From: Phoronis australis
Taxonomy: Eukaryota; Animalia; Phoronida
Direction of reading: 5' to 3'
Assembly: GCA_002633005.1 (NCBI GenBank)
Contig: NMRA01000475.1
Coordinates: 124,001 to 188,000, forward strand
DNA length: 64,000 nucleotides
How positions within the stretch are numbered: position 1 is the stretch's first letter; each line of letters starts with the position of its first letter. The notes beneath the pieces were generated by a model, which made no database searches, was not told the origin of the DNA, and was given only the letters and a program-made list of their open reading frames with translations. Both the position numbers and the translations under genes were made by a program. Positions 1 through 64,000 of this stretch are shown here, piece after piece.

Positions 1-262
1 TTAACTCATAGTGCCATTTCTATAACAAGACATTTTCCACTAGTTATAATCAGACGCCTAATTCATGAAAATAGACTCAAGACAAATTTAACTCATAGTG
101 CCATTTCTAAGACAGACAAGACATTTTCCACTAGTTATAATCAGAGGCCTAATTCATGAAAATAGACTCAAGACAAATTTAACTCATAGTGCCATTTCTA
201 TGACAAGACATTTTCCACTAGTTATAATCAGACGCCTAATTCATGAAAATAGACTGAAGACA
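1..262. repeat. Tandem repeat, ~88-91 bp unit, ~3 copies
   Basis: ttaactcatagtgccatttcta...aatagactcaagacaaat recurs at 1, 88 and 179. Confidence 0.9.
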
Positions 263-414
263 GAAATTTGGTCTTAAGCTACACACAACTGTTTCTGAAA
301 AGCGATTAAATCTCTCTTTAGTAAAAATATGAAATCTCCAAGGATATATCCACTACTTCTGGTAACAATGATAACTCCTGACCAGATTATAGCCACCAGA
401 TTATGGCCACATAT

Positions 415-572
415 TACTGATAATAAGCTGGACTAAAAAATATTCAAGTTTTACCAAGGTCTGGGTCATGTATGACTAATAATCTGGACTTATATTCAAG
501 TTTTACCAAGGTCTGCGTCACGTATGACTGATAATAAGCTGTACTTATATTCAAGTTTTACCAAAGTCTGGG
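415..572. repeat. Tandem repeat, ~57 bp unit, ~2.7 copies
   Basis: tattcaagttttaccaaggtctg and its flanks occur three times. Confidence 0.75.
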
Positions 573-837
573 TTCACTTCATAACAGTGACTCAATAATT
601 AAAACTTACAACAGAAAGTTAGTCTTACACTCCCACGTCGCAACTGCTGAATAGCCAAGTAATTTTGAGAGCACCACAGTCTAAAAATACTAGAAATTAT
701 TTCAACAACTAGTAGTTATGTGTATATTCTCAGAGACTTTGGACTTTTGCACAAGTGTGATTTACTTAATTTTCAGAAACAGTAGTGTGAAGCATAGGAC
801 CAAATTTTTATCTTAAGTCTTTTAAGTGACTTCTCAC

Positions 838-3800
838 CTTGTTGCGTGCGATCTCATACAGTGATAGGTCCACATTGATCTCCTTCCCAGCTGCTGGGGC
901 TTGTTCTATGGTGAATATCTGGTGAGGTTGAATGGCACTGAAATATTAGAGTGACATAAAACAGTACACAAACTTTTGAGTTAGCTCAAAAATTGAGTCA
1001 ACATTTAACAAAATTAAAGAGTTTCTTTGGCTTACCTGAACTGGGCGTGCACAGGGTCACACTCTGTTCGCGTGAAACACATCACTTCGAGTTTAGCACT
1101 GAAACAGAGACCATGCTCACAAATTACTTCAAAACAGGTAACTTAAGGAGTCCAGTCGACAGATTGTGTTTTAAAAGACCAGAAAGCTGTATATCTTCAA
1201 AAAAATTTCAAATAAAAGTCATATATAATGACTTAGCAATAGTGTTACTTTCAACATTTCCAAAAAGTTGGTCAGTTAAACAATAGACAAGTAGTCACCT
1301 ATTGTTCGCTGTTACTTATAGGTTATTGGTTTCACAACACATGTGTAATTCAGGGCTTGGAATGACCGATGACAAAAAACGCGGAAACTTTTACGGCCCA
1401 AATCATGCCAGATAACCAGCCTTTGAAATGGTCAATGTGAACCTTTCCGCGACAAAAATCGGGAGGACTAAAAAAAAACGTTACCACCATCAGTAGCATG
1501 CGTCTGCGTCCTTTTCGCTCGCCCGTCCACTCTCAACCCACACAATTTTGGCTGCAGAGCGGTAGTATTTGTCGCCGCGCTTAACAATAACACGAGCCGC
1601 CATTGAAAATCACACCACGCTTTACCCAGATGCCCCGGCAATGTTGACAATTTACGTTCCTCCAAAACATAAAGAGCAACTTCCGCTTTCCGAGGTGAAC
1701 GTCGTCTGCAACGCCGCGGTAAGAAAGGAATTTGCCGCGGAAATTTCATATCAAATCCGATTTTTTTACGCGGAAATATTATAAAAAAGCGGAAAGCACA
1801 TTTCAAAAAAGCGGAAATCCGCGTTTCTGCGGAAAATTCCAAGCCCTGGTAATTCCCACTTCCCGAATTTAAATCTCTTTTTTGCTGAGGCAGAAAAACG
1901 TATTGTAAAATTCACCTAGTCTATAACAGACAGAGCCACTAACAGTCAAGGCAGACATGTGGAAAACGATTTCTCTTTCCCCACTCAGGTCACGCCCACC
2001 CATGATAGAAACATGTCTGCGCAAACTTTTACAAATATCCACCAAGGGGTTAAGTACATGCAGTGCCAGACACTGGACGGAGATGATTGGACTATTCGTC
2101 CACATAATCACGATAACTACAATGAAGCCAATGTCAGCATCAGAAACACTTAATTGGAATTAAAATGACGAACGATGAACCAATTTTGATGCAGTGGGAC
2201 AAGTGTCCCATTGACATGCGCTATTGAGGGCAAATAACGTAAAACAAGAGAGGGCTCTAGTGGTACTTTGGGAGGAGGCTGTTGTCTTGGGACAATGAAA
2301 ATTGATTTGGTTTCTATACCGAGAGAGATAATTCAGTGGATGTATAAGTATCCAATTTCTAAATACCCTGTAGCAGCAAGGATGATGAGGTTAGCCCGTT
2401 CTTTCTCACTGGACATGGGTGACCATGGCCACGCCTCTTCACTCGCTGTTGGCCACCAGGCCAGGATCAGGTTCTGATTGATGTTACACGACAGGTGGCG
2501 CTCCAGTCGACGCCCAGTGGGGCCAGGAAGCTCCACCTGGCTGAACTGTGAGAAGTAATGTGAAAGAGTGTCATTAGATGCTACATTCCAAAAACTGCCG
2601 TAACAGTGAGAATCTCAAATTAAAAATAAACAACAAAAATGCAAGTAGGAAACTTCAAAGATGTTAATGTTTGTAACAACAACGCAGAAGGAAGAAGCGG
2701 GCTAAAAAATACATCAACCATTTCCCATAATGCCGTGGAGCAAGCGCAGCTTCACAGCATGATTCTTAGTGTAACAAACCCATTAACTGATTCATTTTTG
2801 AGAAAATGTTAGAAAATTAAAAATATTTATTTGCACACTTACCTTAGGTTCAAATGCTGATAGTTTCTCGAACTTTTTTAAGTTTTCCATCGAAGATATT
2901 TTTTTGCTAAAGCAGACATAATCCAGTCTGGCCTTTTCTGGGACAGAGGCAACAATGAATGAATCAGTCACTACAGCTGAAAAATGTCATCAAATATTCC
3001 ATGTGACCATATATGCTAACAAGACTTGAGTCTCAAATTTCAACTTAAATTGCTTACTGTAAGTGTTTTTTATCATAAAATATGACAATCTCTTACAACT
3101 CAGACTATGTAAAATGTCCCAATTTTCCAGAATTCATTGTGTAAATAAATAAACAATTGTCACTGTTTCGCGTCATGTCACAAAATAAACATACCACTGT
3201 CAAACTGGATCAAAAATCGTCAAAATTTTTCTTTTATACATTTCAGCCTTTAGTTAATTCTTTAACGTGAGTGATTGCATCAAATATTTAAGTTTCACGT
3301 TTCAAGTCCCTACTTGAGAAATAGTTCTCAATGGATTTTCTCAAATACACTATTCATATTTTCTAGCACTTATTAAAAAACACGAAGTACACACGGCATT
3401 TTCTCACAACAACACTTTATACTGCCTCATCTATCATACTGTGACTAAAATCGCACAAGTTCTTACCATGAAGTAGAGATTCTGCAGAGAACTTGTTGAG
3501 TAGAGACTTATCTATGAACATTTTATGGATGTCACCAGAGAAGGGAGAATGAACAAATGACAGACAGGTCCCATTGGCCAGCAGCACCTAAAATACAAGA
3601 AAAAACACCGCTTGACATGTGAATTACACTTTGAAATTAATTGTTAGGTTACAGACCTGGTGAATCTTGATCTTTCTAAACTCCTTGGGAGCATAATGAG
3701 TGCAACCATTGTCACTGCAAACTAATTTAATATTCAAATGCACAATTTTTGGAAAAGTTTAAAATGCGAAAATACCCCCGTGGTAAACCGAATGGGAAAA

Positions 3801-5561
3801 AATCCAAGAACTGCTAAAATTTTGATTCTGTTCTTATTTGCGGGTCCAAATCGCGTCATACTAGTAGGAGACAGGTCATCAATACACATCAGTATTGCCA
3901 CCACATAATACCATCACCATAACATGTGTGCAAAGTACCTGGAATGTCCTCTGAGCCCGCCAAGCACAGTAGACACATCTATGTGTGGACAAGATCTCCT
4001 CTGATTCCTTGAGTAAGTCACGAATCTTGTCTGGTCGGCGGTTCTTTGGCGTCCAGCTCACATCACGACCTGAAAGATGGCAGTTTTCCAAGGTTTAAGG
4101 AACATGAGGGTTGGGCCAAACACGTTTTTCAAAACATTAAAGAATATTTTTTGAAAAGTTATGGGTGGAAGTTTACCCAAATGGTCACAGAAATACAGCC
4201 ACCCCAGCTTCTACACAGGCAAGAGTAAAATAAACATAGTATGAAAGTAGACATCTGTACTCCTTGGTAAATACATGTTAAGGAATTGTGTACCATGTTT
4301 TCAGCGCTAAAATTCTTTGCCTTATAGCATTCAACAAGGCACATGGGCTGTTGAGCAACTTAATCCCAGCTACGTTAAATTAGGGTTGGGCATTCGCAGT
4401 GAAGATTTTAAAAATTCAGGGACAGGCATTTATAGAGCTCTCGCTCATATTCTGAGAGGGTAATTTTTTGTTGAGAAGTTTCCCACCCATCAAAACCAAT
4501 CCGCACCCTCCCCTGGTCACCACTCCTCACTGGCAATGCCACAAGTAGCCAAAGGTAACATTCTGCAGCAGTGATTCTAACCTTGAGGGGAGATTTTCAA
4601 TCATTTTGGCCTGATGAAGGGAATTTTGCATCATTTTCAAATAGTTTTCATAGGAGAATAGGGACGATATCGAGGAATATATTATTTTAAACATAACCCT
4701 GACAAATACATTTATGGTTGCATCTCACCAATTTAGGACAATATGGCGTATAGGTGAAATTTTATCTTCTAATTTATTTAATAAATGATATTCAGTACCA
4801 GAGTTACACTTTGACACCTCTAAGTTCTATACCACGGGTACCAACAGAAAATGTATTTGAAAAATTGTGGGCATTCACAGCAACATTAGGAGCCCTGGAA
4901 AAATAAAAAAGCGTACTTTTGGCAATCATTTTGGGTCCGAAACTGGTGATATTTTACCGAACTACCACTTTGTATCTTTCAGTAGCAACTGAAACATACT
5001 TTCTGTATAGTGCATCTTTTCTTCATAATAAGGCTGGTCAGAGTTGGACACAGTCTCTCCCTTGTCATGGTATGTGTGACAACCAATGTCATGATCTGAA
5101 ATTAATTGAAAGCATTCAAAGCAAGCAGAAACAATGACAACAGCACTTTTAAACCACTTGAATCAGAGCTGACAAGATTGAAACAACACGAGACTGTTCA
5201 ACTACTACAAATTCAGACACCGCACCACAAGAATACATCAGTCAGAATGAAAGTACTTTTATTCACAATAAACCAATTGCAGTATTTGAGCAGTAAAATT
5301 GTCCGTCCACAATAACACTCCCAACAGAATGCCACTAATTGTGATAATTTCTTGAACCTGTGCCCCGTAAGTCCTCCATGAACCTGAACTAATCATTACG
5401 GACTGCGAACAACACAAGGAGAACATTACCAACTGTAACAAGAATCTGAAACTGGATAAAAAGCCAGGATTACTTCATTAACAATCGTAATTTCAATTAC
5501 CAGAGATAATAGTTTGATTCTTGAGGGTCCAGATAAACAACTCTCCCATACAAGACACCAT
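838..5561 (-). CDS. WDPCP: WD repeat-containing planar cell polarity effector (fritz homolog), 5' part; the gene continues beyond the left edge
   Basis: Phase-consistent GT-AG exons at 5501-5561, 5000-5095, 3939-4069, 3467-3587, 2843-2976, 2367-2545, 1036-1098 and 838-937. They give MVSCMGELFIWTLKN..HDIGCHTYHDK..WTPKNRRPDKIRD..ERHLSCN..WWPTASEEAWPWSPMSSEKERANL..RTECDP..QPHQIFTIE..YEIARNK, matching the WDPCP N-terminal sequence as I recall it. Confidence 0.9.
1351..1848. mobile_element. Non-autonomous DNA transposon (MITE), 13-bp TIRs, 6-bp TSD
   Basis: TIRs CAGGGCTTGGAAT ... ATTCCAAGCCCTG, flanked by GTAATT on both sides (1345-1350 and 1849-1854). The interior is CpG-rich with gcggaaa subrepeats. 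Confidence 0.85.
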
Positions 5562-6850
5562 GGTTACTGACAGTAGATCTTAGCTTGAATCACTCCATGT
5601 CTCAGTTATTGACCCTGTAATACATTACACAGACAACAGGGTAATTGAAAGTGAGTATGAGAAGAATCTCTCGCATGGGAGTAGGAGACTAAAGTGTTAC
5701 CAATAAACCAACTAGTGACTAAGGTGCCCAGTGTACGTACATGAAATTGTGAATGAAGATTTGATATAAATACACTACAGGGTCACATGACGAAAAAACT
5801 TGTGATTCTTTCATGGCCATAAAAACATGGTTGTCAATGGACGATTTCTAACATGAGGCCAAGTGAATTGCACTGGTTACTTTAACGTAATACAAGAGTA
5901 AAACGATTGAATAGCAATTACACAAATGATAGATAAATCTGAAAATTCTGAAGAAATTCTTCGTTCTCAGCATATTTTCACTCAAAAGTTATTGCCAACT
6001 GTCGGAGTCTCCAGAGACCTTACACTGGTCACTGTCAGTGAACAATGCTTGTGGCAAGGGCCGCTCAGAGACCAATAGGGGCTATTTGGGCTTGTGATCA
6101 TTGACTGATTGAGATTGACTTCATGTTCAAGTGACTGACTGATGCATGGGTTTGAGAGTTAGACTCAGACAAAGTTTGAGAGACCATTTAACCCAGGCTT
6201 CAAAGATCTAAATAAAAAGCGAAGTCAGAAGTCAATCTTTCCATCTGCCTTGTAACAGGCGTGACATCAATTAGGTCACCTGCAATACATATAACTTCAA
6301 ATGAACCGCTGAACTCCAACACCACTCCATTAAACCTCCCAATACCAAAATATCGGCCAATGTTTTGACTGCTGTAACGCTCGCTTGGTGTCGCTGCGAA
6401 AAGTCTTCACAATGTTTTATCTTTATATTCATATGATTATTTTCAAGCCTATAACAGCAATATATCATCTCAAATGCATTGCAATTTAAATAAAATACCA
6501 TTTTAAAAAATATTTGTGGATTTAATTGCAAAAAGATTACAAAAGAAAATAAATAACAAAATGATGTTTTAACGTATCGAAATTAATATTTTACTACGCA
6601 TTATTTTACGTATAATTATGAGCGTTTACACTAAATCTAAGCACACATTTCTAGTTTGAAAATACTTAAATATTGTCATAAGAAAAGATTTGTCAGCAAA
6701 TAAATGATATTTTCGTAACGTTCTAGAACGTTTTTCCGCGTATGTATAAGTAGGTCAACCAGTAAAGCGTTCTCTGACCTTCAGCATTCACAAAGCCGGT
6801 CACCTTGACGCAGTCCTCCACGACCTCACGACAAGAAAACTCCCCACAAA

Positions 6851-9800
6851 ATGGTAAAGTAGTCGGTCAACTGGTCTTAGAATATTGCTGGTTAGCACGT
6901 TGAACCAGTGCTCGTATTTTGTTACCTTGACATTCTCTGAAAGTAAAAGAGTGCATAACTTCGTTGTTCGTGACGTCGGTAACGACTAACGAAACTGACC
7001 AATTTGACCGTCTGATTCTGAATCGGAATGACTTTTGAGTAGGCTACCGTAGGTTATGAAATGTGTTGGCTCGTCCTGTCACCACTTGATTGTTGTAGTT
7101 ATCTGCTCATTCCATCCATAATTTTTGCTCCTCATCCCAAATTTTCGACGGGTCTGTCCTCTATGTAGGCCTGGTAATTTAACGGGAGTGCCCCACATTT
7201 TGAGTCATTTTTTGTCGTTTAGCTAATAATGTTCTTCACTTCTTGTAAGCTTTGCTAGGCAATGACCACCAGCTTTGCATGATTTCAGCTGTGGAGCCCT
7301 CAACAGCGCAGCCCTCAATTATTTTGATGTCATGTTGACAATATTTTTTTGTACTGTAGGACATGTAGGTAGACAATCAGTTAAAGATTTTTAAGCATTT
7401 CAGTAATTCTGTGTTTCAATTTGCCGGCATGCATATGCATGATTTGTTGGCCCAGTTCAGACAGTAAGAATACTGTCTAGATCGAATGCAATTGGTTCAA
7501 CATTGCCTGCCCTTGTGGCAGGATTGTTGGTCTTCATGGTAACTTGCCAATTAACGCTGAGCGCTGGCTTCAACTTTTGAGTGAAAATACTGAACAGTCA
7601 AATGCTAAACAAATTCAAACTTACCTGTCAATTAACTTTGTTCCTTGAACCTTTACTCGAGCAATTTACTTGGCCACATGTTATAAATCGACTGTTTACA
7701 ACCATATTTTCTTACAGCCAAGATCACATTTTTTGGTCGAGTGATTAATAATTTGAATATGTGGACAAAAAATGAAAGGGAGATAGTTGCAGTTTTGGCT
7801 ATGTAATTACATCCTGTCGTCACAGTAACTATTTCCGTATTACTTTATTTTATCAATCTAAAAGTAAAGCGGCTCGGGAACAGTTCCATTAAAGGTCATC
7901 AGCTGATATCCACAGTTGTATTATCTCCCTTTTATTTTTGTCCTAATTATGCAAGTCACCTGACGAAAAAAGTTGTTACCTTGGCTATAAGAAAATGGAC
8001 GATTTTTAATGTGGTCAAAAAGGACAAAGTTCATTAACAGGTAAGTCTGATCTTGTTGAGCTTTCTTGTTTTCAACCAGCACCTGGAGATCAGGCCTTTA
8101 TGCAGGGTAGGTCCATTTGGATGCCTTAGCACTAATATCAAGGCTCTGGCAAGGACACCCAATGTATCATTTAGACGCCCACTGTCAATAGGAACCTTTC
8201 AAGTTTGGACTCACACATTGTAATGATTACTAGGAAGCCTCTGAAGGCTCAGTGGGGGCTCTTTTTTCAAAGCAGGAAGAAATATACAATGCATATACAA
8301 AGTATATGCATTGTTGCTATTTTGACACTTGATTGACAGCATTGTAAAAGTCTTGGTCTACACCATTTTTTTATTAAAATGCTCACTACAGAAAGCTGTT
8401 TTGTAAACTTAGATGTAAAAACCTTGGTCTATGCATTTTTTGTAAAAAANACGTTTTTCCGCGTATGTATAAGTAGGTCAACCAGTAAAGCGTTCTCTGA
8501 CCTTCAGCATTCACAAAGCCGGTCACCTTGACGCAGTCCTCCACGACCTCACGACAAGAAAACTCCCCACAAAATGGTAAAGTAGTCGGTCAACTGGTCT
8601 TAGAATATTTCTAGTTAGCACGTTTAACCAGTGCTCGTATTTTGTTACCTTGACATTCTCTGAAAGTAAAAGAGTGCATAACTTCGTTGTTCGTGACGTC
8701 GGTAACGACTGAACTGACCAATTTCACCGTCTGATTCTGAATCGGAATGGCTTTTGAGTAGGCTACCGTGGCGTAGGTTATGAAATGTGTTGGCTCGTCC
8801 TGTCACCACGTGATTATTGTAGTTATCTGTTCATTCCATCCATAATTTTTGCTCCTCATCCCAAATTTTCGACGGATCTGCCCTCTATGTAGGCCTATCA
8901 CTTAACCTGGTAACCTAACAGGAGTGCCCCACACTTTTCATATTTTTGTCATTTAACTGATAATGTTCTTGTAAGCATGATTTCAGCTGTGCAGCTCTCA
9001 ACAGCGCAGCCCTCAATTATTTTGATGTCATGTTGGCAACATTTTTTTGTACTGTAGGACGTGTAGGTAGACAATAAAGATTTTTAAACATTTCAGTAAT
9101 TCTGTGTTTCGATTTGCCGGCATGCATATGCATGATTTGTTGGCCCAGTTCAGACAGTAAGGATAATGTTTAGATCGAATGCAAGTGGTTCAATATTGCC
9201 TGCCCTTGTGGATTGTTGGTCCTCATGGTAACTTGCCAACAGATCATTGATGCTGAGAGCTGGCTTCAACTTTTGAGTGAAAATACTGAACAGTCAAATG
9301 CTAAACAAATTCAAACTTAGTTGTCAATTAACTAAATTTGTTCGTTGAACTTTTTCTCGAGCAATTTACTTGGCCACATGTTATAAATCGACCGTTTACA
9401 GCCACACAACATTTTTTGGTCGAGTGATTTATAATTTGAATATTTAGGACAAAAAATGAAAGGGAGATAGTTGCAGTTTTGGCTATGTAATTACATCCTG
9501 TCGTCACAGTAACTATTTCCGTATTACTTTATTTTATCAATCTAAAAGTAAAGTGGCTCGCGAACAGTTCCATTACAGGTCATCAGCTGACATCCACAGT
9601 TGATGTATTATCTCCCTTTTATTTTTTGTGTCTTAATTATGCAAGTCACCTGACCAAAAAAGTTGTTACCTTGGCTGTAAGAAAATAGACGATTTTTAAC
9701 GTGGTCAAAAAGGACAAAGTTCATTAACAGGTAAATCTGATCTTGTTGAGCTTTCTTGTTTTCAAAAGTTATCACCAGCACCTGGGCCCTGTTGCATAAA

Positions 9801-12800
9801 AGTTATACGCCGTATAGCAACAATGACGTCGCATTATCACGCATCACGTTGTTATTGTTGAACAATGCACCTGACGTAATGCAACAAACAAACTTATCCA
9901 GCAGATAACTTTTGAAGCTTTATGCAACTCAGCCCTGGAGATTAAGTATGCGTACAAGTCTGCAGTCCTCACTTGTGTGGTAATTGTCCTGCTCCACGCA
10001 AAAAGCTTAGATCAGTGTTTGTGATAAGAATTAAGGATGTCAGCGGTTCTTGTACAAATCTTTTGACAAAGCACACGGTGCTGCGAAATGGGCTGAGTTT
10101 CTAATCACTTAAAAGTTCCTTATCTACTCGGATGAAATTGATACCAGGGAATGTTTGTGTTCAGAATTGTCTAGAACATCAACTAATTATATGTGTTTTT
10201 CAACGGATTTTGTATGTTACATTTCAGTCTTTGCCTCCCCTCAGAGTTCTAGTCACCGGTGCTGCTGGCCAGATTGGGTATTCGCTGCTGTTTTCGGTTG
10301 CCAAGGGAGATGTCTTCGGCAAAGACCGGGTAATTATTAGATTATAAATTATTTAGGTTTTCTCTCTTGTACCTTTTTCAACATTTCGTTGTCTATGGTT
10401 AGGCTGTGCACGTTTGGGATTGACTGGTAAAAATTGGTGTTAGGTACTAAAATTGTTGTATTTCAGCTTTATAATACTGTTAATATCATACAAGTTCACC
10501 CTGGTCCATACATATAGGTGCTGACCAGCAGGTTTACTCATGGACCACTAATCTTACAATGTAAAATCTTTTTCACGGATTAAGGTATAATCAACATGGT
10601 GTGTTTTGTCTGAGATAATGTGCTTATGCTTGTTAGGCAATTTAAATGTGATTGGCTATGTGGATTGTTTTAATTCATCAGTTTTTTCAAGGCGGTAAAG
10701 TTTTCAGGATTGATCACATAATGGATTGGAGTGTAGATCAGTTTTTGGGATGTTGACAGCATGAGCATAGTAACCAACTGGCAGGTCAATGACAGGTTCA
10801 GTGATCTGGTGTGGTGTTGTGGTGAGGCACTGGAGATGGCCTGAGAAAAACTTGTAATTTGTTTGTGATTCCAGGAAATTACCCTTGTTCTGTTGGATAT
10901 TACACCCATGCTGGGTATCCTAGAAGGAGTGGTCATGGAGCTGAATGACTGTGATCTTCCTAAACTTGGAAGTGAGTAATTTGAACATTGCTTAGCGCTT
11001 AATGTCAGTACTTCTTCCTGGTGATTGATAAACCTTAAGGTTTAGTTTTTATGCGTCCACATATAAATATGTGGGCGCATTATGCCGTCATCTCCGTCTG
11101 CCCGTCCGTCCGTCCGGGCGGCGTCCGCTGCTCTATCTCCAAAACCCTTTGACATACATTCATAAAATTTGGTACTTATGTTCCATTCATGAATGGGACG
11201 GCATGAGCGAACTTTCGGACGGATCCGAGTACCGGTGTGCCCCCTAGTGGCAATTTTAGTTTTTTACGCTTACCTTTGTTTCTTCGAAAGTCGTGAACGG
11301 ATTTTTATGAAATTGGTATGGAGGCACCTGCTAGTGAGATGATGCTATCCAATTTTTGGATGGATTCGGCGTAGTTTGTGCCACCTAGTGGCCATTTTAA
11401 CTGTTTTCGAGTCTATTTTGTTGCGTCCACCCCTCTATCAACTAAACCGCTCAAAGGATGATTGTGAAAATTGGCATGTATGTGCTTACTATGAAGAGGA
11501 TGGTTGACAACGATTTTCTGACGATTTCGACTACTGTGGCGCCTCCTAGTGGCAGTTTTTTTTTTGCGCCTATGGCTGTATTTCCTAAACCGTTAGCAGG
11601 ATCTTTACGAAATTTAGTAAGTACATTTATATGATGTTAACAACAGACGACGACGACTTTTGGACAGATCAGACTACCGGTGTGCCCCCTAGTGGCAATT
11701 TTATTTTTTACGTTTTCCTTTGTATCTTCAAAAGTCCTTAATGGATTTTCATGAAATTTAATATGTAGGCACCTTTTAGTTAGATGACGCTATCCTCCCG
11801 TTTTCGGATGGATTCGACGTAGTTTGCTCCACCTAGTGGCCATTCTTACTGTTTTCGATTCTGTTTTTTTGCGTCCACCCCTCTATCAACCAAACCGCTC
11901 AAAGGATGATTGTTAAAATTGGCATGTATGTGCTTAATATAAAGAGGACAGTTGATGTTGAATTTCCAACGATTTTTACCACTGTGGCGCTTCCTTGTGG
12001 CAGTTTTGTTTTTGTTGCGCCTATGGCTGTATCTCCTAAACCGTTCGCAGGATCTTTACTTAATTTAGCAAGAGTATTTATATGATGTTGACTACGGATA
12101 AAAAAAAATTTTAAACATAGGCATCTATTGGTGTGATGATGCTATCTTTCTGTTTTTGGATGGAATTGAGGTATTTTGCGCAACCTAGTGGCCATTTTTG
12201 CTGTTTTCAAATCTTGTCTTTGGTGTCCACCCCTGTATCAACCAAATCATTTGAAAATTGGCATATATGTTCTCAGTGTGAAGACGACCTTTGATTATGG
12301 TGACTGACTACTGTGGCGCCTCCTAGTGGTAGTTTTGTTTTGCGCCCATAGTTGTATCTCCTAAACCCACGGCATGATCTTTACTAAATTTAGTAAGTGT
12401 ATTTATATGAAGATAACAACAGACGACGACGACGAATTTCAGGCAGATCCAACGGACACTGTGCCCACTAGTGGCAATTTCATTTTATTCTGTTTTCCTT
12501 TGTTTCTCTGACATTCCTTGACAGATGTTTATGAAATATGGCATGTTCCTGTTTTTGGATGGATTATATGTTTTTGCGCCATCTGGTGGCCATATTTATG
12601 ATACAAATAAATAACCCTAAAAGCACACCATTTGCAATGAGTTTGTGGGTGCATTTTAATGCTCCGCGTTGCTCTTGTTAGTCATTTCTGGGCATATTTG
12701 AACACTGTGGTTGAGATATCCATGAAACATTTTTTCAATCCACAGCCTGTTGCATGAAAGTTGCTAATGACAGAAATTTGGTCTTGCCGTTCCTCTTCAA

Positions 12801-15800
12801 AATTGGTCCAAAAAGGTTTAGCCAAGTAATTATGAGCTCCTCATAACCCAGAAATAATTTATAGAAATCATTTCAATTATTAACAGTTATGTATTTTTGA
12901 TTGGAAACGCTACGCTTTATCTGAAATGAGATTTAAGTATTTTTCAGAATTAGTTATTTGAAGCGCAAGGCAGGCTCCTGATGATACAGCAAGGTATTGA
13001 ATACTCGTAATACCTTTCTGTATTGAAATATTAGTTGCACATTTGTAGTCTTTGTTATAATCAGACTTAGCACTGTTGTTTTATGGGGTTTGAGTATATA
13101 GTTTGGAGAACTTTGACCGTTACTTATTTAGATAGGTTTCCATGCTAGGCTCGCGCTAGATATTACAATGGACTCTCGAAATTGATTAAAAAGTTTGAAA
13201 ATTTTGAGCTATCGTGAAAAGTTAATGCAAAACGTTTGATTTTTGCCAGTACGCAGCACTTGATAAAGTACACTACTGCACTACTGTTTTTCATAGCATG
13301 CTTTTTACTAATGGATAAAACGAAAAAATGGACATTGTAGAATAACTCTTACTAGTGAACCAGCATAAGACAATAAGCTAAATAAATATTTGAGTTCATT
13401 CAACAGTAATAACTTTATTGCTCTTTTCACACTCTCCTGTTTCTAATCTGGGAAGGAGTTTACTGGACAAGATCTCAAATAAAAAATATATTCCAGTTTT
13501 GAAATGTCCAACGCATGGTTATACCTGTTTTGATGAATACAAACTGGACTGGTATAGTAATTATTACTGATGCTGCTGTGTTGTTATGTCTAAGCTATAA
13601 TTTAATATACACTATCTTCCATTATGCAGAGATCATATTCACAGACAAGGTAGAGGAAGCGTTCCGTGACATTGACGTAGCCATTCTGGTGGGTGCCATG
13701 CCCCGCCGTGAAGGCATGGAACGGAAGGACCTTCTGGCAGCCAACGTCAAGATCTTCAAGGAGCAGGGTGACGCCCTGGAAAAGTTTGCCAAGAAGACTG
13801 TCAAGGTAGAACTGTGAAGACTTTTGTACTCTTTAAATTTTAACACGTCTGAGTTTCATCTATGTTAGTGATGCTAGATAAGTCAGTATAGTTACTTTAT
13901 GGGTATAGTTTTGGTGAAGTCGCAAATACTGCTACTGCCTATATTTAGTAAGGAGTTACTATACACAATACTTTTCTTGTCATAATTTACTGTTACTGTC
14001 TGTGTTTAGTGAGGGGTTGTTATCTTTTGGTTCCTCAAATGGATTTTACACATTCAAATTTTGATAAAACTAAAAGTCATGTATTAGGATCCCAAAAGAT
14101 TTTTAATATCTCCTGAGAGATCCATATACTGATGGATTTTTGCTGTGTTAAAAAACAATTTTTACCTTGCATGTGGCCAGTCCAGCTGTTGCAGACTCTG
14201 GTATTGCTTTTCTCTTTGTAGGTTGTCGTCGTTGGCAACCCAGCCAATACAAACGCTCTGATGGCAAGCCACTTTGCCCCATCAATACCACGCAAGAATT
14301 TCTCATGTCTTACCAGACTGGACCAGAGTCGAGCAAAGTTCCAGGTACTGATTAAGCATGTTGTGTGCACATTCGCACGTCTTCGTCTTGACATTGCAAC
14401 CAAATTTTAGACCTGTCAACTGATTTTATTTTCTTTCGCTTGGATTATGAGACAGTGCTTTTTGATCATGCATTTAGTTGTATATCTTGGCAAGGTTTTT
14501 GAACCCATTCTTAAAATTATAGCAAATGATGAGGTTAACAGGTAGCTGTTTGGATGTGTGACTACACAATTTACTGAGATAATTATCAAACTACTGCACA
14601 AAACTTTTCAATTTATTGGTTAACTACTGTGCAGCGCAAGTTGATCAAAATAGCTGTCTTGTGGCTCAGTTTTGCCTAATCTGGCATTAAATGTACAAGG
14701 TCTGTGAATGGGGTATTGTGCAACACTTATAGCCACAATATCAGTGGAGATTAGACAAAATTACAACTAACTTGTTGCTGATATAGATACATACTTGAAG
14801 CTTTATTTCCCAAAATTCACACTTTCCAGATTGCAGCCAAGTTGGGTGTTGCCGTGAATGCTGTGAAAAACGTTACTATCTGGGGCAACCATTCTTCTAC
14901 CCAATACCCAGATGTTAATCATGCCACAGTGGAGGTCAACGGTGAGACGGTCCCTGTTCGAAAAGCCGTGAAAGACGATGCTTGGCTGAATGGTCAATTC
15001 ATCAAGGTAAATGCTACTGCTGTGTCCATACTGAGTTCGTTTTTTTAATCCACATATACGTATTATGTTCAGAGTTAATTTTGCTCTCATCTTGATCTAG
15101 AGCGTATGATCTCCAAACTTTATTCGAGACTTGACTTTATGATGTGATATTGCATGATTACTCAAAGCATGGAATCAATCGATCAATTATCGAGACTAGT
15201 CTCCAGAGAAGTTCGATGACCAGATGCTCAGAGTTAGTTACTATGTGGTCTTGTAGAAGGCCATCCGTGGTCTTTGCCTGGTTATATCTTCCAAAAGTGC
15301 CTTGGTGGAGCGTGTTACTGAATGAAGAGCATGGCAGAGGTCATTTTTCAGACGTGTTACCTGTGAAGCTCCCGTAGCGGCCATTTTGTTTTTTGCAACC
15401 TCCTCTCTGTTGATCAAGTCACGTGAAAATCTGTTGGAAAACTTGTGTTAAAGATCTCCCTGGGACATAATTGGAAACATGTCTTTATTAGGAAGGGATT
15501 ACATCTGCTAAAGACTGTTGCTGCCCCCAAAATTAGCATTTTTTGAGTTTTGGGATTCAAAAAATTATCACTTGGTCGTTTTTTACATTGTAGGTTGTGG
15601 CATTGGCTCATATATGTGGAATGTAAGTGACTTTATTGTCTTTTGTTTCCGTTCATGTGAAATTTTGTGCTTGACAGACTGTCCAGACCCGCGGTGCTGC
15701 CGTCATCAAGGCTCGCAAGCTATCCAGTGCTATGTCCGCTGCTAAGGCAACCTGTGACCACATGAGGGACTGGTTCTTTGGAACCGCTGATGTAAGTATT

Positions 15801-17691
15801 AAGTCTGGTAGCAAGATTCTCCACACTCAAAAATTCAAACAGATCGCGTTTACAACCTTTTTAAGACAATTTGCTGCCCGTACACATCATAGCAAACACT
15901 CAAAACTAATACTTTTTGTTCAGAATGAAAAAATCAATTTTGTGTCGTGCTATTTAAACAAGTCAGAGGCAAAATCAAACAGGTCACGATGACCTGTTAA
16001 AACATGTCATGGAGAACACTGGGTAGTGTGTGTGTATATGTGCGTTTATGTGTGTCGTCCATTAAGTTGCTATTGTAACAGGCACCTTGCACTGTGCTTG
16101 CACTGCTTGAACATGGAGGAAATGGGAAATAATTTAAAACAGAATTCCAGGATTTTTGGACATTCTGTCAAAGGCTGGGGCCTAAAATGACTTGGGAAAT
16201 TGGTTGCTGTTTTGTGAAAAAGTCAAGTAGTCAAAATTCGTGTATTGCCGATGCTGGAAGTTGACGTCGCAATAATGCATCACACTTTTATTGTCTGTCA
16301 TTTGTGAAATCGTTTTTTGTTGCCTCCTATTTAGCTATTTTTATTGTTTTTTGTTTGTAAGTTGAGTGAGCAATTACTGGGGACCCCATACCTTATCTAT
16401 TTTTAGAATCCACTAGTTGTTAATGGTATCAGTCAGCGTGCTGGAGTCGGACTCTGAAAATTAAAATATGGGTATTAGTGGTACAATTAGGACACAGTTT
16501 GCATATTTTGCTTGTAAGTTTGCTGCTGAATTTCGCTGTAATGGCTGTGTTTCGATCTTTCGAGTTTGTGGCTCAATTGTGCTACTTATCATTGAATGGA
16601 TTCCAAGAATAAGGGCAAGAATTGTTCAGCTGTTGTAAAAATTATCCGCAACCCTTTTACAAGCAAGAATCAACACATAGTTTGAGAAACACGGCTAGAC
16701 AAACCAAGAGTACCATTGGCAGACACTGAAAAGAATAGCTTCCAGTTTTGGGAATGCCTGATTATAGACAGTTAGAATGTTTTACTAAAGTTACATTCAA
16801 GCTCTAAGATTCCACTAAACAAAAAAACATCTTGCAACTTTCCTTTAGTGTTGCAGCGAGATCACCTATTTCAATTCCTATTTCGAGGAGTGGTTTAAAA
16901 CGATGTCTGGGTGGAGATGTTAGACAAAGCCATGCTTTGTGTATGTACAATGTCCTAAGTGGAGAAGTTGCATGGGGGCACTTCAAGTGATGACTTTCAC
17001 CAGTATGTGTTTAACATGGCAGTCAACATCATTTTGTACAACTTACAATACCTGGAAAATTTGAGACGGAATATGTATATTTTATTTGTGTTTATGCACA
17101 CTTGTACAGAGTGTTTTGCTTTGGGTCATTTTGTGCCATGTTGAATGTGTTGGTTCACCATGAAGGCATTTTATCTCTATTGATTAGTTAGACACAGATA
17201 AGGTGCTCTGGCATGACACAGATAAGGTGCTCTGGCTTGAATCATTGAGTTAAGTCTGGTCATACTGTTTATTTTTGAACTTTGTTAACTCAACTGATTG
17301 GGCAGTTGTGTTGGAAAATTGGGAAGTGATATTTGAGTAAAGGTGTCATAGCTGTGATGCAGTAATGTAGACACTAAAATTATTCAGCATTAAATGGCTG
17401 AATTGTTTTACGGACTGTATTGCCTTTATGGTTTGGCTTCACTTGTCTCGTGTTGGCACGGTGTCTTCTATTCTGTTTGTGCAGGGCGAATGGACCTCGA
17501 TGGGCGTTCTCTCTGATGGTTCGTACGGTATCCCCGAAGGCCTAATGTACAGTTTCCCAGTTACGATCAAGGATGGTGATTACTCTATCGTACAGGGGCT
17601 CTCTATTGATGACTTCTCTCGCGAGAAGATGGACGCCACAGCCAAGGAACTACTGCAAGAAAAAGCTACCGCCGAGCAAGAGTGTCAGTGA
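6851..17691 (+). CDS. MDH1: Cytosolic malate dehydrogenase
   Basis: ATG-only first coding exon at 6851-6853 (duplicate copy at 8574-8576), then exons 10228-10329, 10875-10971, 13630-13805, 14222-14344, 14830-15006, 15678-15791 and 17485-17691. Motifs: [75 protein letters not shown]. Confidence 0.97.
8451..9941 (+). other. Near-identical duplicate of 6728-8090 (MDH1 first exon region), probably an uncollapsed haplotype
   Basis: Starts immediately after the single N at 8450 and is colinear with copy 1 apart from SNPs, small indels and a MITE. Confidence 0.8.
9785..9934. mobile_element. 150-bp MITE with CTG TSD (possibly PIF/Harbinger-like)
   Basis: TIRs ggccctgttgcataaa / tttatgcaactcagcc (13/16 match). 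CTG is duplicated at 9782-9784 and 9935-9937. The empty site acctggagat is present in the duplicate copy at 8081. Confidence 0.8.
11046..12679 (+). mobile_element. HINE/pearl-like (Helentron-associated) non-autonomous element with an internal ~150-bp tandem array
   Basis: T-run start, 5' hairpin atgcgtccac..gtgggcgcat, (CGTC)n microsatellite near 11095-11115, internal ~150-bp units in a ~446-bp trimer, 3' sub-TIR gtgggtgcat and terminal gctcttgtt. The family assignment is inferred from this architecture. Confidence 0.7.
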
Positions 17692-17706
17692 CAGTCAAAA
17701 CTGTGA
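17689..17706 (+). other. MDH1: Putative stop-codon readthrough extension of MDH1 encoding PTS1 (X-Q-S-K-L-stop)
   Basis: The sequence reads TGA CAG TCA AAA CTG TGA in frame with the MDH1 CDS. The six nt after the stop (CAGTCA) fit CARYYA, and the extension ends in SKL. Confidence 0.75.
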
Positions 17707-17933
17707 GACACATGCTCCTCGTCGGGTCTAAGGCACCAGTTAACAATGATTATTGTATTGGTGGTTGTATAAGTATATACAACTATTAGAACAACATATG
17801 CTTTGAAACTTAACTATTTGTAGATCCGTGGCTTTAATATGCTACCAAGCTTTTACTACAATGTATGTTTGCTTAATTCCACTGAATTCTAAGCCCATTT
17901 TGGAAGTAGTGGTTTGTTAAAAGTTGTTAGTTT

Positions 17934-18040
17934 TAGTTTGTGGGAGTGCATAGTCTTGCATGCACTGTGTAGTTTGTGGGAGTGCATAGTCTTGCATGCA
18001 CTGTGTAGTTTGTGGGAGTGCATAGTCTTGCATGCACTGT
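17934..18040. repeat. 35-bp tandem repeat, 3 copies, in the MDH1 3'UTR
   Basis: tagtttgtgggagtgcatagtcttgcatgcactgtg x3. Confidence 0.9.
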
Positions 18041-18310
18041 GTTGTCTGCATTGAAGGTTAAGTAGCCTGCTTGTTTGTGTGTCTTGCAGTTCATGGAAAC
18101 AGTTCTATTTGACATTTTCGGTCATTCTTGTCATAAATGGAAGTTGTGAACAACCCTAGTTTTTCTAGTTTACCTATAAATCATTGTTTCAAATTTGTTC
18201 AATCTGTGAGACAATTGCTGTGAAAATGTTTGTGGACACATTTTAATGATTGCTTTGAATGTTAAGGATTTGGCAAAATAGACGATGGAGTAAAATTTGA
18301 GAAATGTTGT

Positions 18311-18322
18311 TTTATTAATAAA
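18311..18322. terminator. Palindromic TTTATTAATAAA: candidate poly(A) signals for both MDH1 (+) and ALKBH6 (-)
   Basis: AATAAA on + at 18317-18322 and on - at 18311-18316, between the two convergent stop codons. Confidence 0.55.
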
Positions 18323-18818
18323 CTCACTAGTACATTAATAACATTGATGTTTACGCTGAGCGGAGCAATATTAAAGGGACAGTTCTTCTTTACTCATCAC
18401 CAAAAACAACTTTCAAACCAAGGCACTTAGCAACAGAAAATCCATTCAATATGATAACCGACACTGCTTCTCATCTACAAACGGTCGTAGGCATGTAAAA
18501 AGGGTGTGCAAATGTCATCAATTTAGACAGCCACTTTTAAATTTGGTACACTCCATAGCAATTGCAGGCGATTTGTGAATTTGTTTTGAAAGTTATAAAC
18601 CGATTACCATTTTGGCTAGAAATGTAAGACCATTTAATCAAATGGACCTACTTTGTGCTTTCCAGATTTAATGGTGCAAGTTTGAAGGAAATGTACAGTT
18701 AATTTCTAAAACTATAATCATTGCACGATGGCTATTCTTAAAACTCATATGACGATTAATTTATCAACATGCAAGCAATGATACAAGACCCACAAATAAT
18801 TCATTTCAACAAATTGCC

Positions 18819-24532
<5,714 letters not shown>

Positions 24533-24559
24533 TCTATTTTTCAAGTATCATGTATGTGC

Positions 24560-24770
24560 CAGCGTCACGAGCTTCGCTTAGTCTCGCGCTAGCCTTTGCC
24601 TAACTCACGTGACTCAGTACCTTGAACTACTTTGTGGTTATCGCGCACGACGAAAAAGTTGACGGTGACCAAAAAGTGGAGTTGGAATTCTTTGCCAAAG
24701 TCACCTTAATTCTCGTGACTAAGCTTCATTGAAGATATGTGTAGAAGTAGAAAGGACCACTGAAGAAAGT
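24560..24770. promoter_or_regulatory. Putative bidirectional promoter for ALKBH6 and DICER1, with a non-coding Dicer first exon ending ~24768
   Basis: Divergent genes, local CpG enrichment, overlapping E-box TCACGTGA (24605-24612) and AP-1-like TGACTCA (24610-24616), and a donor gtaagc at 24769. Function is inferred. Confidence 0.5.
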
Positions 24771-26663
24771 AAGCACTTTTTTAAGTGACTGATAGTTTTA
24801 AGTGTGGCATGTATTTTTGACGAGGTGAAAACTCCTAATCGGTGGCCGAATTTGGCCTACCGTCCATTTAAAATACACGGGAAATTCGCACAGAAAGTGA
24901 TGGGAAGTATTGTAGCCCCTAACCGGAAAACCGAGGCGAGGGGCTACGCCGTTGCCAGGCGTTGCCTAGAATGACCCTAGTTGCATACTCACTTTAAACG
25001 AAAAAATAAGTAAAAATATCAAAAGTGAAAAACGAGACAGTTGTACTTGCTCCTGGGAAAAATTTCACTAACACTACAAACGATGACCCGTTTCATCTTA
25101 AGGTGAGTGGAAATCAAGCACCCGTGGTTTTGACTTGAAAGTTGCAGACGATTTTTTCAACAATTCAACAGCCACCAAGACCAAGCCCAAGGATAGGGTT
25201 ACTGCAAGTATACCTCATGATTTGACGTGCGGGCAAACTAGGAACTCAGCAGCGAAGTAAATAATGCGGATGTACAAAGGGCAATTACATATACAAAGAA
25301 AATGACTCAAAAGACCATATAAATGAAGATATTCACATTTTTAACAAGAAAGTCATCCAACTTCCTGTTCTCGACGGCCATAGCTATCCCACAGTTCAAC
25401 AATTTGGTGAACGTGAAGAGAGACTATTTTTTCACATTTCCAGGTGATTGAAAATAAGAATATATTATTGCTTACTGACATTAGATATTCGATAAAAATG
25501 TCTTTGCTCCAACCAAATCTGACCATAGATTACAGACTAGTCTATAATCTAACAAAAGTGAAAACCCAAACTACCGCCACAGTGGCACCTGGCGAGAGTC
25601 ACGAACATGAAAACGAAACAACGGAAAACATGAGGTGCTTAGCGAGACGTTGTTGATCAAATTTAACTGTAAGCATTGGGTGCCACTGATCATTTACTGG
25701 TACCGATTATGGTTGTATCCAAATCTTTGGTGTTAGCAGTTTAGACATGAATTTTCCAAGCACTTACTGCCGCAAGAATAGAGACTGATCGGGCAAGAGG
25801 CTTGTCGGGTCCATTGTCTGTGTGCTCGGGTAGTCAACACATTATTTCTCAACTCTAGTTGAGTATGCCGCTGTCGTTGTCACTGCAAAATAATAAAAAT
25901 AAATACCACTGTACAACACTATTTCAGTTATTTATATTATAACACTGGCTTTTCATACATGACTTAAGATTTCCAAACATTGTGCAAAGGATTTCAAACA
26001 TGATATGGCACCATGCCATGGAGCAGAACACTTTCACGACATTATTATCTAGCATGATGGAACCTTTTGAAAATAATTACGAATGCTGCAACATTTGTTC
26101 AGTTCCAGTGAAGAATTTAAAGGCATCCTTGTTCTCCAAAGTTGACCCTCTAGGCGCAAAGGGTGCTCAATGCGACATATGACTTAAGAGGTTTAAAGCC
26201 ATAGACAGTCAGTGAGCTGTTTTATAATGTGCCATTGCCTCATCTGATTTGTGTCCAAGACTTAAGTGGTGTACCCCCAACATCTTAAGTGCAGGTATCA
26301 TCTTCCTCAACCAGTTAGGAATTTGTTTTTAAATGTGAAGGAATTATAGAATGGTGTATGTTAATAATTTGGACCCAGCTGATTAACAGTGAAGCTTTCT
26401 TCATTTTGAAAGTTTCTGAACTTAACACATTACTTAAAACTGTGCATGTGTTCTGTTTTGGTTATCTACAATTTACAAATATGTTAATTTTGTTTCCGTG
26501 TGGATGAAGTGTCCACATTAATTTAATTTTTGCATTTTATTAGATCTACCAATGGCTGTCACCATTGACATCATTAAATTTCCTTCCATATGTCTAGTAA
26601 ATCTCTGTTTTATCAATTATTTTGCTTTATTTGTAGGAGCCTACTTTTGTCCTGTCATCAATT

Positions 26664-29600
26664 ATGTCTAATTCAAAGAAGTCACGTCAGCACAGTGTAC
26701 AAGTGGCAACAGACTCCTTCACCAAGATGAGTCACCAAGCTCACCTACTGGAGCAGGCCCTGCAGCAGAATACAGTCGTCTGTCTTGGGTCAGAAATGGG
26801 AAAGTTCTTCATTGCTGTCTCGATGATCAGAGAATTAGCTCACCAAGTACGGAAACCAATCACTGACGGAGGCAAACTCATCGTGTTGCTGTTTTATGAA
26901 GGTACCGTTTCCAGAAGGTTTTTATTTTTTACCGCATTGATGCTGTGAATGGTTGATGTATTTGCAAAATGTCATGGAAGCTGCTTAGATTTTGTCAAAG
27001 TTTTGGCTAGGAGAATGAGGGAAATCAAAACATTAGCAAAGAACTATCATTAGATTTTTGACATACGGATTTATTTTTCATTTTAGTTGAAGACTTTACA
27101 TTGTCTGCCCAGCTGAAATGGGTTTACTTCCAAGATGGTCATGTTTGTTTGTCTGAAGACATTACCTTCAGTTGTGTGCCTAACTGACATGCATGTATTT
27201 CCAAGATAGTCGTATTTGTTTGGCTCAGTTTTGATTCAATTTCCTCAATGCTCATTGTAATATGCACATAAAATGATATGTGGAATTGTACGTTTCAGAG
27301 TCTCAAGCTTCTCAGCATACAAGCTGTATACAACTTCATACTGATCTTAAAGTTTGCATGTTCCCCAAAGACTGCAACCCCCAGGAGCAGAATTCAAAGG
27401 TTACAGGTCACCATGTTTTGGTCATGACCCCATGTGTACTTCATGCCTTTCTGACCAATGGTGTAATGTCACTGATTCAGGTCAACCTCATCATCGTTGA
27501 TGAGTGTCATCGTGCCATTAACGATGACGTCTTCCATCGTATTATGCAGTGCTATGATAGTTGTCAGTCGCATCAATGTCCTCGTATTTTAGGAATTACT
27601 ACAACTGTGCTAAATGATAAATGTGACTCGCCTTCAGAACTTGAACGAGAGCTGAATAGTTTAGAGTCTGTTATGCGGTCATCCGTGCAGGCGTCTAAAG
27701 ACGTTCTTAGCTCTGACGTTTTCTCGCATCAAGTAGAAGAAACGATTCTACATTGTGAACAGTACAATGATCAAAGTGGCCTTGTAAAGGATATCGACGA
27801 CATTCTGGAATCGTGTTTTGCGTTCATGAAAGGTTGTAAATTGTCGAGCGAAGAAGTCAATGGTGATTATGACCCATGGAGTATTCCTCGGTTTGTCTAC
27901 TCAGAATGCCAACTGGTCCTCCATCTACTTGGTCCATGGTGTGCTAGTCGCGTTGCGCAGGCTTTTGTTCGCCAACTGAACAAGTTAATCGAGGTAGAGA
28001 CTGCAATACTGCGACGCCAGCTTCTCCAGTGGGCTCATACACAACTACAAATGATCAGCACACTGTTTGAGTTCTCTTTCAACCAGGTCATGTGCCTGGA
28101 TGACTTCAAGAAGCTTATAAGTTCAAAGGTCAAACAGCTGTTGGAAGTCCTTTACACCTTCAAGCCAGCTGATAATTACACCATCGGTATGCTTGTTTTT
28201 ATTGAAATAGGTTTGCTTCAAATGAAAGGAAAATATGGGTATTTTTACAGGTATGACACTGAATTCATGGAACTTGAATAACTCTTTCTGTCAAGATTGG
28301 CTCTGTTGACCGGTAGAGTTCATGTTACTAACTGTCATGGTACGCTTTCAATGTTTGGCCGTGATAGTAGAAAATTATTACTTACAACATTAATCTAATT
28401 AAAAAGATTAAAAAGTAAGCAACTTTACTCAAGCTGAGACAATAATGTTCACGCTTGGCCAATAGTATTCAAGTATTTTAGGCCTGCATTATTCAAGATT
28501 CCAAACTAAGCTGGCATAAACTTGTTAGCAACATGACAGTTGAGTGCACTGCGCAATGCCATATGCAAATTGGCCATGGGATAAGTTTATNAGACTGCAA
28601 TACTGCGACGTCAGCTTCTCCAGTGGGCTCATACACAACTACAAATGATCAGCACACTGTTTGAGTTCTCTTTCAACCAGGTCATGTGCCTAGATGACTT
28701 CAAGAAGCTCATAAGTTCAAAGGTCAAACAGCTGTTGGAAGTCCTTTACACCTTCAAGCCAGCTGATAATTACACCATTGGTATGCTTTTTTTTATAGAA
28801 ATAGGTTTGCTTCAAATGAAAGGAAAATATGGGTATTTTTAGAGGTACGACACTGAATTCATGGAACTTGAATAACTCTTTCTGTCAAGATTGGCTCTGT
28901 TGACCGGTAGAGTTCATGTTACTAACTGTCATGGTACGCTTTCAATGTTTGGCCGTGATAGTAGAAAATTATTACTTACAACATTAATCTAATTAAAAAG
29001 ATTAAAAAGTAAGCAACTTTACTCAAGCTGAGACAATAATGTTCACGCTTGGCCAATAGTATTCAAGTATTTTAGGCCTGCATTATTCAAGATTCCAAAC
29101 TAAGCTGGCATAAACTTGTTAGCAACATGACAGTTGAGTGCACTGCGCAATGCCATATGCAAATTGGCCATGGGATAAGTTTATTTTGATCACCATTTGA
29201 CAAGAACATATGTTTTGTTTGATTATGTAATTCACGTAAAATAGCTTGAATGCTATTGACCGGCAATCTTATGCTTGAACGGCAATGGTTACTAAGAGAA
29301 AATTTTTTTTGAGCTTGGAATTCAATCTTGAAAAAGATTACTGGCTCAACAAGCTTTTCCATATCTTTTGACAATTAGCCTGATATACCCCTGTCGTCTT
29401 TGTACTCACTTAGTCCTTCTCAAAGTAACTGAGCCATGGTTAGAACATTAGCAGGGATATTCAAGCTTTGAGAAAAATGTCAAGATGACATACCATTAAT
29501 CTTGATCAAGCATGGTCAATTCAAAGTTAATTAAGTTGGGTAGAAAATAAAATGTCTCGCTCCATCATGGTCTACTTGTAATAACTTATAATTTTTAGCT

Positions 29601-32600
29601 AAAGATTTTAAGAAACAATTTACTCTTGAAGCGAACATGCTCCTGATATTGACAATACTTTATTGTAGATTAGTTATGTATACTATTTACATTGGTTGCA
29701 TGAAGAGCAGTGGGCCGTTGTTAGATTATTTGACTTAACACTTCCCTGTAGTAGTGTATATTGAACTTGTTCAGTATAAACTGAAAACTTATCAATATTA
29801 TGACTTGGTCGGTTTTTCTGACATAAAAGCTCTGCATACCTGGCCAGTAAATCTTCTTTATCAATTTCCAGTGCCGTACAACGGAGTGGATGACTACTTG
29901 GACATTGAAGAGGCATCAGATGAGTCTGACCTGGAACCTGATGATGATGATGAAGGCCAACAGAGGGCAGCAGTTGTGAAGACATCACAGGTATGTTGAG
30001 TGAAGCAGCCTGTTGTGACTTGTACAACATGTCTTGTGTTGAAGACTCCTTGTCTTTTTGCTAGACAGAATGCACATTGGGTTTCTTGTCTCCTTTGACA
30101 CTCAGAGACTTGTCAGTTAAAGAAAGATATAATTGTAAAGAAAGATATCAGTGAAGACAACACAACATATTTAAGTTTCAATTCTGCATATATTTGACTG
30201 TTTATTTCCAAATTTTGAAAGTTTATTAGTGTTATTAATTAAAATTATTATTATTATTATTATTAATTCCTACTAAATTGGTTTGCGTTACGATTAGCTT
30301 TTTGAATGTTTGAATGAAAATGAGTGGTGCTGTGGTTAAGAGACGTTCCTGAAATTGTTACCTACTGTTGTTCCATATTATTGTTATTGTGAAGTTAATA
30401 CTAATTCAAACTTTGCATCCAATTTTTAGAATTTAAGAATCTCTGCTTCTTTGTCAAAGGAGTCGTTGTCCTTTGCTATTGTCAAAATGGCATATTTTTA
30501 TGTACCGTGCCAGAGAGTTGTATGGCTTAGCTTTTCAAGCATCAGTCTATTTTTATACATCACATGATACTAATAAATAACCATAGCAGCACTGCGTTTG
30601 CCATGTAGTTGTAGATGCTTTTCAGGTCTTTAAACTGTAAAAATTACCACTTTCCATTGTAATGTATTGTATTTAAAATAAAATGGTTCTGTGCCCTGCA
30701 AAAATTACTGTGTCTTGTAACAAATGGTATTAAATGTAATAGGCTCGTGTACATTGTAGAAATTAATATTGTCTTGTCATACAGAGTACATAGTAGTATG
30801 TTGGTAATGTAAATTTTTGTAGGTGAAGATTTCTTTGCATACAGACAAGTTATGTAATGGTGAATATTTTTGATCGTTCTTGTCTATGGCCATTGTTCTC
30901 AAATTGTGAGTTATAGGCAAGTGACAGCTCGTTGGAGGTCTGACGTTCTGGTTGGTTGGTGGAAACTCAAATAAATTGGCTGCTTGCATTCTGAGTTCCC
31001 ACCAACCAATCAGAACGATGGAGCCAGTCTTCAGCTTGAGAATAGCCACAGGTGTTTAGGCATGTAATTTGTTGTCTGTGTGCAATGCAATGTTTATCAA
31101 TAGGTTATATTTCAGTGTACTTTATGACCACTGCTCATTCTAGGACTATGTAACCATGTCAAGCACATCGGGTGTACTAGTACAAGAGAAGCTGTGTGGC
31201 GTTGTGGTGTGTGACAGACGACATGTGGCCTTTGCCCTAAACAAGCTCATCGAGGAGCTAGGGAAGTGGGACGAAGACTTGTTCTTTGTTGAGAGCAGCC
31301 ATATTTTTGGTGAGTTTTGATTCTTGGCATAACAGATTTTATCAGTGTTCAAATTTGACGGCGGTTTTGAGACAACTGCGTAGAGTGGTGTCTAGTTCAC
31401 AATACAGTTGCATGTTAACACTCTCCAGTTACTAATAGATGATTGACGAACTTTCCTCCCCAACTACTGCCTTTGAATACAGGCTGAAGTCATTAGTGTT
31501 TCTGAACATCGAAACAGTTGTAATTTGAAATCATGTACTACTTTGCTTTCTGCCGATGCCAGTCTTGACTTTTAAATGCCACCCATTTTCCAGTCTAGTG
31601 GAGATTGTGTGTGCAGGATTTGTCTACCAAATTTGTAGTCCACATTGGAACAATATGACATGACAATAGAAGTTTTTCTTAATTGTTTGCAACATAATAA
31701 TTTGTATGCAGCGTGATGATATTCGCAACATTTTAGGGCTTGGAATTTTCCTCTTTTGCAAGGATTTCCTCTTTTTTGGTTTCTATTTCCTCTTATTTTC
31801 ATTCCAGTTTCCTCTGACAGTCTTTTTTCATCTCTTTTTTATCATTATTTTATTTTACAGCACAAAACATATTTCTAACACACAAACGTATTTATTTGTG
31901 GAATGATACATCATTTGAAACTAAAGTTTTTCCTCTTTCTTGCCATTGGTCATTCCAAGCCCTGGTTTATTACTTTGTAAGTGCTTTGCAATTAGTAGTT
32001 TTATGGTGACAAATTAATTCATAGAAACACAGTGGCATTGCTTTGGAAGAGCAAATATACATGTGAAGAAAGTTTTTTGTTTTTTGATGCCAGAACATAG
32101 TTTACTGAGGCTTTTGTTTTTAAATGTTATAGGTGCAGGGTCAGTGGACGGTCGTGGGAAAAGGTTAAAGGTAACGGACGTACAATGTAGGAGACAAGAG
32201 CAGGTGTTACGAAGGTTCCGTATGAAGGAGATCAATCTGCTGGTTGCAACCGGTGCTCTTGAAGAAGGTGTTGACTTGCCACCATGTAACCTAGTGGTGA
32301 AGTTTGATGCCCCCACCACATTTCGGTCGTATGTTCAGTCAAAGGTATGTTCTTGTATCTAGCATTGTCTCAAGATAATAACTATATGTAAAAGAACCAT
32401 TGTGACAGTTCGCAAATGTGTTCCTATGGTGGAGAGTATGGCCAATGTTAATTTTTGAACAGGTCTACTGCGGTGGCGACCCCTAGTTGCAATTTTAGTT
32501 TTCTTTGCGTCTATTTCCTCAATGTTTAGTGAATTCCTTGATTGATCTTCATGAAGTTTGACGCATATGCTCTAAGTGATGAGAATATGGTTGGTGTTGA

Positions 32601-35600
32601 TTTTGGATGGATCTGACTATTGCGATCCACCCTAGTGGTACATTGTTAAACATGTGGTTGGAAATTTGGTCTGAGTGAGCGTCTGGTCTGAGTGAGCGTC
32701 TGGTCTGAGTGAGCGTCTGGTCTGAGTGAGCGTCTGGTCTGAGTGAGCGTCTGGTCTGAGTGAGCGTCTGGTCTGAGTGAGCGTTTGGTATGAGTGAGTG
32801 TTTGGTCTGAGTGAGTGTTTCTTATGAGGAGAGCACAACAGATGTATAGCTCGAACTATCGTGGAAACATTTGAAAAGTGAGTGTCCCTTATTTCTTTAA
32901 CATTTGCAATGCACTTTTTGGCACATATCAATGCTCAGCATTGCTTTTATTAAAGTTGTTCATTTAACAGAATGTGACCAGTAACTGATACAAGGATTTG
33001 TTTTTATTCAAATTTTACATTAATTGAATTTCCTAAATGCAACCGATTTCTTTCCAGGGTTGTGCAAAAGCATCAAAGGCCAAATATGTTGTTTTGGTGG
33101 ACCAAGAAACGATGTCAGACTTCTCTGAAAATCTTGTCATTTTTAAAGGAGTTGAAAAGGTGATTACTCTGTTACACATTACAAGCTTTTATCCACTAAA
33201 GAATAAGGTTTCTGATCAGGCCTTCTCTCCTAAGCTGGCCTTGCCCCTCATGTGAGTAGCCATGCTGGATGAAGTGTTTTGAATTGACCTTCTTACCATA
33301 ATATTCTGAATTGGAACTCAACTTTATTGTAATCCGTACTTTTGTAGAATTCATAAAGCATTTTAACACTTTGCAATTTACTGCAAAGTTGGCTGTGTAG
33401 GACATACCACCACTAGCAATATGGCCGTCATAGGTACCTCATAGGCATCATGGAATAAATCATTTGCACTACTCTAGTTAGGCTGAAACTTCTCTGTTCA
33501 ACCTTTACACAGAGTGTAACAGTGACTGTACAAATGTTGCCTAATCTGTAAGAGCATCTTCTTGAAACAGCGTGTTTTAAAGAATTTATGAAATGGTGCA
33601 AAACACTTTAAATTTGATTTTGGTGATGAATTATCTTGTGTAGCAATTCAAAACTTTCACCCTGTTTGATGTAATATGATTTTGCTCTAGATATTAAAGA
33701 GTCGATGCAACAACAGTGTAGACTCCTATGACCCAGATTGTTCCTCTGTGGATGACCTACTTCCGCCTTATGTTGCAGCCAATGAGGAGGAAGGAAGCAG
33801 TGTGACAATGTCGTCTGCTATAGAAATCGTGAATAGGTACGAGAGAGTCACAATGGTTACCTGTTAAAAGTTGCATCAAAAGGTCATTCTTCAAATCAAA
33901 AGCAGTTCATTTACTGAGGATGGTTTCTTGAGAATTTATTTGTTATCTCATAAAGTCTTGGAGTCCTTTATCTGTACTGCTAGTTACTTGTGAAAAATTA
34001 GATTTTGAATTCAAATTTAATGTGTAATACTCACTAGGTTCTGGGTTGTGTGTTTCGTCTTTATGGTGTTTATATTACTAGGTAGCTTTAAGAAGCTAAT
34101 CAATTCGAAGTGTATGACAGTGAGTCATTGATGTTCATTGGAGCCCCTGTGTTGACAGGTACTGTGCACGACTCCCCAGTGATGCATTTACACACCTGGC
34201 ACCAAGGTGTACGACGAAACAGATCGATGGTCAGTATGTGTCCACTCTGTGGCTGCCCATCAACTCACCCATCAAAGTACCCATCACTGTAAGTAAACGT
34301 AAACTATGTCATTTGTTTGGGATTCCGAATAAGACATGCGAAGAGTTCCTATTATGAGGAGAACAGCGTTTTTTTACTGAATATATTGACTATCACTGTT
34401 ATCCTAAATTTTGAAAACGTATTCTTTACAGGGAGTTGTGACAAACTTTGATTTCCATGACTAAATAGTAATACCAGGCAACAATTTAAAAAACCCTTTG
34501 TTATCAAAATCAGCATTATTTTATTAAGATGCTGATATTTGTCCCTCATTTTGAAGACTTGCTTATTTTTGTTTCAGGGGGCTTCAATGAAGAGTGAAAA
34601 ACTCGCAGAAAGAGCTGTTGCATTAAAAACTTGTGAAGTCTTGCACAAAACTGGTGTGTGGTGCATTATTCCTTATGATTTTTAATGTCTTTAGTTGGAA
34701 AAAAGGAATAAAAGGTAAAACTAGCAGATGTTTTTCCGAGTAAGGGAGAATCTGACTTCTCTGAAGGGTCGTGTTCATGAACTGCAACAACTGTACCGTG
34801 GAACTTTGTCCGAGTTATGGCAAGACCCGACATATGCGTGTTGAACTTACACGAGTTTTACTATATGCTTTAATTAGGTCAGATATGTGGAGAGTTTATT
34901 CCTTTACACTATGCACTAAACATGCTAAAAACCAAAACATCAAGTGTATAATACGGAAACACCGAGTAGCGCTGACAGCACGAATACTTAATGATTTAAC
35001 CACACTGTTAAATTGTTCTTTTGAATTTTCATTTCTGCTGGTATGTTATTAATGTAATTGAGCATGTTGTCTCAGGTGAATTGGACAATAAACTCAACCC
35101 TGTACAGGAAGAGATGCTTTCCCGGGAGCACGGATATTTTGGGCTGGATGATGAGGATGTTCGCGAGGGCCAACCGCGCCCAGGTACCACCAAGAGGAAA
35201 CAGTATTATTATAAAAAGGTAGGTGTTGAAGTGGCTGAGTTACTGAATTATTTTCAGTGGCTATGTGCATTGCGCTTTCTCTCTTGGTGTGTCAGAGCTA
35301 TTAACTGTGTACACCAGTACCTACGTGGCTAACTACTGAGTGTGGTGGGTCTCTCTCTCCCTCCCTCCCTCCATCCCCCCTTCCTCCGTTACTCCGTTTC
35401 TCTCTCCCTCCCCCCTCTATCTCTCTCCTGTAAGGTCAAGACCCTTTAGTTGCATCATTCCGTCAACTCTGTTGTACATATGAGCACCAACTGTGACTAG
35501 AGACTAATCTGTTGTGGATTAGCATTTGATTTAGGAGATCAGAAAGATGTCATTTGTACATATGCTGCTGAAAGTAGGGTTGGCAGTGAGCCTGAGTAGC

Positions 35601-38600
35601 TTGGTGGCTCTTGAAGGCAAAGTTTTACTAACTTCTTAAAAAGAAATCTGCATTTGTGTCAGGTGGTATTGGAAATGAAACATAAACAAAGTTACAGAAT
35701 GTTACCATTTGTGTAAAATATCCTCTAAGGGGTCTACCTCACTCATATTGTCAACAATGCCCAATAAAGGAAAAGTCACAGTTTTAATATGTTGTGCATT
35801 GACTCCATCTGAAGCAATTTGGGACTTTAACTGTGGGATTTTGTTTAAGGTGACTAAGGAATGGATGGGTTGAGGTACTCATTTTGTATGGCTGTCTGTG
35901 AGTCTACGTGTAAGGTCCGTACGTGTGTCATCAGTGCACTGTTAATGCTATTATGTTTGGTAGTCTTGTACATTCTTTTACCTGGGTTCTCCTTTCTCCA
36001 GTTGTCCACTGCCTTCAAGGACAGTTACCCTAGGCCAGGGAAGCCATGCTTTCTCTACGTCATTGACATGAAGTTGACAGCAGCCATAACTGAGGAACAG
36101 AACACTAGAGGGCGTTCCATCGATGACCCACAGAGCACACCCCTGTGTCTGGGAATATTGACTGCCAAGCCTCTGCCTGCAGTGAGTTACTACCATGTCT
36201 TGTGATAACTTCAAGAGGTCTAATCTAATATCCAACAGTTATTCTGAGGGTCCCCATGGAAAGCAGTGTAAACTGATGGGGCTACCCTCATTGTAAATAT
36301 CACAATAATAAATAAATAAATAATAAATAGATATCTCAAAATTGCTTTTGTCAGCCCTTTTGAAAGTGTTGACAATGTGGGAGGAACAGAATATCTGCCG
36401 AAGCTTTGTTATTGGTTGTTTATTAGTAAATTGTTTGATGTGACAGGTTTTACTCTTTAACAGCTTGTCTCTTTGAAGTTCAACAATTGCTACGCGTAAT
36501 TTAGATTGAAATCGCAGTCATTTATATAGTTCTTGTCCTTTATTTTATAGATTGAAGTATATTTTACTGAGAATACATTTATTTACGGCTTGAAAACAAA
36601 TCAGCATGTCCAGATACAGGCATTGATTTATGAGAGATATTTTTGAACATGAAAGTCCTCTACTAGTAATGAACATGAAACTCCCCACTAGTAACGTTTA
36701 AACTTTTTATGTTACAGGTTCCGGAATTCCCTGTGTTCACCAGATCAGGTGAAGTGACAGTATCAGTGAATCTGGTCAGGTCAGAGGTGGCCATCACTGA
36801 GGCTCAAATGTTGAATGTTTGTCAGTTTCATCGTTACTTATTCTCTCAAGTTTTGAGGCTAGAGAAATCACCAATGATTTTCGACCCTCAGGAGGCCCCA
36901 GTCGGGTTTGCCATTGTGCCGATGTTAAAAGGCAAGTTTTTTTCCTAAAAGTGTGGATTACGTCTAATTACTTGCTTTTAGGCAACAAAGTAAATGAGTT
37001 TTTTTCTGATTAGTTTTATTTTTTATTTCATCAGCATCCAAATGTTGTGTTTATGAACTCTTGTACAATAGTTCATGCCATTAAAAGTAAACTTCTGGTC
37101 AAGTGCTTTAACTTAATTTGAAATATCTCTTGATGTTGTTACTGCCAACATTTCAATGTAAGAGTTGTATTAGGAATGTATTAGGCGTTCTTGAACCTCA
37201 TTCTGTTGAACAGGCCAACTGTCAATACAAGTTGAAACAATTTGATATCAAGTGAAAAGTACTTAAAAATGGTCTTAGTTTGTACCAAATTACCTCAAAC
37301 TCTACCCTGAAAATTTCCATGAGAAATTGTAAGTTAAATGTAATTTTTCTTTCAGGTGACTGCGGCAGTTCAGAACTTGACTGGTCATTTGTGCAAAAAA
37401 TATGTGACAGTCAGGGAAAGAAGCTGGAAAAAAAGGGTGCAACTTGCACACCTTCAAATCCATTCATTTTTGTCGAGGAAGAGTTCAAAGACACAGTCAT
37501 CATGCCGTCATATCGTAACATAGATCAACCCCAGTCCTTCTACATGGCGGACATACTGTGGGAGTTGACTCCCCTCTCACCATTTCCCAGCCCTGAGTTT
37601 TATAAGTCCTTCAATGATTATTATGTGTCCAAGTATGGTTTAGTTATCACGAACCTCAAGCAGCCACTACTAGATGTTGACCACACGACGGCGCGGATGA
37701 ACTTAAGCACACCGCGCTACATTAATCAAAAAGGTGTGGCTTTACCTACGAGCAGCGCTCAAACAAAGAAGTCACTGAGGGAAAACTTGCAACAGAAACA
37801 GATCTTCATCCCTGAGCTATGTATCATCCACCCTGTGCCAGCCTCTTTGTGGAGAAAGATGGTATGTCTGCCCACCATCCTGTACAGGATGAATTATCTT
37901 TTTGTGGCTGATGAGTTGAGAGAACGGATTGCCAGAGAGGCTCACATTGGTGTCATTGATTTACCAAGTGATTTTCGGTTTCCTAAGCTGGAGTTTGCCT
38001 TTGGAGCAAGGAGAACCGAGAAGTCAAAGGCGACAACTGGTGTCACTTCTGATGAGGAAGGTGTTGAAAGTGACACAGGGAATTCTGTACAGAGTAAAGA
38101 CCTCAGTGGGTCTGAACCAGCAGAAGAGGGCCATGATCTTGATTTTGGTGTCTGGAAAACACCTGAGGAGCCCGTTGGTGACGCCATTGAAGAGGACATC
38201 AAATCACAAAAGGATGAAGAAGGTGAAAAGGATGGATGGCCAGTGCTGAGTGATGCCAACAAGAATTCTGAGCAAGATGAAGCTGAACTTTTTGAGGAAC
38301 TAAGTGCTGATTGTTCTGTGCCAGGAACTGACTCTATTGCTGATAATAATTCGACAGGTGTTGTGGCGTGTACCTCAAACATGTCCACAAAGGTATGTGA
38401 AAGTGTACCAGTTGCTATAGAAGTAAATGATCTCGATGCTGTAAAAGTACCTGGAGATTTGGCAAAATCTGTCACTGATTCCACTGATAATGCAGATGGT
38501 GTTTATTTTGAAGCTGAAACAGACAATGTGGTCGACGAGAAACTCTGTGTCAGTGAGAAGATAGAACACAGTAACAGTTGTGTTTCTGAGAAAATTCCTC

Positions 38601-41600
38601 GTCTTCCCCATCATAGTGACTTGAGCTTAGATGGAAATGCTCAAACAATGATTACTTCTAAGAATAAAAATCAGTGCTGTTCAAATCATTCCAAGTCTGA
38701 AGGGAAGACTAAATTTGATTCTGGAGTTGACCTGACTACCTTCCTGGGACCCAGTCCTTGTCTGATTTTGCAAACACTGACCATGTCTAACGCTAATGAC
38801 TTCTTCAATCTGGAAAGACTGGAGACAATTGGTGACTCATTTCTCAAGTTTGCCATTACTGTGTATCTCTACTGCTCTTATCCAAGTATTCATGAGGGCA
38901 AATTGAGCTTTCTCAGGAGCAAACAGGTGAGCAATTTCAACCTCTACCGCCTTGGCAAGCTCAAAAACTTTGGCCAACTTATGATTGCGTCCAAGTTTGA
39001 GCCAGTGGAAAACTGGTTACCACCGGGTTATGTTGTTGACAAGGATAAAGGAGGAAGGATTCGAGGGAATGCGGATAATGAAAGTTGGGGGGAAACACAA
39101 GATGAAAAGCAAGTGGTGGATGGTAATTTGCCAACCAACTCGGGCACTTGTGATATTGGACAAATGAAACGTTTTAACAAAGAGTTGGAGGAGATTAGTG
39201 AAGCCACAGAAATGGATTCCATGGGCAATGCGTGTTTTGTTCCATATGATCTGTTGACACAGCATAGCTTACCAGACAAGAGCATTGCGGACTGTGTGGA
39301 ATCTCTGATTGGATGTTACTTGACGGTTTGTGGTTCCAGGGCGGCACTGCAATTCATGTCGTGGTTAGGACTAAAGGTCATTCCAAAACCTGTACCGACT
39401 GCTCTGAACTCAACTGATAAATCTTTTGTGAGTGGGGAATCTCATGAAAAGCTCAGTTCAGTTTCAAGTTCATCTGCTGAGCATAACAGTATTGATAATG
39501 GGAAGACATGGACAAGTAGCAGTAAACAAGAGCCACAGAACACAGACTTCCCACCACCCACTAGCCCGCTGTTAACTCACGTGCCGGATGCTGAACAAAT
39601 TTTGAACCACCACCTGATTGGCTTCGATGAGTTTGAAAACGTAATTGAGTACAAATTCAATGACAGGTCCTATCTACTACAGGCCTTTAGCCATGCTTCC
39701 TTCCACTACAACACGGTCACAGACTGTTATCAGAGGTGAGTGGCACTTTATTTCAAGATCAGATTTTCAATTGAAAAGAGGACTGTAACAAGCCTCAATG
39801 GTTCTTACAGACATTCACTCGGTACAAGTTGCAATGCATCTTGCATCTGAGAAATCGATATACACAAGCATGAGGCTGTTGCGTACTCTTTTCCTCGCAT
39901 AAAATATTTCACATGCTTAAAAATGTTCTGTGGTTAAAAGTTGTCATCAGTATGCCTGTAATATGTTGAGATACTAAAATGGGTAATGGCAACTTAAGGG
40001 TTCCCACATTTTGAGAACTAACTTTCTCCACTGAATCATGGGCGTCAAACTGGTTATCAAAATCTGTAAGTGGGTATTGCCCCCAAAAAGTATAGGTTAA
40101 GGAATTAAGGAGGAAATTAATATTGAATTTTCACTATTTAAAAGTTTTTGTTTGGTGTTAGCATTTGATTTGCCTTATTTACATTATTGTCAAAAACATG
40201 AAATTGATTCGTTAATTGCAAAGTTATCATTTCGAACCCATTTCTGAAAATTCACACTCTATCACTGCACAACATACTGGTACTTGAATGGTAAGTGGCT
40301 CTGAAGGACCCAGGGTATCTCATTAGCTTAAACCACAAACTGGCCTATTATCACACCACCGCACAAAGGAAAGTCATGAATATGAATGACTTAAAATGGT
40401 TTTCTTTGCTTCTTCATAAGTGTTAAATCCTGTCTAACATGCTTTACAATGAAAGTTTGCACCATAAGAGCATGGAAAGACGGACAGCGTTTCTGCCTCC
40501 CTTTGACCACATTTTTGTTTTTGTCTGACTGTTTACTGTTATTTACATGAGAAGAACCTATGGCGTTGTTGCTCTAAGCATGTTTAGAGCAGAAATATAA
40601 ACTAAATCACAAAGGAGTAGATATTTTCTTCCTGAAGAGGTAATACTCCAAACATTGTGTTATACCGAATTATTTTATTTTTGCGGTTACTTCATATTTG
40701 AAAGAACTATCGACTACCTTTGCATATTGTGTAAGAGTACAACTGTATCATAGAGTGCTGAAATTTACGACTTATTCCTTGCAGACTGGAATTCCTTGGA
40801 GATGCCATACTGGATTATATCGTTACCCAGCACCTGTATGAAGATAAGCAGATGTTTTCTCCAGGTCAGTTGTGTGTTTTAACCACGTGTAGTCTCTATT
40901 ACATCTTGGTCTAGCTCATTAAACTTTATTTTTTCGTGACCATTGATCATTTTTGTCACTTGAATGCTTACCACACCTCACGATCTGTGTCCAGGTATTC
41001 TAACTGACCTGAGGTCAGCGCTGGTCAATAACAACATCTTCGCTGTGCTAGCCGTCAAGTGGAAATTCCACAAGTATTTCAAGTCCATCTCACCCCAGCT
41101 GTTCTCTGTCATACAAAAGTTTGTGTCTTGGATGGAGACTAAAGGAGACAATATCAACTTGGAAGAGGAGGTAAGATTGGTGAACCCTTTGTACCCATGG
41201 CAGTTTTACATTTGAGCTCGGAAACATTTTGTAACTAGATCACAGTGTCTGTTTATCTGTGCATTATGCTTGTAGTGAAAGATGTCTCAGAAAGATTCAC
41301 CTGTGTGGCTTTGGTGGCAAAATGCATAGATTCGTAAAATTAATGAATATTCCTGCTCCAAGATAGTTCCTAGCATAAATAGCAAATAGTATGTCTGTTC
41401 TGCTGTCTTATATTATGAATAACTCAGTTTAATTAGCTCGTGATAATTTTCATCGAATTACTGGCTAGGCTTGTTATCTCATTGCATTTTGATCACACTA
41501 GTCAAGCACTAGATGGTTCTTAATAGTGAATGAGTATTAGTGTTGTATCATGTCAGCCAGGCATAACAAGGATTAGATTAGTTTTCTACGACTAGTAATT

Positions 41601-44600
41601 AGATGATCTGTTGAATGCTGTATCTGGTATTGAGATCATTACGAAAATCATAATGATTGCCATTATGTTGCCACAGCTTATCGAGGAAGATGATGAAGAA
41701 GAGGAGGCGGAAAGTGAACACATCGAGATCCCCAAGGCGCTCGGTGACATCTTTGAGTCAGTGGCTGGTGCCATCTATCTAGATAGTGGATACTCACTGG
41801 ACACAGTGTGGAGAGTGTACTACCGGATGATGAAGTCATATATAGGTGAGTAAAGACTGACTATACGGTTGTTAAGTGATGACATGTCTGCCACTATTAT
41901 GACATGATTTGGACCCGCAAATAGGACTAGAGATGTACAATCACATCACATTTTAAAAAAATTTGCAGTTCTTGCAGTTTTTCCCATTCAAATAACCACA
42001 GGTAGATTTTAGCACTTAAAACTGTTGCAAAGTTATGCTTGTATTAAACCGGTGTGTACCAACAATGGTTTCTCCCAGGACGTTGCAAAGTATTAAGATT
42101 CAACTATTTCCAAAGCTCATTAATAGTTTTGAAAGTGCTTACTTGTTTACAGAGCTATGTAAATCTGACCTAATCATTTGACTGGGTTCAAAACATAAAA
42201 TGACTTCAAAATAATCCAATACAATTGGTGAATGGGACTGATGATGTCATAAATAAGCCAGTAAGGATGTATTTTACTCATGCTGAAGAAGTTTAATTTC
42301 TTTTCTAGTCGGGCATTATCGTTCACTTCACGTTGTTTTGCCGAAGCTGTTTGGACTTCATTTCTAAATCTAACTAATCTGACTTTAACTTGCCATTGAT
42401 GATGACATTCTATTTTTATACGCCCGTATATATACATGTATACATGTGGGTCCATGTGCCCGTATATATACATGTGGGTGCATGTTGGCGTTCTCTCTGC
42501 CCTAGCGTCGAGTGTTCAATTCAATGTATTCTGCTTCATCTAGTGGCCATTTTTATGATGCTGAAATCACCCCTAGATAGTATGAGCATNNNNNNNNNNN
42601 NNNNNNNNNNNNNNNNNNNNNNTGCTTACCACACCTCACGATCTGTGTCCAGGTATTCTAACTGACCTGAGGTCAGCGCTGGTCAATAACAACATCTTCG
42701 CTGTGCTAGCCGTCAAGTGGAAATTCCACAAGTATTTCAAGTCCATCTCACCCCAGCTGTTCTCTGTCATACAAAAGTTTGTGTCTTGGATGGAGACTAA
42801 AGGAGACAATATCAACTTGGAAGAGGAGGTAAGATTGGTGAACCCTTTGTACCCATGGCAGTTTTACATTTGAGCTCGGAAACATTTAGCAACTAGATCA
42901 CAGTGTCTGTTTATCTGTGCATTATGCTTATAATGAAAGATGTCTCAGAAAGATTCACCTGTGTCGCTTAAGCAAAATGCATAGATTTTTAAAATTATTG
43001 AATATTCCTGCTCCAAGATAGTTCCTAGCATAAATAGCAAATAGTATGTCTGTTCTGCTGTCTTATATTATGAATAACTCAGTTTAATTAGCTCGTGATA
43101 ATTTTCATCGAGTTACTGGCTAGGCTTGTTATCTCATTGCATTCTGGTCACACCAGTCAAGCACTAGATGGTTCTTAATAGTGGATGAGTACGAGTCTTG
43201 TGTCATGTGAGCCAGGCTTAACAAGGATTAGAATAGTTTTGTAAGATTCTACGACTAGTAATTAGCTGATCTGTTGAATGCTGTATCTGGTATTGAGATC
43301 ATTACGTAAGTCATGATGATTGCCATTATGTTGCCACAGCTTATCGAGGAAGATGATGAAGAAGAGGAGGCGGAAAGTGAACACATCGAGATCCCCAAGG
43401 CGCTCGGTGACATCTTTGAGTCAGTGGCTGGCGCCATCTATCTAGATAGTGGATACTCACTGGACACAGTGTGGAGAGTGTACTACCGGATGATGAAGTC
43501 GTATATAGGTGAGTAAGAACTGACTATACGGTTGTTAAGTGATGACATGTCTGCCACTATTATGACATGATTTGGACCCGCAAATAGGACTAGAGATGTA
43601 CAATCACATCACATTTTTAAAAATTTTGCAGTTCTTGCAGTTTTTCCCATTCAGTAACCGCAGGTAGATTTTAGCACTTAAAACTGTTGCAAAGTTATGT
43701 TTGTATTAATCCGGTGTGCACCAACAATGGTTTCTCCCAGGTAGTTGCAAAGTATTAAGATTCAACTATTTCCAAAGCTCATTAATAGTTTTGAAAGTGC
43801 TTACTTGTTTACAGAGCTATGTAAATCTGGCCTAATCATTTGACTGGGTTCAAAACATAAAATGACTTCAAAATAATCCAATACAATTGGTGAATGAGAC
43901 TGATGATGTCATAAATAGGTCAGTAAGGATGTATTTTACTCATGCTGAAGAAGTTTAATTTCTTTTCTAGTCGGGCATTATCGTTCACTTCACGTTGTTT
44001 TGCCGAATCTGCTTGGACTTCATTTCTAATTCTAACTAATCTGACTTTAACTTGCCATTGATGATGACATTCTATTTTTATGCGCCCGTATTTATACATG
44101 TATACATGTGGGTCCACCGTATATATACATGTAGGTCCATGTGCCCGTATATATACATGTATACATGTGGGTCCACCGTATATATACATGTATACATGTG
44201 GGTGCATGTTGGCGTTCTCTCTGCCCTAGCGTCGAGTGTTCAATTCAATGTATTCTGCTTCATCTAGTGGCCATTTTTATGATGCTGAAATCACCCCTAG
44301 ATAGTATAAGCATACCATTTGCGATGCAGTCGTGGGTGCTTTTCAACACTCTATGTTGCTCTTGTTACTATCGGAAAACACTCAATAGTTTTTTAATCTT
44401 GGAAATGAAGTAAAAATTGTGTAGAGATAACATTCATTTGACATTATTTTTTGTACTTGGATTTGATACTATGCTTTTAATGTTAACTCAGTTCTTAAAC
44501 AATCTTGCATCACTTGAAATTTGTGTTGGAATCTCTCTTTCAAATTGTCATATTATTGCAGATGAATACACAGACAAAATTCCCAAGTCCCCTGTTCGCG

Positions 44601-45690
44601 AACTACTCGAGATGGAACCTGAGACTGCAAAGTTTGAGTAAGCGTGCTGTTTACCACTTTTACTGTTAATATTATTATTAAAATGGTCGTCATATATAAT
44701 AATGCTTTATGGAAACAATTGTCTGCAGAATCATGTGTTATTTACCAGTAATGAAAAGAAATAGACAGCACTAAAGTGTTAAGCAGGTATAAACCTACGT
44801 TCCATCCAAGAAGCAAACGTTTGATTTTGACCAGTATGCAGTTTGATCTCAACTTGTTTTTTTCTCAGATTACAAGTTTGCAAAAAACTGACTTTCAGTT
44901 ATTCCTTGAGACCATGCTTGGTGCATCAAACAACAGGCAGTGACGTCATCGTTTAGGGCCAGGTCTTGAGCTGTAACCAACGTTCACTTCTTTTGAAACC
45001 CTGAAATGGCCCCCAATTTGACTAAGGAACTACTCCAAACCAACATCCTAATGTAAATCAAAACTAAATCATTTCTGGACTTACTGTATACTAATGATAA
45101 CGTGGCATCCCCATCTCGGAGACTTCTACAGAATGTCAGAAGCCGAAGTGCTGGCATATCGGCATTGGCGGGGATTATTGTCACGTGGGTTGTGACATAA
45201 TTTCTTTGGTTGGCATCTGGGGATCTGTAAAAATCTCCCAAGATGGAGGCACTACGTTATCATTAGTATACAGTAAGTCTGGAAATTGATTTATTATTGA
45301 TTTGTCTTAGCTAGAGTAACATATATTCCATTGTCAACTTCATAGTGGTAAGTGGCTGAAATCAGAAGTTTGTGGCTGGTTTAAATTATATCCATTATGA
45401 ATGGGACGTTTGTGCGTAATTATGGTTCAATTTCCAGGTTGAAACAATTGATATGTTTACGCGTTGAGTTACAAAATATTTATTCCAACCTATGAGCAAC
45501 ATTCTGCACTACTGTGAAATAATTTTATTTCTTTTTTAGACGACCTTCAAGAACACTGGAGGGAAAAATTCGAGTGACGGTCAATGTTGTAGGAAAGGGT
45601 TCCTTCTGTGGCATTGGGCGAAACTACAGGATAGCGAAAAGTGCTGCGGCTAAACGTGCGCTGAGAATGATTAAATCACAGTCGTACTAA
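26664..45690 (+). CDS. DICER1: Endoribonuclease Dicer-1 (helicase, DUF283, platform/PAZ, RNase IIIa/IIIb, dsRBD)
   Basis: Exons 26664-26901, 27299-28186, 29872-29990, 31144-31309, 32133-32344, 33058-33159, 33691-33836, 34159-34288, 34578-34653, 35076-35218, 36002-36181, 36718-36931, 37356-39735, 40785-40864, 40995-41170, 41677-41845 (the last two duplicated at 42653-42828 and 43340-43508), 44562-44637 and 45540-45690. Motifs: [106 protein letters not shown]. Confidence 0.97.
28593..29184 (+). other. Near-identical duplicate of 27998-28590 (end of a Dicer exon plus intron), probable assembly overlap
   Basis: Follows the N at 28591, starts mid-exon with no splice acceptor, and differs by only a few SNPs. 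Confidence 0.85.
31734..31964. mobile_element. Shorter MITE of the same TIR family as 1351-1848, inverted
   Basis: Ends tagggcttggaattttcc ... ggtcattccaagccctg match the two ends of the 1351-1848 element in reverse orientation. No clear TSD. Confidence 0.7.
32450..32952 (+). mobile_element. Degenerate fragment of the same element family, interrupted by a 17-bp minisatellite
   Basis: ccctagttgcaattttagtt, ttttggatggat..ccctagtgg and the 3' end atttgcaatg..aatgctcagcattgcttttatt resemble the long copy. Confidence 0.55.
32667..32817. repeat. 17-bp minisatellite (tggtctgagtgagcgtc)n, ~9 copies
   Basis: Directly visible tandem array. Confidence 0.9.
35351..35428. repeat. CT-rich low-complexity tract
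   Basis: Polypyrimidine ctct/ccct run. Confidence 0.7.
42623..44313 (+). other. Near-identical duplicate of 40965-42589 (two RNase IIIb exons), probably an uncollapsed haplotype
   Basis: Follows the N-run at 42590-42622. The exon differences I saw are synonymous (GGT/GGC, TCA/TCG); the introns carry SNPs and indels. Confidence 0.85.
44076..44366 (+). mobile_element. Internally deleted copy of the 11046-12679 element family (partial duplicate at ~42413-42589)
   Basis: Starts ttttatgcgcccg..gtgggtgcat, contains catctagtggccat, and ends agcataccatttgcgatg..gtgggtgc..gttgctcttgtt like the long copy. Confidence 0.65.
45055..45303. mobile_element. Long inverted-repeat (foldback/MITE-like) element in the last Dicer intron
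   Basis: Imperfect arms of about 80 bp with a perfect 26-bp core: gacttactgtatactaatgataacgt (45078-45103) and acgttatcattagtatacagtaagtc (45254-45279). Confidence 0.75.
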
Positions 45691-47917
45691 GATGTCTCCG
45701 AAACCCTGTCGGCTTATTCTGTCTGCCAGCCTAGGATGTGGTTTAGGTTCTCAATGTTATTATACATGTATTTTTATAACAGTTTGCCCATTATGATTGT
45801 TGTAATTGCTGCCATGCAAAATGTGATTGTTTTATTAATACTGTTAAGTGTGTATTTTCCTGTTTTGATTAAACTATTAAGTGTGAAATGTTTTAGTACT
45901 AACTAAATTAAGTTTGAAAACAAAATCACACTAAAGGCAAATATGTCTGCTAGAAGGCGAATTTGATGAATTAATAATAAACACATTACGGAGGATATAA
46001 CTAATGAATTTTGGATTTTTGTTTATTCACAAATTTTTGTATCGTCAGCCTTTGATTCTTCATACATGTTTTTGTGCAAAAATGAATTTCAAAGTAGTCA
46101 TTGTTATCCCATCTCTGAGAATTCTGAGAATTCTTTACTCCATACCACTGCTCAGCACACTTGAATGGTAACCAGGAGCAGCCCTATGCTTAAACCACCA
46201 ATTGGCATATCATCACAGCACAACAAAATGAACTTTGGTTATACTAAACAATAAGTCAGAGAGGTATATTGGTCTTGCCGCTGGCAGACACGAGTCTTGA
46301 AGAAGAAAGCTCAAGTGGAGCTGTAAACAGATAAGTTACCTCTTTTATTGTAGAATTTACTTTCTGGTATATTTTTAGTGTTTACAGTAAAACAAACATT
46401 TCATGCAGAACTTCACGTGCAAGTTGACCAAAACGATTAGTGCAAAACTTCCAACCTGTTCATCTAAGTTCATAATTTCATGGTTGGTGGCAATACCATA
46501 ATTAATCAATTTCTACAAATTGTTACACTTTGTTACAGACTTCATTTCCATGACAGTTTTTTAGTTATTGGTTACATTTTTGATGTGAAGGAGAAATTGC
46601 GTCTAAATATTGTCGAGTGCCATACCTCAAAACCAAAATTGTGATTATGATTTTATGACCACGCATTTTTGGGAATTAACAAAATAGGCTGTTTTGAGGA
46701 CCAAAAAACTCACAACTGTTTTGCTTATTCTCCAGATTTGAACCATGTACAAATTGTTGTACATTAGAAACGGCTTCCATTTAGTTTCAACTCCAGAGGG
46801 AGAGGAGTTTCATTGTACGCATCAATCCGTTCTATTGTTCAGCCTTCTTTTGTCCAGCATACCACCCACTGATACAAAGCCAATTACCTTCAACACTTAA
46901 ACAGGAGTCAATCCTTATGTAATAAGTACTCTGCTTCAAATAAAAAAAACTTAGGTCAACCTTCATAACAATGCCATGGGTTTTGGTTCTAGTGAATACT
47001 TATTTTACTAGTCCAAGTACAGTGAAACCTACTGTTAACTAATATTGGACTGTTTCTAATATTACGAAATTTTATACATGTGTGTCAGGACAGGCGAGAG
47101 CGCGAGTCACTATTCATATTCTGATGTTAATCGTGACGTCAACTTGAAGCTATTTGTTGGCTAGTCATTGATAGGCAAATGTCCATGGGGGTTCTTTGGA
47201 GAACTCGTGGTTTGAGCGAGTCTTATCAGAGTTTGTGAAGTGAGGCTGTATCGTTGGTATAAGTACAATATATGATTGAATTGCAGTCACTGGTCTCATT
47301 ATTTATTTGTGAAATGCGAACACGGAAAATCCCCCAGCACTTCTACCTCCCTTGCATTGTTAAAGCAGACTGTTCATGTTTCTCAATAATTCAGCTCCAG
47401 ATTTTTACACTGCATTTTCTCATGGGTGAGGAGAGGAAAGGCCACATCCCAGGCCTGCCCAATATACTATGAATCCCTCCAACTGGACACAGAGTGCTTC
47501 AATACTGCAGTTCTATGGACGAATACAAACAAAGATCATTAACCATACAACATAGTTATATTTACCGAAAAGTGAACATAGTCATGGAATGTTTAGTATA
47601 ATAAAATTGGTTTTGTAAATCAAGAGCAAACAGCATGGCTATATAAATAAAACTTTAATAATACATTAAAAGTTGTAATGAACGATGTACAAGAAATTCA
47701 GATCTGAAATGCTTAACGTTGCAGAAACGATGTTTCGTCCAAGAAACAAACTCCTGATGTATAGACGACTTACAGCTACAATGGTCTCAACTTGTTCTCA
47801 ATCAAATGGAAAGAAATTTATGGGTTTGCAAAGAAAAAACACTTTGTTAATCCTTGAAGCAATGCTTGCCAGATAAAAAGACATGCCATAACAAGCAATC
47901 TTGTACAACCTGGCGTG

Positions 47918-48056
47918 CGTTCAGTAGACGCTAGGACCTACGCTAGGACCTAGCAAAAAGCTAGTCAAGGTCATGTGCTCTTATTTAAAATACACGGTAA
48001 TATCTCGCGTAATCTCGCAGTCTTGCTTTTAAGCTAGGTCCTAGCGTTACTGAACG
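47918..48056. mobile_element. Short MITE-like element
   Basis: Inverted ends cgttcagtagacgctaggacct... and ...gctaggtcctagcgttactgaacg. Confidence 0.65.
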
Positions 48057-48924
48057 GGAGGTTGGTCTCTGGAAATACTTAACTGTGATTCTTCAGAAAA
48101 CCTGAAATCACCTACAATTTGATAAAGAAAAATTTGAGACAAATTCCATTACTGTAAATGGTCCAAATCAAAAGTTGGCTTTAAGTTGTGAAAGAAGGCA
48201 CGTTTATATATGTCAATACATCAAAACTGCAAGAGTCAGATCTAAGGAGATGTACATCTGAAAGGAAGACCAAATTTGTCAACTACTCTGAATTTCCTTT
48301 ATACCAAGGCAGTGCTACACTGTCGTTCCAGTGAAGACAGATTTGAAAGATCAATTTACTCCAAGTTTATATGGTTGTCAAAGCCTTATGCAAAGTAATT
48401 TTTCACCTGGTAAGGACACAATATGGCATAAAAGTGAAATTTTACTTAGTCCAATTTCTCAACAATAATAAAAACTAATCTTACAGTGTGTAAATATCGC
48501 AACACACCCACCAAAATTTCCTTTACTTGCAGCGAGGCAATCATCCTTTCAAATATGAGAATTATGGCAACATTTCAGTGCTAATGTAAGGTACTACCAT
48601 ATATGGTTGCAAAGGTAACGTAGTTGTGTCCTTTTTAATAAGTTCAGTACAGTCAATCAATATCTAAAACGAGAACTAAGAACACTTGGCAGATAATGAT
48701 CACTAAACCAGACAAGCTCCCTTTCATCAGGACAAAAGCCACTGACGACCATAAAACTTTTGGAGTGTATTAAAAATAACCATGCCTGCAACGTCTCACC
48801 ATGATGAGGAATTGATAGGAAGACACAAAATAACATCCAAGTATAAAATACAATATAAACATTATAGTCTCGATATATACACAAAGTTGTTTCAATCTCA
48901 GTGAAAATAGTTCATCATGACAAG

Positions 48925-48995
48925 GTTTACTTGCTTATCATCAGTAGCCATGGTTACCAAGATTTTTCCACGACTGCGTCATTATCGCACCAAAC
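48925..48995 (-). promoter_or_regulatory. SECIS element in the SELENON 3'UTR
   Basis: Minus strand reads GUUUGGUGCGAUA-AUGA-CGCAGUCGUGG-AAAAAUCUUGGUAA-CCAUGGCUAC-UGAU-GAUAAGCAAGUAAAC. It has an AUGA/UGA core, 11 nt between core and apical AAA, a helix II that pairs by eye with one C-A mismatch, and a plausible helix I. Confidence 0.85.
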
Positions 48996-49643
48996 CATGT
49001 GATGATGACCTTAAGTTATAATGAAAAACTCCATGTGCAAAGCCCATAAATCCGTTATAAAATACATTTTAATGAAACAGTATCCTACACCTCACCACTC
49101 CAGTAACATAACATATAAGCAGTACATGGGTGGATAAAAATCAGTGTCTAAAGTATTAAATAGACCAAAAACACAGCAAACACAACTTCAAAATTTATTG
49201 TCCGAACTCTGCAAACGCTTGAGATTTGAAAACTAATATTGCACCATAGTCAGATTAGACTGGTAATAGTATTTATGAGTCTGGTTACTGGACAGTTTCT
49301 CCATCATGAGAATACACAGAAAAAGTTGTAGGGTAATTACACTTTTATAGCAAAAATAACATATGAAAAACAAATTGAGAACAGACTTGCATAGTTCAAA
49401 TAACAATATTGAAAATTTCTACTTGAGCAAAAGAAATAGTCCCATGTGACGGTATTCTGGTGAAGGACTTAAGTACCAGTGCTTTAACTCATGTAATGAC
49501 AGATCAGTAAACCTTTTGCTTGATTGCATTACACATTCAAATTCCTGACTCTTGTTTACTGCTGTCATCAAAAAGTCTTATGTAAGTATGCAAAAAACTA
49601 GGCCCTGTATATGGCCTTAAAGATGAGAGAAAGCAGATGTATT

Positions 49644-52600
49644 CTATGGTTTTATCTTCAAATAAGGCAAAGCTTCTTTAAGTCCATCTTTCAGAAAGTA
49701 CATGTAGCGCATAGTTGGCGATTCCACAATTCTGAAACAGAATATTGTGATTAACATGTTGCCTGACACACTCCCAAAGTTATATTGGAAAGGACAGCCT
49801 AATTCTGAAATATGGACACAGTAAGCCGGACACAAATTACACAGAGGTCATTTTTCTGAAACACGATTTTTTTTACAATTTTAAGTACAGGCAAAATATT
49901 CTAACAACCAGCAATATTTGTATAAACAGTAAATTGTGTGTTTGACTCGTGCCATTTGTCCATTCTTTGAACTTTTCAATAAAACTGTCAAAGTTGAAAT
50001 AAATATATGTCAACGTTTACGCATTGTAAATGATGACTCCATGGCTTTTGTGGGGTTCAAAAATATGGGCATATGCCCAATTCATACTGTTACCAAGCAA
50101 GGTGGATGGAAAATAAAAAGTGGCGCACTTTACGTTGATAAGATTCACACACACACAATGGCAATGTATGAATATTTAACTAGCATGATGGTAGTTGAAG
50201 TTGTGTATAGCACTGACTGATGCTACATGAAACTGTACATACTTAGGTAAAAATCAATTACCAAGTTCAGCTAAGCTGACCACAGAATAACAATTACTTT
50301 TATTACGTCTTTCTGATACTGGGCACGTAACAAACCATGGCTATTGAAATGTGCCAATCTTGTCCTGAAATTTACCAGACAGTACTGTGTGCCGAATGTT
50401 AGGACATAGACACAGCTTCGCACGTAGGCACACACAGGGGAGTGAAATAAATGGTATGAACTGCAATCGGACAATCAAACATGGGAGTGAAATAAATGGT
50501 ATGAACTGCAATCAGACAATCAAACATGGGAGTGAAATAAATGGTATGAACTGCAATCAGACAAGTGTTGGTGTTAAATTATCTTGACACCCAATCAGCT
50601 TAACAGCACAAATGAATGTGTGACTACTCACTGATCAAGGTTTAGGGTGACAAATTAGTGGCGTCTTCGAAATATGGGACAAGTTGAGCCAGATCATCTT
50701 AATACAGAGCAACTGACTGCGATATCAAACAACACGTCGGGTTGTCAAGCGAAAACAGAAATTGGTCAATGCATGCACATCCATTCCTGCACCCACCATT
50801 TTTCAGCTCAGTCAAGTACAGCAAAATTGACCTGCTGTTCAACCCAGATTAGAGATGAATGTGGGGCTGACAACTGTTCCAATGGCAAACAGATTGGATG
50901 TCAAGTTGTGCATGACTGCCGGAACAAACTAATGGTCGCTCAGAAGTTTGGATTCCCTCATCCCAGGACGCGTTTTGTAATACAACCCCGCACTCTCTTA
51001 CCCAGTCTTGTCCTGAGGCCCATCCATGAAGATGTTGGCATTCATATGTCTCAGCACAGTGCCATTAGGAAGCATAACCGATAACATCACAGGGAATGTA
51101 TAATCTTTCATGATACAATCGGCAACAGATTGGACTGGGTGAGCCTCGTCTTTCTGTATTTCCTTAAATAGTGAGTTACAGAAACATGAAGAAACAGAGA
51201 CAACATTTAGTTTTGCATTCTAAACACGCAGCGAGACTAAAGAAAGTTTTAAAACCTGAATGCAATAACTCTTTACAGATTTAGCACATACTATCATGTA
51301 CCATTGGCATGTGTTTCACTGAATGCATTCCAAAGGTACGTATGATAGTAAACATAAGCAAGTTTCTTATTTTATTGACTAATTTTAGGAACAAAACTTT
51401 CAGCTCAAAAGCAGGCTTCCATTATCCTCTAAGACGAGCAGAGCCTATCTATAGGGGGGCCCACTTTTTGTCAGCCCTTCAGGGCAGCTCTCTGTATCAA
51501 TATAGGAGACACCAGTGCTGGGGCGTCTTTGACTGGGACACCCAAGATCATGTGATTTGCTTTCCTTTGAGGGGGGCTCTCTTTATTCAGGTGACACCTT
51601 TGTTGACATGTTTTTCTAAAATGTCTACTTCACAGTTGGTATAAGAACAGTCACACAGATGTCACGTATAAAACAACATTGACTTAAAGTTACTTTTTAC
51701 TATTTTAACAGTTAAGCTGTCAGCTCTGAAAAATAGAGAATGGCAATTAAGCCATTATTTTTGTGTGAAGTAAATGAAAAATTCCAATATTGATACATTC
51801 ATAAAAGTCCTTTATTCTACAACAGTTGAAAAGTTGTGTAGACTAGTGTAAGCCCAAGCGGTCAGTCACAGGCATATTAGGTGGAGTATTTGGACAAATA
51901 ACTAATTCTCAGACAAATCTACCATATGCTCTTCTTAAACTGCCAAGTCTAAACACACGTACAAACTTCGGAGACTGCAAACCACGAGAGAAAAACTTTC
52001 AGTAGCTTAATCTTACTATGAATGAATTCAAATCAAATCTGCATGACTATAGGCATCAAAATTTTTTATGCCATTGGCAGAGACCCTGATTTTCCGTGGT
52101 ATCGAAAAGCGGATGGAATTCATGAATCTGACTTCTTTCACAGAATTAGAGGTTTCGAACAGAATTCACATCAAATGTACATGCTACAATTGTTTAATTA
52201 ACAAAAATAAGGACATAATCCAATAAATTTAACAATTTTGGCAACAAATCCATATAAACGGTTTTGCAAAAGAAATGTTAAAAAGTCGTCCATTTTTACT
52301 GAAGGAGGCGCTGTCTTCTTCTAGTATTCAGGGTTTTGAGAAACAATAAACATGACATCCAGCATAAGACACTGGCAAGTGGAAAATTTAAGGCAATTAC
52401 CACTTTGCTTTCATGTCGTTTATCACTTTGAAACAGCCAAACGTAATTCGGTAATTTACAAAATAGAAATAATTGAACCAGAATGTTATGTAACTGCTAA
52501 TAAAACAAATTTCCCTGTTTTTGACAGTAAAATCAAGGTCTCTATATTCACATACCTTGAGCTCAGCAACCAGGCTCCAACTGTTAACAAAGTCTGCTTC

Positions 52601-55600
52601 AAGCAGACTGAGAATGCCCGAACTCTCGAGAATCGACTCTCGCAGAGTTCGGGCCGAACCTCAGCAGCTCTGGTCGTCCAAGGCGCCCCACAAAGCAATG
52701 TGGTGCAGAGGACGGTTGAGCCGTCGTGCCTCTTGGACACCATAGGTTATGTTGAAGTATTCTACCTATAATAAAAAGAATCAACATTGACAATAAGCCT
52801 GACAGGGGCAGATCCACAAAACTGTGTAATTGAGACTTACTCATAGAAATTTGAAATGAAATGTGAAAGTGGGCGACAGCTACAGGAGTCCATGAGTTAA
52901 TCCACATATTAGTTACTCATTCTTGGGTAATTTCTTTTGATGTCATTTATTCATGACTTTTTCCATTTGTAGTTTGACTTCCATGAGATGCAACCAGTTT
53001 TTAAAATACATGTCAGAAGCTTTAAAACCAGCTTCTATACTCTGGAATGACAATTCAGTTGCCCTTGTAGTAATCTTTGCATTAAATTTCTTCATCAATG
53101 TGTTGTACTTGGCACTTCTCCTTGGCCCAAGGCTTTTCCTACACAGCAGAATATTAACTACTAAAGTGCTTAAAATCACCAATTTCATATCAAAAACACC
53201 AAAAAACATCACCACCAGTCGATCAGCTGTCGAATTAGAACACCTGCAAACACCATCTGACGATATCTTAATTTAGCTGATCTTTAGTTACGAGCATTTA
53301 TTGGTCGATACATACTACGCAGAATTGAAACAACCAAAAACAGCATTAGTCACCCTCCAGTGTATTTAGTCTGTAAAGTTGTCAGATATTCCTGCTCGTT
53401 TTCCTGTGGTTTATAGTAATACTAATGAATGGCGAGAAGTTGCATCTGCTGTGGTTGTCACAACTCAGTATTTGAACACTGGCTCTTTTCATTTTCCAGC
53501 GAGACATCAGAGAAGCACAGATATGGCACAAAATTGTACAAGAAATTCTCGCGTTGATCTCATGGCACACTAGTAATGAGTTGATTCATATGTCATAGTC
53601 ATGTCCATGGAGCTATGATATGCAATGTTATAAAGAAAGGTTTAATGATTCTGGAAATATGGTCACTTGTCCAAACATTCAAGTAAATGGTGGTTTTTAA
53701 GCACTTTAAAAAGTTCAAAATCCGATTAAAACTGGGCTTTGGAATTCTTAGTTGAACCCTCAGGATCACAAGCAAAATGAAAAGAAGCCAAACCTTTTTA
53801 AATGGATAGAAAAACTTTTCCAGGGTACGAGATGTCTGATACATAGTGACTTGTTTTTTCCATTGAATGTTATCTACTCCAGCATCACCATTTTCAGCTG
53901 TCCCTTCAACTGTTCTTGTGTCAACCCCATCCACAATGGCTGGGTGCGACGGTGCTGCCCCCTTCAGTTCCATCTGAGGCATGAAGCCAATGTCGACTTC
54001 ATTTGCCATCATTTCTGAACCAGGACCATTGATCCACTCCATATCTGCAACATAAATTGTTCATGTGATGAATGCGTAAGCCAGAATGTACCACAGTCAG
54101 TAACACAAGTCCATTATCTTAGCTTGTTTCCTTTTCACTCTAAACAACACATCACATAAAAAACAACTGCACCTTCGCAACAGTTACAGTAACACAATCA
54201 CTTCCCACAAAAACATTTTCCAAAATTGTCCCTCTTCTCATTCAGGATTTCAAGGCTAAACCTTACTGCAAACTATGAAAACATTTTTTAAACACAATTA
54301 ATGTTGGTTGTGAGGCTACACAGTACAATCAACCTAAGAGACCAAAATTTCTAAATTTTAATTTTATTGGCCACCATTTCGTGTATAGTACTAAATAGAC
54401 GAAGACTTAACATAGTGTATTTGTGAGTGCCTTGGTTCTATCAACTTACCAACATTGAGTTTCTTGTCAGTCGGCACTTTCATGTGGAAGTGGACAACAT
54501 GTGATAGGTTACGAGTGATGACCAAGCGACCCATGAACTGAGCAGGAGTGAACCAGAAGGGGTGGCGTGGTGGCTCATTCAGCTGGAACTCAGAGTGGAT
54601 CCTGAAATTGTGTATAATACACTAACAGTAACAACGACGGCAGCAGCAACAACAACAAGAGAGTAGATCCTGAGATATAACAAAAAGACTTTACACATAC
54701 ATATATTACAAAATTTACTTTTTCAATTTTTCATATGAACATTGATACAAGTGCTGTGTGCAGACTACACAAACAGCATGAGATTGAGAATAATTATCTC
54801 TTAATGCTCAGCAAACCCAAATATCTCACTCCTCATTGCTGACTTAAGTCAGCAGTCTTTCAGTAATGTGAAATCAGCAACACCTGTGAAGAATTTAATG
54901 ACCTCCTTGATTTGAAAAAAATGGAAAGCACACTAGCTACAGAATACATGATTCTTGGTCAATTTTCAAATTTGAAACACCTATTCAAATGTATCTTTTA
55001 CAAAATTTCCAATTTCACAGCTAACATTTTTCAAAAATGTGGAAATAAAACAAAGGCAGACTAATGAAAATCATATTATGCCCAGTCACACAAGATCGCG
55101 ATAAGCACCAAATTGATCAGAACAAATTCTTTAAAGAGCTTACAAGTGGCAAAAAGGTTAGTCAACCGCCAGTTTCATGAGAAGAGAAAGTTCTTCTGAG
55201 TGCCATGTATCATTTGCATAATGACATAGGCTCAATGAACACAGCACTGGGCTTACCTGAACACAATATCAAGGTATTTGTCGTTGTAGGCACGTATGCA
55301 TGCTGCTGCCCCCTGTGGGGCAAACCTCATGTGCACGTGAGGTGTAGGGTGAAACATGGCCAGAAGTCGATGAATGGTCAGATCACTTCCAGTAGGTCGT
55401 GGTGGATAATACCGGTTGCTAGTAAGAGAGAGTCCTCGAATGGCCGATGGTGTGCCGATGAAATCCGTGATCTTGTACGCAACATTTATTGTAGATAGCA
55501 GTGACTTTTTCGGAATGAACAAATTAGCAAGTTGACGAGCGGAGAAATTTTCCCATTCTTTATTCACTCTTTTCCATCGGAACAACCCAGTTAGTGACAT

Positions 55601-58600
55601 CATAGAGTGATCCTAGAGATGGAAATTTGTGAATAATCATAATACACACAATCTGTTACTAATTAAATCTGTCCGTTTCCTTTAATTGTTCTTATTTATC
55701 CAGGCATTAAGTAAAAGCACCAATTCAAGGTCACTGTGAAGAGAGTCTGACTAAGCCTGAGGAGAGACATGGGAAGCATTTTATAAGCATCACTGGCAAC
55801 AACCCTTAGACACAGTTAAGTGGACGGATCACTCATGCAATACACGTTAAGTACCTTGACAGTAGATACATTTCATTCACCACTAACCACACTAACCACC
55901 GAATGATAGACGATACTCAGGAAACTTAAGGGTAATATAATCGCTTTGAAGTTGTTTTTAGTCAATTTAGCACAATTTACTTGCTGTGAAAGGTAATTTG
56001 AAATCATGGCTGGTACGTTAGTCGGATGTAACGTGCCCATATTTTTAGAACCAGTTTGATGCCCTTTATTCAGTGGAGAAAACTGGTTCTCAAAATGCGG
56101 GCATGTTACAACTGGCCATCACTGTAGTTACTTCCCAGCCACGACAGATATTCACTAACAGCAAAGTTCACTGGAAAATGCACATTAAATGCTTTGCTCA
56201 AAGACACAGTTACACGGCAACAACAGCCATGGGTTGAACCCATAACCCAGGACTTTTCAGTAGTATGCCTACCACAGTAACCACTGAGCTAAATAAGCAC
56301 CGCTGTGCATTTGTTAAAACAATTGGACTAAAGAACCAAGAAATTTTTAAGGTTAGAAACTGACTGAGACCTAATCCATTAGATTTTTGTTAAGTTCTCG
56401 AGCATTTCTGCCATCAATATTCAGGATGGTAAGGTGCAATTTATGTCAAAGAAATGCAATTGCGAAATGAGTATACACTGGAGAATGTTACATGCGCCAA
56501 TTTATGTCAAAGCAATGCAATTGTGAAATGAGTATACACTGGTGAATATTACATGTGCCAATGTATGTCAAAGCAATGCAATTGTGAAATGAGTATACAC
56601 TGGTGAATATTACATGCACCAATTTTTTTTGCGTAATTGACACACACTTAAAATGCTTCAAAGATGGTGAATTGAGATACATATGCCAGGAAAACAGCAA
56701 AATTTTGGCAGAGGTCTGCACTCAGTAAATTCTTTCTACTCAACTAGGTAACAGTTTACTGTAACCCTTTGGAAAAAAGCAACACATACCAGTGACATCA
56801 TGTCTTTAGTCATTGTTTCCACAACAAGAGGTTCAAAGAATGAATGTACTGTAAGCACTTCATCTGTGACACTCAGCACATACTCCGATTTATCAATAAC
56901 CTGTGAAATATACAGAGAAGGTTGAACCAGTCATTTTCCCTGAAGGACGAACAAAAATATGACTTGAAGTTAGCAGCATTCTTTCTCTTTTATTACTAGT
57001 GGCAGATTTAAGACACAAACAGCGTTGCTTGTTAACATCCAATTGTGTCTTCTTCCCAATTTACAGCAAGTATTGTCAATAATTTAGTAATTCACTTGAA
57101 CTGGTCTGTACAGTACTCTCCATAATTACCAAAAAACTTGTTGACTTCGCATGACATGTAATAGAACTGAGCACAGCTTCATTCCAAAAACAAAGTTTTA
57201 TGTCATCTTTTGAATTTATCTATTGAAATAAATAAACTCAAGTCTTCTCTCAAAAACAAAATAATGTTGAATAAAATCAGCCTCATCTTGACCCTTATTA
57301 AGTAAGATTTAGAAATTATTTCTAAACACTGAGAGGTAATTTAGTGTCTTCACACCAGGCCCATTCAGTTACTTGTGACATAGGCTTAATTTCTGTCGCC
57401 AAAGCGGTTTGATAGTGCATACCAGACTATTTTGTATTCAATATCATTTCAAACAAAAATAGATAATAGATAAGAATACAATATCATTTGGGCAATTACA
57501 ACAGTGAAAAAAGTAAATGTTTTTGAACAAGAACACTGTTTATAGCACAAATCTATCTTAATATGTTCTTTCATTATTTTGTATTTAAACTCATATCAAC
57601 ACAAGATCGAGAAAACGGATTTTATCAAATTGTCGGATAGCAACATTGGACCATTCAGAATGCTTTTGTCTACCAGCTTAAAAGAAAAGAGCAAGCCCAG
57701 GTTTGGAAATTTACAAAATTTCCATGGTGTATGATGAGGTGCACTTTACGTTTCTGACAAATTGCTGGTCTCAAATATTGACACTACCTCAAGTCAAATT
57801 ACACACCCGAGACAATACTTGAGAAGGCCAAAATACTGCATCCCTACACATATATAGGGAGAAGATGACCTCTCTGAGAGTTGCACTATGGGCAAGTCTA
57901 AAGACAGTTTCTAAGCTTGATAACAGGGCTGAATTTTGAGTTGTTTGGGACTTTAATGAATAGAAAACGCAGTTCTGTGAAAGTTCAATACTAGAATTTT
58001 TAAATAGTACAATTATTTTCCTGGAATGTCAATGTCAACTTCACAAAAATATTTTTCAGCTAAAATACCCCAAGTGTATCACTCAGCGTATTGCATATGG
58101 CCCTAATCGCGCACGCATCAACGATTAAGAGTGCCAGTGGTACACTGCTCAGGCTCAGCTAGTAATTCAAATTAGCCATTGTCTGTGCCATGCCCATGTG
58201 CTATGTCCATAGTCAGTACATGTGTGAAAGTCTTTAGATAGATCATTTGAGCCCAACTTAAGCTCATGCAAAGAGTAGACAGTGCCACTGTCTCTACTTA
58301 GCAGCATAGACTGTGATGGCAGGGGATATGACGTCATGATTACAAGAGTAAATACTGAGTTGGAACGAATTAAAAAAGTAGACAGCCTCCTGAGGTGTAC
58401 CTCTATGCTTAAAAGGTACTTAAGTACTTATAGCAACATGATTTTGATGGCTTACTCCATGTGAAGCATAATTTGCCGAAAAGCTTTCGGCGTATGAAGG
58501 TCCTATGGGGGAGCATTAATAAGGCAGTGAGTACACAAAGAGATCTATAGTGGCACGGCATGACTGACTTACAATCTTTGTTTCATTGGTTGTGTGTTGG

Positions 58601-59013
58601 TACTGTTGAGCCAGAGGTTCAAATTCTATCATGGTGAGAGCCCCATCTTCGTCGCTGTCGTACTGCGAGAACAGTTCAATAGTTTCGATGGTTACATTGT
58701 CGAAGACGTCGCCTTCAGGAAGGTCCCCTTCATACAACCTTTGGTAATATTGATGCAAATATACTGCGTAACAACCAAGTAAGACAGCAATCACACAGAC
58801 AAGTGCCGAAAGATATACAACAACGCGTTTGGAGATTGAAAGGTTTAGCGTAATATAATCTGTCGACCTGTTCCCGTTTTCTTGCACCCTGCCTCCGGCT
58901 CCGGTAACATCGCTTGAGCTCTGTGTTGAACGAGTCGCAGTGTCTAAAGATTTCGCGCTTGAATTTAGGCCTATATCCTCCGCGGAAGGAGGATTCGTCT
59001 TCTTCTTCGGCAT
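49644..59013 (-). CDS. SELENON: Selenoprotein N (TM segment, EF-hand, SCUG motif with Sec encoded by TGA at 52661-52663)
   Basis: Exons 58573-59013 (TM VVVYLSALVCVIAVLLGCYAVYL; EF-hand DSDEDGALTMIEF), 56790-56900, 55257-55612 (RFAPQGAAAC), 54450-54601 (IHSEFQLNEPP..PFWFTPAQF), 53794-54044 (EVDIGFMPQMEL), 52556-52765 (LWGALDDQSC-U-GSARTLRE), 51002-51162 (LPNGTV..MNAN) and 49644-49731 (YMYFLKDGL). Confidence 0.95.
50438..50564. repeat. 45-bp tandem repeat, ~3 copies
   Basis: gggagtgaaataaatggtatgaactgcaatc(g/a)gacaatcaaacat is repeated. Confidence 0.85.
52616..52654 (-). promoter_or_regulatory. Selenocysteine redefinition element (SRE)-like stem-loop
   Basis: Starting 6 nt after the Sec UGA, GCCCGAACUCU pairs perfectly with AGAGUUCGGGC (11 bp). 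A G bulge follows, then CGAGAG/UUCUCG closing a UCGA loop. The position matches the SRE known from vertebrate SELENON. Confidence 0.8.
56165..56295 (-). mobile_element. tRNA-derived SINE fragment
   Basis: The minus strand has an A box (TAGCTCAGTGG) and a B box (GGTTCAACCC), followed by tgtgtctttgagcaaagcatttaa, which resembles the conserved central domain of CORE-type SINEs. It does not form a full cloverleaf. Confidence 0.65.
56440..56622. repeat. ~62-63 bp tandem repeat, ~3 copies
   Basis: atgtcaaagcaatgcaattgtgaaatgagtatacactggtgaatattacatg is repeated. Confidence 0.85.
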
Positions 59014-61332
59014 ACCGAAACGATTACGCAACAGAAAAGAAGTAACACTCCATGCGGACTTGATCTTCGCCCCACACTACCTGCAAAAAACTTTCTCTCG
59101 GTCGTTCTCACGTCCACCTCGGCAGAGCCCGTAACTTCTTTGACCTCAACCTGTTAACTTCCGCGCCCTCTTTTGTAAACGTTTTAAAACAGGTTAGAGC
59201 TCAAGAGAATAGTATCGTACATAGCTCTTCAATATTTACTATTTAGCTCTATTTATATGTCAGTCATAACTAACATTAATATCAACTGACAAATCGTATT
59301 AATATCTGATATAAGTCATTCAATGAGAATCGTCGATACATTCATTGACGCGCCATGTTACTTCACCGTAGCCATAAACGTGCAGAACTTCAGTTATGTC
59401 ACTCGTCGACGATCTCATTGGCTAGTGACTTATATCAGACATAAATACGATATTACTCCCAGCTGATACGAAACCAAAAGGCATTGTCAAATGTTAATTG
59501 AGGCGAGACAGCGTTATCAGTGCAGCTCAAGCTTTCTTGTCCAAGCAAGCGAGTATCCGAAATCATACCGCCTTCGCTTTATGACTGACCATAGACTATA
59601 CGTACACGGGACTGACAGTGCTATTCAGCTCCTCAGTGCATGTTGCTGAGATATCAGGAGAAATTCTAAGCTATCATAAACGCGTTTTGTACGTCATATT
59701 CTGTTTATTTTGAAAAATAAATATTAGGCCTAGTACGTCGTGTAACCGTTGAAAGAGTAACTCTGCCATCGATTTGAAGTAAGTTTCGACTTATTACGGC
59801 GCGCGTTTACCCGTTGCTCCCAACTTGTTCGATTATATAGCCCAACAACAAGTCGGGAAGTTTACCCCTGTAGTCAATATCTTACACGACTGATTACGTA
59901 ACTCCATTCTGGCATTCATGGTTGGAGGGCCAGAGGCTTTTGTTCTATAATTGTCGCCTAATCTTCAAAAGATCGTGTCTATAGCCTGACGGGGCTGTGT
60001 TGTTAAAAATAAAAGTTAATTTATAACATATTTGAACATGAACCAATAGCATTTCTGAAATCCTCGTCTAATGGTGATCATGTTTAGTTTTTGAATCGCC
60101 AAAATCACCCAACTGCTACCGAAGTTACTATAATTTATATTCTTTCTGCCGGAAGTGCCAATTCGCTCTGGGTTTGACGGTGTTCACACGTGGTCTGTAA
60201 CAAGCCTAGTTGATAAAAACACTTTGCTTCATGGCAGTGAACAAAGAAGCTAGATGTTATCACACTTTCAGAACCCCCTTCGTCTGGTAAAGTCACTGAA
60301 CGGGAAAACGCTGTCATGGTGTTTCGCTTTCTCGCTGTTATCATGTGCACATGGTATAGGGGGACCTGGTAACTGGCCTCGTTGTTGGGCTCGACGCGTA
60401 GGTCATACAATGGCCAACAGGCCTTGAGGTCCCTCGACTAGACGCTGCGGTGCAGCTTGCCAGTGAGGTGCCGTCTTTATGCACCACTATAACATAGGTC
60501 ATGCGCAAATGTACGTTATGGTGTAAATTTGCATTCAGTTGCATTCGTGTAGAACTCCTTAAATTTCTGAGCAAAGAAAGAAGCCAACAAAAGCTATCCA
60601 GTGAAGAGAAGCATATTCTACATCAATTGCCTTTAAATTCGGGGCTGCTGTAGAAGAAAATGCAAACACAAAGAATATGCAAACCACATATTTGACGATG
60701 GAAATGTATTGCGGCCGATTAGAGGTCTTGCTAACCGTGATATAGTTAGCCCTAACCCTTCCGGAGTCGCGAAAGCATCAGTTCTACTCACAAGCTGCTT
60801 ACGTGAAGTAAGCACAGTCACGGGCGATTATTGATACCACTGATGGCGCGTTAGAATTCCACAAAGGCAATCATTTAAATAATACACTTAGGATTTCCCG
60901 TCTGCGGTCGGTAAGTGGCATATCAATTATCTTGCCCGAAATATGGTATCCGTTCATTGTTTCCGACTATTCCCTGGTGAGGGAGTAGTGATATTGATGA
61001 ACGCTAACGCAAGATGGCTTTATCACATTAATGACGCACTGGCTTTTGGAAATCAGCGTTCACTAAGAACGGCGAAAGATATTTGAGCCGTAAAGTAGAT
61101 TTGTCCTCTTTGGGATGGTGCATATTCAGCGATGTCTTTACAACAAAATTAAAAAGAGATCGCTTTGTTCCCCAGCTCCGTCAAATGTGTTTTTCTCTTG
61201 ACATGATTTATTAACTTGAGTCCATGCTTCGTCCTTGCCATGTATAATGCCTCGTTTTTATTTTTCACTTATCAGTTCTAATTTGACCAAAAACTTACAT
61301 TAGTCGCTAATGATACACCTGACTGCATATTA

Positions 61333-61632
61333 TTTTAGTCCGAGGATGGTCTCATGCCCATGTATTCCATTTTAGTCTGAGGATGGTCTCATGCCCATGT
61401 ATTCCATTTTAGTCTGAGGATGGTCTCATGCCAATGTATTCCATTTTAGTCTGAGGATGGTCTCATGCCCATGTATTCCATTTTAGTCTGAGGATGGTCT
61501 CATGCCCATGTATTCCATTTTAGTCTGAGGATGGTCTCATGCCCATGTCTCCCATTTTAGTCTGAGGATGGTCTCATGCCAATGTATTCCATTTTAGTCT
61601 GAGGATGGTCTCATGCCAATGTATTCCATTTT
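61333..61632. repeat. 37-bp minisatellite, 8 copies
   Basis: attttagtctgaggatggtctcatgcccatgtattcc is tandemly repeated with no spacers. Confidence 0.92.
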
Positions 61633-62419
61633 CCGTTATCAACACTGAGGACATCACGTATCGATCAGAATCTCAAGAGAAGATCGATTGTCAGATTTTT
61701 AGTCTGAGCGAAGGTGAAGGAGTTTCACATTCTTTTCATATTTCCAGTACTTGGTGATCTGAGGTGAAGTTTTCTGTCGGCAGATTGTGAAGATCCTCCG
61801 GCCAAGCATTATTCACGAACCAGTCGAACAAATTTTCTTAGTTTTTACAACGTAAAAAGGTAATGTTTTGTTGCATGGCTAATTTTTAGCATTGTAGCCT
61901 ACTGTATGCACCTTGTATAAGTATTTTGCAGCCCACCTATTATAAATATTAGTGTGTAAATCAGAACTTAGGTCAGTGACTTTGTGTTAAAAAATGTGGA
62001 TGTTGACTTGAAAAGAACATGGAATCCATCGCCGACTGACTCTGCTTCGGAGTATATTGTTGTTGAACAAATGTAAAATTACCGATTCCAACGCATTCAT
62101 ATGCTAGACACTTCCCGATACATTTAGCCTCAAATTCAAGGACCTTTAACTGGAGGCCAACTCAAACTACAACATATCTCCGGTCATGTTTCCTCTACAC
62201 GTCCCACATCTAACAAGGTCTTTCAATTGAAATAACAGAATTTTGTTAAAAAGTTCCACATGCAATGCAAATTAGAACTCATTTTAAGTACACAAAAATT
62301 TATTTTTAGCAAATCCAAGTCCAAGCTAACAGAAAATAGCTAATCAACTTTGGTATCACAGGAAGAACAGATCTGACAAGTTGTATAGTACACATCTAAC
62401 AGATCTGACAAGTTGTATA

Positions 62420-62654
62420 CAGTGGCAGATCTACGATTTCAGTAAGGGGGGATTTAGGATTCGAGAGAATCCGAGGCGCGTAGCGCCGAGGGGAAGGAAG
62501 GTCGCGAGAGGGTTTCTCTCCTCCCGTGTAAGATTTTTTGGGATTTTTAGTAGCTAATTTCGTTTTTCTGGCGATTTTTTTTCCAGTTTTTACTTTTGAT
62601 CCTGTCCCGAGGGGGGGTTTAAACCCCCTGAACCCCCCTGTAGATCCGCCTCTG
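62420..62654. mobile_element. 235-bp MITE with 15-bp TIRs and a 5-bp TSD, inserted in a ~33-bp tandem repeat
   Basis: TIRs CAGTGGCAGATCTAC / GTAGATCCGCCTCTG (13/15). GTATA is duplicated at 62415-62419 and 62655-62659. The host repeat aacagatctgacaagttgtatagtacac resumes after the insertion. Confidence 0.85.
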
Positions 62655-64000
62655 GTATAGTACACAGTCTAACAGATGTGACAAGTTGTATAGTACACAG
62701 TCTAACAAACGTGTAAACAATGAGGAATCACACATCTCAAATATTTGATACTCAACAGAACAAAATCACCATTAGTAAAAAATAAAAACATTCAATGTCA
62801 GGAGCCTGTTTCACTAAAATGCAACACCTGTACAACATTTTTTAAAGCAAATCTAAAAGAATAGGTTTGACCAGCCGTAAGTTTTGGCAAAACTCTCCAT
62901 TTAGACTCTGCACAAAACATGGTTAAGTTAGGACATTTTAATGAAATAGGCCACAAACGTTTAATTCACACAATCAATTTTAAGTACATGTCACTATTTT
63001 GAACGGAGAATGTTACTACCCGTCTCCAATTAGCATGATTGAGTTTAATTCTTAAAGTAAATTCTGTTATTCACTGCTAAAGCCACAAGTACATGACAAT
63101 TTTAACGATCTCAAATCATCAAGTTCAACCTGGAATAAAATGAGTACGCTATGAAGTAACTTAAGCAAAAATAACAGTGCACAAGTGAAGTTCCCAACAT
63201 AGCTTTAAGAATGGGACAAAACCGACATCTTGCTGCATAACCTAGGGTGGGGCTCTGGAGGCTTGTGCTACACATGGAGCAAAAACCCTCTCTTACAGAA
63301 CAAAAACAATGCATTGTATACCAAAGTTCAATATCTCAATCTCACTGACCAATCAGTTGCTAGGCAACTCTAGCAAGCTCCAGAGCATACTTTCCAAACA
63401 ATTTCCCTAAATTGACTGCATGGTCTTGGTTTTTTGTTGTCTCTTGAGTCTATATGAAGCACCCCTACACATGGCTAAGCAGCATGAGGTCTTACGAACC
63501 ACAGGGATATTACCACTGTGAAGTAACAGGCTAGTGCTGAAATGTTAAGAAAAGTGGGACAAAAATCCCCCAGTTCCACAGAAATGGTCACAAGTCTTGT
63601 AATCTAACTTTAAGTCATAATGTTTGCTTTTGGTTATTTGACCTCATTGCTGTGCATTTGACTTTAAATATTATTCTCCTCATGGATCACAAAACTCAAT
63701 GTCCTGACATCACGGTTTACCCTTATTTCTTCCTACACATAGGTACACAAAACAGATCTTCATCAAACTTGAAAACATGAACCACCAAATCTGTAATGTA
63801 AAGCCTCTCGAGTTAGCCTGCTTACCTCTGGTATGTTTGTCTGTTGATTATGACAATAAAAATGCATTTACCGAGCTATAGCCAAAATTACTTACACCAC
63901 AAAGAATGCTACTAAAGGAAGACTGTTGAATGGCCTTTTAATGCCGAAATGTTTTCATTCGTATTGCAAGGCAGTGAAACAGATACCAGAATAACCCATC

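Follow-up and report, generated by a model that had tools for sequence, protein, structure and literature searches.

Does the cytosolic MDH1 gene of Phoronis australis hide, directly behind its stop codon, a second and peroxisomal form of the enzyme, and which signal would let ribosomes reach it? The question is raised by a 64,000-nucleotide stretch of contig NMRA01000475.1 (positions 124,001 to 188,000; hereafter the window), in which positions 17680-17706 read GAG TGT CAG TGA CAG TCA AAA CTG TGA, that is, ECQ-stop-QSKL-stop in the MDH1 frame. Readthrough of TGA 17689-91 would add X-QSKL, ended by TGA 17704-06. The first-pass annotation had proposed a cryptic peroxisomal isoform with a CARYYA-type readthrough signal. 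Its description of the locus is confirmed by the sequence, the exon-8 translation, the open 332-residue frame and the spliced reads, all of which give a coding sequence ending ECQ-TGA followed in frame by QSKL-TGA, and the sequence also bears out that CAG-TCA fits CARYYA at every position, its TCA codon doubling as the Ser of SKL.

Joining eight exons on the plus strand yields an open frame for a 332-residue MDH1 protein (Table 1). Each of the four read runs shows GT..AG joints for all seven introns, and the first mates of the MDH1 reads lie on the minus strand, which in a usual stranded library corresponds to plus-strand RNA. TIGR01758 (cytosolic MDH1) is the top family in two of the three exons scanned and second in the third, and P0166, the closest relative (82% identical), clears the curated cut-off of that family (503 vs 470). 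In a quick tree the protein sits in the animal MDH1 clade (SH-aLRT 99), where it groups in a 16-row clade of molluscs and one bryozoan (SH-aLRT 96). The gene encodes cytosolic MDH1, is spliced and expressed, and comes from a lophotrochozoan.

Table 1. Features of the MDH1 gene and its stop region, in window positions.
Feature	Position	Strand	Basis and remarks
MDH1 exon 1	8508..8576	+	5' UTR and ATG (8574-8576); 5' end approximate; read pile-up ending at 8508, intron joint leaving 8576
MDH1 exon 2	10228..10329	+	splice joints in reads
MDH1 exon 3	10875..10971	+	splice joints in reads
MDH1 exon 4	13630..13805	+	splice joints; best family TIGR01758, E 7e-23
MDH1 exon 5	14222..14344	+	splice joints in reads
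MDH1 exon 6	14830..15006	+	splice joints; best family TIGR01758, E 1e-23
MDH1 exon 7	15678..15791	+	splice joints in reads
MDH1 last exon (exon 8), coding part	17485..17688	+	68 aa ending ...AEQECQ; splice joints; best PDB matches cytoplasmic MDH 5mdh/4mdh, E 1e-22
First stop TGA, predicted leaky	17689..17691	+	same alignment column as C-terminus of closest relative P0166
CAG TCA, exact CARYYA hexamer, also codes Gln-Ser	17692..17697	+	sequence
TCA AAA CTG (Ser-Lys-Leu), canonical PTS1 tripeptide	17695..17703	+	sequence, translation
Second stop TGA, puts SKL at C-terminus	17704..17706	+	sequence
Remaining 3' UTR	17707..18290	+	end approximate; fragment ends pile at 18283-18290

That the gene carries a cryptic PTS1 reached by readthrough is very likely, but such a hidden tail is not new. 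Stiebler 2014 describes high conservation of the cryptic MDH1 PTS1 across animals, Hydra included, with about 1% readthrough sufficing, and gives SKL as the PTS1 prototype (PMC4207609). Table S2 of that paper gives TGA CTA as the context in four vertebrates; Drosophila, with its constitutive SNL, and the untargeted C. elegans are entered there as having no readthrough. The animal isoform, MDH1x (Stiebler 2014, PMC4207609; Hofhuis 2016, PMC5133446), involves the same enzyme, a UGA with C at +4 and an in-frame PTS1 tail, and the window gene has each of these: a UGA stop, C at +4, and an in-frame extension that ends in a PTS1 at the next stop. What it lacks is the CUA(G) high-readthrough context, in place of which stands CAG TCA. 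The tail, known here from sequence alone, is X plus only four residues, unlike that of MDH1x, and its ending is SKL rather than CRL, SRL or SSL. CRL, which the first-pass annotation had assigned to vertebrates in general, holds for mammals; according to the same sources, non-mammalian vertebrates have SRL and Xenopus SSL. The window MDH1 would thus belong to the MDH1x system in gene, stop and tail and depart from it in the CUA-context feature. The stop context would be its sole new element, one that comparison with other loci does not support.

We searched metagenome contigs for further loci with a motif of the MDH1 coding sequence that precedes the stop by about 240 codons; because the motif lies so far upstream, their recovery is unbiased by the stop region. 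The survey covers at least 120 of an estimated ~400 loci. Flanks were available for 80 of them, which comprise 31 eukaryotic mRNA-like, 28 bacterial, 14 intron-containing (six of which gave the last exon) and 7 incomplete loci. The eukaryotic mRNA-like loci were sorted by hand, and one of the 31 ends early, leaving 30 for frame 0. Tails were scored with a strict PTS1 pattern, [SAC][KRH][LM], which is the textbook consensus, and with a broad one, [SACP][KRHNQ][LM], chosen after the tails had been viewed. In frame 0 after the stop, 17 of the 30 loci have a PTS1-like end (strict, 9 of 30), against none of 30 in frame +1 and one of 28 in frame +2 (together 1/58). None of the 28 bacterial MDH loci has one.

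The animal set numbers 33 loci: the mRNA-like ones minus L009 and L013, which fall outside the animal clade, plus the genomic last exons of L005, L011, L021 and L067. Two further loci were left out, L012 because it seems to have a terminal intron and L079 because it resembles L009. A PTS1-like tail follows the stop in 17 of these (nine strict) and is missing from 16. Tails occur in 12 of 14 TGA-C loci vs 5 of 19 with other contexts (Fisher p 0.001), and strict tails in 7 of 14 vs 2 of 19 (p 0.02), both p values being optimistic since the loci are related. The 17 tails stand behind TGA-CTA (7), CTT (2), CTC (2), CCG (1), GGA (2) and ATA (1), TAG-GGG (1) and TAA-AAC (1). The last of these is a 38-residue run, perhaps due to chance; the others measure 4-26 residues, and their sequences look unrelated. 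In the quick tree the tails are scattered over several deep branches among loci that lack one, and kin share labels, so the counts are not independent. TGA-CTAG does not guarantee a tail, as L021 has the context yet no tail. CAR follows the stop in none of the 33 animal loci, so none of the 17 tails has CARYYA. The lophotrochozoan clade of the window gene holds none of the surveyed mRNA loci in the quick tree, and L067, the only genomic locus that is lophotrochozoan-like by sequence (it stands outside the tree), ends in TAA with no tail. A scan of viral contigs returned no matches.

Because PTS1-like tails occur in 17 of 33 animal loci, against 1 of 58 shifted frames and none of 28 bacterial loci, peroxisomal targeting of MDH1 would be ancient and patchy rather than freshly convergent. 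The choice between an ancient and a convergent origin that the first-pass annotation had left standing thus falls to the ancient one, as print had already settled (PMC4207609, conserved to Hydra) and as the tails throughout the survey indicate. Because five tails stand behind non-C contexts, a tail also appears to need no known readthrough motif.

To gauge coincidence, we took every stop triplet of the window as background, 7,393 over the two strands, each with its in-frame run to the next stop. SKL-stop follows three of them (0.04%, the MDH1 site included), a strict PTS1 17 (0.23%) and CARYYA 26 (0.35%); an SKL-type ending together with CARYYA occurs at the MDH1 site only. The probability of CARYYA is 1.15% given Ser as the second codon and, by arithmetic on the ratio, about 5.6% (roughly 6%) given C at +4 as well. 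Genome-wide, a few chance cases would be expected, yet MDH1 is the gene in which such a tail is expected.

Taken together with the known systems, the locus suggests the following route. A small share of ribosomes would pass the first UGA, probably aided by the CARYYA hexamer; by analogy with those systems, it would be decoded at a few percent by a near-cognate tRNA, that for Trp or for Arg in the case of human MDH1x. This would add X-Gln-Ser-Lys-Leu, and, by the precedent of MDH1x, PEX5 would bind SKL and the isoform is predicted to be peroxisomal, where it could reoxidise NADH from beta-oxidation through a malate/oxaloacetate shuttle, on the model of known systems. The gene would then be the lophotrochozoan counterpart of MDH1x, with a type I signal in place of the usual UGA-CUA. 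That such a readthrough-PTS1 isoform is made, by whatever leaky context, is in our analysis very probable.

The signal itself has precedents. CARYYA directly after the stop defines the type I (tobamovirus, 'Skuzeski') signal, and the window matches it exactly. Calling the context tobamovirus-type, as the first-pass annotation did, fits the motif and not the stop, which in tobamovirus is UAG-CARYYA (PMC3159437) and here is UGA, as in Arabidopsis eRF1-1 (PMC5397192). That plant gene has the context TGA-CAA-TCA, one purine from the one found here, with moderate readthrough that serves an NMD feedback loop (PMC5397192). In a mammalian OPRL1 reporter, UGA-CARYYA gave about 15% readthrough, UGA and UAG performed similarly and all six bases mattered (PMC4132726). 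CARYYA lies one change from the CUA motif, and the single change CAAUUA to CUAUUA restored the wild-type level in that reporter (PMC4132726); speculatively, a path from CUA-UCA through CAA-UCA to CAG-UCA could have run through leaky intermediates. The metazoan candidate 'bi' (PMC3609751) is a cellular CARYYA case like this one. Short extensions that expose a PTS1 on a cytosolic metabolic enzyme are likewise seen in LDHBx, C. elegans pyp-1 and Drosophila Idh (Table S2, PMC4207609); these are different enzymes, and the cases in that table use TGA-CT. Our literature search, in which coverage of subscription journals was thin, returned no report of a PTS1 combined with CARYYA. We rejected a stimulatory structure 3' of the stop: folding of 17680-17830 gives z -2.8, but a fold window beginning after the stop gives z -1.39, a value inside the spread of 27 control windows. 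As this is not unusual, a sequence-only signal is consistent with the locus.

How much of the readthrough the hexamer accounts for is a separate matter. The real tail might be driven by generic leaky UGA-C alone, with CARYYA arising incidentally because a Gln codon happens to precede the serine of SKL. All 12 TGA-C tails in the relatives do without CARYYA, about 1% readthrough is reported to be enough for peroxisomal MDH1 (PMC4207609), every Gln codon yields CAR, and TCA makes up 27% of the Ser triplets in the window. Against this stands the joint chance of about 5.6% given C at +4. Moreover, even an accidental CARYYA should still stimulate readthrough if the ribosome resembles plant, yeast and mammalian ones (PMC4132726, PMC3159437, PMC3609751). 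We therefore hold this explanation to be a serious but rather unlikely one, and on our analysis we lean, with reserve, towards a readthrough-PTS1 isoform that has CARYYA as its working signal. For the hexamer as such, our judgement ranges from an even chance to fairly likely, because a chance match of this size has to be weighed against a low prior, set by 17 tails none of which uses CARYYA. The boldest form of the proposal, that the lineage swapped an ancestral UGA-CUA for a selected, conserved tobamovirus-type CARYYA overlapping the PTS1 codons, is tentative and falls somewhat short of an even chance.

SKL could also be a neutral accident or a dead remnant with no meaningful peroxisomal isoform. 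A tail is absent from 16 of the 33 animal loci, the C. elegans MDH1 is untargeted, and the window tail is very short. By hand count its SKL lies 13 residues past the conserved E-K/R anchor, the shortest distance otherwise among readthrough tails being 14 in L006, which has the same four-codon tail length (TGA-CTT, LSNL); 13 is also the distance of the constitutive GKL in L019. Acidic residues precede SKL, and with a tail so short and acidic-flanked, import of the isoform may be weak. An accident would nevertheless have had to hit background rates of 0.04% for SKL or 0.23% for a strict PTS1, in the very gene where a tail is expected and behind a leaky context, which makes this reading improbable.

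Three further explanations would reach SKL without readthrough by ordinary tRNAs. In the first, TGA 17689-91 is an error of the assembly or a polymorphic or edited site, and the protein normally ends in SKL, much as constitutive PTS1-like ends exist in Drosophila Mdh1 (SNL) and L019 (GKL). No variant falls at 17689-17706 among the 40 of 577 variants listed; on both sides of it the depth is 134-827 reads in all three raw-read runs, a 50% variant at 17584 is listed, and a fixed difference at the TGA should rank among the best-supported variants. TGA 17689-91 falls in the alignment column where P0166 (82% identical) and several molluscs terminate, and none of the 125 homologous proteins examined ends in a PTS1. 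Because relatives end at that column, no examined homologue ends in a PTS1 and no variant is found among those listed, the TGA is most likely the ancestral stop position and not a fresh nonsense change; this first explanation is highly improbable. In the second, alternative splicing leads to SKL, with AG 17693-94, which directly precedes TCA-AAA-CTG-TGA, as acceptor or with an intron that spans the stop, a route reported for MDHs of fungi. That AG has no pyrimidine tract, no such joint occurs among the 15 of 147 listed, and only 3 of 503 GT-AG pairs (introns of at least 40 nt) give a PTS1-like end, each at the cost of at least 33 C-terminal residues, so that we give splicing even less credence. 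Selenocysteine needs a UGA, as the first MDH1 stop is, but 17480-18400 gave no match to an Rfam SECIS family even at E up to 5, three chance-level hits lying far under the gathering score, and its decoding as selenocysteine has a negligible probability. Splicing, selenocysteine and assembly error are unlikely sources of an SKL isoform.

Readthrough of the MDH1 stop, as favoured here, would add a lophotrochozoan to the animals with peroxisomal MDH1 and, by prediction, with a peroxisomal malate shuttle. It suggests that what selection maintains may be the result, namely a small fraction tagged with a PTS1, and that the stop context and the sequence of the tail are free to turn over. Should the swap to a selected CARYYA be true, it would be the first example, in the literature searched, of an animal using a type I signal for organelle targeting. 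If the CARYYA signal is real, readthrough screens limited to TGA-CT would undercount dual-targeted enzymes, and under the swap they would miss a class of cryptic peroxisomal ones, at which tails standing behind TGA-G, TGA-A and TAG-G in other invertebrates hint. The 18-nt cassette is also a small natural system for testing how coding and recoding constraints overlap.

Several surveyed loci deserve separate mention. On the arthropod side, the MDH1 mRNAs L032, L042 and L059 (also L047, L069 and L045) have G after the stop (TGA-GGR, TAG-GGG) yet PTS1-like tails: PKL, CQL and ARL, with weaker SAL and SKY. The set lies near the ostracod Darwinula in the tree, with L069 on an open branch. In the genomic locus L012:2883-3080, MDH1 homology stops right at the C-terminus, as at a terminal intron, so splicing might give access to the tails of this set, or else a context that has yet to be described. 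Within each of the sister pairs L001/L074 and L017/L029, one member has TGA and an SKL or SRL tail and the other TAA and none, possibly through paralogues with divided roles or quick loss; the tail of L029 stands behind TGA-ATA. L019 and L011:5135-4926 have a constitutive GKL end, and L011 additionally has TGA-CTA followed by LNNKL.

Within the MDH1 gene, the 3' UTR holds a perfect 36-bp tandem repeat in three copies (17934-18042), across which reads skip 36 or 72 bases; its copy number appears to vary. Intron 3 contains a dispersed, transcribed repeat family (11019-12970), on which RNA reads map by the hundred, divergent in sequence and with loose ends, and two similar segments with near-identical ORF translations flank exon 1 (about 7807-8130 and 9491-9780). 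A convergent expressed gene on the minus strand (18819-20438) ends near the MDH1 3' end and has no Pfam or NCBIfam match; its exons presumably resemble ALKBH6. Farther along, an exon on the minus strand (58516-59076) combines a hydrophobic stretch with a weak EF-hand match (E 0.009), and we take it to resemble selenoprotein N. The window also carries a Dicer gene (27277-39739, plus strand) that encodes PAZ and RNase III domains and an exon of which is 59-65% identical to most of its top matches, from molluscs, nemerteans, an annelid and a brachiopod, and mostly 46-57% identical to arthropods and chordates.
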